The translations under genes were made by a program, and so were the position numbers. Positions 1 to 64,000 of a stretch of 64,000 nt of DNA are shown here, piece after piece. Each line of letters starts with the position of its first letter. Position 1 is the first letter of the stretch. This DNA is from Dehalococcoidia bacterium (lineage in GTDB: Bacteria > Chloroflexota > Dehalococcoidia > Dehalococcoidales > RBG-16-60-22): positions 368 through 64,367 of the forward strand of contig DUFF01000023.1 in NCBI GenBank assembly GCA_011174815.1. Direction: 5' to 3'. Below the pieces are notes generated by a model. That model was not told the DNA's origin and did no database searches. It was given only the letters and a program-made list of their open reading frames with translations.

Positions 1-253
1 GGGGGGAATCTCCGGAAACAGGCTGAAGCAGCTCAATGCCTATTGGCCCCAGATTTGTCGCCGCTACTACGTTTTTGATATCGGAGGGGGCAGGTTTGCC
101 GTAAAGCTTCCTGTCGATATGAACCATGTTAGAGGGTTCAAATGGCCCTATACCCAGGGCTTCATAATATTTAATAGCCCTGTCCATATCTCTGACAATT
201 ATCGAAATGTGGTGGAATTTTGAGAGTATCTCCCCGATTGTTTTATTCTTCAC
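1..253 (-). CDS. VOC-family (glyoxalase/bleomycin-resistance/dioxygenase fold) protein, N-terminal part; the gene runs off the window edge
   Basis: Not in the ORF track because it is truncated. My translation of the minus strand from GTG at 253-251 gives VKNKTIGEILSKFHHISIIVRDMDRAIKYYEALGIGPFEPSNMVHIDRKLYGKPAPSDIKNVVAATNLGPIGIELLQPVSGDSP. The HHISIIVRDMDRAIKYY opening is typical of VOC domains. An AGGAGG Shine-Dalgarno lies about 5 nt upstream (about 260-267). Confidence 0.55.
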   Translation of the reverse strand, partial: MKNKTIGEILSKFHHISIIVRDMDRAIKYYEALGIGPFEPSNMVHIDRKLYGKPAPSDIKNVVAATNLGPIGIELLQPVSGDSP

Positions 254-282
254 GTTAACTCCTCCTAAACCGAAATATTGAA

Positions 283-1245
283 TTAGATTGAAGGCAAGCC
301 ATGTTCCTTCCTGGTCAAGTTTATGGTCTCCTTTATGCCTCGCTCCATAGACCACTGAGGCCTATAGCCGATTTCCTCCTCGATGAGCCTGGTATCGAAT
401 TTAACCGGGTCCCCGGTGAAACCTCCAGGCGATACGGCAATGTCAGCGTCGGGAAGGAGCGTCCTGACGTAATCAACCGCTTCTTTCACCGAGTGGACAT
501 CTCCCATGATGGAATAAGACTTTGTCTTTGTCTTAAGCACTTTGCTCGCCATAACCGTGGCTCTGGCCGGGTCGTCCACATAACTCCAGCCTATGATGGC
601 ATCACCATGAGGGACTCTACCCGGTTTCCCCAGCGCTGGATTTACCATGAGCTCCTGAAGGATGGTGGCAAAGAACCCCCGGCGCACGCCGGCACCATAC
701 ACATGCATATACCTTATCCCCGTGATATCCACACCATAGTGGTCGATATAGTAAGCGGCTACTACTTCATTGAAAGCCTTGGTGCCCGCGTATACGTTTT
801 GCGGATAGTGGGGGGCATCATTGGGGATATACTCCTCGGGATACATCTCCTGCGGCCCGAAGCAGGCGTTGGAGCTGGCATAAACCACTTTTTTCAGCCC
901 CAGAGTCCTTGCCGCTTCGAAAACGTTGATTGTCCCCTCGCAATTAACCCTTACCGCCATTAAAGGGTTTGAATTTGAATCGAGGACTAGAAGAGAGGCC
1001 GTATGGATGACCTTCTCTACGTTATTTTCCTTGATAGTACGGAAGAGGTGAGGAGCATCAGTTATTTCACCCTGAACGATTTTTACCCTGCTTCCTATTT
1101 CCTCTTCGCTCATCAGCCGCTCCATGGCACTTCTGGCCGGAAGAAAGTCATAGACTACTACTTGTTCACCTTCACGAATCAGGTCACGAACAATGCGTGA
1201 GCCTATTAGACCCGTGCCACCAGTAACTAAGTAAGTCATATCCAT
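283..1245 (-). CDS. NAD-dependent epimerase/dehydratase (extended SDR family)
   Basis: ORF 283..1269. It has the N-terminal Rossmann motif LVTGGTGLIGSRIV and a YAGTK catalytic Y-x3-K. GAGGGGGA precedes ATG-GAT-ATG, so the start is most likely 1245 or 1239 rather than 1269. Confidence 0.8.
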   Translation of the reverse strand: MDMTYLVTGGTGLIGSRIVRDLIREGEQVVVYDFLPARSAMERLMSEEEIGSRVKIVQGEITDAPHLFRTIKENNVEKVIHTASLLVLDSNSNPLMAVRVNCEGTINVFEAARTLGLKKVVYASSNACFGPQEMYPEEYIPNDAPHYPQNVYAGTKAFNEVVAAYYIDHYGVDITGIRYMHVYGAGVRRGFFATILQELMVNPALGKPGRVPHGDAIIGWSYVDDPARATVMASKVLKTKTKSYSIMGDVHSVKEAVDYVRTLLPDADIAVSPGGFTGDPVKFDTRLIEEEIGYRPQWSMERGIKETINLTRKEHGLPSI

Positions 1246-1470
1246 TCCCCCTCTCTTATGTTTTACCACATAAAAGATACCCGAAATGCTTGTTTAATAT
1301 CTCTTACTTAATCATTTGGCTAGGAAGCCAAACCACAGCATATCAGTGTGAGTTAATTATAGCTAGGTGTTGCCGTTTGTCAACAACTCCAGTAAACCGG
1401 TATAGTTCGAGACCGGTTGGGCACACTTCCGGGACGGCAAGATAGACGATTAGTGTTCGTATTTCTGGGG

Positions 1471-2226
1471 CTATGGGAAAAGGCCCAGGCCTGAAATGAT
1501 ACCCAGTAATCCGGCACAGATGACGATAGCCACCGAAAGAGCTCTAAAGAAGCGGGCATTCACCCGGTGAAACACAATCATTCCCAGACCTGTGCCCGCT
1601 AATAAGGCTGGCGCCAGCGACGCCGCAGTGACAACCGCTTCTGCTTTTACTTGGCCGAATAACGAAAGTGCCCCCAGGGAGCAGCTGCCAAGAAAAAGAA
1701 AATAACCGGCGAGACTGGGATGAATTATCTCCTTGGACCAGTTCTGGCCGTGCATGAGTAAGACAACCGGTGGGCCTCCAAGGCTGGTTGAGCTCGATAG
1801 TATGCCACTGAAGAAGCCGGCTATGCCGGAAGATATTCTTTCACCGGCAAAGGTTTTACGGAAACCGGAGGCCACCAGCACCGCAAAGCAAACGATGACC
1901 GCGCCGATAAATATCTTCAGAATAGATGCCGCCACCACACTGATAATCCAGACACCCAGAGGAATGCCCAGCAGGCTGCTCAGCGCCATAGGGAGAATTC
2001 GCTTAAAATCAATCCTAGCAAAGGAATGAATCACGACCACAATATTGCTAAGTAAACTGAGAAACAAATTGATAACCACCACAGCGGCGGGATTTAAGAT
2101 CAGGAGCAAAATCGGCGCCAGAATCAGCGCAAAGCCGAATCCGGCCAGACCTCGGATAAAAGCAGCAAATAAAACGGCACACAGGGCAAGAATCCAGATG
2201 GGGCTAAATATTTCCAGGTTCTGCAC
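1471..2226 (-). CDS. TSUP-family membrane transporter (TauE/SafE sulfite/anion exporter-like)
   Basis: The 251-aa protein is very hydrophobic and polytopic, with glycine-rich helices (GLAGFGFALILAPILL and GGPPVVLL) typical of the TauE/SafE family. Confidence 0.7.
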   Translation of the reverse strand: MQNLEIFSPIWILALCAVLFAAFIRGLAGFGFALILAPILLLILNPAAVVVINLFLSLLSNIVVVIHSFARIDFKRILPMALSSLLGIPLGVWIISVVAASILKIFIGAVIVCFAVLVASGFRKTFAGERISSGIAGFFSGILSSSTSLGGPPVVLLMHGQNWSKEIIHPSLAGYFLFLGSCSLGALSLFGQVKAEAVVTAASLAPALLAGTGLGMIVFHRVNARFFRALSVAIVICAGLLGIISGLGLFP

Positions 2227-2868
2227 GATGCTATCCAGCGACCGCGTGGTAGATTGGTCTGACTATGTGGATTTTACGTCAGTACTTACCAAATTTACAA
2301 ATTCCAATGACGATAGAGACCATTAGTAGCTGAAGCTAGATGACTAGTTTGAAGGTTAAACTAAAAATTCTTTGTTCCGTCCACTTAGCTCCATCTGAGG
2401 GGACGATACCCAGAACTTCTTCGGTCTTCGATTAATAGAGTTTTTCAATAACCTTCCCCACACGCTAGCCTTTTGGCTAGGAAAAAGGCTCCATTTCGGA
2501 AATGGGTCAGAATCTCTTCAGATGGATGGCGTATGGAACTTTTTTTGTTTTATGATTTATATTAAATTAAAATAGTTTAATTTAATAAGAAACGGTGTGA
2601 TGTAAAAAGTGAAAAAGGTGACTACTTTTATTGGAACTCAGACCAAGAAGGCTACTTATCAGGCAGTGCAAGAATTTGAGAAGAATTTGCGGGATATTTG
2701 TTTGATTTCATAGGGCGGCAGATGGTTAAGCATAAATAAGACGGTTAATTAAGTTACCTGATTTCCAATTGATTTTCAACTAGCGGCCGCTAAGTTCGAT
2801 GAACAAAGTTGATAAAAGAAAGATCTAAGAGAAAGAACACGAACTCTTGAATGGGAGGTTTCTTGAAA

Positions 2869-3330
2869 ATGAAAGGAATAGTTGTTTATGACACTTCCTA
2901 CGGGAATACCAAGACAATCGCAGAAACAATTTCAGAGACGTTGAAAGAGTCTGGAATAGAAGTCGATGCCTTCTACGTAAAGGACGTAAAGAAGCTAAGC
3001 GCAAAGGACTATAATTTCTTGGTTCTAGGTTCTCCAACCAAATTTGGCACAATGAGCTTTACAGTCAAAGGTTTTTTAGGTAAGGTGAAGAGTAAAGAAT
3101 GGATGAACAAGCCTTTCGCAGCCTTCGACACTGAAAATCCTGAGAATATTGAGAGGAATGAAGGCAGTGCTGCCGAAAAGATTGCTGAAAAGCTCAGAGA
3201 GAAGCAGATGAACCAACTGCTACCAGTTCTGAAAGCCGTTGTGTTGGGGTGGAAGGGACCGCTTCAAGAAGGAGAAATCGAGCGGGCAAAAGAGTATGCA
3301 GGGAGACTCGCCACTGAATTGAAAAGGTAA
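2869..3330 (+). CDS. flavodoxin-like domain protein
   Basis: ORF 2851..3330. GGGAGG at 2853-2858 favours the ATG at 2869. MKGIVVYDTSYGNTKTIAE matches the flavodoxin FMN phosphate-binding loop (S/T-x-x-G-N-T). Confidence 0.75.
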   Translation: MKGIVVYDTSYGNTKTIAETISETLKESGIEVDAFYVKDVKKLSAKDYNFLVLGSPTKFGTMSFTVKGFLGKVKSKEWMNKPFAAFDTENPENIERNEGSAAEKIAEKLREKQMNQLLPVLKAVVLGWKGPLQEGEIERAKEYAGRLATELKR

Positions 3331-3497
3331 AAAACTTTACAAACATCGCTGACCAGAAATTAGCTCCCAAATTGAATTAGGGATATTTTGGCTATCCATC
3401 CCCCAGTTTGAAGCTAAGTTCGAAGGTTTTGGTTCCACTATCGTACAGTACCGTCCACCATACCGTCTAGAATTAAATACTAGCTTAGGAGAGTCTC

Positions 3498-3935
3498 ATG
3501 GATAAAGATAAGTTTACCGGCGCCTGGAAACTCATCTCGACGGATTACCGGAGCGAAGGAGGTGAGGTAATTTATCCGTTTGGACAGGAGGTCATCGGGT
3601 TGCTGATGTATGACGGCAAACGGCACATGGCGGCGCAAGTTATCAAGGCCAAGCGTCCCAACTTTGCTTCTGGTGACTGGCTTAAAGGAACACCCGAAGA
3701 GATAAAAGCAGCCTTTGAGGGCTACCGGTGTTATTTCGGCACTTACGACGTGGATGAAGAGAAGAAGATTGTGACGCATCACGTTGAGGGAAGCAGCTTC
3801 CCGAACTGGATGACAGAAGGAGTGGAGCACGTCCGCTACTACGAGTTCTCTGGAAACCGCCTGACACTCCGCACTGCGCCGCTTTTGATGGGCGGCAAAA
3901 AGGTGATCGGCAGACTGGTCTGGGAGTACCTCTGA
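3498..3935 (+). CDS. lipocalin-like domain protein (function unknown)
   Basis: AGGAG lies 6 nt upstream of the ATG. The FTGAWKLIS...YPFG..V.G.L.Y....M..Q pattern is typical of the bacterial lipocalin-like domain family. I preferred this ORF over the antisense ORF 3480..3947. Confidence 0.6.
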   Translation: MDKDKFTGAWKLISTDYRSEGGEVIYPFGQEVIGLLMYDGKRHMAAQVIKAKRPNFASGDWLKGTPEEIKAAFEGYRCYFGTYDVDEEKKIVTHHVEGSSFPNWMTEGVEHVRYYEFSGNRLTLRTAPLLMGGKKVIGRLVWEYL

Positions 3936-3948
3936 CTCCCGTTTCACA

Positions 3949-5670
3949 TCACACAGATTCGTCGGGGTTGAACTCGGCGATTTCTTCGTCCTTGCGTACC
4001 AAGGCCAGGATGCGCCTCCGGTCTTCCTTCTCCAGGCCGATTATGTTCAGCAATCTCTTGATGAACCTGAAACTTGCCTCGTATTCGGGGCTGACCAGTT
4101 CGTTAACCCCCAGTCTCCTGAGTATGTCTGCCTCGCGTGCACGGTGCACCCGTGCCAGAATCTTGAGCCCGGGATTGATACCTAATGCGGTCTTGGCCGT
4201 GGTCACCACCGCCATCGGGTCGGGATAGGTTATGACCAGCGCCCGGGCCTTGTCCAGGCCTGCCCTCTCAAGCACGTTGACATTGGTGGCATCGCCATAC
4301 ATGCGCGGCCTGCCGATCGCCTTTGCCTCGGCAACACGTTCCGGGTCAATGTCAACGACAAGGTAAGGGATTTTAGCGTCCTGTAAACCCTGGGCAATGT
4401 TTTGCCCAACCCGGCCATAACCGGCTACCACCACCCGGCTCGGCACCTCCGGTTGCTCTAAAGCTGGTGCCGTCTCTTTGACCACCAATCTTTTACCGCC
4501 CGCTTTCGAGGCCAGCCTACGAAAGAGCCATGACGCGAGGCTTATGGAAACCGGCGTCAGCAGCATGGTGATGATGGCTCCGGCCAGAATCAGGGAATAT
4601 AGCTGGTCGGATATGATGGCCATATTTACACCACCCTGCGCCAAGATGAAGCCAAACTCGCCGATTTGAAAAAGGCCGGCGCCGGTCAGAAGGGCTATCC
4701 TTGCGCTGTAGCCGAAGATTCGAACCACGCCGAAAACAACCAGCAACTTCAGCAATATAATGACAGCCACCAGCAACAATACCGATGCCCAGTTGTCAAC
4801 AAGGAACCGCGGGGCCAGCAGCATGCCCAGCGAGACAAAGAAAAGGGCGGCGAAGATATCCCGCAGGGGTGTTATCTCTGCCAGCGCCTGGTGCACAAAC
4901 CTCGTTTCCCGCAGCACCAGTCCCACCAGGAAAGCGCCGAATACCACGGAAAGGCCAAAAATGTGGGTCCCGATGGCGGCGCCCAAGCACATGACTAAAA
5001 CGGTGAGCAGAAATAGCTCGCGAATCCGAACGCCGCCAACCCTGCCCATCAGCCAGGGGAGCACCCATCTGCCGGCCACAATGGCGATGCCGATAAAAAA
5101 GATGGCCTTCCCGACGGCGATGGCCAGAGCCAGGGGCAGGCTTGTCGCCACGCCCCCCAGAAGCGGCAGGACCACCATCATCACCACCACGCTGATATCC
5201 TGAAAAATAAGAATGGCGAGCATGATGCGTCCCTGAACCGAAGACAGCTCGCCTCTTTCCATCAATATCTTCAGACATACTGATGTGCTGCTGAGCGAGA
5301 TAATCAGTCCAAACAGGACTGCCTGAGGTATAGCCCACTTGAACAAAGCGATGCCCACCACCAGCCCCAGACCAAAGGTAACCAATACCTGTGCCATGCC
5401 ACCCCACAGCCCCACCCGGCCGACCTGCCTTAGCTGGGCGATGGAAATCTCCAGGCCGAGGGTAAACATGAGGAGGGCAACGCCCATAGTGGCCACCGCC
5501 TCAACCAGTTCCAGATCATTAACCAGCCCCAGGGCATGTGGGCCGACCGCCACGCCGATTACCAGGTAGCCCAGTATGACCGGCTGGCGCAGACGGTGGG
5601 CTATCATGCCCCCGACCAGAGCGGCGGTCAGCAGAATAGCAAGGGTGACTACCTGACTCAGCTGTTCCAT
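3949..5670 (-). CDS. monovalent cation:proton antiporter-2 (CPA2, Kef/YbaL-type) with C-terminal TrkA-N/RCK domain
   Basis: 573 aa. The N-terminal ~390 aa form a polytopic Na/H-exchanger-like domain. The C-terminal Rossmann segment VVVAGYGRVGQNIAQGLQDAKIPYLVVDIDPERV matches TrkA-N. Confidence 0.85.
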   Translation of the reverse strand: MEQLSQVVTLAILLTAALVGGMIAHRLRQPVILGYLVIGVAVGPHALGLVNDLELVEAVATMGVALLMFTLGLEISIAQLRQVGRVGLWGGMAQVLVTFGLGLVVGIALFKWAIPQAVLFGLIISLSSTSVCLKILMERGELSSVQGRIMLAILIFQDISVVVMMVVLPLLGGVATSLPLALAIAVGKAIFFIGIAIVAGRWVLPWLMGRVGGVRIRELFLLTVLVMCLGAAIGTHIFGLSVVFGAFLVGLVLRETRFVHQALAEITPLRDIFAALFFVSLGMLLAPRFLVDNWASVLLLVAVIILLKLLVVFGVVRIFGYSARIALLTGAGLFQIGEFGFILAQGGVNMAIISDQLYSLILAGAIITMLLTPVSISLASWLFRRLASKAGGKRLVVKETAPALEQPEVPSRVVVAGYGRVGQNIAQGLQDAKIPYLVVDIDPERVAEAKAIGRPRMYGDATNVNVLERAGLDKARALVITYPDPMAVVTTAKTALGINPGLKILARVHRAREADILRRLGVNELVSPEYEASFRFIKRLLNIIGLEKEDRRRILALVRKDEEIAEFNPDESV

Positions 5671-5773
5671 CTGTCCTGCCAGAGCAAAATTTACTGATTT
5701 ATTCTATCACAAGGGCTGCCTGTATACGAAAACTCCCGGCCACTGACATTACGCTGCGTCTAAAGATTTATTA

Positions 5774-5816
5774 TTGACAAAGCAAGCGTCATTCATTATA
5801 ATTGCAATAATTGTAA
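5774..5816 (+). promoter_or_regulatory. consensus sigma70-type promoter (TTGACA-17 nt-TATAAT) followed by an imperfect palindrome; candidate iclR promoter and operator
   Basis: TTGACA is at 5774-5779 and TATAAT at 5797-5802, with a 17-nt spacer. TTGCAAT-A-ATTGTAA at 5802-5816 is an inverted repeat with one mismatch overlapping the -10/start region. It lies 26 nt upstream of the iclR ATG. Confidence 0.45.
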
Positions 5817-5841
5817 TATATTTTCATTATTTGAAATTATT

Positions 5842-6594
5842 ATGAAGACCATCCAAAAGGCCCTTGACATCTTGGAATTGTTTCTGGACAGAGATGATGA
5901 GATTGGCCTCGCCGAGATTGCCAGCCTGACCGGCTTGAATGTCAGCACCGCCCACCGGATTGTGGCTACCCTGATGAAAAGGGGTTACCTGAACCAGCGG
6001 CAGAAAAGGCAAAAGTATTCCCTGAGCACCAAATTGCTGCAGTTCAGTCACGTGCTGAGCAAGCGGATGAAAATACGCGACTTAGCCTTCCCTATTCTGG
6101 ATGGCCTCAATAAGATGGTCAGTGAATCGGTTAATATCGCCATTCTGGATCAGAACGAGGCTGTTTACATTGAGCATATCGAGTCCAACCAAAACTTGCG
6201 CATGTTTACCCAGGTTGGCAATCGGGTGCCGCTGCACAGTACCGGGGTCGGCAAGGTATTTCTGGCTCACATGAATGACGAGCAACTGGAGGATTTTCTG
6301 AATGGCAAACCTCTCCCCTCCTATACTAAAAACACCATAACCGACGTAGATAAATTAAAACACGAACTGATTATTATCAGTGAGGAAGGTGTCGGTATCG
6401 ATGACGAGGAGAGGGAAATCGGTGTCAAATGCATTGCTTCGCCGATCAAGAACAGCAATGGAGGTGTGGTTGCCGCCATCAGTGTCTCCGGCCCCTCGGC
6501 TCGCCTTTCCAACAAAAGGGTACAGGAGATAAAACCACTGATAAAAAGCTGCGCGCTGGAAATCTCCCGCGCAATGGGATACCAGGGAGAATAG
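5842..6594 (+). CDS. IclR-family transcriptional regulator
   Basis: The N-terminal winged HTH (ALDILELFLDRDDEIGLAEIASLTGLNVSTAHRIVATLMKRGYL) and the C-terminal effector domain (GVGKVFLAH, AISVSGPSARL) are textbook IclR architecture. Confidence 0.9.
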   Translation: MKTIQKALDILELFLDRDDEIGLAEIASLTGLNVSTAHRIVATLMKRGYLNQRQKRQKYSLSTKLLQFSHVLSKRMKIRDLAFPILDGLNKMVSESVNIAILDQNEAVYIEHIESNQNLRMFTQVGNRVPLHSTGVGKVFLAHMNDEQLEDFLNGKPLPSYTKNTITDVDKLKHELIIISEEGVGIDDEEREIGVKCIASPIKNSNGGVVAAISVSGPSARLSNKRVQEIKPLIKSCALEISRAMGYQGE

Positions 6595-6639
6595 CGCCAG
6601 CTGATACTCCAGATAACCCGAGACAAAGGAGCTCATAAG

Positions 6640-8346
6640 ATGGCCAGAATGCAAGCCGCGGAAGCCATGGTGAAAATCCTGGAAGATGAAGGGGTGGAAG
6701 TTATTTTTGGCATACCGGGGGCAGGAATACTCCCGTTTTACAGCGCCCTGAGAAAGTCCGCTAAAATCAGGCATTTCCTGGCCCGTCACGAGGAAGGTGC
6801 CTCCCATGCTGCTGACGGCTATGCCCGTGCCAGCGGGAAGGTCGGCGTTTGCGTGGGGACGTCGGGGCCGGCCGGGACGAATATGGTTACCGGTCTGTAT
6901 GCCGCGCAGGTAGATTCCATCCCCCTCATTGCCATCACTGGCCAGGCGGTGATTGCCCAGCTTGGCAAGGAAGCCTTTCAGGCCGTGGATATCGCTGAAA
7001 TCGTCAGGCCGATAACCAAGAAGAGCTACTGCGTGAAGGAATCGGAACGGCTCCCCTATATCACCAGAGAAGCATTTCGAGTCGCCCGCGAGGGACGCCC
7101 GGGCCCGGTGCTCATCGACCTGCCGCTGGACGTGCAGCGCAAGGAAATCGAATATGACCCCACAACCGACTCTTCTCTGGAAATAAGAAGGCCGGCACCG
7201 GAGCAGTCAAAAATCAGCCAGGCACTGGAGATGGTACTCTCCGCAGAGAAGCCGCTGCTGCTACTCGGCGGCGGCGTGCTGAGGGCCGATGCCTGCGATG
7301 AGTTCGTGGCGCTGGCCGAATACTTGTCCCTTCCCGTGGTCACGTCCCTTATGGGCAAAGGAGGCATTGCCGCCAATCACCCCCTCTACGCCGGTCAGGT
7401 GGGCACTTCCTGCAATACCATCTTCGGTAACAGGACATTTCTGGACTCCGACCTGGTGCTGGGCATTGGCTGCCGCTTCTCCGACCGGCATACCGGCACC
7501 CTTGATGTCTACACCGGGAATAGAAAATTCATCCACATCGACATTGAACCCACCCAGATAGGGCGCATCATCCCGGCAGATTTGGGCATCGTTGCCGATG
7601 CCAAGCTGGCCCTTAACGCCCTGCTGGAAACGGCCAGAAAGATAACCCCACCCCTGGAGCCAGCGGGCAGGGTGCCCTTCATACCGGAAGAACGCGAAAA
7701 ATACCAGCGCCGGCTTGACTTCAACCAGGTGCCTATCAAGCCACAGCGGGTTTTCCAGGAAATCAACGAGTTCTTCAACGAGGACACCGTATTTGTCACC
7801 TGTATTGGCCTGAACCAGATATGGTCATCACAGTTCCAGCGGGTATTCCAGCCACGCCATTACCTCATTCCCGGCGGGGCCGGCCCACTGGGCTGGGACC
7901 TCCCCGCCGCCATTGGTGCCAAGGTGGCCCACCCGGAGAAAACGGTAGTGAACATCGTCGGCGACTACGGAATCGGGTTCTGCGGCGAGGAACTGGCCAT
8001 GGCGGTGATGTACCAGTTACCCCTCATTATCATCGTCATCAATAATGGCTATTTGAGCCTCATCCGCCAGCAGGAAAAACACCTTTACCAGATGAACTAC
8101 GAGGTCAATACTTGGTACGACGGGATGTACGTTGACTTCGTCAGGTTCGCCGAGGCTTATGGCGCCTACGGTCAGCGGGTGGAGAAGCCGGAGGAAATCA
8201 AACCGGCGCTGCAACGGGCGCTAGAGGCAAACTGGCCTTATATCATTGAGGTGATTGTAGACCGTGAAACCGATGCATCGATGGGAGCGAGTCTGGACAA
8301 GATAGTGGAATACGAGCCTCTGCCGGATATCGTTTCCGTTGCCTGA
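6640..8346 (+). CDS. thiamine-diphosphate-dependent enzyme of the acetolactate synthase / glyoxylate carboligase family (Gcl-like)
   Basis: 568 aa. FGIPGAGILPFYSAL...RHEEGASHAADGYARASGKVGVCVGTSGPAGTNMVTGLYAAQVDSIPLIAITGQ matches the ThDP pyrimidine-binding domain. The C-terminal GDYGIGF...NNGYLSLI is the ThDP-Mg motif. The N-terminus resembles E. coli Gcl as I remember it. Confidence 0.75.
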   Translation: MARMQAAEAMVKILEDEGVEVIFGIPGAGILPFYSALRKSAKIRHFLARHEEGASHAADGYARASGKVGVCVGTSGPAGTNMVTGLYAAQVDSIPLIAITGQAVIAQLGKEAFQAVDIAEIVRPITKKSYCVKESERLPYITREAFRVAREGRPGPVLIDLPLDVQRKEIEYDPTTDSSLEIRRPAPEQSKISQALEMVLSAEKPLLLLGGGVLRADACDEFVALAEYLSLPVVTSLMGKGGIAANHPLYAGQVGTSCNTIFGNRTFLDSDLVLGIGCRFSDRHTGTLDVYTGNRKFIHIDIEPTQIGRIIPADLGIVADAKLALNALLETARKITPPLEPAGRVPFIPEEREKYQRRLDFNQVPIKPQRVFQEINEFFNEDTVFVTCIGLNQIWSSQFQRVFQPRHYLIPGGAGPLGWDLPAAIGAKVAHPEKTVVNIVGDYGIGFCGEELAMAVMYQLPLIIIVINNGYLSLIRQQEKHLYQMNYEVNTWYDGMYVDFVRFAEAYGAYGQRVEKPEEIKPALQRALEANWPYIIEVIVDRETDASMGASLDKIVEYEPLPDIVSVA

Positions 8347-8356
8347 GCCGTCGTGC

Positions 8357-10021
8357 TCACTTATTCACATGATGGGCGGTGAGCTGCCTTTCCCTCACTT
8401 CCGGATTGGCATAGTCAGGAAGAAGTATCGGCGCCACGCGGTCGGTTACAACGCCTGATTTCTCCAAATCATGGTGATAATCTTTCACGTGTTGCAGTGA
8501 TAGTCTACCGTCCTTGGCTTTATCCCTGGTATAGCCGGATGCGCTCTCCCCGGCAATCCGTCCAAAGACGAGAACATCGAGCAGGGAATTGCCTATCAGG
8601 CGATTTTCGCCATGCACGCCGCCGCTGACCTCGCCGGCGATGAAAAGCCCGGGCACAGATGTTTCCCCGCGGGCATTGTATTCCAGTCCGCCATTCTGGT
8701 AGTGGAGCGTGGGGTAAATCAGCATCGGTTGCTTGGCGATATCAATGTCAAACCGCCGGTACACGATGAATTTACCCAAAAATTCCCTCTCCACCGTGCC
8801 TTCGCCCATCAAGATATCGATCATGGGCGAATCCAGCCATACGCCCAGTTTTCCGGTGGGCGTGGGAACGCCCTTTCCCGTCTCCAGACACTCCCTGATT
8901 ATAGCCGCTGATTCCACGTCCCTCGGCTCGCGCTCATAGACGAATTGCTCCCCGTCAATGTTCACCAGATTCGCCCCGGCCCCCCGGAATTTTTCCGTGA
9001 TGAGAAGGCCTTCCACCTGCTCGGGGAAGACAGCACCGGTGGGATGATACTGGATGGTATGCAGTAGCTTTAGCTTCACCCCGGCCCGGTAGCCCAAAAC
9101 AATGCCGTCAGCCGTGGCCCCGTAGTGATTGGTGGTCATAAAGCCCTGAATGTGCAAACGACCGCAGCCTCCGGTGGCCAGAATGGTCGCCTTGGCCTTG
9201 ACTATCAGGTATTCTTCGGTCTCCAGGTTGTAAAGTACGGCGCCGGCGCAGTGACCATGCTCGTTCAAAATAAGTTCGATGGTGGGGGAGAATTCCAGGA
9301 CGGTGATATTCTCTTTATTGCGGGCCTCATCGCGAATGGTGCGCATTATCTCGGCGCCGGTTATGTCACTGCAGTAATGCATTCGCTTCCGGCTTATCCC
9401 ACCGCCAAGCAAAGTATGCAGCCGGCCATCAGGAAATTTGGAGAACATCACCCCGAGACCTTCCAGCCACTTGAGCACTCCCGGTGCCTCGGTGACCAGA
9501 GTGCTCAGCAGTTCCGGTTCATTCTTAAAGTGGCCGCCACCCAACGTGTCAAGGTAATGCACGCAGGGCGAGTCTTTCTCCACCTTGCTGGCCGCCTGAA
9601 TGCCGCCTTCAGCCATCATGGTGTTGGCATCACCGTGGCGCAGTTTGGTGACCAGCAACACCCTGGCCCCGTTCTGCTCGGCAAGCAGCGCGGCTGCAGT
9701 CCCGGCACCACCACCCCCAATTATCAGGATATCGGTTTCCATATCCACGCGGGAGAGGTCGATGTAATCCGGGTTTATCCGGCTCCATGCCTCAAGCAGG
9801 TCGGCAAATTCGTGGGGAATCCGGTCCCCTTTGCTCGGCCCTACCTTCAGTTCCCGACGCCCCTCTCCTTTATAATCGGGATGAAACTTCTTCAGGACCT
9901 CATCGGCCTCATCCGGCGACATGCGGGGGAATTCCTCCCCCTTCTTCTTCCGCGCCAGCCGCTGCGGCCTGGTCTTCTCCACCACTTTTATCAGATTCGT
10001 CAGTTCCTCAGTGTACGGCAT
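8357..10021 (-). CDS. fumarate reductase/succinate dehydrogenase-family flavoprotein (FrdA/TfrA-like) with a ~95-aa N-terminal extension
   Basis: It has the FAD motif ILIIGGGGAGTAAAL, the HPT active-site motif (IQYHPTGAVFP), EKFRGAGANLVN (compare EGCRGEGG in SdhA), and the C-terminal GLFIAGEVSGGVHGENRLIGNSLLDVLVFGR. The position of the covalent-FAD His (SHTVAAQGG in SdhA/FrdA) reads ANTMMAEGG. Confidence 0.75.
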   Translation of the reverse strand: MPYTEELTNLIKVVEKTRPQRLARKKKGEEFPRMSPDEADEVLKKFHPDYKGEGRRELKVGPSKGDRIPHEFADLLEAWSRINPDYIDLSRVDMETDILIIGGGGAGTAAALLAEQNGARVLLVTKLRHGDANTMMAEGGIQAASKVEKDSPCVHYLDTLGGGHFKNEPELLSTLVTEAPGVLKWLEGLGVMFSKFPDGRLHTLLGGGISRKRMHYCSDITGAEIMRTIRDEARNKENITVLEFSPTIELILNEHGHCAGAVLYNLETEEYLIVKAKATILATGGCGRLHIQGFMTTNHYGATADGIVLGYRAGVKLKLLHTIQYHPTGAVFPEQVEGLLITEKFRGAGANLVNIDGEQFVYEREPRDVESAAIIRECLETGKGVPTPTGKLGVWLDSPMIDILMGEGTVEREFLGKFIVYRRFDIDIAKQPMLIYPTLHYQNGGLEYNARGETSVPGLFIAGEVSGGVHGENRLIGNSLLDVLVFGRIAGESASGYTRDKAKDGRLSLQHVKDYHHDLEKSGVVTDRVAPILLPDYANPEVRERQLTAHHVNK

Positions 10022-10030
10022 TCCTTCCTC

Positions 10031-10831
10031 CTAGGGATAATCATGCTTCGCCGGCGTCCAGTCCTCGCCCGCCATTTCCGGCTCCATTTCCCGGGACTTA
10101 TAGAGTTCCCTTAATTGTTTGACATCGGACTTCATCAGCTTCTGCAACGCCTGCTGGCATTTTTCGCTTTTCGCCACCTCGACCGCCTCATTCAGGTGCT
10201 CGGCCCTAGGCGCAATCCGGCTCCCGTAAATTCTCCGCGCCAGCTGCATGATGTGATACTGCGGCAATTCCCCCATGCACCTGCTGACGCAGAGGCCGCA
10301 CTGTATACAGCTAAAGGAAAGGGTGGCTGCCCTCTCGATGTTGCCCTGTTTCACCGCCGAGATAACGTCCATCACCTGGACATCCATGGGACAGACTTTG
10401 GTACAGCTATTGCAGGCGATGCAGCGAAATACCTCGGGATACAGCTTGAATATCTCCTCGGGACCGGCGGTGAGCTTCTCGAAATCATAGCTCGCCCGGT
10501 TCGCCGGGTAAAAGGGTATCTGCGTCAGATACATATCCGGTTCCACCACCGTCTGACAGGCCAGCCCAACGCGAAGGTGATAGTCCCCCGGCTTGCGATA
10601 AACGGTGGCGCAGGCGCCGCAGATGCCGCCCCGGCAGCCGCACCCGCGAATGAACTGGTATCCGGCGTACTCCAGCGCCTTCATGATGGTGAGCGTCTCC
10701 GGTACCAGATACCTTTTGCCCATCACGTAAACCGGAATCAGCTTTGCCTCTTCTGTTTCCGCCTCTTTCTTATTGATGGTCTCTGTACGCTCTTTATCCG
10801 CCATGATAACCTCCGTTTGATTATAAACCAA
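10031..10831 (-). CDS. FrdB/SdhB-like iron-sulfur protein ([2Fe-2S] plus two cubane-type cluster motifs)
   Basis: CGCRGGICGACATV is a 2Fe-2S-type motif. CIACNSCTKVCP and CIQCGLCVSRC are ferredoxin-type motifs. The start may be the ATG at 10804 (MADKERT) rather than 10831. Confidence 0.7.
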   Translation of the reverse strand: MVYNQTEVIMADKERTETINKKEAETEEAKLIPVYVMGKRYLVPETLTIMKALEYAGYQFIRGCGCRGGICGACATVYRKPGDYHLRVGLACQTVVEPDMYLTQIPFYPANRASYDFEKLTAGPEEIFKLYPEVFRCIACNSCTKVCPMDVQVMDVISAVKQGNIERAATLSFSCIQCGLCVSRCMGELPQYHIMQLARRIYGSRIAPRAEHLNEAVEVAKSEKCQQALQKLMKSDVKQLRELYKSREMEPEMAGEDWTPAKHDYP

Positions 10832-11690
10832 GCGAGGCCAACAGACCAGAAGGTGAAATCAAATGTTTTTTGAACCAGGACCCGGCCTCAGCTATTCCCA
10901 GCGCCAGCCCGATAAGTTCGGTGAAATAGAATACGGGCATTTTATTTCCGTTAGCTCCGCCCTGCCGCATTTCCAGGTTGGCGTGGCACAGCGGACAGGC
11001 GGCGACCATTGCCTCGGCACCGGCCCGCCTCGCCATCTCAACCAGCTCACCTACCATTCGCCTAGCCATTTCCCTTTTGCTCAGCGACAGGCTGCCACCG
11101 CAGCAGTCCACCTTGCCGGACCAGTCCCTGACCTCGGCACCAAGGGTATCAAGCAGAGCATCCAGGCACTGCGGGTTTTCCGGGTCATCGAAGGCAACGA
11201 TTTCAGGGGGGCGGACAAGGTAGCAGCCATAATAGGCGGCCAGTTTCAAGCCGTGTAGCGGTTTGACCACTTTATCTTTCAGGCTCTCCAGACCGATTTC
11301 GTTACAGATTATGTCAAGGAGATGTCGGGTATTATATTGAGCATTGTAGGACAGTCCGGTCAAATTTGTGAGTTCATCTCGCTGCTTTTCATCCTGTTTC
11401 ATCTCGTTCTGTGCTTTTCTCAACCTGATGTAGCAGGCGGGACAGGCAACGGCGATGTCCATCCCCATACCCTCGGCCAGCGCCAGGTTCCTGCCGGCGA
11501 GGTTACCGGCCAGACGACGGTCGGTGCTGTGCCCGGACGACGCCCCGCAGCAATTCCAGTCGGGAATCTCCGCCAGCTCAATGCCGAGATGCTCACACAC
11601 GGCGCGTACAGACAGGTCATACTCCCTGGCGGTAGCCTCCAAGGAACAGCCGGGGTAATAGGCATATTTCACTGCTGTCTGCTGATTCAT
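10821..11690 (-). CDS. hdrB: HdrB-like protein with two CCG (cysteine-rich) domains; equivalent to the C-terminal half of archaeal TfrB
   Basis: There are two CCG repeats: YPGC...NCCGASSG...CPACY and YYGC...VDCCGGSLS...CPLCH. The gene has a 4-nt stop/start overlap with the upstream hdrC-like gene. Confidence 0.8.
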   Translation of the reverse strand: MNQQTAVKYAYYPGCSLEATAREYDLSVRAVCEHLGIELAEIPDWNCCGASSGHSTDRRLAGNLAGRNLALAEGMGMDIAVACPACYIRLRKAQNEMKQDEKQRDELTNLTGLSYNAQYNTRHLLDIICNEIGLESLKDKVVKPLHGLKLAAYYGCYLVRPPEIVAFDDPENPQCLDALLDTLGAEVRDWSGKVDCCGGSLSLSKREMARRMVGELVEMARRAGAEAMVAACPLCHANLEMRQGGANGNKMPVFYFTELIGLALGIAEAGSWFKKHLISPSGLLASLGL

Positions 11691-12241
11691 TTTTCCGCTC
11701 CCCGGAAAATGTCCCTCACCTTTTCTATCTCTTTGAAGCGCTCCGGAAGCAACTTCAACTTACCCTTCATGAGCATTTTTATCCCCGGCAGCAAATCGCT
11801 GAACAGGTCTCGCGTCTTGAGTTTGAGCTTCAAAATCAGGGATAGTTCGTGCTGCCTACCCCACTGCTCAATGTTGCCCAGAAAAATGCGGTGGAAATCA
11901 GCGACACTGCGCTCTTTGACAAATCCTTCACGCAGCGAAATCTCACGCAGGACATCCATTATCCTGACGATGTCAACTTCATTGGGACATCTGGTAGCAC
12001 AGGCCTGGCAGTCGGCACAGACCCAGATGGTGGAACTGGTCAGCACCTGCTCCCGGAGGCCTATCTGCACCATGCGGACAATCTGGTGGGGAAGATAGTC
12101 CATGGCAAAGGCCGACGGGCAGCCCAGGCTGCAGGTGAGGCACTGGTAGCAGCGGTTTATTTCCGTGCCGCTCGCCTCTTTTACCTGCTCGGCAAAGTTC
12201 GCTTCAATTACCGCTACACCGTTCTTATCAAAGTACTGCAT
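11687..12241 (-). CDS. hdrC: HdrC-like 2x[4Fe-4S] ferredoxin-domain protein
   Basis: It contains CYQCLTCSLGCP and CADCQACATRCP. Its size and its position directly upstream of the hdrB-like gene fit HdrC. Confidence 0.8.
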   Translation of the reverse strand: MQYFDKNGVAVIEANFAEQVKEASGTEINRCYQCLTCSLGCPSAFAMDYLPHQIVRMVQIGLREQVLTSSTIWVCADCQACATRCPNEVDIVRIMDVLREISLREGFVKERSVADFHRIFLGNIEQWGRQHELSLILKLKLKTRDLFSDLLPGIKMLMKGKLKLLPERFKEIEKVRDIFRGAEK

Positions 12242-12244
12242 GGG

Positions 12245-13369
12245 CTACACCCCGATATTGGGCAGTTCCTCCTCCCTGAACGTGGTCAGGGGCAGTTCCT
12301 CATCCAGGCTTCTGCCCGGTACGTAATCGAATACCTTCTGTACCTCATATCCCACCAGGCGGAAAATATCGAAAACCGGAACATCGTTGGGACAGGCTTC
12401 CGTGCAAAGCCCACAGCCAACGCAGGCAACCACCATATGGTTGAGCCGGGTCAAATGAAAAAGCAGCGTATCGTTGGGCATGCGCAGAGCACCCTTTCTT
12501 TTTGCCCAACCCAGATACTTCTCGGCCTCGAATTCGAATACCGGAGAGTCGAAGAAGCACTCCTTGCAGTAGCAGAGCGGGCAGGCTGTCTTGCAGTTGT
12601 GGCAGTTGATGCAGGTGGCCAGCGTGGCCATCATTTTGTCCAGGCCCTTTACTTCTTCCTGGACCTGTTTTAAAACCTCTTCCCTCTTCCTTGCCCTCTC
12701 CGCAGTGAGCTTTTCTACGGCTGGCTGTCTCTCCCCAGCTTTCGCCTCCTCAAGGCCCATCTCCTCAATCACCTTTTCACCTTCCGGCGTTCCGGCGACC
12801 AGCAAAATCCCCTTGGCCAGGTCTACACCGAGCAGACCGATGGTGAGGTCAGCGCCCATGGGGACCGGGTATTCGCATATCTGGCAGGCTTTACGAAGCA
12901 GAGGGTCTTCCTTTCCCTCTCGCGCCCGGTTCAGGAAATCCTCGGTCGATGACGCGCTTTCCTTGACGGATTTTTCGTAGTCGTTTACCGAGTAGGTGCC
13001 AAAGCAGTCAATGCCTATCAGGAGCAGCTTATCCAGCGAGGCCTGCTTCAACTTCACCAGCTCAACGAGTGCCCGGAGTTCGCAGGAACGCAGCACCACA
13101 CCCAGCCGTTCCGGGCTGGAAGATACCAGGGTGACCCTGGAGACGAGCCGGGCGGCATTCACCGGCAGCACCGGCGCCAGCGGGTTGGCCCTCTGGACCT
13201 GCTCCGGCCGGCTCACGATAGTCGGTACCACATTCTCGCCCGTGGGCAATTCCAGCGGCACCAGCAGCGCATCGACCAGCTTTTTCTCCAGCAGGCCGGC
13301 CAGAAACTGGCGAATCGCCCCCAGCACTCCGTTTTCCACCGGCAAAGTTGCGTATCTTTCCATATTCAT
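12245..13369 (-). CDS. FrhB/FdhB-like (coenzyme F420 hydrogenase/dehydrogenase beta-family) Fe-S protein with C-terminal 2x[4Fe-4S]
   Basis: 374 aa. The N-terminal half (LLVPLELPTGENVVPTIVSRPEQV...LLIGIDCFGTYS) resembles the FrhB family. The C-terminal half has CINCHNCKTACPLCYC and CVGCGLCTEACP. The family assignment is from memory of the motif pattern. Confidence 0.5.
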   Translation of the reverse strand: MNMERYATLPVENGVLGAIRQFLAGLLEKKLVDALLVPLELPTGENVVPTIVSRPEQVQRANPLAPVLPVNAARLVSRVTLVSSSPERLGVVLRSCELRALVELVKLKQASLDKLLLIGIDCFGTYSVNDYEKSVKESASSTEDFLNRAREGKEDPLLRKACQICEYPVPMGADLTIGLLGVDLAKGILLVAGTPEGEKVIEEMGLEEAKAGERQPAVEKLTAERARKREEVLKQVQEEVKGLDKMMATLATCINCHNCKTACPLCYCKECFFDSPVFEFEAEKYLGWAKRKGALRMPNDTLLFHLTRLNHMVVACVGCGLCTEACPNDVPVFDIFRLVGYEVQKVFDYVPGRSLDEELPLTTFREEELPNIGV

Positions 13370-13372
13370 TCC

Positions 13373-13804
13373 TTAAATTGACCAGTCTTCCCGCAATGGA
13401 TTGGGCCCAAGTTTCTTAATTGATTCGGTCACCTCTCTCATGGTGCGGGCAAACTTGGCGCCTTCCGCAGCGCTGATCCATCTTATCCAGACCCGGTCAT
13501 CCTCAATTCCCAGGGTCTTCAGCATCGTCTTCAGTATGGCCATTCGCCTTCTCGCCTTGTAGTTTCCGGAGACATAGTGGCAATCGCCGGGAGTACATCC
13601 CCCTACAATCACGCCGTCAGCGCCGCCCAGCAGCGCCCGCAATACGTAAACCGGGTCCACCGATCCGCTGCACATGGTGCGGATGGGGCGGATATTGGCC
13701 GGGTACTGCATGCGGAGCGTGCCAGCGAGGTCGGCGGCGGTAGCCGTACACCAGTTGCAGAAGAAGCCCACGATTACCGGTTGAAACTCTTTTTCCTCGG
13801 CCAC
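13373..13804 (-). CDS. mvhD: MvhD/FlpD-like (methyl-viologen-reducing hydrogenase delta subunit family) [2Fe-2S] electron-transfer protein
   Basis: FCNWCTATAADLAG...IRPIRTMCSGSVDPVYVLRALLGGADGVIVGGCTPGDCHYVSGN is the conserved MvhD core. Confidence 0.85.
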   Translation of the reverse strand: MAEEKEFQPVIVGFFCNWCTATAADLAGTLRMQYPANIRPIRTMCSGSVDPVYVLRALLGGADGVIVGGCTPGDCHYVSGNYKARRRMAILKTMLKTLGIEDDRVWIRWISAAEGAKFARTMREVTESIKKLGPNPLREDWSI

Positions 13805-13819
13805 TTCTTTACCTCCTTA

Positions 13820-16800
13820 TCACTGAAAAACGGCATCTATTAACGAGAATACCTGCTTGTCCCTGAACCCTCTCATTTTGGCAGCGCCGCTGGGGCAGGC
13901 CACGACACAGGCCCCGCAGCCCTGACAGAGAGCCTCCCGTACAACTATCTCGTTGGTTTCCTCGTCTCTGGCTCTGGCATCGTAGGGGCAAACGGTAATG
14001 CACATCTCGCACTTACGGCACAGTCTCTGAACGACCTCGGAGACCATCCTTCCCGCTTTCAGGTGCTTCGAGGTCAGCAGGGATACCGCTCTTCCGGCGG
14101 CGGCCTGTGCCTGGGCGATGGTCTCCTCGATACCCCGGGGCGACTGAGCCAGCCCGCAGACATAGATACCCTCTCGCAGAAAATCTGTAGACCGGAACTT
14201 CTCCTCTGCCTCGCGGAAGAAGCCATCCTCATCCGTCTCTACCTCCAGGATACCGGCGAGCGCCGGGTTATCATTCGGGATAATGCCCGTGCTCAGAACG
14301 ACCAGGTCGGGCTCAAGCACCAGCTTTCCCCCTAACACCGGCTCGATGAGCTCCGTGATTAACCGCTCCCCCTCCTCTTTTACCTCCGGTTTGCTGTCCA
14401 GCCCGTAGCGTATAAATTGCACGCCTTTTTCCCGCGCCAGTGTATAGTACTGCTCCTTGAAGCCGTAGCTCATCACATCCCGGTGGAGAACGGCTACCTC
14501 AATGCCGGGATTTACTTCCTTCAATTTCAAAGCATTTTTTATGGCCTCTGAGCAGCAGACACGGCTGCAATACGGCCGGTCTTTCTCCCTGGAGCCGACA
14601 CACTGTATCATCACCACCGAACTCAGCCCACTCGGGTCAATCTCGCCGGAAGCAAGCCTCTTTTCCAGCTCACGCTGCGTGAGCACCTTCTGACTTTGCC
14701 CGTACAGGTACTCTTCGGGGCGGTACTCATCACCACCGGTAGCGACGATGACGGCACCGACTTCCAGTACATCTGTGGTGTCGTCTTTCTTCTTGATACT
14801 GACCCGAAAATCACCGGCATAGCCGCTGGTCGCCACCACCTCTGACTCCAGGTGCAGGTGGATATTGGAGTTGCTGCTCACCTGCTCCAAAGTATCTTTG
14901 AGCAATGGCCGGGTATCGCCGCTTTCCAGCGTGGAGTACAGGTCCTTCAGGTTTCCGCCCAGCTCCGGTGATTTTTCGACAAGGTGGACTTCAATGTCAT
15001 GCCGGGCGATGGACAGGGCCGCCGTCATGCCGGCGATGCCGCCGCCGATGACCAGCGCGCCGGGTGTTACCGCCGTCAGCGATACGGGCGGATAGTCCTG
15101 CTGTCTAGCATCCTCTATGGCCATGTTCAGCAGGCTTCTGGTCTTGGCCAGAGCAGCATCGGGCTGGTCACGGTGCACCCAGACCACGTCTTCCCTGAGA
15201 TTCACCACCCTGATTTTCTCCGGCATAAGTCCAGCCTCAGTGGCAAATTTATCATTAATGTATTTGTTGACACACAGGCCACACCCACCCAGCACCAGAC
15301 GGTTGCCCTTGTGCTCCTTTGCTCCTTTTGCCACTGCTTCCAAGGCCTCGTCCGAGCAGAGGTAGGGCACCTGTTCTACGTGAACCATGCCCGGCAGTTG
15401 TCCTATGTAACCTGCCACCGACTCAAGGTCGAGCGCGGAGGCGATTTCATCGCCGCAGCCGCACAGAAAAACGACAACCTGCGGCGCTTCCTCTTCTGAC
15501 GGTGTTTCCGCCGGCTTTTCAGCCGCAGGGCGGGCAGGAGGTGAGCTGAGCCATCGCGTCGCCTCACCAGCAGCAGCACCGGCTTCAACCACCGTATCGG
15601 TGATATCCTTGGGGCCGGCGGCACTGCCACATACGTATATTCCATCCTGTGACGTCTCCGTCAGAGAAAACGGACGCGTCTGGCAGAACCCCCACCGATT
15701 GGTCTCCACGCCTAGGACCTGACAGAGCTCCCCGAATTCCGGGGCCGGCGTCTGGCCCACGGACAGCACGGCCATTTCAAACTGGCGCCTGACCGGTAAG
15801 CCACCATCAGCGGCCACGGTAAGCATAATGTTATGGGTCTGGGGGTCTTCTTTCACCACCGGGACGCGGCAGCGGGTGAAGTGCACGCCGAGTTCGTCCC
15901 TGGCATGCTCATAGTAGCGATAATAACCCTTGCCGAAGGTCCTCAAATCCATGAAAAAGATATGGACATCCGTATCCGGCCAGGTCTTTCTGATGAGCGC
16001 GGCCTCTTTTACGGCAAACATGCAGCACGCCGAGGAGCAGTAATCCCTCCCGCGGTCACGCGAGCCGATGCACTGCAAAAAGGCAATTGACGCTGGCGTT
16101 TTGCCATCTGAAGAACGGACCAGCTCCCCTCCGGAAGGTCCGCCCGGACTGAGTATACGCTCCAGCTCAATGCTGGTTATTACGTTGGGATAGCGCCGGT
16201 AGCCATACTGCGTGGCCATGCGCGGGTCGAATTCCTCGAAGCCGGTCGACAGGATAATGGCACCCACCTGGAGCTGCATGGTGCTCTCCTTCGGTTCCAG
16301 CTGAATGGCCTGGGTGGGGCACTTGCCGACGCATTCTCCGCACCGGGTGCATTTTTCCCAGTCTATGGCATACCGGCGAGGAGAGGCGTATGGATTCGGC
16401 ACATCGATAGCCTTCTTTCGACCCAGCCCCTCGTCGAATTGACTTTCCACCTCGACCGGGCAGGCCTCAGTACAGAGCCCGCAGCCAATGCATAAGCTAG
16501 CATCCACGCCGGTGCTCCTCGTGCTTAATTCTGCTCTGAAATCGCCCGCCTCGCCCTGCAGGCCGGTTACTTCCGTGTTGAAAAGCAGCTCGACTCCGGG
16601 ATGGACCAGCCCGCGCCGCAGGCAGAACTGGGAGGATAAATCTCTATTCAGTGTGGGCAGCATCTGGCACAGGCTGCAGTGGTTGTCCGGGAACCACCTG
16701 TCCATCTGAACCACGGCGCCACCGATGCTCGGCTTCCGCTCGCAGAGATAGACCGTATATCCCGCCTCCGCCAGGTCCAGGGAGGCCTTTATTCCGGCCA

Positions 16801-16852
16801 CCCCGGCACCGATTACCAGAACCGCTTCTGACTTGGCCATTTTATTACTCAC
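13820..16852 (-). CDS. hdrA: tandem-fused HdrA-like flavoprotein (two complete HdrA cores in one 1010-aa polypeptide)
   Basis: It has two FAD dinucleotide motifs (VLVIGAGVAGIKASLDLAEAG and ALVIGGGIAGMTAALSIARHD). It also has two HdrA signature motifs (FLQCIGSRDRGRDYCSSACC and MIQCVGSREKDRPYCSRVCC), an internal HdrA N-domain-like segment (VVFLCGCGDEIAS), and several CxxCxxCxxxCP motifs including a C-terminal ferredoxin domain. Confidence 0.8.
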   Translation of the reverse strand: MSNKMAKSEAVLVIGAGVAGIKASLDLAEAGYTVYLCERKPSIGGAVVQMDRWFPDNHCSLCQMLPTLNRDLSSQFCLRRGLVHPGVELLFNTEVTGLQGEAGDFRAELSTRSTGVDASLCIGCGLCTEACPVEVESQFDEGLGRKKAIDVPNPYASPRRYAIDWEKCTRCGECVGKCPTQAIQLEPKESTMQLQVGAIILSTGFEEFDPRMATQYGYRRYPNVITSIELERILSPGGPSGGELVRSSDGKTPASIAFLQCIGSRDRGRDYCSSACCMFAVKEAALIRKTWPDTDVHIFFMDLRTFGKGYYRYYEHARDELGVHFTRCRVPVVKEDPQTHNIMLTVAADGGLPVRRQFEMAVLSVGQTPAPEFGELCQVLGVETNRWGFCQTRPFSLTETSQDGIYVCGSAAGPKDITDTVVEAGAAAGEATRWLSSPPARPAAEKPAETPSEEEAPQVVVFLCGCGDEIASALDLESVAGYIGQLPGMVHVEQVPYLCSDEALEAVAKGAKEHKGNRLVLGGCGLCVNKYINDKFATEAGLMPEKIRVVNLREDVVWVHRDQPDAALAKTRSLLNMAIEDARQQDYPPVSLTAVTPGALVIGGGIAGMTAALSIARHDIEVHLVEKSPELGGNLKDLYSTLESGDTRPLLKDTLEQVSSNSNIHLHLESEVVATSGYAGDFRVSIKKKDDTTDVLEVGAVIVATGGDEYRPEEYLYGQSQKVLTQRELEKRLASGEIDPSGLSSVVMIQCVGSREKDRPYCSRVCCSEAIKNALKLKEVNPGIEVAVLHRDVMSYGFKEQYYTLAREKGVQFIRYGLDSKPEVKEEGERLITELIEPVLGGKLVLEPDLVVLSTGIIPNDNPALAGILEVETDEDGFFREAEEKFRSTDFLREGIYVCGLAQSPRGIEETIAQAQAAAGRAVSLLTSKHLKAGRMVSEVVQRLCRKCEMCITVCPYDARARDEETNEIVVREALCQGCGACVVACPSGAAKMRGFRDKQVFSLIDAVFQ

Positions 16853-18810
16853 ACATATTCCGCAGTGGCGATATCGATTACCTCGAAAAACTGTCGGGCG
16901 GTCCAGTTCCGGTGCTGCATCGCTCCGGAAGGACAGGTAACCGCACAGGCGCCACAGCCGTCACATATCGCTTCATTGACCCAGGCCACCTTCTTCACCG
17001 GGTCGAGCTCGATTGCCTTAAAGGCACAGATGGCAACACACTGTCCGCAGCCACGGCATACTTCCGGGTCAACGACGGCAACGGTGGGCTCATGGAGCAG
17101 CTCCCTGCGGGAGAAAAGGGAGAGGATTTTGCTCGCCGCCCCGCTCGCCGAGGCGATAGTATCAGGCAGGTCTCTGGGCCATTGCGCCGTCCCCGCCAAG
17201 TAGATGCCGGCAGTAAGGGTCTCCACCGGCCTCAACTTGATGTGCGCTTCGGTGATAAAACCATACTGGTCAACGATGATATTGAGCTTCCTCGCCAGTT
17301 CCTTGGCTCCCGGATTGGGTACCATGGCGGTGGCCAGAACCACCAGGTCGGCGGCAATCTCAATGCTCTTTCCGGTCAGAGTGTCGGAACCCCAGACCTT
17401 GAGCTTATCCCCGTCCCGGAATATCCTGGACACCCTTCCCCGCAGATAGAGGACCCTTTCCTCATCCACCATTTTCTTGACATATTCCTCATAGCCCTTG
17501 GCATCAGAGCGAATATCCATATAAAAAACGTATGCCTGGCCTTCGGGAACGGCCTGTTTGTAAAGAAGTGCGTGTTTCGCCACGTACATGCAGCAAACCC
17601 GCGAGCAGTAGGACACGCCGTGTTCCGGGTCGCGGGAACCGACACACTGTAGGAAAACAACCTGCTCCGGTATTTTCCCATCAGACGGCTTTCTGACCTC
17701 ACCTGACGTTGGACCGGAAGGTGAAAGCAGCCTCTCGAACTGTAGCCCATCTATCACGTCCGGATCTGAGGCATATTCGGCAATGCCGGTGCATGGGAAA
17801 AGCTCATAGCCCGTGGCCACGATAATGGCACCGACCTCCTCCTCAACTATTGTGTCCTCCTGTTTGAAATCTATGGCATTTTGGGGGCAAGCTTCCTGGC
17901 AGGCCTGGCACTTATCGCCACCAAAATGCCGGCAGGTCTCCCGGTCTATCACCGGTCGCTGCGGCAGGGCCTCGAGAAAGGGGATGTAGATGGCACCGCG
18001 TTGCGCAAGCTCCCGGTCGAATTCGGAAGCAGTCTTCACGGGACAGCTTTCCAGACAGAGCCCGCAGTAATTGCACTTCGATTCATCTACAGACGTCGCC
18101 TTACGCCGGATGCTCACCTGAAAATTGCCGACGTATCCGGATACGTCTTCCAATTCTGAGTAGGCGTAAAGACTGATATTGGGATGCGAAGCTATCTTTG
18201 ACATCATGGGTGAAACCAGTCCCGGTATAACATCGCCAGTCAGGAATGTCTCCGATAGCTGTGCGGTATGCCCGCCAATGCTGGGGCTTTGCTCCACCAG
18301 CACCACTTCGTAGCCGCTATCGGCGATGTCCAGAGCTGCCTGCATCCCCGCCACCCCGGCCCCGATCACGAGCACCCTCTTGGTCAGCGGCACCACTAGG
18401 GGAGTAAGAGATATATTGCGACGCAATTTTTCGATTATCGCCTTGATGATGGCGACTGCCTTTCTGGTGGCCGTTTCCTTATCGCCGGCATGGGGCCAGC
18501 TGCACTGCTCCCGTATATTGGCAATCTCACAGAAGTAGGGATTAACCCCTTCAGAAGCCGCCAGTTTGCGAAACGTCGCCTGGTGCAGAGAGGGCGAGCA
18601 ATTGCTCATGATAATGCCGTCCAGGCCTTTTTCTTTAATTGCCTTTCGCACCAGCTCCTGGCCCGGGTCGGAGCACATGTAAATATAGTGCTCGGCGTGG
18701 GCTACGCCGGGGTAATCCTTTATCTGCTCCACGACCTGCTCCACGTCCACCGTGCCGGCGATATTCAGCCCGCAGTGGCAGACAAAGACGCCGATTCGCT
18801 TCTCTTTCAT
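16849..18810 (-). CDS. hdrA: HdrA (heterodisulfide reductase subunit A-like FAD/Fe-S flavoprotein)
   Basis: 653 aa. It has the N-terminal Cys domain IGVFVCHCGLNIAG, the FAD motif VLVIGAGVAGMQAALDIADSG, FLQCVGSRDPEHGVSYCSRVCC, and a C-terminal 2x[4Fe-4S] domain (CRGCGQCVAICA and CDGCGACAVTCP). It overlaps both neighbours by 4 nt. Confidence 0.9.
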   Translation of the reverse strand: MKEKRIGVFVCHCGLNIAGTVDVEQVVEQIKDYPGVAHAEHYIYMCSDPGQELVRKAIKEKGLDGIIMSNCSPSLHQATFRKLAASEGVNPYFCEIANIREQCSWPHAGDKETATRKAVAIIKAIIEKLRRNISLTPLVVPLTKRVLVIGAGVAGMQAALDIADSGYEVVLVEQSPSIGGHTAQLSETFLTGDVIPGLVSPMMSKIASHPNISLYAYSELEDVSGYVGNFQVSIRRKATSVDESKCNYCGLCLESCPVKTASEFDRELAQRGAIYIPFLEALPQRPVIDRETCRHFGGDKCQACQEACPQNAIDFKQEDTIVEEEVGAIIVATGYELFPCTGIAEYASDPDVIDGLQFERLLSPSGPTSGEVRKPSDGKIPEQVVFLQCVGSRDPEHGVSYCSRVCCMYVAKHALLYKQAVPEGQAYVFYMDIRSDAKGYEEYVKKMVDEERVLYLRGRVSRIFRDGDKLKVWGSDTLTGKSIEIAADLVVLATAMVPNPGAKELARKLNIIVDQYGFITEAHIKLRPVETLTAGIYLAGTAQWPRDLPDTIASASGAASKILSLFSRRELLHEPTVAVVDPEVCRGCGQCVAICAFKAIELDPVKKVAWVNEAICDGCGACAVTCPSGAMQHRNWTARQFFEVIDIATAEYV

Positions 18811-21527
18811 CGTTTTTCCGCTTTTTCCAGCACCGGCTCCTGCTGTGAGAACAGCGCCAGTACTTTGCTCGCTGCCCCGCTCCCCTGGGCCACCGAATCG
18901 GGGATGTCCTTGGGGCCCTGGGCGGTACCGGCGATATAGATGCCCGGCACCGAACTCTCCAGGGGACGAAGCTTGGGATGGGCTTCGGTGATAAACCCGT
19001 GCATATCGGTATTTATGCCCAGTATCCGCATCAACTCCCTGGCCGCCGGGTCAGGTACCATGGCCATGCCCAGCACCACCAGGTCGCAGGACAGTTCTAT
19101 TCTCTTCCCGGTCAGGGTGTCCGCTCCCCAGACTTTGAGCTTATCACCATCCCGGAATATCTTGGAGACTCTACCCCGCAGATAGAGCACTCCATCTTCC
19201 TCCACAGCTCTTTGCACGAATTCCTCATAACCTTTCCCGGTCGTTCTGATGTCCATATAGAAGATATATGCCTGACCATCGGGGACAGCGTGCTTGTAGA
19301 GCATGGCCTGTTTGACCAGATACATACAGCACACCCGGGAACAGTAAGGGACACCGTGCTCCGGGTCGCGGGAGCCCACACAGGAGATGAATGCCACCTC
19401 TTTCGGTTCTTTGGCGTCGGACGGCCTCAGCACCACGCCGGCGGTAGGACCGCCGGGACAGAGAATCCGTTCAAATTGAATTCCGTCCAAGATATCCAAA
19501 TCCGGCTCAAACTCTGAGATCGCTTTAACCGGTGTTAATTCAAAGCCGGTGGCCACCACAATGGCTCCGACCTCAACTTCCTCATAGCGGTCGGCCAGCT
19601 CGTGGTTGATCGCTTTTCTCTCGCAGGCTACTTCACAGGAGAAGCACTCGCAGCAGCCGGCGCAGTTCAGGCAGCGTTTGGCTTCCTCAATGGCCGTTTT
19701 CTCGTCAAGGCCGAGTTCCACCTCGGCAAAGGAGCGCTCTCTCTGTTTCAGGTCAAGCATCGGCATGGCTGCCCTCGACCTCGGCAATACCCCTTCCTTG
19801 GAGACCTCTTCGACTTTGTTAAGCTGCCTTGGCCTTCCCTCACACAGGTCAGCGCCATTCAAATAGCGGTCAATGCTTTCCGCCGCCTCTTTGCCCGCAG
19901 CAATGGCCCGGATAACATCCGCCGGACCAGAGACCATATCTCCGCCGGCGAAGACACCGGCCATACTGGTTTCAAACGTGACCGGGTCTGCGGAAAGAGT
20001 ACCTCGCTCGGTACAGGCAAGCTCTTCGGGCAGCCCGGCTTTATCCACCACCTGACCGATGGCGATGATGACATTGTCAACGTCCAGAATAAATTCCGAG
20101 CCTTTGACCGGTATCGGTCTCCGGCGGCCGCTGGCATCGGGCTCACCCAGCTCCATACGCAGGCACTCGATGCCGGTCAGTTTGCCACCCTGGCTCAAAA
20201 CCTGCGTCGGCGCAGCTAAAATATGGAGCCTGACACCTTCTTTTTCCGCCTCGTCAACCTCTTCGGCAACCGCCGGCATTTCGTCCCGGGAACGACGGTA
20301 AACGATGGTCACCTCGTCAGCGCCCAGACGTTTGGCCACCCGGGCGGCATCCACCGCTGCATTGCCTCCACCAATGACCACCACCCGCCGGCCCAGGCTG
20401 GCTTTATCTCCGGAGTTGACCTGCTTCAGGAAATCAAGGGCATGGATTACCCCCGGCGTGTCCTCACCGGGGATGTTCATTTTCTGGCTCATTCCGGCAC
20501 CAGTGCCCAGAAATACCGCCTTGTACCCTTCGGCAAAGAGCTTGCCCGGGTCCTCCACCCGGCTATTCGTCCTGACTTCAACGCCGAGTTCCTGGACATA
20601 ATCAATCTCGTTATCAAGCACGTTCTTCGGCAATCGGTATTCCGGAATTCCATAGCGCAGCAGACCGCCGGCCACAGGCATGGCCTCAAATACGGTTACC
20701 GGATATCCCTTCCGGATCAGGTCATAGGCACAGGCCAGACCCGCCGGCCCGGAGCCAACCACCGCCACCTTCTCCTGTCTTGTCTTTTCGACGGGAGTTA
20801 CCTTCTCTCTGCCCGCCTTCAGCTCGTAATCGGCAATGAATCGTTTGAGAGTTCGGATGGCCATGGGCTCATCGACAGTCCCCCGTTCACACTCCGTTTC
20901 ACAGCGATGAGTACAGACCCGCCCGATTACCCCGGCGAAGGGCATGGTCCGGCGCACCACCTCCAGAGCTTCCGGGAACTTACCCTGAGAAATAAGGGCA
21001 ATATACCCCTGAGCATTCACGCCAGCCGGACAGGCAACCCGGCACGGGGAGTACCCCCTCTTTTCCACAGTAAAGACAGCGGGGACCGCCTGACCGAATG
21101 GTTTATAGATTGCCTTTTGTGCGGTGACACCGCGCTCGTACTCGCTATATACTTCCACCGGGCATACGGCGGCACATTCTCCGCAGCCGGTGCACTTGTC
21201 CCACTCCACATAAGGGGTCTTTCTTCTGATTCGAACGTTAAAATTGCCAACTTTCCCGGAGACGCTTTCTACCTCGGAATAGGTTAAAAGCCTGATGTTG
21301 GGGTGCTGTCCCACCTCCACCATTTTGGGGGTCATGATACATTGCGGACAATCCAAGGTCGGAAAAACCTCTGAATACTGGAGCATATGACCGCCAATGC
21401 TGGGCGTTCTTTCCACCAGAATAACTTCATATCCCGCATCGGCGATGTCCAGGGACGCCTGAATGCCCGCCACCCCACCACCGATTATCAATGCCTTTCT
21501 GGCAATGGAACCATCTATACTTCCCAT
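18807..21527 (-). CDS. hdrA: HdrA-like flavoprotein with an inserted GltD/NfnB-like NAD(P)H:FAD oxidoreductase module (HdrL-type architecture)
   Basis: 906 aa. HdrA N-terminal part: ALIIGGGVAGIQASLDIADAG. Inserted module: VAVVGSGPAGLACAYDLIRKGYPVTVFEAMPVAGGLLRYGIPEYRLPK, RVVVIGGGNAAVDAARVAKRLG and VFAGGDMVSGPADVIRAIAAGK, which is the glutamate synthase small-subunit pattern. HdrA C-terminal part: FISCVGSRDPEHGVPYCSRVCC. Confidence 0.85.
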   Translation of the reverse strand: MGSIDGSIARKALIIGGGVAGIQASLDIADAGYEVILVERTPSIGGHMLQYSEVFPTLDCPQCIMTPKMVEVGQHPNIRLLTYSEVESVSGKVGNFNVRIRRKTPYVEWDKCTGCGECAAVCPVEVYSEYERGVTAQKAIYKPFGQAVPAVFTVEKRGYSPCRVACPAGVNAQGYIALISQGKFPEALEVVRRTMPFAGVIGRVCTHRCETECERGTVDEPMAIRTLKRFIADYELKAGREKVTPVEKTRQEKVAVVGSGPAGLACAYDLIRKGYPVTVFEAMPVAGGLLRYGIPEYRLPKNVLDNEIDYVQELGVEVRTNSRVEDPGKLFAEGYKAVFLGTGAGMSQKMNIPGEDTPGVIHALDFLKQVNSGDKASLGRRVVVIGGGNAAVDAARVAKRLGADEVTIVYRRSRDEMPAVAEEVDEAEKEGVRLHILAAPTQVLSQGGKLTGIECLRMELGEPDASGRRRPIPVKGSEFILDVDNVIIAIGQVVDKAGLPEELACTERGTLSADPVTFETSMAGVFAGGDMVSGPADVIRAIAAGKEAAESIDRYLNGADLCEGRPRQLNKVEEVSKEGVLPRSRAAMPMLDLKQRERSFAEVELGLDEKTAIEEAKRCLNCAGCCECFSCEVACERKAINHELADRYEEVEVGAIVVATGFELTPVKAISEFEPDLDILDGIQFERILCPGGPTAGVVLRPSDAKEPKEVAFISCVGSRDPEHGVPYCSRVCCMYLVKQAMLYKHAVPDGQAYIFYMDIRTTGKGYEEFVQRAVEEDGVLYLRGRVSKIFRDGDKLKVWGADTLTGKRIELSCDLVVLGMAMVPDPAARELMRILGINTDMHGFITEAHPKLRPLESSVPGIYIAGTAQGPKDIPDSVAQGSGAASKVLALFSQQEPVLEKAEKR

Positions 21528-21545
21528 TGTTTTTCCGTATAGTAA

Positions 21546-22424
21546 TTAAGAGACCACTTTCCTGCTCTTAAGTAGAGAAAAAGGATCCCCATAGCTCAGT
21601 TCAAAATGGCAGACTTCTGGGTCAATTCCCAGGGCAATAGCCAGAAGCTGAGTGAAATAGAAGACCGGCATGCCCTGAAAATCGCTGTACCTTTTTACCA
21701 GTTCCGGCTGTCTTTGGCTGAGGTTGAAGTGACAGAGGGGGCAGGTGAGGACAATAGCTTCCGCGCCACACCTAATTGCCGAGCTCAATATCTCCCAGGC
21801 ACGCTGGTTAATGAAATCGGGATTGCCCACAATCTGAAATGAGCCGCAACATTCGGTGGCGTAGGGGAAATCAACTGCTTCCGCACCCAGGCTTTTCATC
21901 ATCTGATGCAGAATGGTTGGCCTTTCCACCTCGTCGATGGCCACGTCCTGGGGTCGCAGCAGTGTGCAGCCATAATATGGCGCCACTTTCAGGCCCTGCA
22001 GCGGGACTTTAACTTTTTCGGTTATAGCCTCCCAGCCGACCTCGTCCCGCAGCACCTCGAGAAGATGCAAGACCTCTACTTCCCCATTGTAATCAACCTC
22101 TTCCTCCATGAAGTCGTTAAGGGTCTTCCTCTTTTCGCCGTCATTGCGCACCAGCAAATTCGCCCGTTTCAGCGTATGATAGCAGAAAGAGCACAGGGTA
22201 ACCACTCTATCGCTGCCCTGTTCTTTGACGCGAATGAGATTGCGCACTGGAGCCAGATGATGTGCCAGGTCATCCTCAGCGAGCGAATAGACGGTGCCGC
22301 AGCAATTCCAGCGTTCGATTTCGACCAGCCTGATGCCCAGGGCATTCATGGAGGCAATGGCCGAATCCTCCAAACCTTTCGCCGCTGTCTTCAATGTACA
22401 GCCCGGATAGTAGCTCAGATCCAT
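21546..22424 (-). CDS. hdrB: HdrB-like protein with two CCG domains (second copy)
   Basis: The track ORF 21546..22748 overlaps hdrC. The ATG at 22424 (MDLSYYPGCTLK), preceded by GAGGGG, gives a standard ~292-aa HdrB. CCG repeats: YPGC...WNCCGTVYS...CSFCY and YYGC...TECCGSFQ...CPLCH. Confidence 0.85.
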   Translation of the reverse strand: MDLSYYPGCTLKTAAKGLEDSAIASMNALGIRLVEIERWNCCGTVYSLAEDDLAHHLAPVRNLIRVKEQGSDRVVTLCSFCYHTLKRANLLVRNDGEKRKTLNDFMEEEVDYNGEVEVLHLLEVLRDEVGWEAITEKVKVPLQGLKVAPYYGCTLLRPQDVAIDEVERPTILHQMMKSLGAEAVDFPYATECCGSFQIVGNPDFINQRAWEILSSAIRCGAEAIVLTCPLCHFNLSQRQPELVKRYSDFQGMPVFYFTQLLAIALGIDPEVCHFELSYGDPFSLLKSRKVVS

Positions 22425-22432
22425 AATACCCC

Positions 22433-22840
22433 TCAGGCAGTGTGCTTGCGGAAGCTGCTCACCAGTGCTATCTGTGGAAGTTCGCTGATGGTATCTTTCG
22501 GGATTTTTGCCGCGCCCACATAGTCGATATTCTTCCTCAGGGTGATGAGTCTTATGGCCTCCATCACCCTGCCCAAGTCGACCCCACGCGGACAGCGCAC
22601 GGTGCAGGTAAGGCAAGAGGCACAGAGCCAGACCGTTTTTGACGCGGCGATATCCTCTTCCAGCCCCAGCTGTGCCAGTCGAATAATCTGATTGGGCAGC
22701 AGATCCATGGCAAAGCACATAGGGCAGCCAGCCGAGCATTTGCCACACTGATTGCAGGCTAGAAGGTCCTGTCCGGAGATTTCGGTTACTTTCTTAACGA
22801 AGTCACTCTGCAGCGTCCTTGAAGATATCTGAATCCTCAT
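22433..22840 (-). CDS. hdrC: HdrC-like 2x[4Fe-4S] protein (second copy); first gene of the minus-strand redox cluster
   Basis: It contains CNQCGKCSAGCP and CASCLTCTVRCP, is 135 aa, and lies immediately upstream of hdrB. Confidence 0.85.
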   Translation of the reverse strand: MRIQISSRTLQSDFVKKVTEISGQDLLACNQCGKCSAGCPMCFAMDLLPNQIIRLAQLGLEEDIAASKTVWLCASCLTCTVRCPRGVDLGRVMEAIRLITLRKNIDYVGAAKIPKDTISELPQIALVSSFRKHTA

Positions 22841-23095
22841 CCTAAAGCCTTATTCAAATTCTGGCCGGAGCCAGAAATCCACTTTGCTGAGTTTAAGGTG
22901 TATTTTGAAATAATTCAACAGCAGTTTGAGGAGACGTGCGATGTAAACGGTTAATCCACCTTCCGGTGAATCTCTGTTCCAGCATACATCCCAATTTTAG
23001 CAAATGAAATGAGGAAAAGCAAAATCGGATAGATAGGCCGAGTGAAAAAGACACAATCCTTACCTTTTCCTATGTCCATAAGTGCCCACCTAAAC

Positions 23096-23124
23096 TTGTG
23101 TGTATATTTTCAATTATATATAAT
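23096..23124 (+). promoter_or_regulatory. candidate promoter for korDABG-sucCD (TTGTGT-17 nt-TATAAT) only 14 nt from the korD ATG
   Basis: TTGTGT is at 23096-23101 and TATAAT at 23119-23124. I see no Shine-Dalgarno between the -10 and the ATG at 23139, so the transcript would be leaderless or nearly so. Confidence 0.35.
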
Positions 23125-23138
23125 AGTTTGGCAGTCAG

Positions 23139-23366
23139 ATGAACAGGGTTGAGATATATCGAGGGTGGTGCAAGCAATGTGGCATCTGCATCGCCTTCTG
23201 TCCCCATCAGGTCCTTGAAGCCGATGATTCAGGATATCCCGTGGTAAGAAATCCCGAGAAATGCACCGGCTGCCTGCTCTGCGAGATGAGATGTCCCGAT
23301 TTTGCCATAGTGGTGAATAAAGATGAAGAAAGCCGTGAGGAAACAGGTTCTCCTGCAGGGAAATGA
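23139..23366 (+). CDS. korD: 2-oxoglutarate:ferredoxin oxidoreductase delta subunit (2x[4Fe-4S] ferredoxin-like)
   Basis: 75 aa with CKQCGICIAFCP and CTGCLLCEMRCP. It is the first gene of a four-gene OFOR operon. Confidence 0.85.
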   Translation: MNRVEIYRGWCKQCGICIAFCPHQVLEADDSGYPVVRNPEKCTGCLLCEMRCPDFAIVVNKDEESREETGSPAGK

Positions 23367-24468
23367 AGCGTGCGTTGAAGGCGCACTGATGGCCGGCTGT
23401 CGTTTCTATGCCGGTTATCCCATCACGCCGGCAACGGAGATTATGGAGATTATGGCCCGGAAAATGCCCGGGGCCAGCGGCGTATTCATCCAGATGGAAG
23501 ATGAAATCGCCAGCCTGGGGGCAGTGATCGGCGCTTCGCTTGCCGGCAGCAAAAGCATGACGGCCACGAGCGGGCCCGGTTTCTCACTGATGCAGGAGCA
23601 TATCGGCTATGCCAGCATGGCAGAGGTGCCCTGCGTCATCGTCGATGTGATGCGCGCCGGGCCGAGCACCGGCCTGCCCACGCAGCCCTCCCAGAGCGAC
23701 GTTATGCAATCCCGCTGGGGTACCCACGGCGACCATCCTATCATTGTGCTCGCCCCTTCCTCCGTCTACGAGTTTTTCGAGCTCACCGTGCAGGCTTTTA
23801 ACCTCTCGGAACGATACCGCACTCCGGTCATCCTGCTCGTTGATGAACTGGTGGCACACATGAGGGAAGGGGTCATCCTGCCGACCAGGGATAGTCTGGA
23901 AATTGAAGACAGGCCCCACCCCACCGTGCCCCCGGAATGGTATATACCCTACGCTGACCCGGGCACCGGCGTGCCAGCGATGCCGGCGTTTGGCGAGGGT
24001 TACCGCTATCACGTGACCGGACTTTACCACGATGTACGGGGATATCCCACCGTCCGCACCGATGAGGTGGAACCGCTCATCCACCGGCTTTTTAACAAGA
24101 TATCGAAGGACTATGACCGCCTGCAGTGGTTCGACGCTTTTGCAACAGAAGATGCCAAGATAACGATAATCGCCTACGGCTGCGTGGCGCGTGCCGCGCT
24201 CCGGGCAGTACAGCAGGCACGGGAAAAAGGACTTAAAGTGGGGCTGATTAATCTCAAGATACTCTGGCCTTTCATGCGCCGCACCATAAGCGGGATACTG
24301 GAAAATTCAGCAAAGGTCCTAGTGCCGGAGCTGAACATCGGGCAGATTTCCCGGGAGGTAAAAAGGATAAATCAAAGCCGCTGTGAAGTGCTAACTCTGA
24401 ATAAGGTCGACGGCACGCCTATCAAACCCGCGGAAATCCTGCGGACGCTGGAGGAGGTCTACTCATGA
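23323..24468 (+). CDS. korA: 2-oxoacid:ferredoxin oxidoreductase alpha subunit
   Basis: LLQGNEACVEGALMAGCRFYAGYPITPATEIME is the canonical KorA N-terminus. The gene overlaps korD by 44 nt. Confidence 0.9.
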   Translation: MKKAVRKQVLLQGNEACVEGALMAGCRFYAGYPITPATEIMEIMARKMPGASGVFIQMEDEIASLGAVIGASLAGSKSMTATSGPGFSLMQEHIGYASMAEVPCVIVDVMRAGPSTGLPTQPSQSDVMQSRWGTHGDHPIIVLAPSSVYEFFELTVQAFNLSERYRTPVILLVDELVAHMREGVILPTRDSLEIEDRPHPTVPPEWYIPYADPGTGVPAMPAFGEGYRYHVTGLYHDVRGYPTVRTDEVEPLIHRLFNKISKDYDRLQWFDAFATEDAKITIIAYGCVARAALRAVQQAREKGLKVGLINLKILWPFMRRTISGILENSAKVLVPELNIGQISREVKRINQSRCEVLTLNKVDGTPIKPAEILRTLEEVYS

Positions 24469-25292
24469 GGGAAGCTGAGCACCTTGTCCACAAATATCTC
24501 CGCTCGAGCAAACGGTTTCCACATATCTGGTGTTCCGGCTGCGGCATCGGCATTTTCATGCAGGCTCTGGTCAGGGTCATTGACCAGAGCGAATATAGTA
24601 AAGACGATATCGTACTTATATCCGGAATCGGCTGTTCCGGTCGGCTCCCGGTCTATGTTGACTTCAACACATTGCATACCACGCACGGGAGAGCCCTCAC
24701 CTTTGCCACCGGGATAAAACTGGCCAATCCTCGCCTCAAGGTTATCACGGTGATGGGAGACGGCGATGCCGTTGCCATCGGGGGGAACCACTTCATACAC
24801 GCCGCCAGACGCAATGTTGAGATAGCAAGCTTCATCCTGAACAACAACGTCTACGGGATGACCGGAGGGCAGAGCTCGCCGACCACACCCCACGGAGCCA
24901 TAACCGCCTCAGCACCATATGGCAATATTGAGCCCGATTTTGATATCTGCCGGCTAGCCGAGGCCGCCGGGGCAGTATTGGTCGCCCGCTCCACCGTATA
25001 CCACACGCGACTTCTCGAGCGGCTCATCGGCATGGCGCTGAAAAAGAAGGGATTTTCCGTGCTTGAAGTGGTATCCCAGTGCACAACCTATACCGGTCGA
25101 TTCCTGCAGCTTAACTCGCCGGTGGAAATGTTGAAATGGCAGAAGGATAACGCGATTACGGTAGAGAAGGCGAAACAGTTGAGTGACACGGAGCTGGAAG
25201 GTAAAATAGTCATCGGCGTTCTGGTGAATAGAGAAAGGCCAAACTATCATGAACAATACCAAAGTCTCCTCGGTAAAAAGTCCAAGGTATGA
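24465..25292 (+). CDS. korB: 2-oxoacid:ferredoxin oxidoreductase beta subunit (ThDP-binding)
   Basis: WCSGCGIGI, SGIGCSGR and the GDGD...IGGNH ThDP/Mg motif are present. The start overlaps korA by 4 nt. Confidence 0.9.
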   Translation: MREAEHLVHKYLRSSKRFPHIWCSGCGIGIFMQALVRVIDQSEYSKDDIVLISGIGCSGRLPVYVDFNTLHTTHGRALTFATGIKLANPRLKVITVMGDGDAVAIGGNHFIHAARRNVEIASFILNNNVYGMTGGQSSPTTPHGAITASAPYGNIEPDFDICRLAEAAGAVLVARSTVYHTRLLERLIGMALKKKGFSVLEVVSQCTTYTGRFLQLNSPVEMLKWQKDNAITVEKAKQLSDTELEGKIVIGVLVNRERPNYHEQYQSLLGKKSKV

Positions 25293-25851
25293 AATCAGGA
25301 TAGCCGGCGCCGGAGGCCAGGGTATCATCTTGGCGGGTATAATGCTGGCCGAGGCCGGAATCGTCCAGGACCTGTACGTGGCACAGAGCCAGAGCTACGG
25401 CCCGGAAACAAGGGGCGGTAACTCAATCTCCGAGGTCGTTCTGAGCAATACCGAGATTGATTTTCCCCAGTCTACAGAACTGGATATGCTGATTGCCCTC
25501 ACCCAGGTAGCCTGCGACCGTAACCTGCCGGATATGAAAGAAGATGGCCTGGTAATAGTTGATTCGGAAGCGGTACAGCGAGTTCTCTGGGATAAATCGC
25601 TCTCCATTCCCTTCGGGGAAATAGCCCGGAAGGTCGGGGAGGAACGTGCCATCAACGTGGCGGCTTTAGGCTCTCTGGTGCCCTTCTGCCCGCTCATCGA
25701 CCGCCAAGCTTTGGTCAAGGCCATTGCCAACCGCCTGCCTTCGGCAAAACTGGAGGCCAATTTACAGGCGTTCGATAAGGCACTGAACTTTGCCCGCAGA
25801 TTGAAGGGCCGTTTGAAATCTGCCGGCACAACCGAGGAGTTTGAAATTTAA
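25249..25851 (+). CDS. korG: 2-oxoacid:ferredoxin oxidoreductase gamma subunit
   Basis: EIRIAGAGGQGIILAGIMLAEAG and SYGPETRGG are the conserved gamma-subunit motifs. Confidence 0.9.
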   Translation: MNNTKVSSVKSPRYEIRIAGAGGQGIILAGIMLAEAGIVQDLYVAQSQSYGPETRGGNSISEVVLSNTEIDFPQSTELDMLIALTQVACDRNLPDMKEDGLVIVDSEAVQRVLWDKSLSIPFGEIARKVGEERAINVAALGSLVPFCPLIDRQALVKAIANRLPSAKLEANLQAFDKALNFARRLKGRLKSAGTTEEFEI

Positions 25852-25875
25852 GGCTCGCTCTGTTAAGGTTGAAGA

Positions 25876-27006
25876 ATGAAGCTTTTTGAGTTTGAAGCCA
25901 AGGATATCCTGCACAAATACGGCATCACAACGCCGATGGGAAAGGTGGTCAGCAGTCCCGCTGAAGCGGAAGCGGCCGCCGCAGAAATCGGCGCACCGGT
26001 GGCCTTGAAATCCCAGGTGCTGGTTTCAGGCAGGGGCAAGTCAGGCGGAATACTGTTCGCCAATGGTCCGGCAGAGGCGAAAGAAATCGCCACCAGACTT
26101 TTCGGCAGCACCATCAAAGGCTTGCCGGTTAACAACATCCTAGTGGAACAAAAAATTGACCTTATCGAGGAATATTATGCTTCTCTTACCATAGACCGTC
26201 AGGCCAAAAAATATGCAGTCATGGCGTCCACCAGCGGCGGCGTTGACATTGAGGAAATCGCCCGGACTGCACCGGAAAAAATATCCCGCCATCACGTCGA
26301 CCCCGGCACCGGTTTCAGTCAGGATACGGCTCTGGAACTGGCGGCACGTTTACCAGACATAGACAGAGAAGATGCCATCCGGCTGGGCAATATCCTGCAT
26401 ACACTCTACGGCATCGCTATGGACTGCGATGCCGAGCTGGTTGAAATCAATCCGCTGGCCAAGACAGAAACAGAAGAACTGGTGGCCTGTGATGCCCGTG
26501 TGATAATCGATGATAACGCTCTTTTCCGGCACCCGGAGTTCGCCGATTCTTTATATATCAGGCTGGAGGCCAGTCCCGCCGAGGTTGAGGCAAGAAAGCA
26601 GGGGCTGGCGTATGTTGACCTCGATGGTGACATCGGCATTATCGGCAACGGTGCCGGCCTAGTGATGGCCACGCTGGACGTGGTGCACCTTTTCGGCGGC
26701 AAGCCGGCCAACTTCCTGGACACCGGCGGGGGCGTCGGTCCGGAAGTCGTCAGGAAAGGACTCACCGTCATCATGTCCAAACCGCAGGTGAAGGCAATCC
26801 TGGTCAACATCCTGGGCGGAGTAACTCGCTGCGACCTGGTGGCTCAGGGAATTGTCGAAGCGCTCAACGAGTCGACAGCCAGAAAACCGATTGTGGTCCG
26901 GATGATCGGCACGAAAGAGGAGGAGGGTATCCGGATACTCAAGGAGGCAGGAATCGAAAGTTACTCCAATATGGAGGACGCCATTAAAGAAGTGGTGAGG
27001 ATATAG
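25876..27006 (+). CDS. sucC: succinate-CoA ligase (ADP-forming) beta subunit
   Basis: MKLFEFEAKDILHKYGI...ALKSQVLVSGRGKSGGI is the ATP-grasp N-terminus. The C-terminal NILGGVTRCD is also typical. Confidence 0.92.
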   Translation: MKLFEFEAKDILHKYGITTPMGKVVSSPAEAEAAAAEIGAPVALKSQVLVSGRGKSGGILFANGPAEAKEIATRLFGSTIKGLPVNNILVEQKIDLIEEYYASLTIDRQAKKYAVMASTSGGVDIEEIARTAPEKISRHHVDPGTGFSQDTALELAARLPDIDREDAIRLGNILHTLYGIAMDCDAELVEINPLAKTETEELVACDARVIIDDNALFRHPEFADSLYIRLEASPAEVEARKQGLAYVDLDGDIGIIGNGAGLVMATLDVVHLFGGKPANFLDTGGGVGPEVVRKGLTVIMSKPQVKAILVNILGGVTRCDLVAQGIVEALNESTARKPIVVRMIGTKEEEGIRILKEAGIESYSNMEDAIKEVVRI

Positions 27007-27013
27007 TCGGGCT

Positions 27014-27907
27014 ATGAGCATCATCGTCGGCGCAGGCACCAGAGTCCTGGTGCAGGGCATTACCGGAAATGTGGGCAGCTTCCACACCGAGGCGATGCTT
27101 CGTTACGGGACCAATATAGTTGCCGGCGTTACCCCGGGCAAGGGAGGACAGGAAGTGCTCGGCGTGTCCGTTTATGATACAGTCGCCGAGGCGGTCAAAA
27201 AACATAACGCCAACGCCAGCGTGATATACGTTCCACCCCGCTTTGCCGCGGCGGCAATAACGGAAGCCATCGACGCCGGGCTGAAGACGCTGGTGGTGAT
27301 TACCGACCTTGTCCCGCAGAAGGATGCCATCGAGTTTGTTGCCAAAGCAAATCGCAACGGTGTTACCATGGTTGGCCCTAACTGCCCGGGCATCATCAAC
27401 CCCAGCAACCGGGTGCACATGGGCGTGATGCCAGCCCATGTTTTCCGGCCTGGCGGCACCGGTATGATTTCCAGAAGCGGCACCCTCACCTATGAGATTG
27501 CCTCGCTCATCAGCCGTGCCGGGCTCGGACAAAGCACCTGCCTCGGACTGGGCGGTGATACTATTATCGGACTGGACTTCATCCGGGTACTGGAAATGAT
27601 GGAGAATGATGAAGAGACCGAGGCCGTGGTGCTTATCGGCGAAATCGGGGGCAATCTGGAGGAAAAGGCCGCCGAATACATCGGCAAGAAGAAATATCCC
27701 AAGCCGGTTGTGGCCTACATTGCCGGCCGGACCGCGCCTCCGGAAAAGCGCATGGGGCATGCTGGGGCCATCATCAGCGGCACCGCAGGGACGGCCAAAT
27801 CAAAAATCGATGCCTTCCTAGCTAACGGGGTACCGGTGGCGGAGAAACCAAGCGATATACCGCGACTGCTGCTGGAGACACAGCCGGACAAGCCGGGGCG
27901 TCATTAA
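27014..27907 (+). CDS. sucD: succinate-CoA ligase alpha subunit
   Basis: VLVQGITGNVGSFH, MVGPNCPGIINP, SRSGTLTYE and the phosphohistidine loop MGHAGAII are all present. Confidence 0.92.
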   Translation: MSIIVGAGTRVLVQGITGNVGSFHTEAMLRYGTNIVAGVTPGKGGQEVLGVSVYDTVAEAVKKHNANASVIYVPPRFAAAAITEAIDAGLKTLVVITDLVPQKDAIEFVAKANRNGVTMVGPNCPGIINPSNRVHMGVMPAHVFRPGGTGMISRSGTLTYEIASLISRAGLGQSTCLGLGGDTIIGLDFIRVLEMMENDEETEAVVLIGEIGGNLEEKAAEYIGKKKYPKPVVAYIAGRTAPPEKRMGHAGAIISGTAGTAKSKIDAFLANGVPVAEKPSDIPRLLLETQPDKPGRH

Positions 27908-28006
27908 TTTCCTATCGCAGAACCGCCACCACTGAATTTCTACGGCATCAAGCGACTTCCACCACCTTAAAGATAGGTCTCTGCTATGGTATAATTTATA
28001 TTGGAA

Positions 28007-28462
28007 ATGGCGGTCAAGACGGTAGCTACCAATCGCAAGGCGTATCATAACTACCACATCGGTGAGAGCCTGGAGGCGGGCATCGCTCTGACCGGCACGG
28101 AGATAAAATCGATCCGGGAAGGAAGAGTGAGCCTGGGAGATGCCTATGTCAGGCCCGAGGGCGACGAGCTGTGGCTGATGAATGCGCACATCGCGCGCTA
28201 TGAAGCGGGGAGCTACATGAGCCATGAACCCAAGAGGCCGCGAAAGCTGTTGCTGCACCGCAAGCAGATAGCTGGCCTCGCCAGCCAGGTGGCCGAGAAG
28301 GGCCTTACCCTGGTGGCGACGAAGCTGTATCTGAAAGACAGCCGGGCGAAGGTGGCCATTGCCCTGGCCAAAGGCAAAAAACTGTACGATAAACGGGCGA
28401 CAATCACCCAGCGTGAGGTGGAAAGGGAAATCGGACGAGCGGTGAAGAGGCACAAAAGGTAA
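28007..28462 (+). CDS. smpB: SsrA-binding protein SmpB
   Basis: ATNRKAYHNYHI...GIALTGTEIKSIREG...L..AHI..YE and the basic tail KRPRKLLLHR are canonical SmpB. The ATG at 28007 lies 11 nt after an extended -10 (TGGTATAAT, 27987-27995). Confidence 0.92.
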   Translation: MAVKTVATNRKAYHNYHIGESLEAGIALTGTEIKSIREGRVSLGDAYVRPEGDELWLMNAHIARYEAGSYMSHEPKRPRKLLLHRKQIAGLASQVAEKGLTLVATKLYLKDSRAKVAIALAKGKKLYDKRATITQREVEREIGRAVKRHKR

Positions 28463-28492
28463 AGGAGGTCAGACAAGTTCGCCGTAGCTCCT

Positions 28493-28845
28493 GGGGACGC
28501 GTGGTTTCGACAGGGGAAGTAGGCTACAGAGTTGCAGGCTGAGGTGCCATCACCCTCACAAAACAGGTGGCAAAAAGATAAACGGCGAACCTGAAGTCGT
28601 TTACGCAGCTTAAAACTTAGCTGCACATCCAACTCGACCTCTCTCCAACGGGTCGGGATTGGGTGACGCAAAGTTGGGGTGCCGCTGCCGGACGTCGATA
28701 AAGGCAGCGAAAGAAAAATCGACTGGTCTGGTTGAACTCGGTCAGCAGAGGCCAGCCAGATGAGAAAAAAGAGTTGGCTAAGCCTGTAGCATACTCTGGG
28801 TCGCTTCTTCTGGACGGGGAGTTCGACTCTCCCCCGTCTCCACCA
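28493..28845 (+). ncRNA. ssrA: tmRNA (transfer-messenger RNA, SsrA)
   Basis: The 5' end is GGGGACGCGTGGTTTCGACAGGGG. The 3' end is GGGAG-TTCGACT-CTCCC-CCGTCTCC-ACCA, that is T-arm, acceptor 3' strand and CCA. The acceptor stem GGGGACG/CGTCTCC includes the G3:U pair. An internal tag frame ...GGC GAA CCT GAA GTC GTT TAC GCA GCT TAA (28584-28613) has its stop codon in the loop of the hairpin GCAGCT-TAAAACTT-AGCTGC. The gene lies directly downstream of smpB. Confidence 0.92.
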
Positions 28846-30406
28846 GAAACACAGATGAGCCTCCAAGTGGCTCATTGAGGATACGAATCTTAGACCCAGC
28901 ATGGGTCACCGCCACCTGGAAGATCGGTCTGAAGGGTGGCTTTGGTTTTATAGCGACTATCGATTTCGTCTGTTTGGCATCCACATACACCGCATCAAGC
29001 ATACCGAGAAGCAGTTTTCTTTTCTCTTCAATATTAGCTTGAATCCACAGCTTTGGCAGATTCAGGATGAGTTTCCCCGCCTCTTCGGCAGCATCTGCTG
29101 CTGGCACCACCAGTGATTCCAGTTCCATCTCCAAGAGCTTCTTCTGGCGGTGGTATTCTTCATCGGGGAACACACCGTCTATATATGCTCTTGCCATTCT
29201 CCTTAGTTTCTCCTGTGCCGCCCGGCGCTTCTTACTGACCTGATAAACATCATCTTTCAAACTGATAATAGCAAGCACCTCTTCCAGCCATTGAGGACCT
29301 AATTCTATCGCTTCTATCAGACTAGATACCTGCTCGTCCAACGTCTTGCAGGTAATTGAGCCTCCGCCATGACAGAGCCCCTGACTCCTTGAAGCCTTAT
29401 GCTCCCGGTAAAATGGTTTCCCACTCTTGTAAGTCTGTGCCCACATAGGCATTCCGCAGTAGGCACACCTGACTATTCCTTTCAGCAGGTAATGCCTTTC
29501 TGGTCTAACCTGAAGGGTCTCAGAGCGTCCACTGTTCTTCTTCAGCATCATCTGTACCGTCTCAAAAAGGCTTTCGCTGATTAGCGCCTGGTGGATCCCG
29601 GGAAGGAGCTTGTCGCGGTGTGTGATTTTCCCAGCATAGAAATGGTTATGTAATATACCTCTTACCGATGCCGTGGTGAATAGCCTGGGACCAGCAGTGA
29701 GGTTCCCATCAGGCCCGGGCATCTTCTTCGTGTTCCGTGTCCTGAATCCCTGCTCATTGAGCCATGCGGCAAGTTGGCTCAAGGTAGTCGTCCCGGTAGC
29801 GTAGCGCCTGAATAACTCTGTTACTGCACGGCTTTCTTTATCATGGATATGTACGCCACCAGGATGTTCATGCTCACAGATGCGCTTCTTTTCCCCCCTC
29901 TCCCCTTTCACCCAGCATGACTCATAACCGAAGGGTATCCCGCCGGTATGCTTTCCCTCAGCGGCACGCTGGGCAAGTCCTTTACTTACATGATTGGCAA
30001 GAGCACCGGAGAAGTATTCTGCAAATGAGCCCAGCATCTGTGTGAATAGCCTACCCTGTGGCGTGGAGTAATCTATCTGCTCAGAAATTGAAACGAAAGA
30101 AACGTTGGCCTTCGCCAGAATAGAGAAGGACTCCAGCATCACCCGCTGGTTCCGCGACCACCTGTCCAGGGTGTGAGTAACGACGGTATCGAATTGCTGT
30201 TTGGCCGCGTCTTCAAGTAGCTGGCGGAATACCGGGCGCCGGGATATGCTCTCTACATGGGCAGACTTCCCTTCTTCCCGATAGATTTTAACCGCTTCCC
30301 ACCCTCGATTCTTACAAAGTTCTTTGAATAGCCTCTCCTGAGCATCTAGTGAATGCCCGTCTACCTGTGAAATTGAAGATACCCTGAGATAAGCAACGGC
30401 TCTCAT
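28778..30406 (-). CDS. large serine recombinase (island integrase candidate)
   Basis: 542 aa. MRAVAYLRVSSISQVDGHSLDAQ is the resolvase catalytic domain with the nucleophile Ser. A recombinase domain, a zinc ribbon (CAYCGMPMWAQ...CHGGGSITC) and a coiled-coil region follow. The last ~23 codons are antisense to the tmRNA 3' end. Confidence 0.9.
   Translation of the reverse strand: MRAVAYLRVSSISQVDGHSLDAQERLFKELCKNRGWEAVKIYREEGKSAHVESISRRPVFRQLLEDAAKQQFDTVVTHTLDRWSRNQRVMLESFSILAKANVSFVSISEQIDYSTPQGRLFTQMLGSFAEYFSGALANHVSKGLAQRAAEGKHTGGIPFGYESCWVKGERGEKKRICEHEHPGGVHIHDKESRAVTELFRRYATGTTTLSQLAAWLNEQGFRTRNTKKMPGPDGNLTAGPRLFTTASVRGILHNHFYAGKITHRDKLLPGIHQALISESLFETVQMMLKKNSGRSETLQVRPERHYLLKGIVRCAYCGMPMWAQTYKSGKPFYREHKASRSQGLCHGGGSITCKTLDEQVSSLIEAIELGPQWLEEVLAIISLKDDVYQVSKKRRAAQEKLRRMARAYIDGVFPDEEYHRQKKLLEMELESLVVPAADAAEEAGKLILNLPKLWIQANIEEKRKLLLGMLDAVYVDAKQTKSIVAIKPKPPFRPIFQVAVTHAGSKIRILNEPLGGSSVFLVETGESRTPRPEEATQSMLQA
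28818..28849 (+). repeat. attL: left copy of a perfect 32-nt direct repeat (tmRNA 3' end GGAGTTCGACTCTCCCCCGTCTCCACCAGAAA)
   Basis: The identical 32-mer recurs at 54424-54455. Sequence diverges on both sides of both copies. Confidence 0.9.
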
Positions 30407-30606
30407 TTTCCCACCTCTTTCCGGGAAGCAACGGCAAGGGCAATCTCGGCCAAGGTATCCAGAAAGTGTTTTACCATTAGCTCATCGACCTCGCTCGTCT
30501 CCCCCGTTTGTGTGGCGGACAGTGTATACGAAGCGTGTATACCCGTCAACACGTCTGGGCCGTTATTTTCATTGCTGCCCGGCACTTCCATCTTTATCCC
30601 CGGCAT
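30403..30606 (-). CDS. small hypothetical protein between the two recombinase genes (possible directionality/accessory factor)
   Basis: This 67-aa ORF has a 4-nt stop/start overlap with the large recombinase gene. Its start overlaps the resolvase gene end, so an internal start at 30591 is possible. I recognise no motif. Confidence 0.3.
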   Translation of the reverse strand: MPGIKMEVPGSNENNGPDVLTGIHASYTLSATQTGETSEVDELMVKHFLDTLAEIALAVASRKEVGK

Positions 30607-31198
30607 CGATGAGCCTTTTCAGGGTCGCATAGCCAATGTTCAACTCTCTGGCTGCCTGGCAACGCGACACCTGGCCGTGCTCAAGTCGCTCCAAAATACC
30701 TCCAAAACGGCGTTTGAACCCTCGCCTATCCGTTACCCTTGGCCTGCCGATTTTGTGTCCCTGTTTCCTTGCCCTTTCCATGCCCGCTTTTACTCTTTCC
30801 CGGAGAATGCCTCTTTCCAGCTGGGCATAGGCAACCGTGATGTAATAAAGGGCTTCGCCAAATGGCGAAGTTGTGTCCAGCCAAGGTTCGGAATATGACC
30901 TGAGACCTACACCCCACGTTTTCAATCTCTCCAGTGTCGTGGCAGCATCAAGAACAGACCTGAAGGCTCTGTCCATGCGCCAGACGAGGAGAAGGTCAAA
31001 GCGCCTCTTGCTGGCATCATCCAGCAGTTCCCGCCAGGCTGTGCGGTGGAGAAGGTCGGTGGCCGGGGCATGATCCACAAACTCTACATAGGTCTCCCAC
31101 TCCTGGGCCTTTACGAATTCACGCATAGGAATAAGCTGAGTAAACGGATCCTGGTCCTTATCAGTAGTAGATACACGGGCATAGAGACAGACCTTCAT
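30569..31198 (-). CDS. small serine recombinase (resolvase/invertase type) with C-terminal HTH
   Basis: MKVCLYARVSTTDKDQD contains the catalytic Ser. LLLVWRMDRAFRS, GLRSYSEPWLDT and YAQLERGILRERVKAGMERARKQGHKIGRP follow, then the HTH AARELNIGYATLKRLI. Confidence 0.88.
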   Translation of the reverse strand: MKVCLYARVSTTDKDQDPFTQLIPMREFVKAQEWETYVEFVDHAPATDLLHRTAWRELLDDASKRRFDLLLVWRMDRAFRSVLDAATTLERLKTWGVGLRSYSEPWLDTTSPFGEALYYITVAYAQLERGILRERVKAGMERARKQGHKIGRPRVTDRRGFKRRFGGILERLEHGQVSRCQAARELNIGYATLKRLIDAGDKDGSAGQQ

Positions 31199-32067
31199 GG
31201 ATTTCCTTCTTTGCGTCTGAAGATTTTATCCAGGAGCGACCGCTTCTCCCCAAGCTGCCTTGACAGAGTGTCAATTTCGTCTCTGGCTTCTTTGATGGCC
31301 TGCTCAAGGATAGCCAGTTCTACCCACCCCATACGCTTTTGGATTTTTACAATTCTATCGGCGAGTTCCTCTTCTCTGGCAACCAGCCCTCGCTCTTTAG
31401 CCGAGATATCCCTGACTTTCGCCTCGTGTGTGGCTATTGCAGCTTCAAGCGACTTCTTCCGCTCTTCCAGAGACGGAATGGACCTTATCTTCCTTGATAG
31501 ATTACGGCACTCTTTTTGTAGTTTGTCCACCTTAGCAGCCTGTTCTTTGAGCTTGTTTGCTTCTGATATGAGATAAGGTAACTGCGAGGGTTTATTCCTT
31601 TCTTCTTTTACATAGTTAAGAAGCTCACGTTCCTTGATCCTCAGCTTGACTATATCCTTCCATTCTTTCTCCAGTGCCTTGATCCTTTCAGGTAGGTCTT
31701 GGAAATACTTGATGGAAGATTCCAGCTTTTCGGCGAGCTCTTCACATCTTACTGTTATTGCCTTCCTCATCTCTTCCAGCCTTCCACGATCGAGGATGAA
31801 CCGGTTCTTGCCGTGCGTCATGGCGGTGCCTATACCCATACCAGCGAAGACCTGTCCGGTGAATGAGGCAGAGACTTCTATGCCGTACTCTCTGATCGCT
31901 CTTTCGGTTATCTGGCTTGCCGTAGCCCGTGTGGTCTCTTCGATGGACATGAGACAGGCAGCCTGAACGAGGGCAAGCTGTACCTTGAGTTCCCGAAGCC
32001 CGTTGCTGGCTGAATTGCCTTTAAGCATGTTCAACATGCGCTCATCAATCTGTCTGTTTAAAACCAT
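31195..32067 (-). CDS. hypothetical coiled-coil protein
   Basis: 290 aa. The C-terminal two thirds are rich in heptad-like charged repeats (KALEKEWKDIVKLRIKERELL...). It has a 4-nt overlap with the resolvase start. Confidence 0.5.
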   Translation of the reverse strand: MVLNRQIDERMLNMLKGNSASNGLRELKVQLALVQAACLMSIEETTRATASQITERAIREYGIEVSASFTGQVFAGMGIGTAMTHGKNRFILDRGRLEEMRKAITVRCEELAEKLESSIKYFQDLPERIKALEKEWKDIVKLRIKERELLNYVKEERNKPSQLPYLISEANKLKEQAAKVDKLQKECRNLSRKIRSIPSLEERKKSLEAAIATHEAKVRDISAKERGLVAREEELADRIVKIQKRMGWVELAILEQAIKEARDEIDTLSRQLGEKRSLLDKIFRRKEGNP

Positions 32068-32091
32068 CTTGATATCTTCCCTATACTAGTA

Positions 32092-32325
32092 CTATTGTAA
32101 ACGCCTTTTTCGCTCGTCTCTCACTGTACCCATCCCCGTACCACTACCCTTCGATTCAATTTCATGGAATACTCTGTTCACATATTCCTGATCTGTGATG
32201 AAACCTCTAAAATGCCTTCCGTCTTTCGGACATTTGAGCATGATGAATGACTTATTCGATTTACGCCCTCTCGCTATTCTCACAGATAGCGGGTTTGAAC
32301 ATATAGGGCAGTTTATCTCTTTCAT
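32092..32325 (-). CDS. small zinc-ribbon protein
   Basis: 77 aa with CPICSN...CPKDG, a four-Cys-type ribbon. It has a 4-nt overlap with the upstream ParB-like gene. Confidence 0.5.
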   Translation of the reverse strand: MKEINCPICSNPLSVRIARGRKSNKSFIMLKCPKDGRHFRGFITDQEYVNRVFHEIESKGSGTGMGTVRDERKRRLQ

Positions 32326-32954
32326 TCTTCCTTCACGTTCTCCAGGTAGAATCTACAGAGCAGATAGACCGCATTTCCGCGGGTATTTGGGTTGTCGAAA
32401 GAATCATCTTTTACCCTTGGTAGTATCCTGCTAACTGCCTCTTCAACCAGTTCCAGCTGTTTGTAAGTGAACTGTAACTGCATGTGCTTTAACTTGGCAG
32501 CCTGTGCCTGCTCCCATGCCTCAAGGTGCTGAGCGATATCAGTATGTGTGAAGGAAGAGAGAGTCCTTAAACTGTAGGCGGTTTCGGGCAGCAGAGAAAG
32601 TACTTCATTCTCCGGTATCGAAGCGAGGATGCTTCTCAGCAGTTCACCTTTGAGAGCTAGATCATCTTCACCACGGAGACCATTGAGAGCCTGTGCTAAT
32701 AGCATCGCTTCATCGTCATTCAGATTGACTACCACACAGGGAACGGTTTGTGATTTAAGGTCGCTGATAATCCTGAAACGTTGGTTCCCGGATAGTACCT
32801 CATAAGCTCCATTCTTGGGTCTCACCACCAGAGGCTCAACGAGACCATAGCGTACCAGGCTTTCCTTGAGTCGCTCCTGCATGGACTCGTCCATCTGGTT
32901 CGGGTTCCAAGGAGCTTCATGAAGCTGGTCAGGCGAGATTTCAACTATCTTCAT
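32322..32954 (-). CDS. ParB N-terminal (ParB-like nuclease) domain protein
   Basis: APWNPNQMDESMQERLKESLVRYGLVEPLVVRPKNGAYEVLSGNQRFRI matches the ParB/Srx-fold N-terminal domain pattern (NPN..., G-x-x-R box). Confidence 0.75.
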   Translation of the reverse strand: MKIVEISPDQLHEAPWNPNQMDESMQERLKESLVRYGLVEPLVVRPKNGAYEVLSGNQRFRIISDLKSQTVPCVVVNLNDDEAMLLAQALNGLRGEDDLALKGELLRSILASIPENEVLSLLPETAYSLRTLSSFTHTDIAQHLEAWEQAQAAKLKHMQLQFTYKQLELVEEAVSRILPRVKDDSFDNPNTRGNAVYLLCRFYLENVKEE

Positions 32955-33006
32955 CGTTCCTTCCCTGTACTAATGATGAGGGGGTACAAGGGGGAGAAGC
33001 TCGTCA

Positions 33007-33726
33007 TTATTGCATACCATACCCCCATACCATACCCTCTTCCTTCTTGGGATATGGAAGCTCTTTAACAGTTAAATCGGGTCTCAGCGACTTATCCAGC
33101 AAGTAGATATACCTGTGCTTACGTGGCTGAGGAATGACTTTCACCCTGGTCCCGCATGATTCGAAGTGCTTTATAGAATGAGTGCCATAGCTGTGACTTA
33201 AGCTTCTGGAATGCCTTACCTTGCCATCTCCCAGATCGAACATGGGCATCGCCTCACTTAGTCCCGTATAGAGCCACCCGGTAGCCTGGTATATCGTCCC
33301 CATGTGTCCCTGAGAGGGATCAGCATAGCTCACCAGGAATTTAACCTTTGTGTGTTTCTTCAAGGCTCTGAGGCATATGCTTATTACCCTTGATTCCGAG
33401 TTGGAAGGTAATTCATCAGATAGCCAGAGTCTGGTTAAAGTCAGGCAGTCTTCAGGCGTTGTTCCCGAAACAAGCTGGTAAGCATTAGCCGGGCCTGATC
33501 CAAAGGCAATAGCCCCTGATAGTCTTCCATTCACCAGTGCACCGAATACCAGCTTGGTGCCACCGGGCATACTGTGAAGGTAATGGTTCTTGACTATCAG
33601 CCTCCTGGCAGCTATGAAGGGGATGGGTTGCACCCGGATGGAGTGGAGCGCCGTGCTGGGACTCGGACCCGCTCCTGCCCCCTGGACAGGGACCGTGCTT
33701 ACCCTTACACTAACGGCGCCAGTCAT
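33007..33726 (-). CDS. GNAT-fold protein resembling the phage Mom-like / prophage acyltransferase family (candidate DNA-base modification enzyme)
   Basis: AARRLIVKNHYLHSMPGGTKLVFGALVNGRLSGAIAFG...LTRLWLSDELPSNSESRVISICLRAL...LVSYADPSQGHMGTIYQATGWLYTG matches, from memory, the pattern of proteins annotated as Mom-family adenine-modification or GNAT proteins in prophages. I did not verify this by search. Confidence 0.4.
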   Translation of the reverse strand: MTGAVSVRVSTVPVQGAGAGPSPSTALHSIRVQPIPFIAARRLIVKNHYLHSMPGGTKLVFGALVNGRLSGAIAFGSGPANAYQLVSGTTPEDCLTLTRLWLSDELPSNSESRVISICLRALKKHTKVKFLVSYADPSQGHMGTIYQATGWLYTGLSEAMPMFDLGDGKVRHSRSLSHSYGTHSIKHFESCGTRVKVIPQPRKHRYIYLLDKSLRPDLTVKELPYPKKEEGMVWGYGMQ

Positions 33727-34079
33727 TCATCATCCTCCGTGTATTCGGGATCCAGAAGGATTTCCTTTAGCATCCAGCGTGCGTATTCTTGCCGTTTTGT
33801 ATCTTTAGCCTGGATGCTCTGCCTAAGTATGTTCCTCCACTCCGGGATACTGGTTCTTCTCCACTCTTCCAGTAACCAGCATTCCGATTCATTCCTAAGC
33901 TGACGACGAAGTTCCTGCAATATAAACTGTTTCGCTTCTTTCAGGTCAGCTATAATATCATCAGGTAAGGGTTGTGGTGCTTGCACCTTGAACCGGTCAT
34001 TCAGATGAATAAATATTGCACCTAAAACCCGACACCTTTCCATCAAATCCACCACATTCCTCATATCTCCATCTCCCAC
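33723..34079 (-). CDS. hypothetical protein
   Basis: This 118-aa ORF overlaps the primase gene end by 19 nt and the next gene start by 4 nt, so it looks translationally coupled. I recognise no motif. Confidence 0.45.
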   Translation of the reverse strand: MGDGDMRNVVDLMERCRVLGAIFIHLNDRFKVQAPQPLPDDIIADLKEAKQFILQELRRQLRNESECWLLEEWRRTSIPEWRNILRQSIQAKDTKRQEYARWMLKEILLDPEYTEDDE

Positions 34080-36088
34080 TGCTGTCCCTCTTTAAATACG
34101 AAAACTTCTTCGTTTCCCTCTCTTCCCGGGGTTTTATCCGCAACATCCGCAACATTAGCTTCAGGATAGCTTTGAGAATTATCCGCAACATCTGGTACTT
34201 CAGGCACGGTTTGTTGCGGATATTTTGGAGCCCTTTCGCAAAGCTGAGCCGTAGCTGCGTGTTGCGCTGTTGCGGATAGAAGGTCGGAATAAAGGTAACG
34301 CATCCAAACATCTTGAAAATCGGCCTGTCTGTAACCCTTTGGTGTTTTGTCATCGATGCGAATGGTCTGCGGTCGGATTCCATAGGGTTTTAGGAGACGA
34401 GCCAGACGGCGGGCGTTAATCGGCTTTCCGTGCATATCCCCCCAGGGCGATTCTTCTATTTGAATTAGTGCGCTTACCAGGTCAGCTGAAGAAATCTGTT
34501 CGGGATTTTCCTCAAATACTAATTTAATGTCAGCTAACAGCTGGACGCCCAGCGACTCGTCTTCCCGGTCTTCTCCAGTCATCAGGGCTCTGGCTGCCTC
34601 TCGGGCTCTACGGGGCCAGTCGTCACCGGCAGCATCAGCGATGGCAAGCAGAGGCTCCCAGCAGTCGGCGGCCCGGTCATCCAGTTCCTGCGGAATGTCA
34701 GGCTCGGTATCGGACAAAGGAGTTACGCTCAAGAATTGAATTATCTGCTGTCGTAACAGAGAAGCTTCCTGTTCCGCATTCCTTTGGCGGAACCTCTCGA
34801 TTTGCTCATTGGGAGCACGCCGTTTCAATACGATTGGAATGCTGCGGTCGGCTACTGTATCCGGCAGTTTCCCTATGCCTGCGATTGCTTTCGGACAGAA
34901 AGTTGATAGGTCCTTATACCCAATCGCCGCACCCTGCCCAACACAGAGCGAGGACTTACCACCTCGTCGGTAGCCTGTATTCAGAATTGACCTTAGCGCC
35001 TCTGCGTACTCTTTGTCGCTTTTGAAGGCAGCATCCGATTCATCGAGGAGCAATGTCGGGCGCTCTAAATCTACTTTCCTTGCCAGGACTGCGGGAGTCA
35101 CACGACCTGTGAACCACGGGCGGGCTACCAGCAATTCCAGAGTCTCCAATAGTCGAGTCTTCCCGGACCTCTTCTCAGGCGAGGTGATGTTAAGATAGGG
35201 TGTTGCCTCAGCTGCTTCCAGCGCATGGGTGTGCAGGACCCATAAGGCGATAGCTTCTGCCTGGCATTGTGATAGGACGACGAACCTCAAGATAAAGGCG
35301 ACGATAGCGTCGAGGACTTCATGACCACTTGAGGACTGCCAGGTTGGTGAGACTTCAGTTAGCCTCAGCAGGTCTTCAATGCTGTTTCCCTTTGCCAGCC
35401 AGTCATATATGTCCTGGCCTCGCTCAAGGTTCGGCAGGACGATGACTTTAACACAACTGGCTATACGGATGAGAGAAGTAGCAACCTGGTGAGCGTGAGC
35501 TTGCCCGGGTTCATCGTTATCAGAGAGAACAGCGACCTTTCTGCCCCGGAATGGCTGGCGATATTCTTCCCGCCATTTGCCCGCTCCCATCGGGGAGCAG
35601 GTCGCTGCCTGCCCTCGCTCTACAAGGGCGTCAGCATCCTTCTCACCTTCAACGAGGAATACCCATTTTCCTCCAGGTGTGGCAAGCAGTTGCGGGAGAC
35701 GATAGACGACACGCCGGACGCCTTCTATATTCCAAATCCAGTCGCCATTACCATCGGGCCTCCGCTGTCGAAAGGTCTTAGGCTCATAACGGGCGACCTG
35801 GAAGAGAAAGTTATTGTTTTCGTCCTGATAATCGTAGGTAGCGACGATGCGTTCAGGAATCTGCTTAGGCTTGGCCTCTTCAATGCCCAGCTTCTGCGCC
35901 AGCTTCTTTAGACCGCCTTTTTCCCCGCAGGCCATGCATTTGAAACCCGTTTGACGAAACCTTAAGTTTGGCTTTCTCCTATCGTCATGGAAGGGGCATA
36001 GGGCAGTATACCAGCCTGTTCTATCGGGACCGGAAACCTTATTTAGCCGACGAATAACCAAGTCGACAGAGATGCTCTTGGTATCCAT
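34061..36088 (-). CDS. DNA primase-like protein: CHC2 zinc finger + Toprim + DUF3631-like C-terminal domain
   Basis: CPFHDDRRKPNLRF...FKCMACGEKG is a CHC2 finger. VFLVEGEKDADAL...VAVLSDNDEPGQAHA is a Toprim (E...DxD). The C-terminal part (TLLLDESDAAFKSDKEYAEALRSILNTGYRRGG) resembles the DUF3631 family common in integrative elements. Confidence 0.8.
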   Translation of the reverse strand: MDTKSISVDLVIRRLNKVSGPDRTGWYTALCPFHDDRRKPNLRFRQTGFKCMACGEKGGLKKLAQKLGIEEAKPKQIPERIVATYDYQDENNNFLFQVARYEPKTFRQRRPDGNGDWIWNIEGVRRVVYRLPQLLATPGGKWVFLVEGEKDADALVERGQAATCSPMGAGKWREEYRQPFRGRKVAVLSDNDEPGQAHAHQVATSLIRIASCVKVIVLPNLERGQDIYDWLAKGNSIEDLLRLTEVSPTWQSSSGHEVLDAIVAFILRFVVLSQCQAEAIALWVLHTHALEAAEATPYLNITSPEKRSGKTRLLETLELLVARPWFTGRVTPAVLARKVDLERPTLLLDESDAAFKSDKEYAEALRSILNTGYRRGGKSSLCVGQGAAIGYKDLSTFCPKAIAGIGKLPDTVADRSIPIVLKRRAPNEQIERFRQRNAEQEASLLRQQIIQFLSVTPLSDTEPDIPQELDDRAADCWEPLLAIADAAGDDWPRRAREAARALMTGEDREDESLGVQLLADIKLVFEENPEQISSADLVSALIQIEESPWGDMHGKPINARRLARLLKPYGIRPQTIRIDDKTPKGYRQADFQDVWMRYLYSDLLSATAQHAATAQLCERAPKYPQQTVPEVPDVADNSQSYPEANVADVADKTPGREGNEEVFVFKEGQQWEMEI

Positions 36089-36160
36089 ATCCGTATATTA
36101 AGGGAGTATACGGAACCAATTGAAGGCCAAGAATTGGGTCACCGAGAAATGCGCCGCAAT

Positions 36161-37243
36161 TTAGTGGCTTTGATGTTTCTTGTAGGGCGCTCTTGGTAAC
36201 TTAAGCCCTAGAAGTTTTCCAAGATATTCGGTGCTCCGTTTGACAGTCGCAGGATCGCACTCTGACTGCTTCCTCACACCGTACCTTGTAGAAATGTCCT
36301 CGACAGAAAGCTTTAAATATAATCGATCAAACAACATATCAAAATCACGCTGCCTCCACGTACGATTGGGGCGATAGCCCCACTTCTTTTTCTGCTCGTT
36401 TACCGTGCGACTGTGATTCGGCCCCAAATCTCGAGTTGTTTCCTTTCCAGTCATCGCAATCAACGACCACTCATTTAATGTTCTATCAGATAAGACTCCA
36501 CCTTCACTTGGAATCAGTATGTCCTGTATAGTACGTGGAAACATAGTTCCTAAAAGGCCGTCCGGAGTTGGCTCAGCAAGCTCCTCTTTGGGGATAGGTT
36601 CTAACAAACGAGCCCTATCGTTGGCAAGTAAGAATTCCGGCGCCCACCAGCACTTCAGCCCTGAAGTAAAACATAGTTTTGTTAACTCTCTCTGGTAGTT
36701 AAGTAAGGGCACAACAGGATAACTGATCAAGGTCTTGGTTGCAACGAAGGCTTTTGCAACTAGCTTTGGTGAGAACAGGTGCCATCCGAAGCGTGGCTTC
36801 CACGCTCCCCCAAGTGAATCCCTCAAGTATTTGTTCCTGTAGTAGCGAATGAATTCGGAACGACTTCGTATAGATTGCTGCATAAAAGTATCACGAGCGT
36901 TAAACAGTATTGTATTGAGTCCTTTGATCATCCATATTCCTGCTGCTATGCTTCCCGGCACTATTAACATCATCTGAAAGTTTGAAAGAACCTTATTTGT
37001 TGCTTCACGTGAAGCACCAAACTCTCTTATGTCGAAAGCTGATCGGAGTCTGGATGTCCACTTTGTAATATCAACGCTTGCAGCCAGATACTCAGATTCA
37101 AGTTTATGCTTTTTTGCCCAGAAACACGAAGCTTCTGGTCTTCGTTCATAAGTACCTAAAAGTAGACGTATTGCCATTACATAGTCTAGGAGTTCATTTG
37201 ACCAAGGCAATCTATTGGCGTCTTCAATAGTAAATGGCTTCAT
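36161..37243 (-). CDS. hypothetical protein with possible C-terminal HTH
   Basis: 360 aa with no recognisable catalytic motif. The C-terminal LSVEDISTRYGVRKQSECDPATVKRSTEYLGKLLGL looks HTH-like. It lies at the transition to lower-GC DNA. Confidence 0.5.
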   Translation of the reverse strand: MKPFTIEDANRLPWSNELLDYVMAIRLLLGTYERRPEASCFWAKKHKLESEYLAASVDITKWTSRLRSAFDIREFGASREATNKVLSNFQMMLIVPGSIAAGIWMIKGLNTILFNARDTFMQQSIRSRSEFIRYYRNKYLRDSLGGAWKPRFGWHLFSPKLVAKAFVATKTLISYPVVPLLNYQRELTKLCFTSGLKCWWAPEFLLANDRARLLEPIPKEELAEPTPDGLLGTMFPRTIQDILIPSEGGVLSDRTLNEWSLIAMTGKETTRDLGPNHSRTVNEQKKKWGYRPNRTWRQRDFDMLFDRLYLKLSVEDISTRYGVRKQSECDPATVKRSTEYLGKLLGLKLPRAPYKKHQSH

Positions 37244-37824
37244 GGATACTATAATTATACGTAACCTTAGCGGGTTATACTAGGAGGTTTCATTTGATGG
37301 GCGCTACATCTCCAAAAAGGTTATGTCTTGTTGATAGCTAGAAACGGGTGTATAATTTCCATAGCCAAAAAGACTCCTTTTACAAGTATAACCACCTGTA
37401 AGCTTAGAAATACTAACATACTAAATCTGGTGCGGCCCAGTAGGCTACGGCTTGTCCTAAATAATGGATCTATCGAAAGCGTATTAGGCCTAGTCCTGAG
37501 CGATATCGAGGCGAAAGAAGGGAACGGAGATAGGAAGAGACGGCCAAAAATAATGGGCTAGTTTCCATTATCGCTTTGTCGAGCATCTGAAGGCTAGGTC
37601 AAGGTACTCTTTCCCACTGTCAAGCCCAACTAGGGTGCTCACACCGGTTCTGCAATAGATGGGGGCAAAGGTGAAAAATGTACTGACACAGGAAAAGTTA
37701 CACCTCTTTATGAAGAGGCTGCCCATTGATAGTGAGCCTATACTTATTTAAAGTACTACGTCAGGCGTGATGGTGAACCGTCTCTTACGACGGGAAACTT
37801 TCACTTTTCAGTGCAATCTTTTTG

Positions 37825-39984
37825 TTACTTTGCCTTGGGATGGCTGACAAATTTGACCCATATCCTCCTAATGGCATGATACTCTATAGCAGTGAAGAAG
37901 TAAGTGCATAAGATCACTGCGAGAGTTACAAAGGATAAAGCATAGCTTGGTAAATAAATCTGGTAGAACCTTTGGTAGATGGCTTCTCCTCGTTCTGGTG
38001 ATGAAGGAAAGGCAGGCATGAATCCAAGATTCTTCATCGGTTTCTTTCCGTTATACCTCCAGTGGTTTGTACTAATATTCTGAGGAACAGTAAAAATGGT
38101 GTATTTCAAGTTACTACCAGTTATGTGGAATTTTATTGGACTCTTTTTGGTTACTTCAAGATCTTCGGCTTTTTCTTCACAGGCGCTGTCCTCACCGTCT
38201 CCAAGGATGTAAAGATGTTCTTTAACGTCTTGAATTTTACTATAGTTTACATATTCCTCAAGGCTCTTAATATAGATAACGCTACTAACAGCATAAGCTC
38301 TCGCCGTGGGATTCATGTTTTTAAAAAGTGTAATCTTGTCGTTCTTAATCACGGTTTGTAGGTCGTCCTGACGGTAAAGAAAGTCATATTCCCGATAATC
38401 TGATTCATTAAAGAGAATCACGTACTTTATATCTAGCGATAGCAGCATTTCGCCGAAATTGGCGATAGTATCCTTCTTTTGTAATAAAAATTCTATATAC
38501 TGGCTTATGGGATTGAGGCTCTGTGTGAAGATGCCCGGTACCTCGATGTTATCGCCCTGGATTATTGGCTTGTCAAAGAACTTCTGGGCAGGATTTTCTA
38601 GTCTTTTTTCTTTGTTGGGCAACCAGCTAAAATCCATGTATCGGTGCCAGGGAAGCACCAGCACATTAAAATCATCTGTATCTTGGTTGAGATATTGGTT
38701 AATCATGTACCATTCTTGGGGGTAATCTGTTGCCCGCAATTGTCCATAGGAGCCGAACATAGGGAGAGTGTAGATAACTGGTGTAAGTAATGATATAACG
38801 CTCACAAGTACCACAGCGGTCTTTGCCAAAGCTTTACCACTTTTCCCTATTTCTGTGACCAGTTTATTAACTCCAAGACCACCAAGATAAGCGTAAGTAA
38901 GACAGAGAAGCGCAACGAACTTATGCGAGTCCCTGAATGCACGAATAAGGGGGAAGTTCTCCCACAACCACTCAAAAGGGGCTCTGGTTGACGTGATGGT
39001 TGCTGCAATTGCCAAAAAGAGGCTAATCGCACCAATAGTTGCCACTGATGTGACTTTCCATGATATTCTATGCTTAGACTGTCTTCCGATTGTGCCATAT
39101 ATAGCAAAGAAAAGAATGACTAAGAATAATATCCACCACCAGGCTGTGAAGTCTTTGAGGTAGATATAGCCTAATCTCCAAAAACCATGCAATGAAGCCA
39201 CCGTAAAAGCTGTGGATATATTAGGGATATTTTTAGGGGCGAAATAGTTTAAGTCTACCAGTCCGACTTGGCTAAGCAAAGTGTGATCCGCAGTCATGGA
39301 AGGTATTATCCAGTATAGATTGAGCGCACCATATGTGCCTGCTGTTATGGCTACCGACTTCATAAGCCTTAGAAGTACGGGCTTGTTGTCGCTTACTTGC
39401 ATCATTTTAACAATAAACAAGATTGCGAAAGCTAGAATAAGTAAGAATAAGCTATGCACTTGAAATAAGCCTGCTACGGTAGTGAAGATGACCACCTTAA
39501 ACGTTGATTTACAATTCTGTTTTTTCAGGAGTTCTATAAATGCCAGCACAGCAAAAGGGGTGAAGGCATATGCCCAAAGTATTCCCCATTGCCCTGCCAT
39601 GAATCTGGTGTAAGTAAATGGGTTTATTGTATAGAGAAGGCCGGCATAATAGCTGCCGATGCCAAGCTTAGGAAGCAGTTTGTATCCACCCAGACCACAT
39701 AGAAATAATATCAAGAAGAGAATTACTTTCTGGAATACCCAAGCAGGCATAAAATGATATGCCCAATGTTGAATAAGCATATAGGGTGCGGCAGCGGTAA
39801 TCCATCCATCAGCACTTAAGCCATATGTATAAATAGTGATATCTTCATTTGGAGCAAAGACCATGTCAAGGGTGAGGATATATCCAGGATTGAGGAGTTG
39901 CAATAGTACTACCAATGCTAGGAATGCAAAGACAATGTATGGCAGCCACCGGGATATTATCCAATCTTTGGGCTTGTGTCCCAT
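37825..39984 (-). CDS. large polytopic membrane protein, GT-C-fold glycosyltransferase-like, with extracytoplasmic C-terminal domain and terminal TM helix
   Basis: 719 aa. It has roughly 12-13 hydrophobic helices, an acidic motif in the first loop (LTLDMVFAPNED), and a ~250-aa soluble domain. The architecture resembles YfhO/AftD-like GT-C enzymes. Confidence 0.55.
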   Translation of the reverse strand: MGHKPKDWIISRWLPYIVFAFLALVVLLQLLNPGYILTLDMVFAPNEDITIYTYGLSADGWITAAAPYMLIQHWAYHFMPAWVFQKVILFLILFLCGLGGYKLLPKLGIGSYYAGLLYTINPFTYTRFMAGQWGILWAYAFTPFAVLAFIELLKKQNCKSTFKVVIFTTVAGLFQVHSLFLLILAFAILFIVKMMQVSDNKPVLLRLMKSVAITAGTYGALNLYWIIPSMTADHTLLSQVGLVDLNYFAPKNIPNISTAFTVASLHGFWRLGYIYLKDFTAWWWILFLVILFFAIYGTIGRQSKHRISWKVTSVATIGAISLFLAIAATITSTRAPFEWLWENFPLIRAFRDSHKFVALLCLTYAYLGGLGVNKLVTEIGKSGKALAKTAVVLVSVISLLTPVIYTLPMFGSYGQLRATDYPQEWYMINQYLNQDTDDFNVLVLPWHRYMDFSWLPNKEKRLENPAQKFFDKPIIQGDNIEVPGIFTQSLNPISQYIEFLLQKKDTIANFGEMLLSLDIKYVILFNESDYREYDFLYRQDDLQTVIKNDKITLFKNMNPTARAYAVSSVIYIKSLEEYVNYSKIQDVKEHLYILGDGEDSACEEKAEDLEVTKKSPIKFHITGSNLKYTIFTVPQNISTNHWRYNGKKPMKNLGFMPAFPSSPERGEAIYQRFYQIYLPSYALSFVTLAVILCTYFFTAIEYHAIRRIWVKFVSHPKAK

Positions 39985-40017
39985 GTCCTCATGTGCTTTC
40001 TGTGGTAGGCAGGATTT

Positions 40018-40977
40018 CTATATCTCCTCTATCATCCTCTTTATCCAAAGATACGTCCTAGCGATGCCATCTTCTAAGGATACTTTTGGCTCCCAGCCAA
40101 GCATTTTCTTTGCTAGCGTCAGATCGGCATTACGACCCCGCACACCTTGTGGAGCAGATAGGTCATGCTCTTTCTCTATTTTCTTGCCAGATATGCCTAT
40201 GACCATGTCGGCCAAGTCTTCCACTGAGATAAGGCGATCAGAGCCGATATTGAGTGGCTTATCATAATCAGAATCCATGAGACTTACGGTACCCGCGATG
40301 CAATCATCAATATAGCAGTAGGACCTAGTAGCTTTACCATCACCCCAGATTAATATCTTGCCGGGGTCAGAGGCCTCAGCAACCTTACGGCAAATTGCTG
40401 CTGGAGCCTTTTCGCGGCCACCCTTGTAGGTGCCCTCCGGTCCATAGACATTATGGTACCGAGCAATCCTGATATCCAGCCCATAGTCGCTCTTATATGC
40501 CTTCGTCATTTCCTCGGTGAACAACTTTTCCCAGCCGTATGCCTCATTTGGGTCTGCTGGGTACGCATCCTCTTCCTTAAGCCCTAAAACATCCGGATTG
40601 GTCTGCTTATAGTTTGGATAAACACAGGCGCTGGAACTGAAGAAGAACCGTTTTATTTTATTGGCCACCGAGGCCTGCAGCATATTGACATTAATAAGTA
40701 CATTGTCACGCATAACATCAGCGGATACCAAAGTAATAAAGCCTATGCCTCCCATGTTAGCTGCCAGATTATATACTTTATCAATATTCTCTGTTGCACG
40801 CAGGCAGTTGGAATATTCACGCAGGTCCAAGGCGAGCTTTTCGTTACAGTATTCCTCCTTGATATAATTGTCATATTTAATATCGGCAACCCTTACGAAG
40901 TTGCCATGCTCATACAGGTATCTTGCCAGATGGCTTCCGATAAAACCACCACCGCCAGTAACTAGAATCCTTTCCAT
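40018..40977 (-). CDS. GDP-mannose 3,5-epimerase-like NAD-dependent epimerase
   Basis: VTGGGGFIGSHLA, NLAANMGGIGFI, SSACVYP, YGWEKL, YKGGREKAPAAICRK and PQGVRGRNAD closely track the plant GME sequence as I remember it (ADMGGMGFI, KGGREKAPAAFCRK, PEGVRGRNSD). Confidence 0.7.
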   Translation of the reverse strand: MERILVTGGGGFIGSHLARYLYEHGNFVRVADIKYDNYIKEEYCNEKLALDLREYSNCLRATENIDKVYNLAANMGGIGFITLVSADVMRDNVLINVNMLQASVANKIKRFFFSSSACVYPNYKQTNPDVLGLKEEDAYPADPNEAYGWEKLFTEEMTKAYKSDYGLDIRIARYHNVYGPEGTYKGGREKAPAAICRKVAEASDPGKILIWGDGKATRSYCYIDDCIAGTVSLMDSDYDKPLNIGSDRLISVEDLADMVIGISGKKIEKEHDLSAPQGVRGRNADLTLAKKMLGWEPKVSLEDGIARTYLWIKRMIEEI

Positions 40978-41028
40978 TGTGCTTCTCCTTTCCCATGTAT
41001 TTATTTTGAAAATACTAATATTGCCGGT

Positions 41029-41877
41029 TTAGCCTGTATTACTCAGCCGCCTAGCCACGATATTTATGCCCCTTCGGAATGGCGGTATTATGCAAGTAAG
41101 CGGAACATACGCGGCAGCATAGATTGCCCATAGCAACGCAATTCCCAATTTTCCTAAAGGAATATATTTAATCCAGTAGCGCGCATCTAACATATCGCTG
41201 AAACAAGGCAGTTTATCCCAGTACCTATTATGTGATGCCTTGAGAATCTCAAACCCGGAAGACTTAATCTCTTGCACTAGTTCTGACTTTATGTATTCCC
41301 GGTAGTGAAATCGCCCGGGCAGGTCATTTTCCACCCACATCTCCTGGACATGCCAACCTAATAACATCCGTACCCTGTTATATAGACATGCGAAATTGGG
41401 TGTAGAGGTTATGAGTGTACCTCCCGGCTTTAGAACGCGCCAGCACTCCCGCAGGATTGGACCTGGGTGACAAGGGAGGTGCTCTATTACCTCCGCCAAA
41501 GCAACGACATCAAAACATTCATCTGGCCAAGGCAATGCCTCCTTGAGTAGGTCAACTTCCTTAAATTGTATGTTGTATTTTTCACAGCAAGTTTTCTGTA
41601 TATCATTCATGTCTAAGGTGTTGATATCTGCCGCCGGCATCAATCGGCGTAGGATATAGGTAAAAGGACTTACGCCAATATCAAGAATTGATTCAACATG
41701 GGGTATGCGGGTGATTTCTGCTGCGAGAGACTCAAATCGAAACCGGTGTTGCTTAAGATACAATTTTTCAAAATACCCGTCCCGCAGTCCTTCTCTCTCT
41801 AAGGCCCAAAGAGAATATATCTCGTGAAAGGCGGCCCAGAAATTCTTTCCGGAGGCTGTTACCTCATAATCTGCCAT
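41029..41877 (-). CDS. class I SAM-dependent methyltransferase
   Basis: Motif I is ILDIGVSPF. FDVVALAEVIEHL and LKPGGTLITSTPN are typical of Methyltransf_11/23-type enzymes. Confidence 0.75.
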   Translation of the reverse strand: MADYEVTASGKNFWAAFHEIYSLWALEREGLRDGYFEKLYLKQHRFRFESLAAEITRIPHVESILDIGVSPFTYILRRLMPAADINTLDMNDIQKTCCEKYNIQFKEVDLLKEALPWPDECFDVVALAEVIEHLPCHPGPILRECWRVLKPGGTLITSTPNFACLYNRVRMLLGWHVQEMWVENDLPGRFHYREYIKSELVQEIKSSGFEILKASHNRYWDKLPCFSDMLDARYWIKYIPLGKLGIALLWAIYAAAYVPLTCIIPPFRRGINIVARRLSNTG

Positions 41878-41925
41878 TTTTATCTTCCCCGCTAAGCAAA
41901 CTGTTAGAAGCGCTCCATTCTTAGA

Positions 41926-43329
41926 TTAAATATACTTGTTTCTAGGTTTGAGGTTTCGTACTGATGTAATGGTAATCGATATAAGACATGTCAATGCAAT
42001 TATGATGGCTATTAACCTAATATCCAGTGAAGCATTTTTGTTGAATAATCCGGGTAGTGATAAATATTGCATTGTCCAATTAACCATTGGTTCCCAAGGT
42101 ATTATATCCCAGTTAACCGCAAGTGGTAGCCAAATGATGACCGGACCCAATAGCGCCAAAGTCCAAGCGACAAGAGAAAAATTAAGAAGACCATATACAA
42201 AGACTGAAAGATGGAGCAAGGGGATAGTAACGGCCATAAAAGCTAATAAGGGAATATAATAATGCGCTCCTGTATAGGTATATAAAATGGGGAACAGAAG
42301 CAATGCAATTACTGCTAACAGGTAGATAGACTGTGAGAAGTCACCTTGCCTGCGGACGGTAATAGTTGTTAGTAAAGTAATGAATAAGGCGCCGATAACT
42401 AAAAAGCCAATTAGGACCGAAGGGTAGTGCAGGTGACCCCACGTAAAGATGGACTGGCTAATTCTTAGGGGTATGAGTTCGATGAACCATAAATTAATAC
42501 CGCCCAACTGAGGCCACGTAAGGCGTGTTGTTGCACTTTGTCCAATACCAAGCAACTGTCCACCTGGCAGGAAAGCAATAACCGGAATGATGCAGCCAGC
42601 AGCAAACTTGGCCAATGGTTTACAACCGGCAAGCCATCGTAAACGTATTTTATATTTTTCCTTAATTGTTGAGCTGCGATCCGATAAGCTCATAAACCCA
42701 AACCATAACAAAAAGATGCCAATACTTATGCCAAAGAACAAATTTAACGGTTTGAAGAGAAAACCCAAGGAAAAGGCAACGCCAGCTTCGATGTATGACT
42801 TCCTTGTAATTAAATAGGCTGCTAAAAGGGATAATAAGGCTACGATCACGTCATACTGCCCGAAGATACAGCTCTCAATTATGACCATAGGGCTGAGAAA
42901 CCAAAGAGCAAAGGCAAACTTCGCTTTTTTATCACCGGCAAGCCTCCTAACAATGGTGTATATCAACAACCCCACCAGAATATCGGCAACAATCAGCGGC
43001 AATTTTATGGCAACCATCGCGAGCGGTGTGGCCAGACTAGTCATATTAGCTACGGTTTGTAAAAAGCCATTACTAAGTGGTACCGTCAGGTGTGAAGGGT
43101 CAACAAACTGTAAAATTAGTACCAAGGGAAGGGAAATAAGAGTTATCCAAGTCGCCGGGTAAATATTATCAAATGGTGCTCCAGCCCCGGGGCTGATAAT
43201 TGTCCTCAGTGACAGTAGCTGGAAATACTCTGTATCAGGCCAGACTGCTATCAGTGCCAGAACTATCCGTATGATGAGACCAATAAGCAAGATATTTCTT
43301 ATGGGGTGCCGTAGCAATCTTTCCTCCAA
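41926..43329 (-). CDS. polytopic membrane protein, GT-C/DUF2029-like glycosyltransferase candidate
   Basis: 467 aa with more than 10 predicted helices. I recognise no soluble domain. It sits inside the glycosylation cluster. Confidence 0.45.
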   Translation of the reverse strand: MEERLLRHPIRNILLIGLIIRIVLALIAVWPDTEYFQLLSLRTIISPGAGAPFDNIYPATWITLISLPLVLILQFVDPSHLTVPLSNGFLQTVANMTSLATPLAMVAIKLPLIVADILVGLLIYTIVRRLAGDKKAKFAFALWFLSPMVIIESCIFGQYDVIVALLSLLAAYLITRKSYIEAGVAFSLGFLFKPLNLFFGISIGIFLLWFGFMSLSDRSSTIKEKYKIRLRWLAGCKPLAKFAAGCIIPVIAFLPGGQLLGIGQSATTRLTWPQLGGINLWFIELIPLRISQSIFTWGHLHYPSVLIGFLVIGALFITLLTTITVRRQGDFSQSIYLLAVIALLLFPILYTYTGAHYYIPLLAFMAVTIPLLHLSVFVYGLLNFSLVAWTLALLGPVIIWLPLAVNWDIIPWEPMVNWTMQYLSLPGLFNKNASLDIRLIAIIIALTCLISITITSVRNLKPRNKYI

Positions 43330-43384
43330 CTTACCGGTAGGTGGAACTACCTCATATACTTTGTTTCCGACTCACTACCGGTTT

Positions 43385-45016
43385 TTACGGTGTATTGATT
43401 ATTGTTGATTTGGGCTCTCCTGTTTCAAGGTAGTAGCTTCGATAAAAGAAATGATATATGTCGGTAGAATAAATAAACACATTTACCGGCTCACCAATTG
43501 CTACCGGCAAAGCCAGTGTATCTTCAATGGATGTCCCGCCTTTTAAGAAATAATCGCGATACACCATCTTAAACCTAGTTTCTAGGATGCTAGATTGCAG
43601 GATCTGCATTATGTCCTTTGAGATAGTCTCCTGTCCGTAAGGTCCATTTACACCACCGCCAAAGATAATGATACTACCCTTACCCAGTTGCAAGGCAGCA
43701 ATCGATGTTCTAGGGGATTCATCATGGGTGACCTTGCCCAAGACTTTTCCTCCCATCAATTCAACTATTTCAACTTCCGGCCCTGTTGTAGCTAGGTTGT
43801 GACTCAGGCCTAAACCCTCCGATATAACTGTAGCATTTTCTGCTTCCAGATTTGCTATTGAATTAGGTATTATAGACACTTTTTGCAAAATATTTACTCC
43901 GGTGCAGTACAGGTTGAAACTCACCATGCCACTTTGGTTGGTAACAAAGTCAGCTACTAATGCAAGTGACTTGATATCGGATAGGTCAGGCGGTGTTTCC
44001 GAGGTGTACGAAGGTTCTGATAGATTTATCATCACGTCTTGCCATTTCCCCAAGTCGCCTACCATTTGGGAGATGTAGTAATCGTGAAAGTTACTCAAAC
44101 TATCATTGATACGCAGGTAGAAGCGTTCTACCGAGGATGGGTCGTCCAATTTCATGCGAAACTGCAGGTTCTGGTAGGTATTCCAGTCTCGTTGTGTCTC
44201 TAGGGTACTAATTATCCAGGCGGCTTTTCCAGCTTCAGAAATATCTTCATACTGCCATACGAAGCCCTCATCCGGCTCGGTTATAGGATTTAATATGGCT
44301 AGGCCACTATTATTAAGATCACCTGCCGACCATGATAATGGATTCCGAGGGCCGACCTCCACTATGCTCGAATACAGTGTCATAAGGTCTCGATAGTATT
44401 CTGTACCTCCTAGTAAAATGACGGTACCGCCATTTGATATCCAGTCAAGCAGTTCCTTCTGATTTAGTGACGGTGGTATCATTTCCCAGTACTCGACGAC
44501 AGCTGGTAGTACCAGGATGCCATCGGTTTCCTCTGTCAGTATTTGCTGCAGTTTATCATCACCGACCATTATCGCACTCCCTTTAATCCCCCGTAGGCTG
44601 AGCTCCGAAGCGAGAATATCTCCCAGACCGGCTGCTATTATAGCGCGGGGCTGGGTAGAATGATAAACTCTGTAATCGTTTTCGCTCTCGTAATAGATAA
44701 ATATCTTAAGTTCTTCAGGCGGGCGAGCCCCGGGAATAGCCACAACTCGGAGCGGTAAATCATATTTTCCCGCTGATACTTGGTATCCGATTTCTAAATA
44801 CGAGCCACTTCCTATACCAGCGTTTAAGTCAATAGACAACGCCTGTTTAGACTTAGCACTCTCAATGTTAAATCCAGGCCCTTCGGTAAATAATAAATAG
44901 TATTGTCCGCCAACGAGTATTGCAACTACTAGGAGTAAAGCAATTAAAATACGATTATTATTCACGATGATGACAACCCTGCAATCTAAGCCTTTTTTAA
45001 TATTTTCCTGAGTCAC
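43385..45016 (-). CDS. N-terminally anchored extracytoplasmic protein of unknown function (DUF4350-like segment?)
   Basis: 543 aa with a single N-terminal helix (ILIALLLVVAILVGG). The segment ILVLPAVVEYWEMIPPSLNQKELLDWISNGGTVILLGG resembles the GATase1-like DUF4350 family. Assignment confidence is low. Confidence 0.45.
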   Translation of the reverse strand: MTQENIKKGLDCRVVIIVNNNRILIALLLVVAILVGGQYYLLFTEGPGFNIESAKSKQALSIDLNAGIGSGSYLEIGYQVSAGKYDLPLRVVAIPGARPPEELKIFIYYESENDYRVYHSTQPRAIIAAGLGDILASELSLRGIKGSAIMVGDDKLQQILTEETDGILVLPAVVEYWEMIPPSLNQKELLDWISNGGTVILLGGTEYYRDLMTLYSSIVEVGPRNPLSWSAGDLNNSGLAILNPITEPDEGFVWQYEDISEAGKAAWIISTLETQRDWNTYQNLQFRMKLDDPSSVERFYLRINDSLSNFHDYYISQMVGDLGKWQDVMINLSEPSYTSETPPDLSDIKSLALVADFVTNQSGMVSFNLYCTGVNILQKVSIIPNSIANLEAENATVISEGLGLSHNLATTGPEVEIVELMGGKVLGKVTHDESPRTSIAALQLGKGSIIIFGGGVNGPYGQETISKDIMQILQSSILETRFKMVYRDYFLKGGTSIEDTLALPVAIGEPVNVFIYSTDIYHFFYRSYYLETGEPKSTIINTP

Positions 45017-45025
45017 TTCGTGTTT

Positions 45026-46009
45026 TCAGTGTTTGACTGGACTAAGACGAAAACGTACTATTTTCGGAAAGCGTACCATATTCCACCAGATAGCTTTTGC
45101 ATCAGCAATTACTTCGCCAAACCTGCGCCGTCTTGAGAACATCGAAAAGCCTTTCTGAGGAAAAATCCGGTACCCAAATGGCAGCAACAGAATCAGGTCA
45201 AGAAGAAAGATTATGCTGTAACCGACCAGACCACAAGGCAACAGGTACCAAGGATAATACTTTAAGACCAAGTTAAGCATGCTCCTGCGCAGGCAGTAGA
45301 AGGGAAACGCCGTACTTTTACCAATGGTGGCGCTGGTTCTATGCCAAGTAATGGCTGTGGGTACAAGCAATACCTTATAGCGATTGCTTCGCGCCCGGAA
45401 ACAATATTCAGCATCCTCTCCAAAAAAGTAATAGTCCTGATCAAAGGGGCCAAGTTCCTGATAGGCTAAGTTCGGCATAGCAAGCATGTTCAAATAGTCC
45501 ACTTCCTGGATGTCTTCTTTCGGACATTTCTCTATGGGGAAACCATTATAACGCTTGATAGAGACACCAAATGGATAAAGATGTTTCATACCGAGGTCGT
45601 CTACCAATCTCTCGCTGCCGTGTTGTAACCTTGCACCGCCGACAATAACTTTGTGGTTATCTTGATTTTGAATAACTTCGACAAGGCGACCCAACCAGTT
45701 CGGTTCAGCGGTTTCATCAGTATTAAAATCAATAACTAAAATTTCTCCATTAGCTACATTGACTCCGCAGTTAATCGCCTCTCCAATACCTACCTTCTTA
45801 TCTAAGGCGACTAACTTGACCCCTGGGAACTGCTCTCTTATGAGCTTCTTTGATTCATCTGTTGAACATGCATCGACAACAACAACTTCATAGTTGGAAT
45901 AATTTAGTTTGCCCAGTGAATCTAGACATGCTGGCAATAACTTCTCTCCATTAAAATTCGAGATAATGATAGATACCTTTGGTGCTGTCTTTTTCCGATC
46001 TACACTCAT
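45026..46009 (-). CDS. family 2 glycosyltransferase
   Basis: VSIIISNFNGEKLLPACLDSL...YEVVVVDACSTDES and the DxD-like FGEDAEY are present. Confidence 0.8.
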   Translation of the reverse strand: MSVDRKKTAPKVSIIISNFNGEKLLPACLDSLGKLNYSNYEVVVVDACSTDESKKLIREQFPGVKLVALDKKVGIGEAINCGVNVANGEILVIDFNTDETAEPNWLGRLVEVIQNQDNHKVIVGGARLQHGSERLVDDLGMKHLYPFGVSIKRYNGFPIEKCPKEDIQEVDYLNMLAMPNLAYQELGPFDQDYYFFGEDAEYCFRARSNRYKVLLVPTAITWHRTSATIGKSTAFPFYCLRRSMLNLVLKYYPWYLLPCGLVGYSIIFLLDLILLLPFGYRIFPQKGFSMFSRRRRFGEVIADAKAIWWNMVRFPKIVRFRLSPVKH

Positions 46010-46184
46010 TTGTACATTGTCACCAATCGTTTTTGACTATTGACCTGCTCCGCCCTTGTAAAGGAACCGAGATTAGCTTCGAACATTACCAGTATTTCTA
46101 TCGTGTCCAGAGCTTGAGTCCTTAAATCCTGAAGTATCCAACAATCTCGGTACTGGCAGCTGTGAGCTTGCCGTTTGTTTGCTT

Positions 46185-47150
46185 CTAATCACGCCCTTTA
46201 GTCGATTTTGTGGATGAAATCATCTCCCAGATAAACGGGTTCTTCCTACGAATAAAGAAATCGAAACTTCCAGCCGCCCTTGCATAAATTTCAAGTATAA
46301 TACTCACAAAAGTCCACGCAATAGATTTGAAGCTAAGGCTTGTACATCGAGGTATCAGTTTTAGCAATCTCAGACAATTGAGGCTTGCTACCCGATAGTT
46401 CGATGTTTTCATCAGGTGAAGATGGCCAACGTATATCCGGCGTCTCTGCTTTACAAAGTCCGCTACCGTTTCAGGTCCCTTGTTGTACACTATTGCTTCT
46501 GGAACATATCGCAGTGAGTAACCCTTCTTCCTTATTGCTGCCTCAATTGCTGCTTCGTCGACAGCGGTATCTTCAGGAATAAAATCAACTATGTTTCTGA
46601 ACGCTATGTATTCTCCCAGTCTTGGCTCGATTAATGATAATTCATGGTTCATGTCCCATATAAGTCTGCTAACAAACCCCATTAATGTAGTTTGATCATT
46701 AACTGGAATCGGACGTCCGCCGGCCATTCCCACAATAGGGTCGAAGAAGACACTACTCAAAGATTCGCAACTTGTTTCCGTTAGTCTAGTGTCAGCACTA
46801 ACAAGAATGCAGATATCACCTCGTGAAGCTCTTAGGAAGAGATTAACTGCAGCTGCCTTGCCTCTACGTTTAGCTTCTGTAATAAGGTGTATTCTTTGAT
46901 CACCGTCTTGGAAGTGCCTGACTATATCCTCGGTTCCGTCACAACAGGCAGAGGAGACAACTACGATCTGAACAATTTCTAGTTTGTGTAGCACTTGGTT
47001 TTGGATTGACATCAAGAGGTGTCCGATATTCTGCTCTTCATTGTACGCACAGATTCCAATACTAGCTGTAATTCTTCTGTCATTTTGTCCCTCGCTGGTC
47101 ACAGCCGATCTCTCTTCTTGTTGAGCCTCAACTCGTTGGATCTGGAACAT
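46185..47150 (-). CDS. family 2 glycosyltransferase
   Basis: Track ORF 46185..47192. The ATG at 47150 is preceded by GGAAGGA. ASIGICAYNEEQNIGHLL, VVVSSACCDGTEDIV and ILVSADT are GT2-like motifs. Confidence 0.75.
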   Translation of the reverse strand: MFQIQRVEAQQEERSAVTSEGQNDRRITASIGICAYNEEQNIGHLLMSIQNQVLHKLEIVQIVVVSSACCDGTEDIVRHFQDGDQRIHLITEAKRRGKAAAVNLFLRASRGDICILVSADTRLTETSCESLSSVFFDPIVGMAGGRPIPVNDQTTLMGFVSRLIWDMNHELSLIEPRLGEYIAFRNIVDFIPEDTAVDEAAIEAAIRKKGYSLRYVPEAIVYNKGPETVADFVKQRRRIYVGHLHLMKTSNYRVASLNCLRLLKLIPRCTSLSFKSIAWTFVSIILEIYARAAGSFDFFIRRKNPFIWEMISSTKSTKGRD

Positions 47151-47167
47151 CTTACATATTCCTTCCC

Positions 47168-48535
47168 CTACTTTTGGATAACTACGACCCAATGGACGAA
47201 GCCACCATACGGCGAAAGATGAAAGCGATGGCTAGAAAATCCAACTTGAGCTAAAAGCGAATTTACTATCGTACGCTTGAAAAGGGTGTATTCAGTGGGA
47301 AAGAAAATTATGCGCTTTCTTGAGACTACCCTAGCGAGAGTTTCCGTTATTTCCACCGCAAGGTGCACCGGTCCTAATCTCCAAGGCCAGAAAAGGAGGC
47401 CAACAGAATCACCTTTAAGGACACGCTTGAACTCGGTAAGGATGGCTATGAGCTCATCCTCCTTAAAATGCTCCATCACCCCAAAGTTCCATATTCCATC
47501 TATCGAATCAGATCTGAACGGCAGATTAAAGATGTCCCCCTGAACATGAAAGTCGATTACTAGAACCTCTTTAGCCTTCAGCAGTGCAGGGCGTGAAATA
47601 TCAAGGGCTAGTAGTTTCCTTTCTCCTTTGTTTATCTTGGAGGAAGATTGGCTGCTTCCTGAGCCGCACTCAATAAAATTACCACTTTTGGCAAAGTATA
47701 TGTCGCTATAATGCTTCATCTCATTGGCTAGAAGGGTTTTTCGGTAAGCTGACACAATCCAACCAAAGAGTCCAGTCTGGCTCAGGCCACTCTGCCAATG
47801 TCTATCCCAATCCTTGGTATTAATATGAGAGGTGACCCTGCCGTGCGAAAGAATATGCCTGACTTTCTCCAGATATAAGTGATAGAGTAAATTCAAGTAT
47901 CTTAGGTACTCTTTCAGCTCAAGCTTGCTTTTCCCTGCTTGCCTGATCCTGAAAATGTAAGGCACCTCCGCGACCTTGCTATATTCCCCCAGAGCTAAAA
48001 TCTCCAGTAGAATCTTGTATCCTATAGTCCTAAACGTTCTTCCTTGAATGACCTTTTTCCTAATAAAAAAGAAACCACTCATAGGATCTCTGACCTTCGT
48101 TATAGGTCTAGCCATTAGAATGGCTACCCTTGATACTACCAGTCTAAACCACGGCCAGTTCTCTACCCCGCCACCGGGAACATATCTGCTGCCTATGGCT
48201 ACATCGTAGCCATAGGCAATCTTGCCCACAAGTTTATCTATCACCTGGGGGTCATGCTGTAAGTCAGCATCTATAACTCCAACTATACTCCCTTCAGCGC
48301 CCTTAAATCCTGCCAGTATCGCGGAAGCCAATCCGAGCTTCCGTTCCCGCCTTATAACTGTGATGGGATACCTGCCAGCCAAATCTTCTGCTACTTCAGC
48401 GGTGCCGTCAGGGCTGTTGTCATCGACAATTATAATCTCGTAGTCCCTTGTACTTAAAGTCTGAGCTAACCTTTCCACGAGAGGTTTGATATTGTCTTTT
48501 TCTTGGTAAGTAGGTACTACCACTGAAATTTTCAT
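47168..48535 (-). CDS. fusion protein: polyprenyl-phosphate sugar synthase-like GT2 (Dpm1/GtrB type) + C-terminal class I SAM methyltransferase
   Basis: The N-terminal half has ISVVVPTYQEKDNIKPLVERL...IIIVDDNSPDGT...GVIDADLQHDP. The C-terminal half has FIECGSGSSQ...LLALDIS...DGIWNFGVMEHF. Confidence 0.75.
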   Translation of the reverse strand: MKISVVVPTYQEKDNIKPLVERLAQTLSTRDYEIIIVDDNSPDGTAEVAEDLAGRYPITVIRRERKLGLASAILAGFKGAEGSIVGVIDADLQHDPQVIDKLVGKIAYGYDVAIGSRYVPGGGVENWPWFRLVVSRVAILMARPITKVRDPMSGFFFIRKKVIQGRTFRTIGYKILLEILALGEYSKVAEVPYIFRIRQAGKSKLELKEYLRYLNLLYHLYLEKVRHILSHGRVTSHINTKDWDRHWQSGLSQTGLFGWIVSAYRKTLLANEMKHYSDIYFAKSGNFIECGSGSSQSSSKINKGERKLLALDISRPALLKAKEVLVIDFHVQGDIFNLPFRSDSIDGIWNFGVMEHFKEDELIAILTEFKRVLKGDSVGLLFWPWRLGPVHLAVEITETLARVVSRKRIIFFPTEYTLFKRTIVNSLLAQVGFSSHRFHLSPYGGFVHWVVVIQK

Positions 48536-48608
48536 TGTTTATTCCTCGGAGAGAGTGAAAGTATGAATATTGTATTTAATATTCCCTCCTAGCGAAATAT
48601 TAGCCAAA

Positions 48609-49859
48609 TCAATTATGGCGATGGAAAAAAGGAAGCATCGAAAATGGAGACAGTACAGCACATGCAAGCAGCACGTTGACCATTTGCCCAATGCCAGAAT
48701 GGAATGCAACTATCAGAAAAATCTCGAGAAGCATTACCCCTAGCAGAGAGAAGGCCACTTTTGTTTGATTCAATGACAGCAAGTAACTCATTGCCAAAAA
48801 CGAAACAGCTAGGAAACCCATTGCCAGTCCGTATGTTGCAAGATATGTTCCAATAAGGGGATACTTGCCATCAAAGAGAAACTGAGCTAAATGATGAGGA
48901 AATAGAGCATAGACCACCACCACACTGCCGGCAATTAGAACAGTTAGTATCATAGCCCTCGCAAATGGACCCCGATGGTCCCCGCTACGTTCAAAGAGTT
49001 CTGATGTCTTGGGAAACATGGCTGCTGCTATACCTACGGGAGCATAGAAAGCGACTCTACCCAGAACAGACATTGCTGAGTAGTTACCGGCATCAGTAGC
49101 AGTCAGATAATGTTTCGCGAGGATCACGTCAATGTTAATGAGCACAGTTACGCACGAGATTGCTAGTAGAGTAAGGCCAGCGTAAGAACGAACATCGGGA
49201 AGTGACACACGCTCATTCCTAACGGATAATAGATTGCGGAGAGGTAAAAACGTAAAAATCAAAACTAGGAAGAACGCAACAGGAATCGCAGTTAGAGCAC
49301 CCTGAACTCCAAAACCACACTGGACAAGAAAAACACCGAGTACTAACCTGAGAAATCCCGCCAACACCTGACTTGACCCGAGGGGCACAAACTTTTGTAG
49401 TCCCTGCAGAGTTCCCAAGTTCACTGAGAGCATAAGAACGATGAAAATAGCCGAAAATACAATAATGGGATAGATAATGCTATCCAGCTTGAGAAATCGT
49501 GAAAGCAAAGGACTAAGTAAGGCCAGAATAGCAAAACCACCTATCCCGGCAAGCAGCATTTTTGTGAAAAAAAGGCGCCATACATAGTTCACCCCCCCAA
49601 GTCTACCCTCAGCTACAAGTTTGGAAGTGAATTTAGCTACTGCGATTGTAATAGCCTGAGAAACGACTATTAAGATCACAAACAGCGAGGTCAGGCTGAA
49701 AAGAACGCCATACTCTTGGGTTGGCAATAACACGCCCATGGCTAACTGGTAGAGATAGTTAAAAAGACCACCCAAAATGCCAAAGGCCACCATGATGAGA
49801 CCGTGCTTAGTCATATCGTCAATCATCCCGCCTAGCTTAATAAGGTTAAACTTGTTCAC
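48609..49859 (-). CDS. Wzx-like oligosaccharide/polysaccharide flippase (MOP superfamily)
   Basis: 416 aa with about 12 helices. The composition is typical of polysaccharide biosynthesis (PST family) flippases. Its position heads the glycosylation cluster. Confidence 0.65.
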   Translation of the reverse strand: MNKFNLIKLGGMIDDMTKHGLIMVAFGILGGLFNYLYQLAMGVLLPTQEYGVLFSLTSLFVILIVVSQAITIAVAKFTSKLVAEGRLGGVNYVWRLFFTKMLLAGIGGFAILALLSPLLSRFLKLDSIIYPIIVFSAIFIVLMLSVNLGTLQGLQKFVPLGSSQVLAGFLRLVLGVFLVQCGFGVQGALTAIPVAFFLVLIFTFLPLRNLLSVRNERVSLPDVRSYAGLTLLAISCVTVLINIDVILAKHYLTATDAGNYSAMSVLGRVAFYAPVGIAAAMFPKTSELFERSGDHRGPFARAMILTVLIAGSVVVVYALFPHHLAQFLFDGKYPLIGTYLATYGLAMGFLAVSFLAMSYLLSLNQTKVAFSLLGVMLLEIFLIVAFHSGIGQMVNVLLACAVLSPFSMLPFFHRHN

Positions 49860-50010
49860 GGCTCTGTGCCTCTATCCATCGCCCGATACTGTTTCATTAA
49901 CCTCCGATTCTTGGAGTCACCAACCAAGGTTTCCCGCTCCTCAGTTTGCCCGTAACGCCCTCTATCCTCACCCCATCGCCTGACCTGCCTCCATAAAGGA
50001 TACCCCTTTT

Positions 50011-50460
50011 TTAATTTAGAGTTACCGACATTATAGCCTCAGGAGCAGGTGGCCGGTAGCCTAATGAGCTATATGGTCGTACCTGATTTTACTCCCTCTT
50101 CTAATGCTCAAGCAATACCTTCGCTTCAGTTAAATTGGTAAACACCTCCCGAGTCAGCAGCCCGTCTCTCAACTTCCCATTGAAAGATTCGATATAGCCG
50201 TTCTCCCAGGGACTTTCCGATTCGATGAATAACGTCTTCACACTAACACGACTCAACCATCTACGTACCGCCCTAGTGATAAATTAAGGTCCGTTGTCTG
50301 ATTTGAGGTGTTCCGGTATACCCCTAAAAATGATTAGTTGAAACAGCTGGTCAATAACGTCCTGTGAAGTGATAGGTCTCTATACCAGTATCGCCAAGCA
50401 TTTTCTGGTGTATTAATTGATAATATTGAGGATACGAAATGCTCTTCCTTTTTGGAGGCA
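50011..50460 (-). pseudogene. relic of an IS3-family transposase OrfB (rve/DDE integrase core C-terminal half) with at least five in-frame stops
   Basis: My minus-strand translation is GRAFRILNIIN*YTRKCLAILV*RPITSQDVIDQLFQLIIFRGIPEHLKSDNGP*FITRAVRRWLSRVSVKTLFIESESPWENGYIESFNGKLRDGLLTREVFTNLTEAKVLLEH*KRE*NQVRPYSSLGYRPPAPEAI. SDNGPEF, PWENGYIESFNGK and RPHSSLGY are IS3 OrfB hallmarks. Confidence 0.85.
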
Positions 50461-50517
50461 AGTCAAAATTGATTGTTCTTCTAAGAAATTTTCGTTTTCT
50501 CTAATGCCCTTCTCTTA

Positions 50518-50940
50518 TTAACGGAAGACTATGACTTTTATAAATATTAATGGGAAAACGAACAGTTCTAATTGAAGAACAAAGAGTATCCAAGCCGAAC
50601 TTATTAAAAAGATTTCATAAGTTATGAAATAAAACAAGATTACAAGAATCACAATGCAGCCAATTACTGCTGACCAAGACAAAAATGTCCGGCAACTTCT
50701 TATGCTTTTATCAGAAACTCGTAATTCCTTAACTAAGATCTCATAATTCCAGATCACCTTAATAAGAAGAATAACTGAAAAACCAACAAGAGCAGTTGAA
50801 GCGATGAGTAGTGAGCGTAAAAGGCTGATTTTATACTCTATCCCTAATGGCCAATTTATGAAAACTGCAATTAAAGCCCACCCTCCTATCAAGATAAAGG
50901 CAAGAAGTATTTTCAACAATATGGACATTGTATTTTTCAC
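50518..50940 (-). CDS. small polytopic membrane protein, paralog of 51015..51623
   Basis: 140 aa with 4 hydrophobic helices. It aligns along its whole length with the C-terminal ~140 aa of the neighbouring ORF. The DNA is very AT-rich. Confidence 0.55.
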   Translation of the reverse strand: MKNTMSILLKILLAFILIGGWALIAVFINWPLGIEYKISLLRSLLIASTALVGFSVILLIKVIWNYEILVKELRVSDKSIRSCRTFLSWSAVIGCIVILVILFYFITYEIFLISSAWILFVLQLELFVFPLIFIKVIVFR

Positions 50941-51014
50941 TTTAACTTCCGATATTCTACTACATCGGGCTACTACATAAATCTAAATATTATGTGACCG
51001 ATCATCTAATGTAA

Positions 51015-51623
51015 TCAATGTAAAACAATAATTCTTGCAAAGAGCAGAGGGATAATTAATAAGGCTAATTGAAGTATAAAAAATACCCAGGCCATATAAA
51101 CTATATTAATCTCATAAATTACGAAATAGACCATGATAGCTAGAATCGTAAAACAACCAGAAGTTACTGATTGGCATATCAACACCCTTAATTTCTTTGT
51201 TCTGATATCTGATATCCCAAGCTTTACGTTAGACCCACTGTTATTGCGAACCATTTCAGGTAGAATAATAACAACAAAGCCAGCTAGTGCCGATGTAGCA
51301 ATAAGAACTGACTGCAATAGTTCAACTTTCATCATTATTTCTACGGGCCAATCACCAAAGAATATGATGGATGCAAACAATCCTGCAACAATCACAACGA
51401 TTACTAATGGTAAATTAGTTATTATTGACCGTATGATAGCTTTATTGTATTTTACGAATAAAGCCAGAAGGATAATACCTGCCAATGCTGATAAGATATT
51501 AGATACAAGTTGTAATAGCTTGACCTCCCCCTCTCTTTCTGGAGGTGGACCTGCAAAAAAAAGTAGTGCTCCTATGGTAATTGTAATAACAATCGCTAGT
51601 ATAATCCTTCCAGTATTTTTCAT
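51015..51623 (-). CDS. polytopic membrane protein, paralog of 50518..50940 with a ~60-aa N-terminal extension
   Basis: 202 aa. Compare GDWPVEIMMKVELLQSVLIATSALAGF...YFVIYEINIVYMAWVFFILQLALLIIPLLFARIIVLH with INWPLGIEYKISLLRSLLIASTALVGF...YFITYEIFLISSAWILFVLQLELFVFPLIFIKVIVFR. Confidence 0.55.
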   Translation of the reverse strand: MKNTGRIILAIVITITIGALLFFAGPPPEREGEVKLLQLVSNILSALAGIILLALFVKYNKAIIRSIITNLPLVIVVIVAGLFASIIFFGDWPVEIMMKVELLQSVLIATSALAGFVVIILPEMVRNNSGSNVKLGISDIRTKKLRVLICQSVTSGCFTILAIMVYFVIYEINIVYMAWVFFILQLALLIIPLLFARIIVLH

Positions 51624-51867
51624 TCTTGCCTTTACATTCGGTTTTGCCTAAATATTATAGCTCCTAACACCGATATAACCATAGTCAATTATTGACGTTT
51701 TTAAAAGATGAGGGAAATAATATTTTGGAGATGTATTATGGTTAATTATTTCAAAAGAATGAGACATTCGATATTCTTCCCAGATACTCAGAAACAATTG
51801 ACTAAAGTTCAATTTATTTTGATGATTCGTTCGAAAACTTATAGGACCTGTCCATCCAGTCAGTCAA

Positions 51868-52503
51868 TCAATATAACCTGCCGTTCTGCAGGAACTTGAT
51901 TGTAATTCTGCGGTTTAGAAGTTCCCACGCGAACAACACGAATGCTATAAAGCCGATTATCTCTGGTATATAAACTGCCGGTTCATTTAATAAAACATAG
52001 AAGACTTTGCTTAAGTAATCGAAAGTTTCAGTCTTTTCAAAGCCAAAACCTAAAATTGGCCAGAACAGTGTTTTGGGTGTCTGCCACATCTTATCCAATA
52101 ATAGGTGAAAAACCGTGCCTATAGATAGAGCCAATCCCCATGTTTTACCTGAATATCCCCTAATAAAAAGTCCAGCAACCATTAACAATATGAGAAACAG
52201 CAAGGTATGGGAGAATATCCTTCCGTTACTGTAAGTTTCTTGGAACAAGAATATCCCAACCGGCTTATCAATAATATCGGGTAGCATTGACCCTACAAGA
52301 AGAAATCTTATATCCACGTGGTTTGCTAGCGACCTGAAAAACGACATCCTATTATCTGGCTGGATTTTTAAATGAGAACTGTCACTGGTCGGGGAGCTTC
52401 CTCCTACCCTATCTTCTGTAATTCTATTGCGAAGCTTATCTGTCAGCCTAAATCCGAGGGCAGTTGCAGCAAGCGTTATTCCAATATGACCAAACAATAA
52501 CAT
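51868..52503 (-). CDS. membrane-bound metal-dependent hydrolase (YdjM/DUF457-like)
   Basis: Track ORF 51868..52569. The ATG at 52503 gives MLLFGHIGITLAA, the typical family opening. LPDIIDKP and SHT...HLLLD are conserved His/Asp motifs. Confidence 0.6.
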   Translation of the reverse strand: MLLFGHIGITLAATALGFRLTDKLRNRITEDRVGGSSPTSDSSHLKIQPDNRMSFFRSLANHVDIRFLLVGSMLPDIIDKPVGIFLFQETYSNGRIFSHTLLFLILLMVAGLFIRGYSGKTWGLALSIGTVFHLLLDKMWQTPKTLFWPILGFGFEKTETFDYLSKVFYVLLNEPAVYIPEIIGFIAFVLFAWELLNRRITIKFLQNGRLY

Positions 52504-52569
52504 TTGATTCCCGCTTTTGGCATAATAACAGACAATACAATTTGCGACAATTAGTGAAACTAGAAACAA

Positions 52570-54100
52570 TTAATATAAAGCGCCCTTTTTGCTATGCAGG
52601 GCCGCACTATGTATCTTTTGTGAACTTTTTTCTATATTTACCTTGATATTTATATAATTCCCTGTTTCTTAGACAGTGATAAATAATTTCTGCTAGCTTT
52701 CCCATGGTGCTAACTAAAGCTTTTATTCTGACTTTACCTTGGTTAACCTGCCTTGAATAGTAATCTTTAAAATCATTGTCAGGTGCATTTCTTTTGATGC
52801 AATTCCTGCAAACCTGAAATAATACACGACGTCCATGCTTGCTGCCTTCTTTCCCTCGCCTACTATACGATCTATTACCAGATCGCGTTGATCTGCTATA
52901 AATACCAAGGGCTTTTTTGAACTTTTTCTTGTTTGACCAGTTATCAATATTTTTCACAGTTGCTATGATAGTAGCTGCTGCTATTTCGCCAAGGAAGGGA
53001 AATGAATACAAAATTTCAGTGTAGGGATGCTCAGCGAGTTGTTTGCGAAGCATTAGTGTAATAGTTTCACGCTTCTTGACCAGATCCAGTCTTAGAATGC
53101 CAAGCTCTTTTATTAACCACTTATACTCATTGCTTGGCACTCCAATACTATTAACTGCAAATTGCATAATATCTTCTCTGTCATTCTTAGAGAGACCTCT
53201 AACGTTCTCTAAACCACGACTATCGACGATGTCCCTTGGAGTCGGATAATGAGGGATAATTCTAAGAAGTTTATTGAAGTATCTAGCTTCCCCCTCGGGA
53301 AAGGTTGCAATGAGTAACTGATGCAGTCTATTGGTCATTTGATTGAGCAATTTGACGAATTGCAGCCTTTGTAGAATTAGTGAGTTCAAGACAGCAGCTC
53401 TAGAACCTAGCTCATATTGTATCAATGAGATACGAAAAGATAAGCTGTGTGTATCTCTCAAATACAGCAAATACGCAGTACCAATTGAATCGATAATATC
53501 GCTTTTGTTTTCCTCATCAAGTAAACGCTCTCTTGCAGATTTTACCGCCTTTGACTCCAAATAATAAACATCATATCCTGCAGTCAACAAATAATATACT
53601 ATTGGCTCTGAGTAGTGGCCGCCAGTATGATCAACGGCAATAGTAACCTCGCTTGTATCGCAAACTTGCGACCTGATGGAATCATCAAGATTTTTAAAGC
53701 TATTGTATTCATTCTTTACGACTATTGGCCTAATACTTCCCCATACTGTACTAGTTTGCTGAAACAAGCCCACCGGTACAATTGCTGCTTTATGCTCTCT
53801 CGAATGGATATCAATTCCAACATATAGTTTCTTCTTTGTAGGTTTCATAATGCTTCTAAGGGGCAGGCAATTTGTGCCGCTCAACCCAAACTATCAAGGA
53901 TCTTTCTACTTCATTTTGACTGTTCGACCAATATTCTGACCGATTTAAGCAGCAACAATGTCTTGACCACTATCGATACAGGCCTCTGATCTCTTTCCTA
54001 GCCTATTGATAAGTTGAAAAAAGAACGACCATGAGTATCATTGATCTCAGCCTGCCCCACATAGAATTATTGGATGATACTTATATTCTGTAGACTTATA
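52570..54100 (-). mobile_element. IS110-family insertion sequence (boundaries approximate)
   Basis: It contains the IS110 transposase gene and about 240 nt of non-coding 5' end. I saw no terminal inverted repeats, as expected for IS110. The ends are not mapped. Confidence 0.55.
52607..53848 (-). CDS. IS110-family DEDD transposase/recombinase
   Basis: LYVGIDIHSREHKAAIV is the first Asp of the DEDD RuvC-like domain. The C-terminal Transposase_20-like region is FPFLGEIAAATIIATVKNIDNWSNKKKFKKALGIYSRSTRSG. The ATG at 53848 (MKPTKKKLYVGID) is more plausible than the TTG at 53884. Confidence 0.85.
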   Translation of the reverse strand: MKPTKKKLYVGIDIHSREHKAAIVPVGLFQQTSTVWGSIRPIVVKNEYNSFKNLDDSIRSQVCDTSEVTIAVDHTGGHYSEPIVYYLLTAGYDVYYLESKAVKSARERLLDEENKSDIIDSIGTAYLLYLRDTHSLSFRISLIQYELGSRAAVLNSLILQRLQFVKLLNQMTNRLHQLLIATFPEGEARYFNKLLRIIPHYPTPRDIVDSRGLENVRGLSKNDREDIMQFAVNSIGVPSNEYKWLIKELGILRLDLVKKRETITLMLRKQLAEHPYTEILYSFPFLGEIAAATIIATVKNIDNWSNKKKFKKALGIYSRSTRSGNRSYSRRGKEGSKHGRRVLFQVCRNCIKRNAPDNDFKDYYSRQVNQGKVRIKALVSTMGKLAEIIYHCLRNRELYKYQGKYRKKFTKDT

Positions 54101-54149
54101 GTCTACATTGTAATACTTTTAATGTCAAATATCTTTGATTATTTTTTTA

Positions 54150-54371
54150 ATGAATAATATACAGCGAAAATTGGGGAAAAGAATTAAAGATCTGAGACTT
54201 AAAAGACAGTTGTCTCAAGAAAAGCTAGCGTTCGAATCTAAAATGCATCGCACTTATATTGGTAGTATTGAAAGAGGAGAGCGAAATCCATCGCTAAAAA
54301 ACATCGAAGCAATTGCCAACGCGCTGGGTGTTACATTGTCAGACTTGTTTAGATTTGAAAATTGCGGTTAA
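54150..54371 (+). CDS. XRE (Cro/CI)-family HTH transcriptional regulator
   Basis: LGKRIKDLRLKRQLSQEKLAFESKMHRTYIGSIERGERNPSLKNIEAIANALGV is a canonical HTH_3 domain. I preferred the ATG at 54150 over the TTG at 54135. Confidence 0.85.
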   Translation: MNNIQRKLGKRIKDLRLKRQLSQEKLAFESKMHRTYIGSIERGERNPSLKNIEAIANALGVTLSDLFRFENCG

Positions 54372-54423
54372 CCTGCCAACTAAATGTAGAGTCGATTACG
54401 TAAAGCAAAGAATTGTTTCAGGT

Positions 54424-54455
54424 GGAGTTCGACTCTCCCCCGTCTCCACCAGAAA
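54424..54455 (+). repeat. attR: right copy of the 32-nt direct repeat (orphan tmRNA 3' end)
   Basis: It is identical to 28818-28849. The upstream sequence (..TTTCAGGT) cannot complete the T-stem, so this copy is the displaced remnant. Confidence 0.9.
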
Positions 54456-54464
54456 ATCAGAAAC

Positions 54465-54491
54465 GCTAGCCTTTAATCGCTAGCATTTTTA
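54465..54491 (+). terminator. rho-independent terminator, probably the ancestral ssrA terminator now separated from the gene by the island
   Basis: The hairpin is GCTAGC (54465-54470), loop CTTTAATC, GCTAGC (54479-54484), followed by ATTTTT. It starts 10 nt after attR. Confidence 0.6.
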
Positions 54492-54591
54492 TATAAGGCT
54501 TTTGATTATGACTTAGACCCGCATATTGTCCGCCACCGCCAAGAAGTTGCAGACTTGATTATACTTTCCGAAAACACTATATTCACTAACA

Positions 54592-55758
54592 GTGATTAAA
54601 GAAAAGAAGTCTTTCAAAGTCGGAATATCTGGCTCGTACGGGGGATTCAACCTTGGTGACGAGGCGATTTTACAGGTAATCGTGACCCAGTTGCAAAAAT
54701 CGATACCTGTGGACATTACCGTTTTTTCCAGAAATGCCAAGGACACCCTGCGCCGTCATCAGGTGGAGCGGGCAATAGACGTGCGGGAGCTTACCCGTGA
54801 GGAAGCGACCAGAGCCATTCAGGGGCTTGACTTATTTATACTCGGCGGCGGAGGCATCCTGTATGATGCTGAAGCCAGAACGTACTTGAGAGAGGTTGAC
54901 ATCGCCCACCGGAAGGGTATACCAACGATGACCTACTCGGTGGGGGTGGGGCCGCTGGATGACCCTTTGGTGCAAAAACTGGTATGCGATGTATTGAAAC
55001 AGGTAAACGTCATTACGGTACGGGAACGCGGTGACGCAAGATTGCTAGAAGATATCGGCGTTCACCGGGACATCATCGTCACCGCCGACCCGGCGCTGCT
55101 GCTAAAGCCGGAACCACTTCCCGAAGATGCCCTCAGCGTTGAGCATATGACGGGAAAGAGGCATCTGGTAGGCATGTCTGTTCGGGAGGCCGGGGTTGCC
55201 GCCCCTGATCTGGATGAAAAGTTCTACCACGGGCTTCTAGCCAATGCCGCTGATTTCATGATCGACCGTTTTGATGCTGACATCGTATTTTTCCCCATGG
55301 AGCAACGAATGCTTGATACCCAGCAGTCACATGCCGTTATAGCGCAGATGTTGCGCCCGCAGCGTGTGCACGTGCTGAAGGGGGAATACACTTCAGGGCA
55401 ATTATTATCTTTAATCAAACACTGCGACCTTGTAGTAGGTATGCGTCTTCATTTTCTGCTCTTTGCGGCGCTGCAGGGAGTGCCATTTGTGGCTCTTCCA
55501 TATTCAGCCAAAGTCGGCGGGTTGCTGCACGCTTTGCAGGTGGAGATGCCCCCGATAAATCTGGTCAATGCCGGCCGACTTATTGCCCATATTGACCGGT
55601 CGTGGGACAGACGCAATACGCTTAAAGCAAAAATCAGGTCCACTCTGCCATCCATGAAGAAAGAGGCACTTAATACTAACCGGCTCGCCGTGCGCCTATT
55701 AATCGACCTGCACCCGGAATACCGCAAAACAGTGAAGGCACCAAAAAGCGGCCGCTGA
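54592..55758 (+). CDS. polysaccharide pyruvyl transferase family protein (CsaB-like)
   Basis: VGISGSYGGFNLGDEAILQVIV, ILGGGGILYD and VVGMRLHFLLFAALQGVPFVALPYSAKV match the PS_pyruv_trans pattern. The start is GTG. Confidence 0.75.
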   Translation: MIKEKKSFKVGISGSYGGFNLGDEAILQVIVTQLQKSIPVDITVFSRNAKDTLRRHQVERAIDVRELTREEATRAIQGLDLFILGGGGILYDAEARTYLREVDIAHRKGIPTMTYSVGVGPLDDPLVQKLVCDVLKQVNVITVRERGDARLLEDIGVHRDIIVTADPALLLKPEPLPEDALSVEHMTGKRHLVGMSVREAGVAAPDLDEKFYHGLLANAADFMIDRFDADIVFFPMEQRMLDTQQSHAVIAQMLRPQRVHVLKGEYTSGQLLSLIKHCDLVVGMRLHFLLFAALQGVPFVALPYSAKVGGLLHALQVEMPPINLVNAGRLIAHIDRSWDRRNTLKAKIRSTLPSMKKEALNTNRLAVRLLIDLHPEYRKTVKAPKSGR

Positions 55759-55779
55759 CGGCCTAGGAGGAAAATATTT

Positions 55780-57201
55780 ATGCCACCGCTTGTCCGTCCG
55801 GATGGTCAACCGGAAATTCTCACTTTGCCCGCACGGCAGGCCCCGGTAATCGCTGATGCTGATGTGCTGGTGGTTGGCGGTGGCCCGGCCGGGATAGGGG
55901 CGGCGGTTGGCGCGGCAGAGGCCGGGGCCAGCGTAATCCTGGCCGAACGATATGGTTTTCTCGGCGGGAATGCCACGGCGGCCCTGGTCACGCCCCTGAT
56001 GTCCTTTTTCACCCACAAACCGACGGAACAGAAGGCCGGAGCTACCACGCTCTTCCCCACCAACCACGGTTCCGGTAACCCGGTGATTTCCGGCGTACTG
56101 GCCAGATTGGTAAATCGCCTGGTTGAGCTCGGTGGCGCCATCCCACCTTCCTTGCAAACGGGGTACGTCGTACCATTCGATCCGGAAATCTTCAAGATGG
56201 TTGCTTTTGAATTGCTGGATAATGCGGGAGTAAAATATCTGCTCCATAGTCTGGCCAGCGGCACAATAGGCAATGATGAAGTACGGGGGGTGGTGTTTGA
56301 AACCAAAAGTAGCCCGGTTATTATCAAGGCGTTGGTTACGGTTGACTGCACCGGGGATGCTGATATCGCTGCCCGGGCGGGTGCCGCCTACGAGATCGGT
56401 CGCGAAGCCGACGGATTGACGGAGCCTTTGACACTTATGTTTTGCATGGCGGAGTTTCAACGGTCGGGTTTTGAGACATATGTTAAAGCACATCCTGACC
56501 AATGGTATGGTGTGCACGGACTCTGGGATCTGATTGGCAAAGCCACGGCTGAAGGTAAACTGGATTTGAAACGGGAAGATATCCTCCTATTTGGTACCCC
56601 ACATGAAAGAGAGGTAAGTATAAACAGCACTCGAATCACCAAGGTGAACGGGATAGACATCTGGGACCTGACCTATGCCGAGTGGGAGGGCCGGAAGCAG
56701 ATAAACCAGATTGCCGAATTTTTGCGCCGCTATGTTCCGGGCTTTGCCGAGGCGTACGTATCCCGGACCGGGATAAGTATTGGGGTTAGAGAGACACGAA
56801 GGGTCATAGGAGAATACAGGTTGACCGCCAGCGATGTGCTTGAAGCTCGAAAATTCAGCGATGTGATTGCCCGCGGTTCTTATCCGGTAGACGTTCATAA
56901 TCCAAGGGGAAAAGGGACATTGCTCAAGCCATTGCCACCACGTGAAGCATATGATATCCCGTTGCGCTGCCTTCTGCCAAGAGATGTTGATGGCTTGACG
57001 GTTGCCGGACGCTGCATCTCCGGTTCGTTTGAAGCGCAAGCATCTTACCGGGTTATGCCCATATGTGTGGCTACGGGGCAGGCGGCTGGTGTATGTGCTG
57101 CTATCGCGGCGCGCCGCCGGAAATCCCCACACGAATTACCCCATTCGGAGGTCCAGGAGGAGCTGCTTCGGCAGGGTGCTGACTTGGGGAATCTCGGATA
57201 G
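55780..57201 (+). CDS. FAD-dependent oxidoreductase (FAD_oxidored/GIDA-like family)
   Basis: DVLVVGGGPAGIGAAVGAAEAGASVILAERYGFLGGNAT is present, together with the C-terminal GRCIS...R.MP.C..TGQAAG pattern typical of this family. Confidence 0.7.
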   Translation: MPPLVRPDGQPEILTLPARQAPVIADADVLVVGGGPAGIGAAVGAAEAGASVILAERYGFLGGNATAALVTPLMSFFTHKPTEQKAGATTLFPTNHGSGNPVISGVLARLVNRLVELGGAIPPSLQTGYVVPFDPEIFKMVAFELLDNAGVKYLLHSLASGTIGNDEVRGVVFETKSSPVIIKALVTVDCTGDADIAARAGAAYEIGREADGLTEPLTLMFCMAEFQRSGFETYVKAHPDQWYGVHGLWDLIGKATAEGKLDLKREDILLFGTPHEREVSINSTRITKVNGIDIWDLTYAEWEGRKQINQIAEFLRRYVPGFAEAYVSRTGISIGVRETRRVIGEYRLTASDVLEARKFSDVIARGSYPVDVHNPRGKGTLLKPLPPREAYDIPLRCLLPRDVDGLTVAGRCISGSFEAQASYRVMPICVATGQAAGVCAAIAARRRKSPHELPHSEVQEELLRQGADLGNLG

Positions 57202-57302
57202 ATATACGTCACTTGCGACCGTTTCTTTTTGTTTCGCGCCGGGCCTGAATATGATAACCTTGTTATCAGGCATGCGCTTGAGCGATTCAAACAGGTTATA
57301 GA

Positions 57303-58472
57303 ATGGCGGCTTCGACTGAATTAATCGTCAAGGAAATCCCGCTGGGAGACCCGGAATTAAGAGACTTTGTAAAGTTTCACTGGCAACTTCACAAAAGTGA
57401 GCCTTGCTGGACGCCACCGCTGAATGGAGACTTGCTGGGCAATCGATTACTTGGCCTCAAAGGTTTACTGACACCCAAGCATCCTTATCACCGGCACGCA
57501 GATGTGACCCATTTTATGGTGTGGCGGGAGAAAACGTCGTTAGGGCGTATCTCAGCGGCAGTAAATAGGCAATATAATGACTTCCATAGAACCTCCTTTG
57601 GTTTTTTTGGCTTTTTTGAGGTTGTGCCAGAATATCAGGTGGCCAAACTGTTATTGGATTGCGCCAGGACCTGGATCTCGGGACGCGGCATGACCATAAT
57701 GCGAGGCCCTGGTGAATACTCAAATGCCACGCACGAACGTCAGGGCATATTAATTGACGGCTTCCAATATCCACCGACAGTCGAGATGACTCATAGTCCA
57801 CCATACTACTCCCAATTTATGGAGCAATACGGAATGAAAAAAGCCAAGGACTATGTTGCTTATCTGGTTCATCGTGACAGCTACCAGGTCTCGCCGCTAA
57901 AAAGGCTGGCCCAGAGGGTAAACAGAACTGCAAATATTGAAACCAGACCCCTGATTATGAGAAAGCTGAAAGAGGAAATCCGCTTAATTGTGCAAATCTA
58001 TAATGAAGCCTGGTCACAGAACTGGGGGTTTTTACCGATATCAGCTGAGGAGGGTGATGCTCTGGCTGATTCTCTGCGCTTGATAATAGACCCTCAGCTG
58101 GTGCAATTTGCCTTTATCAATAAAGAGCCGGCAGCGGTAATGGGTATCATACCTGACCCTAATTATGCCCTGCTTCCTCGATGGCGCTGGTATGGTGATT
58201 CAGATTTGGTCAGGGTTTTGAGATTGCTCCGCGTGCGCAGACGCATTCCCCGGCTCAGAGGCATGTTTTTTGGGATAAGGCCAAGATACCGGAATTTGGG
58301 AATACCGGCGCTTATGGCTGATAAAATTGCCAGCCGCATTTTGCCACGACATTATCAGGAATGCGAGGCCTCTCTAATGCTTGATGATAATGAGCCAATA
58401 ATCAAGCTCGTAAGACGTTTCGGCGGGCGGTATTACAAGAGATGGCGCATTTACGACATGGCTTTGAAGTGA
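57303..58472 (+). CDS. hypothetical protein, two-lobed GNAT-like acyltransferase fold suspected
   Basis: 389 aa. FGFFGFFEVVPEYQVAKLLLDCARTW and RNLGIPALMADKI resemble acyl-CoA N-acyltransferase motifs. The functional call is weak. Confidence 0.4.
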   Translation: MAASTELIVKEIPLGDPELRDFVKFHWQLHKSEPCWTPPLNGDLLGNRLLGLKGLLTPKHPYHRHADVTHFMVWREKTSLGRISAAVNRQYNDFHRTSFGFFGFFEVVPEYQVAKLLLDCARTWISGRGMTIMRGPGEYSNATHERQGILIDGFQYPPTVEMTHSPPYYSQFMEQYGMKKAKDYVAYLVHRDSYQVSPLKRLAQRVNRTANIETRPLIMRKLKEEIRLIVQIYNEAWSQNWGFLPISAEEGDALADSLRLIIDPQLVQFAFINKEPAAVMGIIPDPNYALLPRWRWYGDSDLVRVLRLLRVRRRIPRLRGMFFGIRPRYRNLGIPALMADKIASRILPRHYQECEASLMLDDNEPIIKLVRRFGGRYYKRWRIYDMALK

Positions 58473-58510
58473 TTTAGCCTTATCTAGGGCAACAGCCATT
58501 AAACTTGAAG

Positions 58511-59122
58511 TCAACCGGGTAAATACAAGAGTGCCCCCACGATAGCCAACGACAGGACTGTACCTGTCGCCAGTTGGGCTAGAGTGTGCTGTTTGATCTG
58601 GTACTTAGCCCAACCGATGACAGGGATAGTCACCAAAAGAACAAGAAAAATTTGGCCCCAGGTAAGTGCTGCCATGATTACCAGCACAGTCACCGCAGCT
58701 AGATGATAACTGACCCGGTAAAACATATTAAATAGGGCGGTCGCGATTGAGCTGGCAAGCAAGGCAACAAGTGTGTGAAGCATCGGTGATGGAGCTTCCA
58801 GAAAATAAAGGATGGCCAAACAGGGCAGACCCAGTAAAAGCCCTAAAATTAAAACATCTTTGGGGTGGTGCCTGAGAAAAAAAGTTGGATCGGCTGGCAG
58901 CCTTGTGCTAATCCTGCTTCTGGACATTCTCAGATAAACGTAGACGAGGGGTATCAAAACGAGGAATAAAAGCACTATCGTAACCGAGTAAGCTAAGACA
59001 CCAAAGTCAGTAGATTCAGCGTAGGCGATCAGCAGCAATAGCAATACACTATGGATACATGGATTCGTAACTCTGGAGATTACATGGGCCAGATAGGTTG
59101 ACCGGCTTACCTTTTCTTCCAT
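58511..59122 (-). CDS. polytopic membrane protein (possibly degenerate PAP2-like)
   Basis: 203 aa with 5-6 helices. The SYH and KQHT..Q...G spacing is reminiscent of PAP2 C-terminal motifs. The function is uncertain. Confidence 0.45.
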   Translation of the reverse strand: MEEKVSRSTYLAHVISRVTNPCIHSVLLLLLIAYAESTDFGVLAYSVTIVLLFLVLIPLVYVYLRMSRSRISTRLPADPTFFLRHHPKDVLILGLLLGLPCLAILYFLEAPSPMLHTLVALLASSIATALFNMFYRVSYHLAAVTVLVIMAALTWGQIFLVLLVTIPVIGWAKYQIKQHTLAQLATGTVLSLAIVGALLYLPG

Positions 59123-59209
59123 TGCTTATGGTCTCAATCAGTGTAGAAAGGTCACTATATTTTACTTGGTTTAGAACAACACAGTAAATAAACCCTCGTG
59201 TTCGATGCC

Positions 59210-59262
59210 TTGACAATTAAGTAGATAGATTATTATAATAATTATGGGCATATGCCCATAAT
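59210..59262 (+). promoter_or_regulatory. sigma70-type promoter (TTGACA-18 nt-TATAAT) immediately followed by a perfect 22-bp palindrome (candidate operator)
   Basis: TTGACA is at 59210-59215 and TATAAT at 59234-59239. ATTATGGGCATATGCCCATAAT at 59241-59262 equals its own reverse complement. It lies 21 nt upstream of the DUF134 ATG. Confidence 0.6.
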
Positions 59263-59282
59263 ATCTGAGAGATTCAAGGATT

Positions 59283-59645
59283 ATGCCAAGGCCAGTAAAG
59301 TGGCGGCGAGTAAACTTTGTGCCGGGTGTAACGTACTTCAAGCCAGCCGGCATTCCACTGCAGGTTCTCAATGAAGTTTGTCTCACGGTGGAAGAAGCCG
59401 AGGCAATACGACTGAAGGATTTTGAAGGTCTGGAGCAAGAGCAGGGGGCCGAGAAAATGAATATTTCCCGTCCCACTTTTCAGCGCGTACTGGGAGCTGC
59501 CCGCAAGAAAATTGCCGATGCTTTACTTAATGGCAAGGCAATCCGGATCGAAGGTGGTAACTTTGAGATAGCGCCGCAGATTACCCCAGTGCAAGCCGCA
59601 GCGGCTGGGCAGCGTGGGCGGAGGCGCGGCATACATTGGAGTTAG
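59283..59645 (+). CDS. DUF134 (UPF0251) family putative DNA-binding protein
   Basis: MPRPVKWRRVNFVPGVTYFKPAGIP...LTVEEAEAIRLKDFEGLEQEQGAEKMNISRPTFQRVL..ARKKIADAL..GKAIRIEGG is the canonical DUF134 sequence pattern. Confidence 0.85.
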   Translation: MPRPVKWRRVNFVPGVTYFKPAGIPLQVLNEVCLTVEEAEAIRLKDFEGLEQEQGAEKMNISRPTFQRVLGAARKKIADALLNGKAIRIEGGNFEIAPQITPVQAAAAGQRGRRRGIHWS

Positions 59646-59676
59646 CAATGGACATTCAGTCTTTTGGAGTATCCAG

Positions 59677-60399
59677 TTGAAGATTATCGACGATTTACTT
59701 TCTACGTTGAACTATGAAGCCCCGGTAAGGGATATTCATCAAGGGCCATTTCAAACGGCGGTGCTGACTCGCAACTGCGGGCTGGCAGCCACTCCTCATG
59801 AGCCTGGCCCCCATCACCATAAGGCTCCGGTGCAGGAAGCAGGCTCCTTAATGCAAAAAAATGCCCTTGAGCTCGCCAGCATGTCAAACTCACCGAGCCC
59901 TCTGGAGGCCAGTATCGGGATGGCGGCCATCAACTCCCTCATCGAGGTTGAGGAGTCGCGCTGCGTAGAATTAAACGCTGGCGACCTGCTTGCGGAAAGA
60001 GGTAGAGGCAAAAAAGTGGCTCTTGTTGGGCACTTCCCTTTCGTCGCTGAACTTCGTGATGCCGCCCGGGAACTCTGGGTAATTGAGCGACAGCCACAAG
60101 CAGGTGATTTCCACGAGGAGCAGGCGAAGAAACTGATTCCTATGGCGGAAGTCATCGGTATTACCGGCACCGCTTTAACCAACCATACCATGGAATACTT
60201 GCTCAAGCTATGTGCACCACAGGCCTACGTCATAATCCTGGGGGGCACCACTCCCTTATCTCCGGTCTTATTCGATTACGGCGTGAACGCTGTTTCCGGC
60301 ACTCAAGTGATTAACCCGGAGATAGTGATGCGTTGCGTCAGTCAGGGGGCAACATTCCGACAACTCAAAGGGATCCGGTTGCTCACCATGATGAGGTAA
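59677..60399 (+). CDS. DUF4213/DUF364 family protein (Rossmann-like, putative metal/cofactor handling)
   Basis: Track ORF 59614..60399. The TTG at 59677 is preceded by GGAG (59666-59669). LKIIDDLL...VRDIHQGPFQTAVLTRNCGLAAT...AAINSL...VALVGHFPF...ITGTALTNHT is the family pattern. Confidence 0.75.
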   Translation: MKIIDDLLSTLNYEAPVRDIHQGPFQTAVLTRNCGLAATPHEPGPHHHKAPVQEAGSLMQKNALELASMSNSPSPLEASIGMAAINSLIEVEESRCVELNAGDLLAERGRGKKVALVGHFPFVAELRDAARELWVIERQPQAGDFHEEQAKKLIPMAEVIGITGTALTNHTMEYLLKLCAPQAYVIILGGTTPLSPVLFDYGVNAVSGTQVINPEIVMRCVSQGATFRQLKGIRLLTMMR

Positions 60400-60470
60400 A
60401 TGATGTTCTATTGATGAGTTAGGGGGAAAACATCAGTAATATATAGAATATCTTATCAGGAGGTATTATC

Positions 60471-60668
60471 ATGCCCAGAGGAGATGGAACCGGCCCGCCC
60501 CGTGACGGTGTCGGAAGGGGTGGCAGGATGGGGGGAAACCGTCCCGGAGCCGGCCCCGGCGGGAATTGCATCTGTCCGAAATGTGGCTCGACGGTGCCTC
60601 ATCAGAGAGGGACTCCCTGTTATCAGCAGAACTGCCCCAAATGTGGTACCAGAATGACGAGGGAATAA
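60471..60668 (+). CDS. DUF5320 family small protein (Gly/Arg-rich N-terminus + zinc-ribbon)
   Basis: MPRGDGTGPPRDGVGRGGRMGG...CICPKCGSTVPHQRGTPCYQQNCPKCGTRM. AGGAGG lies 8 nt upstream. Confidence 0.8.
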   Translation: MPRGDGTGPPRDGVGRGGRMGGNRPGAGPGGNCICPKCGSTVPHQRGTPCYQQNCPKCGTRMTRE

Positions 60669-60675
60669 AGAGGTA

Positions 60676-60762
60676 ATGATACTATCCGTTGCCAGCGGCG
60701 AAGGTGGAACAGGCAAGACATCAGTGACAACCAGCCTAGTTCTTGAGGAGGAAAGGAGATGA
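60676..60762 (+). pseudogene. 28-codon remnant of a MinD/Mrp/CooC-type P-loop ATPase gene
   Basis: My translation is MILSVASGEGGTGKTSVTTSLVLEEERR*. This is the deviant Walker A region (normally SGKGGTGKT) with the signature Lys replaced by Glu, followed by truncation after the first helix. Confidence 0.55.
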
Positions 60763-60763
60763 G

Positions 60764-61159
60764 ATGAAAATTGCAGCTATATCTGATGATGGAGTTACTA
60801 TCAGCCAGCACTTCGGCAGGGCCCCTCTCTATGTGATTGCTACCGTTGAAGATGATAAGGTCGTGCATAAAGAAAACCGACCCAAAAGCGGGCACCATAC
60901 CTTTGCGGCACACCACGCCGATACAAAACCCGGGGAACGCCATGGCTATGATGCCGGAGCACAGGTAAGACATGCCAATATGGTAAGTGCTATTGCTGAT
61001 TGCCAGGTTCTCGTGGCTGGTGGCATGGGCTGGGGCGCTTATGAGAGCCTGAAGGACAACAACATCGAGCCAATTGTTACCGATGTGAAAGACATTGATG
61101 AAGCAGTGAAACGCTATCTTGATGGCAAACTCGATAATTTAATGGAGCGGTTGCACTAA
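60764..61159 (+). CDS. NifX/NifB-C-terminal-like (dinitrogenase FeMo-cofactor biosynthesis domain) protein
   Basis: Track ORF 60743..61159. The ATG at 60764 is preceded by GGAGGAAAGGAG. MKIAAISDDGVTISQHFGRAPLYVI...CQVLVAGGMGWGAYESL...GIEP matches the Nitro_FeMo-Co domain pattern. Confidence 0.85.
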   Translation: MKIAAISDDGVTISQHFGRAPLYVIATVEDDKVVHKENRPKSGHHTFAAHHADTKPGERHGYDAGAQVRHANMVSAIADCQVLVAGGMGWGAYESLKDNNIEPIVTDVKDIDEAVKRYLDGKLDNLMERLH

Positions 61160-61248
61160 AGAAAAGCAGGCGATAGCTTTGACGGAAGCAAATCGTGACG
61201 GTGGACGGAAATCGGCCACTGTTGAGAAATAGATAAGGGAAAGCCCCA

Positions 61249-61494
61249 ATGGGGTGCTGGTTCCGGGGGGCTAGTCGAAGTCTGAATGGCTTGGCTTCGG
61301 CAGCTTTGAACAGCGAGACCCGGAACTGGATTGAAAACAAAGTAAAAGAAACCTGTGCTGATTTAAATTCCGCTGCAGCATTCAGGGAATATCCATTGCC
61401 AGAAGAGGAAAAGACTGCTATTATGAGCGGGGAAAAATGCAAGACTGAGGCCGGGGTGGGTCAACCGGACAATATTAAAGAGATGGCTAACTAG
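61249..61494 (+). CDS. possible small protein with LigA-like/NHLP-like helix segment (uncertain)
   Basis: 81 aa with AGGGAAAG 5 nt upstream. AAAFREYPLPEEEKTAIMSGE resembles the ..EYGLTEEE..A.L.GD motif of small LigA-subunit-like/NHLP-type proteins. It could equally be non-coding. Confidence 0.25.
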   Translation: MGCWFRGASRSLNGLASAALNSETRNWIENKVKETCADLNSAAAFREYPLPEEEKTAIMSGEKCKTEAGVGQPDNIKEMAN

Positions 61495-61531
61495 CCAGAT
61501 TATCTTTTTAAAAAACAGGAGGAACATCGCA

Positions 61532-62881
61532 GTGGAGAAACATGAACTGGTAATTATAGGAGGCAGCGCCGGCGGAATACAGGCCGCAATCTGTGCCCAG
61601 AAGCACCATGGCTTAAAAGACATTCTGGTTATACGCATAGAGGAAAAGGCCATGGTCCCCTGTGGAATCCCCTACATATATGGCACGCTGGGCTCCGTGG
61701 AGAAAAACATCATGCCCGATACGCTGCTAGGCGAAGCCAAACTCAGAATCGGCGAAGCTGTATCCCTTGATCGGGAAAAGAAGACAGTCAAGCTAAAGGA
61801 TGGGGATGAGATAGGTTATAACAAGTTAATACTTGCCACCGGTTCGAGCCCCCTGCAACCGCCCATCCCGGGAATAGACAAAAAGGGAGTCTGGTTTGCC
61901 TGGAAGAACACGGATTACCTGGAGGAACTCGCCAAAGCGATCGATGGCGTTGGTGAAATAGTGGTTATCGGTGGAGGATTCATCGGGCTGGAATTCGCTG
62001 ACGAGTGCCGCAAAAGCGGTCACAATGTCACCGTCATAGAGCTGCTCGAGCATTGCCTGCAGCTTGTATGCAGCACGGACCTCTGCATCCGGGCTGAAGA
62101 AACGCTGACGGAAAAGGGTATAAATATAATTACCGGGAATGGCGTGAAATCCATCAATGGTGCCGAAAAGGCAGAATCGGTAACACTGCAAAGCGGTGAG
62201 CAAGTCGCCTGCGATATGGTGATTATTGGAATCGGCGTGGTACCCAACGTGAGGCTGGCTAAGGATGCCGGTCTGGAGATAGGACCGACGGGAGGTATAA
62301 AGGTAGACGAGTTTCAGAGAACCGCCGACCAGGATATCTTCGCCGTGGGCGACTGTGCGGAAAAGTATTCCTTCTTTAACGGTGAACCTGTGCCTGTCCG
62401 GCTGGCTTCGGTAGCCACCCGGGAAGGTAAGATTGCCGCTGCCAACCTTTTCCAAGCACAGTGGCGCAACATAGGCACGGTCGGCGTTTTTTCCACAGTG
62501 GTAGGAGATACCGCCCTGGCCATGGCCGGGCTCACAGATACCAATGCGCAGAAACTGGGCTATGCGGTGGTGATAGGAGAAGCCCAGGCAGCCTCCAAAC
62601 ACCCGGGGACAATGCCGGATGCACACCCGCTGAGAGTGAGATTGGCTTTTGACCGGAGGTCGGGCAAGATACTGGGCGGCTGTGCCTGCTGCACTCAGAG
62701 TGTTGGCGAAGTTGTCAATCTAATTGCCGCAGCTATAGTTAATGAAATGACTATGGAGCAGATTGCCATGTTCCCTATGGGCACTCATCCCTGGTTGACG
62801 GCCTCACCTCTAGTATATCAGTTCACAGATGCCGCCAGCAATGCCCTGCATAAAGTTAAAGGCACAGTCCAGGCTGTGTAA
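61532..62881 (+). CDS. pyridine nucleotide-disulfide oxidoreductase of the CoA-disulfide reductase / NADH oxidase family
   Basis: It has a GTG start, LVIIGGSAGGIQAA, a single redox Cys in VPCGIPYIYG, a second Rossmann segment IVVIGGGFIGLEFA, and FAVGDC. Confidence 0.8.
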   Translation: MEKHELVIIGGSAGGIQAAICAQKHHGLKDILVIRIEEKAMVPCGIPYIYGTLGSVEKNIMPDTLLGEAKLRIGEAVSLDREKKTVKLKDGDEIGYNKLILATGSSPLQPPIPGIDKKGVWFAWKNTDYLEELAKAIDGVGEIVVIGGGFIGLEFADECRKSGHNVTVIELLEHCLQLVCSTDLCIRAEETLTEKGINIITGNGVKSINGAEKAESVTLQSGEQVACDMVIIGIGVVPNVRLAKDAGLEIGPTGGIKVDEFQRTADQDIFAVGDCAEKYSFFNGEPVPVRLASVATREGKIAAANLFQAQWRNIGTVGVFSTVVGDTALAMAGLTDTNAQKLGYAVVIGEAQAASKHPGTMPDAHPLRVRLAFDRRSGKILGGCACCTQSVGEVVNLIAAAIVNEMTMEQIAMFPMGTHPWLTASPLVYQFTDAASNALHKVKGTVQAV

Positions 62882-62982
62882 CTGCATTTATCAAAATCAA
62901 AGAGCGGAAAAGCAGCCGAGGTGCTAGCGGGAGAAGATTAACATACATCAGAAGACTACCTGAAGTAAAGGAGGCATACTTT

Positions 62983-63957
62983 ATGGCGAACTGCTTGGTA
63001 ACTGGCGGTTTCGGATTCGTGGGGCGGCACTTGGTCCGAATGCTGGTGGAGCAGGGCGATAAGGTGACTGTCTTTGACATCGTGCCTGGTTCAAAGTTCT
63101 TAGATGATATCAAGGACACGTTCAGCTTCAGATTAGGCGACCTAGGAAACTGGGTGCATGTCGCCGAGACGGTACGTGATAACCAGATCGATATAATCTA
63201 TCACCTTGCGGCGGCGGTCCCGCCCCTTTCCGAAACCAGCCCGGCCACGGCCTTTTACAGCAATGTGATGGGCACCTTCAATATTTTAGAGGCGGCAAGG
63301 CTATTCGACGTGAAGAGGGTGATTTTTACCTCCACCCAGTCAAGTTATTCGGAGGGTGATATGCTGATTCCGGACGACTTTCCTCAGCGCCCCAACACCT
63401 TCTACGGCATTACCAAGGTTTGTGGCGAGCGTCTGGGAGAGGGCTACTGGATGAAGCACAAGGTGGACTTCCGTGGTGTGCGCTATCCCATCGTTAATGG
63501 CCCGGGCCGGATGCTGGAGGTACCCGGCCAGTACGTGGTCTGGGCGCAGCAGATGCCAGCGCTGGGACGTCCCTTCAAAGTATTCGTAGAGCCGGATACT
63601 GAGGTGCCTACACTTTATGTCAAGGATGCGGCCAAGGCGCTCATTGACCTTGCCGAAGCCGATGGCTCCAGGCTGACACTGCGTGTCTATAGCCTGCTAG
63701 GCTATTCAATAACTGCTCAGGGCCTAGTAGAGTTGGTGAAAAAGCATATCCCGAAGGCTGACCTGAGCTTCCGCGTCAACGAGGCTATTATGGAGCAGCT
63801 GCGCAAGCTCAGCATAGGTCGCTGCATGGACTCATCCGCCGCCAAGCGCGACTGGGGCTTTAAACCGGCCTTTGGCCCGGAGGAGGCTTTACAGGACTAC
63901 ATCAAGCAGTGCACTGAGTACCGCAACCTGTTGGACTACCCCATACCCGACTGGTAG
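62983..63957 (+). CDS. NAD-dependent epimerase/dehydratase (extended SDR), paralog-like to 283..1245
   Basis: VTGGFGFVGRHLV and YGITK (Y-x3-K) are present. AGGAGG lies upstream. Confidence 0.8.
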   Translation: MANCLVTGGFGFVGRHLVRMLVEQGDKVTVFDIVPGSKFLDDIKDTFSFRLGDLGNWVHVAETVRDNQIDIIYHLAAAVPPLSETSPATAFYSNVMGTFNILEAARLFDVKRVIFTSTQSSYSEGDMLIPDDFPQRPNTFYGITKVCGERLGEGYWMKHKVDFRGVRYPIVNGPGRMLEVPGQYVVWAQQMPALGRPFKVFVEPDTEVPTLYVKDAAKALIDLAEADGSRLTLRVYSLLGYSITAQGLVELVKKHIPKADLSFRVNEAIMEQLRKLSIGRCMDSSAAKRDWGFKPAFGPEEALQDYIKQCTEYRNLLDYPIPDW

Positions 63958-64000
63958 GCAATTGAATTTGGCGAGGGTTATTGGCTGTTATCAGAACAAA

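Follow-up and report, generated by a model that had tools for sequence, protein, structure and literature searches.

A strain-variable ssrA island in a Dehalococcoidia bacterium carries a putative polyprenyl-phosphate-dependent envelope-glycan cassette

In the 64,000-nucleotide stretch of Dehalococcoidia bacterium DNA analysed here (the window), positions 37825-49859 hold a gene cassette that we propose, with a probability of roughly 0.7, to form the cargo of an integrative island of the ssrA-specific Dehalococcoides type and to direct a polyprenyl-phosphate-dependent pathway adding a strain-specific methylated glycan (mannose and/or L-galactose/L-gulose) to the cell envelope. As originally predicted, the cassette consists of nine co-oriented ORFs (282-719 aa), all on the minus strand, with a coding density of 96%, gaps of 9-175 nt and one 25-nt overlap; a terminator-like hairpin (37719-37702) lies directly downstream of the last gene. 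The nine gene assignments made earlier were all upheld by Pfam, NCBIfam and PDB matches, AF2 and Foldseek analyses, topology and homologues.

The first gene (48609..49859) codes for a 416-aa protein which, as assigned via its homologues, is a Wzx/MOP-type lipid-linked glycan flippase. The protein itself gave no Pfam match even at an E-value of 10; about 100 homologues at 40-62% identity were found, mostly with PF01943/PF13440 (Polysacc_synt), and 11 hydrophobic segments were predicted in it. The following 455-aa product (47168..48535) is a fusion of a DPMS-type GT2 (polyprenyl-phosphate mannose/hexose synthase) and a SAM methyltransferase: residues 1-220 match the Pyrococcus DPMS 5mlz (E 5e-69), with a DAD motif at position 89, residues 289-376 match Methyltransf_11, and no TM segments were predicted. 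Two further GT2 glycosyltransferases are encoded at 46185..47192 (335 aa; PF00535 at 6e-20 and PF13632, with weak NCBIfam similarities only) and 45026..46009 (327 aa; PF00535 at 5e-24, with a C-terminal membrane segment at residues 260-278). A second, class I SAM methyltransferase (282 aa, 41029..41877; Methyltransf_11 at 9e-12) carries a C-terminal membrane anchor (TM 246-264). Both methyltransferases depend on SAM; one is joined to the cytoplasmic DPMS domain and the other has a tail anchor. Methylation therefore most likely takes place in the cytoplasm, while the sugar is lipid-linked and not yet flipped, as the analogy with AglP (PMC3871713) suggests, and the extracytoplasmic methylation put forward in the original prediction is unlikely.

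The 319-aa protein encoded at 40018..40977 is, by sequence orthology, a true GDP-mannose 3,5-epimerase with intact catalytic motifs. It matched PDB entries 8sg0 and 2c59 over its full length with an E-value of about 1e-104, against only 5e-32 for the next enzyme class, and keeps the motifs GGGGFIG, SSAC, YGWEK and GGREKAP. It shares with the plant enzyme GME (2c59/8sg0) the Gly-rich motif of SDR proteins, YxxxK, and the acid/base positions Cys and Lys; in contrast, the plant N-terminal extension of ~30 residues is missing, and whereas the plant enzyme belongs to the ascorbate pathway, the 319-aa protein is encoded in a prokaryotic envelope-glycan operon.

The two membrane proteins predicted to be GT-C-like were confirmed as such by different routes, the 467-aa protein by sequence families and the 719-aa protein by structure prediction. 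The former (41926..43329), with 11 TM segments, belongs by sequence to the GT-C families and is PIG-M/GT87/PMT_2-like: its Pfam matches, each at or above the cut-off, were PMT_2 (34.1 bits), GT87 (formerly DUF2029; 25.5) and Alg6_Alg8 (25.5), and it also matched PIG-M chains 23gf_B/23gx_B (E 2e-6). The latter, encoded by the last cassette gene (37825..39984), has, besides an AftD/MmpA-like GT-C membrane region, a domain outside the membrane and a TM segment at its C-terminus. Its AF2 model (pLDDT 88.6, pTM 0.88) has a GT-C fold, for which Foldseek returned AftD 6w98 as the best match (E 4e-9), followed by STT3/PglB, AftA and ArnT, and Pfam GT-C_AftD (PF11847) scored 38 bits, above the cut-off. 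Neither an STT3 Pfam match nor a WWD motif was found in this protein. Its family is located elsewhere in glycan clusters, where a Polysacc_synt flippase is the commonest neighbour (within 3.5 kb at 12 of 25 archaeal loci, and at 28 of 81 loci by phmmer) and methyltransferases, GT2/GT4 enzymes and SDR sugar enzymes occur frequently as well. Around the 79 other loci encoding this family, not one GME orthologue was found.

The remaining cassette gene (43385..45016) codes for a 543-aa extracytoplasmic protein anchored at its N-terminus (TM 23-41). Its AF2 model (pLDDT 89.7) consists of a two-lobed alpha/beta domain into which a CBM-like beta-sandwich is inserted, and Foldseek matched CBM11/CBM16/CBM4-like beta-sandwiches with a TM-score of about 0.6 on the target. 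The family is rare (74 representatives), with many relatives of roughly 350 aa that lack the insert.

Based on these assignments, we propose that GDP-mannose would be supplied by the host and that the epimerase, given its orthology, would turn part of it into GDP-L-galactose/GDP-L-gulose. On the cytoplasmic face, the homologies suggest that the DPMS-type GT2 loads polyprenyl phosphate with a hexose, that the two other GT2 enzymes may lengthen a lipid-linked oligosaccharide and that the fused and tail-anchored methyltransferases may O-methylate it, after which the Wzx-type flippase would bring this sugar or oligosaccharide, still linked to its lipid, to the outer face. There, the PIG-M/GT87-like protein probably takes mannose from polyprenyl-P-mannose and transfers it as single residues. 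The AftD/MmpA-like protein is probably the enzyme from which the final acceptor receives the flipped glycan or additional residues; candidates for this acceptor are envelope proteins (of the S-layer or others), lipoglycans and wall polymers. The anchored CBM-like protein may bind the glycan outside. The original description of the pathway as complete-looking proved too generous. No priming phosphoglycosyltransferase (PF02397/PF00953) was found on the island by Pfam, and the oligosaccharide would therefore be started either by the DPMS-type enzyme (on a monophosphate carrier, as in Haloferax) or by a host enzyme; nor did the island contain a GDP-mannose synthesis gene or an acceptor identifiable among its genes. 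Glycan switching and an L-sugar product are, like the choice between a protein and a lipid acceptor, inferred.

The same gene set could instead serve a membrane-anchored glycolipid or lipoglycan, comparable to mycobacterial PIM/LM/LAM or the Thermoplasma lipoglycan, with no protein glycosylation; we hold this as a tentative second choice. The DPMS-type enzyme would then make polyprenyl-P-mannose, and on the outer side a mannan held by a lipid anchor would be lengthened by the GT87/PIG-M-like and AftD-like GT-C enzymes. Consistent with such a product, the cassette mirrors the set Ppm1, PimE/GT87 and AftD/MmpA: the 467-aa protein matches both GT87 and PIG-M, the 719-aa protein comes closest to AftD in fold and to MmpA among sequence families, and MmpA works in glycolipid handling from a conserved locus with the methyltransferase-like partner MtrP (PMC8698533). 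However, the cassette has no enzyme that would form a lipid anchor (a PimA-like GT4 or an acyltransferase), and the Wzx-type flippase and two extra GT2 enzymes favour a lipid-linked oligosaccharide route. This reading and the preferred pathway differ in the acceptor alone.

A further, rather unlikely possibility is that the 719-aa protein is an MmpA-like accessory or export factor that moves or presents a lipid-linked intermediate, leaving all external transfer to the 467-aa GT-C enzyme. Among characterised proteins, MmpA is nearest to the 719-aa protein in sequence, with an NCBIfam alignment covering residues 16-563 (E 2.7e-56), and has been described as a trehalose-lipid transport factor that lacks a recognised catalytic domain and is required for trehalose-lipid acetylation and transport (PMC8698533); a non-catalytic role is therefore possible for the 719-aa protein. 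Against this, the MmpA score (191 bits) falls under the family cut-off of 210 bits, and the fold agrees with those of catalytic GT-C enzymes over about 650 columns. In addition, the family has D40 of the first external loop almost without exception and also keeps R351, D352 and H447; D40 falls in the same position class as AftD D41, which is essential (10.1101/2019.12.22.885152).

The proposed envelope-glycan pathway was compared with three known types of system. With the three-component modules (phage GtrA/GtrB/Gtr-type and CsbB/GtcA/YfhO; PMC7389260, PMC4728340) it has in common a GT2-type synthase of polyprenyl-phosphate sugars on the cytoplasmic side, together with a flippase and a GT-C transferase acting outside; mobile elements inserting at t(m)RNA genes often carry such modules and alter the surface serotype. 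Unlike these, the cassette has a Wzx/MOP-type 12-TM flippase in place of the small GtrA/GtcA protein, is carried by a serine-recombinase island and not by a phage, and encodes in addition a second GT-C (two in all), two more GT2 enzymes, two methyltransferases, a nucleotide-sugar epimerase and a CBM-like protein. The Haloferax volcanii Agl pathway (AglJ/G/I/E, AglD, AglR, AglS, AglP, AglB; PMC3871713) offers a precedent in its AglD/AglR/AglS/AglP steps. It resembles the proposed pathway in DPMS-like GT2 enzymes that use polyprenyl monophosphate, in the flippase AglR, which is Wzx-like and linked to Dol-P-mannose, in AglS, a Dol-P-Man mannosyltransferase of GT-C type working outside, and in AglP, a SAM methyltransferase whose substrate is the lipid-linked sugar; its target, an S-layer glycoprotein in a cell without peptidoglycan, would be a further likeness. 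However, the cassette has no STT3/AglB oligosaccharyltransferase, and its matches to the NCBIfam Agl models fell far under the cut-offs. Lastly, the mycobacterial and corynebacterial PPM-dependent enzymes (Ppm1, PimE/GT87, AftD, MmpA/Rv0226c; PMC8698533; 10.1101/2019.12.22.885152) are alike in the DPMS-type synthase, the GT87 match of the 467-aa protein and a methyltransferase partner in the locus. Here the host is no actinobacterium and there is no sign of a mycolate pathway, while the 719-aa protein shares about 12% identity with AftD across the fold match and lacks its three CBM domains and ACP-binding helices.

The island that carries the cassette is 25.6 kb long. It lies between the tmRNA gene ssrA (28493..28845, plus strand; ARAGORN; Rfam RF00023 over its full length, 164.8 bits), whose 3' end is the integration site (attL side), and a repeat of 38 nt that copies this end. 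A repeat search placed the two copies at 28818..28855 and 54424..54461 (attR), both on the plus strand. Both are intact, agreeing at 32 of 32 nt and then at 36 of 38, and their 28-nt core occurs exactly twice in the window against zero occurrences expected by chance. The integration/replication module (28778..37243, minus strand) codes, by Pfam, for a DsiB-like large serine recombinase (542 aa, 28778-30406), a DsiA-like small serine recombinase (209 aa), a ParB_N protein (210 aa), Mom (239 aa) and a primase/DUF3631 protein (675 aa), together with a 290-aa coiled-coil protein and a 360-aa protein without assigned function. Both recombinases are full-length and would mediate entry and excision at the ssrA 3' end. 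The GC content steps from 0.55 in the host to 0.50 in this module, 0.43 in the cassette and 0.38 in the right-hand module.

The same architecture has been reported for the ssrA-GIs of Dehalococcoides and Dehalogenimonas, which are integrated at the 3' end of ssrA, have a direct repeat, vary in presence between strains and carry low-GC cargo distinct from the integration module (PMC3146451; PMC13390414). The Dehalococcoides module (McMurdie et al. 2011, PMC3146451) is alike in order and sizes, with a reverse-strand CcrB-like serine recombinase of ~540 aa (DsiB), a small serine recombinase of ~200 aa (DsiA), a 210-aa ParB-domain (ParBc) protein, Mom and a primase, and the reverse complement of the Dehalococcoides ssrA direct-repeat primer (PMC3146451) is one base off the repeat in the window. 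In contrast, the repeat measures 32-38 nt here and 20 nt there, the host GC is higher (~0.55), and the cargo consists of a glycan cassette of 12 kb and a second module, low in GC, with membrane-protein and IS110 genes. Cargo on record comprises reductive dehalogenase operons, CRISPR modules and hypothetical genes (PMC3146451; PMC13390414); no rdh genes were found in the window. As far as the reports consulted show, the suggested cargo class is new for the ssrA-island family but not more broadly, modules of flippase, polyprenyl-P-sugar synthase and GT-C being well known on serotype-converting phages (PMC7389260).

The island is strain-variable, because a contig from another sample (L109) represents its empty site: window positions 17014-28855 are fused there straight to 54424-54584 at 98.8-99.9% identity, so that ssrA meets the right flank directly. 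Another contig (L011) ends exactly at 54424, and two more (L006 and L009) have variant right ends. The exact cassette was found only in linkage with the island backbone, and in other samples (L013) it occurs together with the DUF3631 backbone; the cassette is neither universal nor fixed. Near-identical genomes were found with and without the island, and cell surfaces therefore probably differ between strains. That the cassette is instead an ordinary ancestral envelope cluster beside ssrA, on a decayed, immobile remnant that would therefore allow no horizontal glycan switching, is highly improbable: homologous clusters are chromosomal in other Dehalococcoidia (such as L003/L026, on a 2.3-Mb scaffold without mobile genes nearby) and the right flank also opens with glycan-type genes, but the empty site with flanks 99.9% identical contradicts it, and the intact repeats, the full-length recombinases, a cassette GC 12 points under the host and best homologues of the searched cargo proteins elsewhere at only 36-62% identity among 5.8 billion proteins also speak against it.

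At the right edge of the cassette lies an IS3-type transposase remnant (50101..50256, minus strand; PF13683 rve_3 at 1e-11). The low-GC right-hand module (50518..53884, minus strand; GC about 0.38) codes for two small membrane proteins that are paralogues of each other, a membrane protein of the YdjM family and an IS110 transposase, and the chromosomal flank beyond the island starts with genes for a pyruvyl transferase and a PF12831 oxidoreductase.

The cargo of the ssrA island was found to consist of nine minus-strand ORFs (282-719 aa) between positions 37825 and 49859, and both the coordinates and the gene count of the original prediction were thus confirmed by ORF calling. The region is 96% coding, with intergenic gaps of 9-175 nt and one overlapping gene pair (25 nt), and the plus-strand ORFs within it are short and gave no reason to call genes. 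Promoter and terminator scans gave no excess over shuffled sequence, and only a terminator-like hairpin downstream of the last gene (37719-37702) was noteworthy. The reading best supported by our analyses is that this cassette directs a polyprenyl-phosphate-dependent pathway. Folds, families and topologies are given here as returned by the tools, and we infer all substrates, the order of the steps and the acceptor. The proteins are referred to by their length.

The 416-aa protein gave no match in Pfam (even at an E value of 10), NCBIfam or a PDB sequence search. It has 11 hydrophobic segments and about 100 homologues of 40-62% identity, most of which carry PF01943/PF13440 (Polysacc_synt/Polysacc_synt_3), and by this transitive evidence it is a predicted Wzx/MOP flippase. 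Residues 1-220 of the 455-aa protein matched the dolichol-phosphate mannose synthase (DPMS) 5mlz from Pyrococcus furiosus with an E value of 5e-69, followed by ArnC and GtrB-type enzymes at 1e-16 to 1e-19; the DPMS catalytic and interface-helix region was aligned and a DAD motif is present at position 89. Its C-terminal half is a Methyltransf_11 domain in the place where archaeal DPMS has transmembrane helices, and no hydrophobic segment was detected, the C-terminal transmembrane helices of archaeal DPMS and GtrB being absent. Since DPMS-type relatives that lack such helices exist, as in human DPM1 and the catalytic domain of Ppm1, their absence does not exclude a polyprenyl-phosphate glycosyltransferase function. 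The 335-aa and 327-aa proteins are GT2 enzymes with only weak matches to named equivalogs. Assignment of the 335-aa protein as a synthase-type exopolysaccharide enzyme was rejected on the basis of its lack of transmembrane helices and its weak similarity to PgaC/NodC. The 282-aa protein belongs to the class I SAM methyltransferases and has a membrane segment at its C terminus. Lastly, the 319-aa protein matched plant GDP-mannose 3,5-epimerases (GME) over its full length (E about 1e-104, the next enzyme class being at 5e-32) and has kept the Gly-rich motif, SSAC at 115, YGWEK at 147 and GGREKAP at 186. Since GME is its nearest class and both the Cys/Lys and the Tyr-x3-Lys catalytic motifs are in place, it is, as judged by sequence, a GME orthologue.

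We propose that GDP-mannose is supplied by the host, because the island is devoid of man genes, and that the epimerase would convert part of it into GDP-L-galactose or GDP-L-gulose, in line with its predicted activity. At the inner face of the membrane the DPMS-type GT2 would charge polyprenyl phosphate with a hexose, the other two GT2 enzymes may extend the lipid-linked sugar and the two SAM methyltransferases would modify it. Methylation had originally been placed outside the cytoplasm, but three features favour a cytoplasmic reaction: the chemistry of SAM, the fusion of one enzyme to a cytoplasmic DPMS domain, and the tail anchor of the other. The product would be flipped by the Wzx-type protein; outside, sugars would be transferred by the two GT-C enzymes and the anchored CBM-like protein would bind the product. 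The pathway had also been described as complete-looking, yet strictly it is not complete, as no priming phosphoglycosyltransferase (PF02397/PF00953) was found among the island ORFs scanned. It may start either with the DPMS-type enzyme priming a monophosphate-linked oligosaccharide, in the manner of AglJ, or with a host enzyme. Precedents are provided by AglD/AglR/AglS and AglP of Haloferax volcanii (PMC3871713) and by the GtrA/GtrB/Gtr-type and CsbB/GtcA/YfhO three-component systems (PMC7389260), and mycobacterial Ppm1/PimE/AftD constitute a further precedent for the steps of the cassette. The acceptor may be a lipid, the product being a lipoglycan as in LM/LAM, and not a protein.

The 467-aa protein, which has 11 hydrophobic segments, scored at or above the Pfam cut-offs for PMT_2, GT87 (formerly DUF2029) and Alg6_Alg8 and matched GPI mannosyltransferase 1 (PIG-M) chains with an E value of 2e-6; it is predicted to be a GT-C enzyme of the kind using polyprenyl-phosphate mannose. 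The 719-aa protein passed the Pfam cut-off for GT-C_AftD. Its AF2 model, obtained from a 43-sequence alignment (pLDDT 88.6, pTM 0.88), comprises about 13 helices, an external domain made of an alpha/beta part and a beta-sandwich, and a C-terminal helix. All 17 Foldseek matches with an E value of 0.001 or below were GT-C enzymes, and the GT-C fold earlier suspected for this protein was thereby borne out by structure prediction. AftD ranked first (E 4e-9, TM-score 0.51); next came STT3/PglB from yeast, human and bacteria and then AftA, with ArnT at 6.6e-3. The likeness to STT3/PglB is at the level of the fold only (TM-score 0.40-0.46), and assignment as an STT3-type oligosaccharyltransferase was rejected since neither an STT3 Pfam domain nor a WWD motif was present. 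The protein may, like MmpA (PMC8698533), act as a helper with no catalytic role. Over residues 16-563 it scored 191.3 bits against the NCBIfam MmpA equivalog model (NF053599), under the 210-bit cut-off, and it extends beyond this model by about 150 C-terminal residues. The helper reading is opposed by the GT-C fold and by a conserved acidic loop residue, D40 (in LTLDM), which lies just after TM1 and is shared by at least 90% of the 43 homologues aligned. In AftD, D41 is essential (10.1101/2019.12.22.885152), and D40 would correspond in position to this class of residue, a correspondence that we infer independently of any structural alignment.

The 543-aa protein, which has a single N-terminal anchor, matched nothing in Pfam (even at an E value of 10), NCBIfam or a PDB sequence search, and a PDB profile search with its family alignment also returned nothing. 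A search by word index through 5.8 billion proteins yielded one relative and an exhaustive HMMER search 74 representatives. Many of these are about 350 aa long and match the N- and C-terminal lobes, with residues ~210-390, the central CBM-like insert, missing; DUF4350 was matched weakly by 2 of the 39 family members scanned. Foldseek comparison of the AF2 model (pLDDT 89.7) returned the beta-sandwiches of CBM11, CBM16 and CBM4 with TM-scores of about 0.6 on the target. Based on this CBM-like sandwich and the N-terminal anchor, the protein is displayed externally and probably binds glycan.

Protein searches returned more than 260 relatives of the 719-aa protein, most of them from Chloroflexota metagenomes and the best at 52% identity. 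The AftD/MmpA-like family corresponds to PF11847/DUF6541, and a literature search found no paper naming DUF6541. In a scan limited to one genome per species and seeded by pattern, so that proportions are indicative only, the 719-aa family was present at 79 loci at least (L017-L095): 19 in Chloroflexota (mostly Dehalococcoidia), 42 in archaea, 9 in CPR and 9 in other bacteria. The archaeal carriers include Methanoperedens and other Halobacteriota, Bathyarchaeia, Aenigmatarchaeota and Archaeoglobus, among others. In the contexts viewed in detail, genes of this family close clusters that run from a flippase through sugar-nucleotide genes, GT2 enzymes, a PMT_2-type GT-C and methyltransferases to the AftD-like GT-C itself. 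One such cluster (L001/L002/L004) lies on a 55-kb contig with IS and integrase genes on both sides, and another (L003/L026) on a 2.3-Mb scaffold from the Dehalococcoidia, away from any mobile genes. Crude ORF calls around the 19 Chloroflexota loci (117 ORFs), scanned against Pfam and counted raw with no background control, comprised methyltransferases (7), type I phosphodiesterases (6), GT4 (6), SDR sugar enzymes (5), flippases (5), GT2 (4) and pyruvyl transferases (3). Counted in the same way, Polysacc_synt flippases occurred near 12 of 25 archaeal loci and SDR enzymes near 8 of 25; STT3 was no frequent neighbour of the family. From these counts the Wzx-type flippase is the most constant partner of the 719-aa GT-C family, and the genes for these two proteins are the first and the last of the operon in the window.

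By tblastn and phmmer, 81 loci of the 719-aa family yielded neither a GME orthologue nor homologues of the 467-aa and 543-aa proteins, and true DPMS orthologues were present at only 3 of them. The GME, the DPMS-methyltransferase fusion, the PIG-M-like GT-C and the CBM-like protein were not found together at other loci of the family. Because these partners are missing from the 81 loci, the gene set is specific to the cassette and no conserved synteny block, a one-off combination as is expected of a hypervariable surface-glycan locus. It is conceivable, though we consider it unlikely, that the 719-aa GT-C and the Wzx-type flippase form an uncharacterised, STT3-independent means of delivering flipped lipid-linked glycans to the envelope, common to archaea, Dehalococcoidia and CPR, of which the ssrA island mobilises one version with a methylated, L-galactose- or L-gulose-containing glycan. 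If true, peptidoglycan-less bacteria would swap surface 'serotypes' horizontally, like enterobacteria with Gtr phages.

The borders of the island were readily defined. ARAGORN and Rfam identified a full-length tmRNA gene (ssrA) at 28493-28845, the last 28 nt of which fall within a 38-nt repeat (32 identical bases, then 36/38). Its two copies, at 28818-28855 (attL) and 54424-54461 (attR), are the only ones in the window, with a chance expectation of 0; since further ssrA repeats were not found, there are no tandem islands in the window. The island is therefore integrated at the 3' end of ssrA with a direct repeat of that end at both borders, as in a Dehalococcoides ssrA-GI, and the reverse complement of the Dehalococcoides ssrA direct-repeat primer (PMC3146451) differs from the window repeat by one base. 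A Pfam scan placed the integration-module genes directly inside the left repeat. All are on the minus strand and code for a large serine recombinase of 542 aa (Resolvase, Recombinase and Zn_ribbon_recom; its gene overlaps the 3' end of ssrA), a small serine recombinase of 209 aa (Resolvase), a 290-aa coiled-coil protein with weak SMC/JetC-like similarity, a 210-aa ParB-domain protein (ParB_N), a 239-aa Mom homologue (2e-63), a 675-aa primase/DUF3631 protein and a 360-aa protein with no assigned function. The Dehalococcoides ssrA-GI module contains, on the reverse strand by attL, DsiB (~540 aa), DsiA (~200 aa), a 210-aa ParBc protein and a Mom homologue (PMC3146451), and the module in the window equals this "integration module" gene for gene with nearly equal residue counts (McMurdie et al., PMC3146451); where the former has a RecF-like gene of ~150 aa, the latter has the 290-aa coiled-coil ORF (PMC3146451). 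The GC content falls in steps: the left flank is at ~0.55, the integration module at 0.50, the nine-gene cassette at 0.43 and the right-hand module at 0.38.

Contigs from other samples, retrieved by exact-protein look-up, have flanks 99.8-99.9% identical to the window. On one of these (L109; ENA ERZ27275860 k141_3025405), window positions 17014-28855 are joined directly to 54424-54584 at 98.8-99.9% identity with no island in between, and it represents an empty attB site. A contig with the island epimerase gene (L016) came from the same sample (ERZ27275860), so that island-bearing and island-free genotypes are contained in the same sample set, and in another contig (L011) the sequence breaks off at 54424, precisely the first base of attR. 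Presence of the island thus varies among near relatives, as is characteristic of ssrA-GIs, with the empty site of L109 and with variant right ends on two further contigs, L006 and L009. Outside the window, the exact cassette was seen only in linkage with the DUF3631 backbone found here (L013); universal presence in the chromosome, which would have spoken against the original prediction, was not observed. The alternative reading of the cassette as a cluster fixed in the chromosome is contradicted by the empty site.

Dehalococcoidia ssrA islands are known mainly as vehicles of reductive dehalogenase genes, and the cargo reported for ssrA islands consists of reductive dehalogenase operons, CRISPR modules and hypothetical genes (PMC3146451, PMC13390414). 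Here the same integration machinery appears to move a 12-kb envelope-glycan pathway, for which a limited literature search found no report as ssrA-island cargo. The suggestion of a new cargo class holds to this extent for a known island family; mobile modules of flippase, polyprenyl-phosphate-sugar synthase and GT-C that alter serotype are classic on enterobacterial phages (PMC7389260), and the cassette is therefore not categorically new. It offers a testable handle on surface variation in hard-to-culture organisms with poorly known envelopes, and such variation could affect phage receptors, predation or aggregation. A prokaryotic GME in a glycan operon predicts rare L-hexoses on the cell surface. 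The presence/absence polymorphism of the island and the occurrence of a large uncharacterised GT-C family across archaea, Chloroflexota (Dehalococcoidia) and CPR add to the interest of the locus.

The right-hand part of the island has a different make-up. A 51-aa remnant of an IS3-type transposase (50101-50256, minus strand; rve_3, 1e-11) separates the flippase gene from the low-GC module; it marks the right edge of the cassette and a seam in a mosaic island. The stretch from this remnant to attR codes for two small membrane proteins that are paralogues of each other, a protein of the YdjM family, an IS110 transposase and an orphan HTH protein. The genes of the paralogous pair (50518-50940 and 51015-51623, both on the minus strand) lie in the lowest-GC part of the island (~0.36); their polytopic products share 39% identity over 132 residues and gave no family match in Pfam or PADLOC. 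The 78-aa HTH_3 protein (54135-54371, plus strand) strongly resembles a restriction-modification 'control' (C) protein (PADLOC, 5e-27), with no restriction-modification genes nearby, and PADLOC detected no defence systems among the non-glycan genes of the island. The IS110-family transposase lies just inside attR, within the stretch 52607-54423. On L009 the right end carries a different IS110 (70% identity) and homology resumes at 54074, while on L006 the YdjM region is 78% identical and an additional HTH gene is present; these variants suggest repeated site-specific IS110 insertion or exchange at this end of the island. A metagenome scan with the island primase, in which all contigs returned were short, gave no second glycan-carrying island; one related primase-bearing element (L105) has MmeI-like methylase/restriction cargo.

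The island family, the taxonomic affiliation of the cargo homologues and the gene content point to a Dehalococcoidia-like host. In the host DNA to the left of the island, positions 13820-27907 code for large Fe-S/flavin oxidoreductases (1010, 653 and 906 aa), a CCG-domain (heterodisulfide-reductase-like) protein, a 2-oxoacid:ferredoxin oxidoreductase and a succinyl-CoA synthetase, and no reductive dehalogenase was found among the ORFs scanned in this flank. The first host genes past attR (54592-58472, plus strand) code for a polysaccharide pyruvyl transferase, a PF12831 FAD oxidoreductase and a 389-aa protein without assignment. As homologues of the pyruvyl transferase and of the PF12831 protein adjoin genes of the 719-aa family at other loci (L003/L026, L029, L054 and L077-L083), the island may have landed beside a native envelope-glycan locus.
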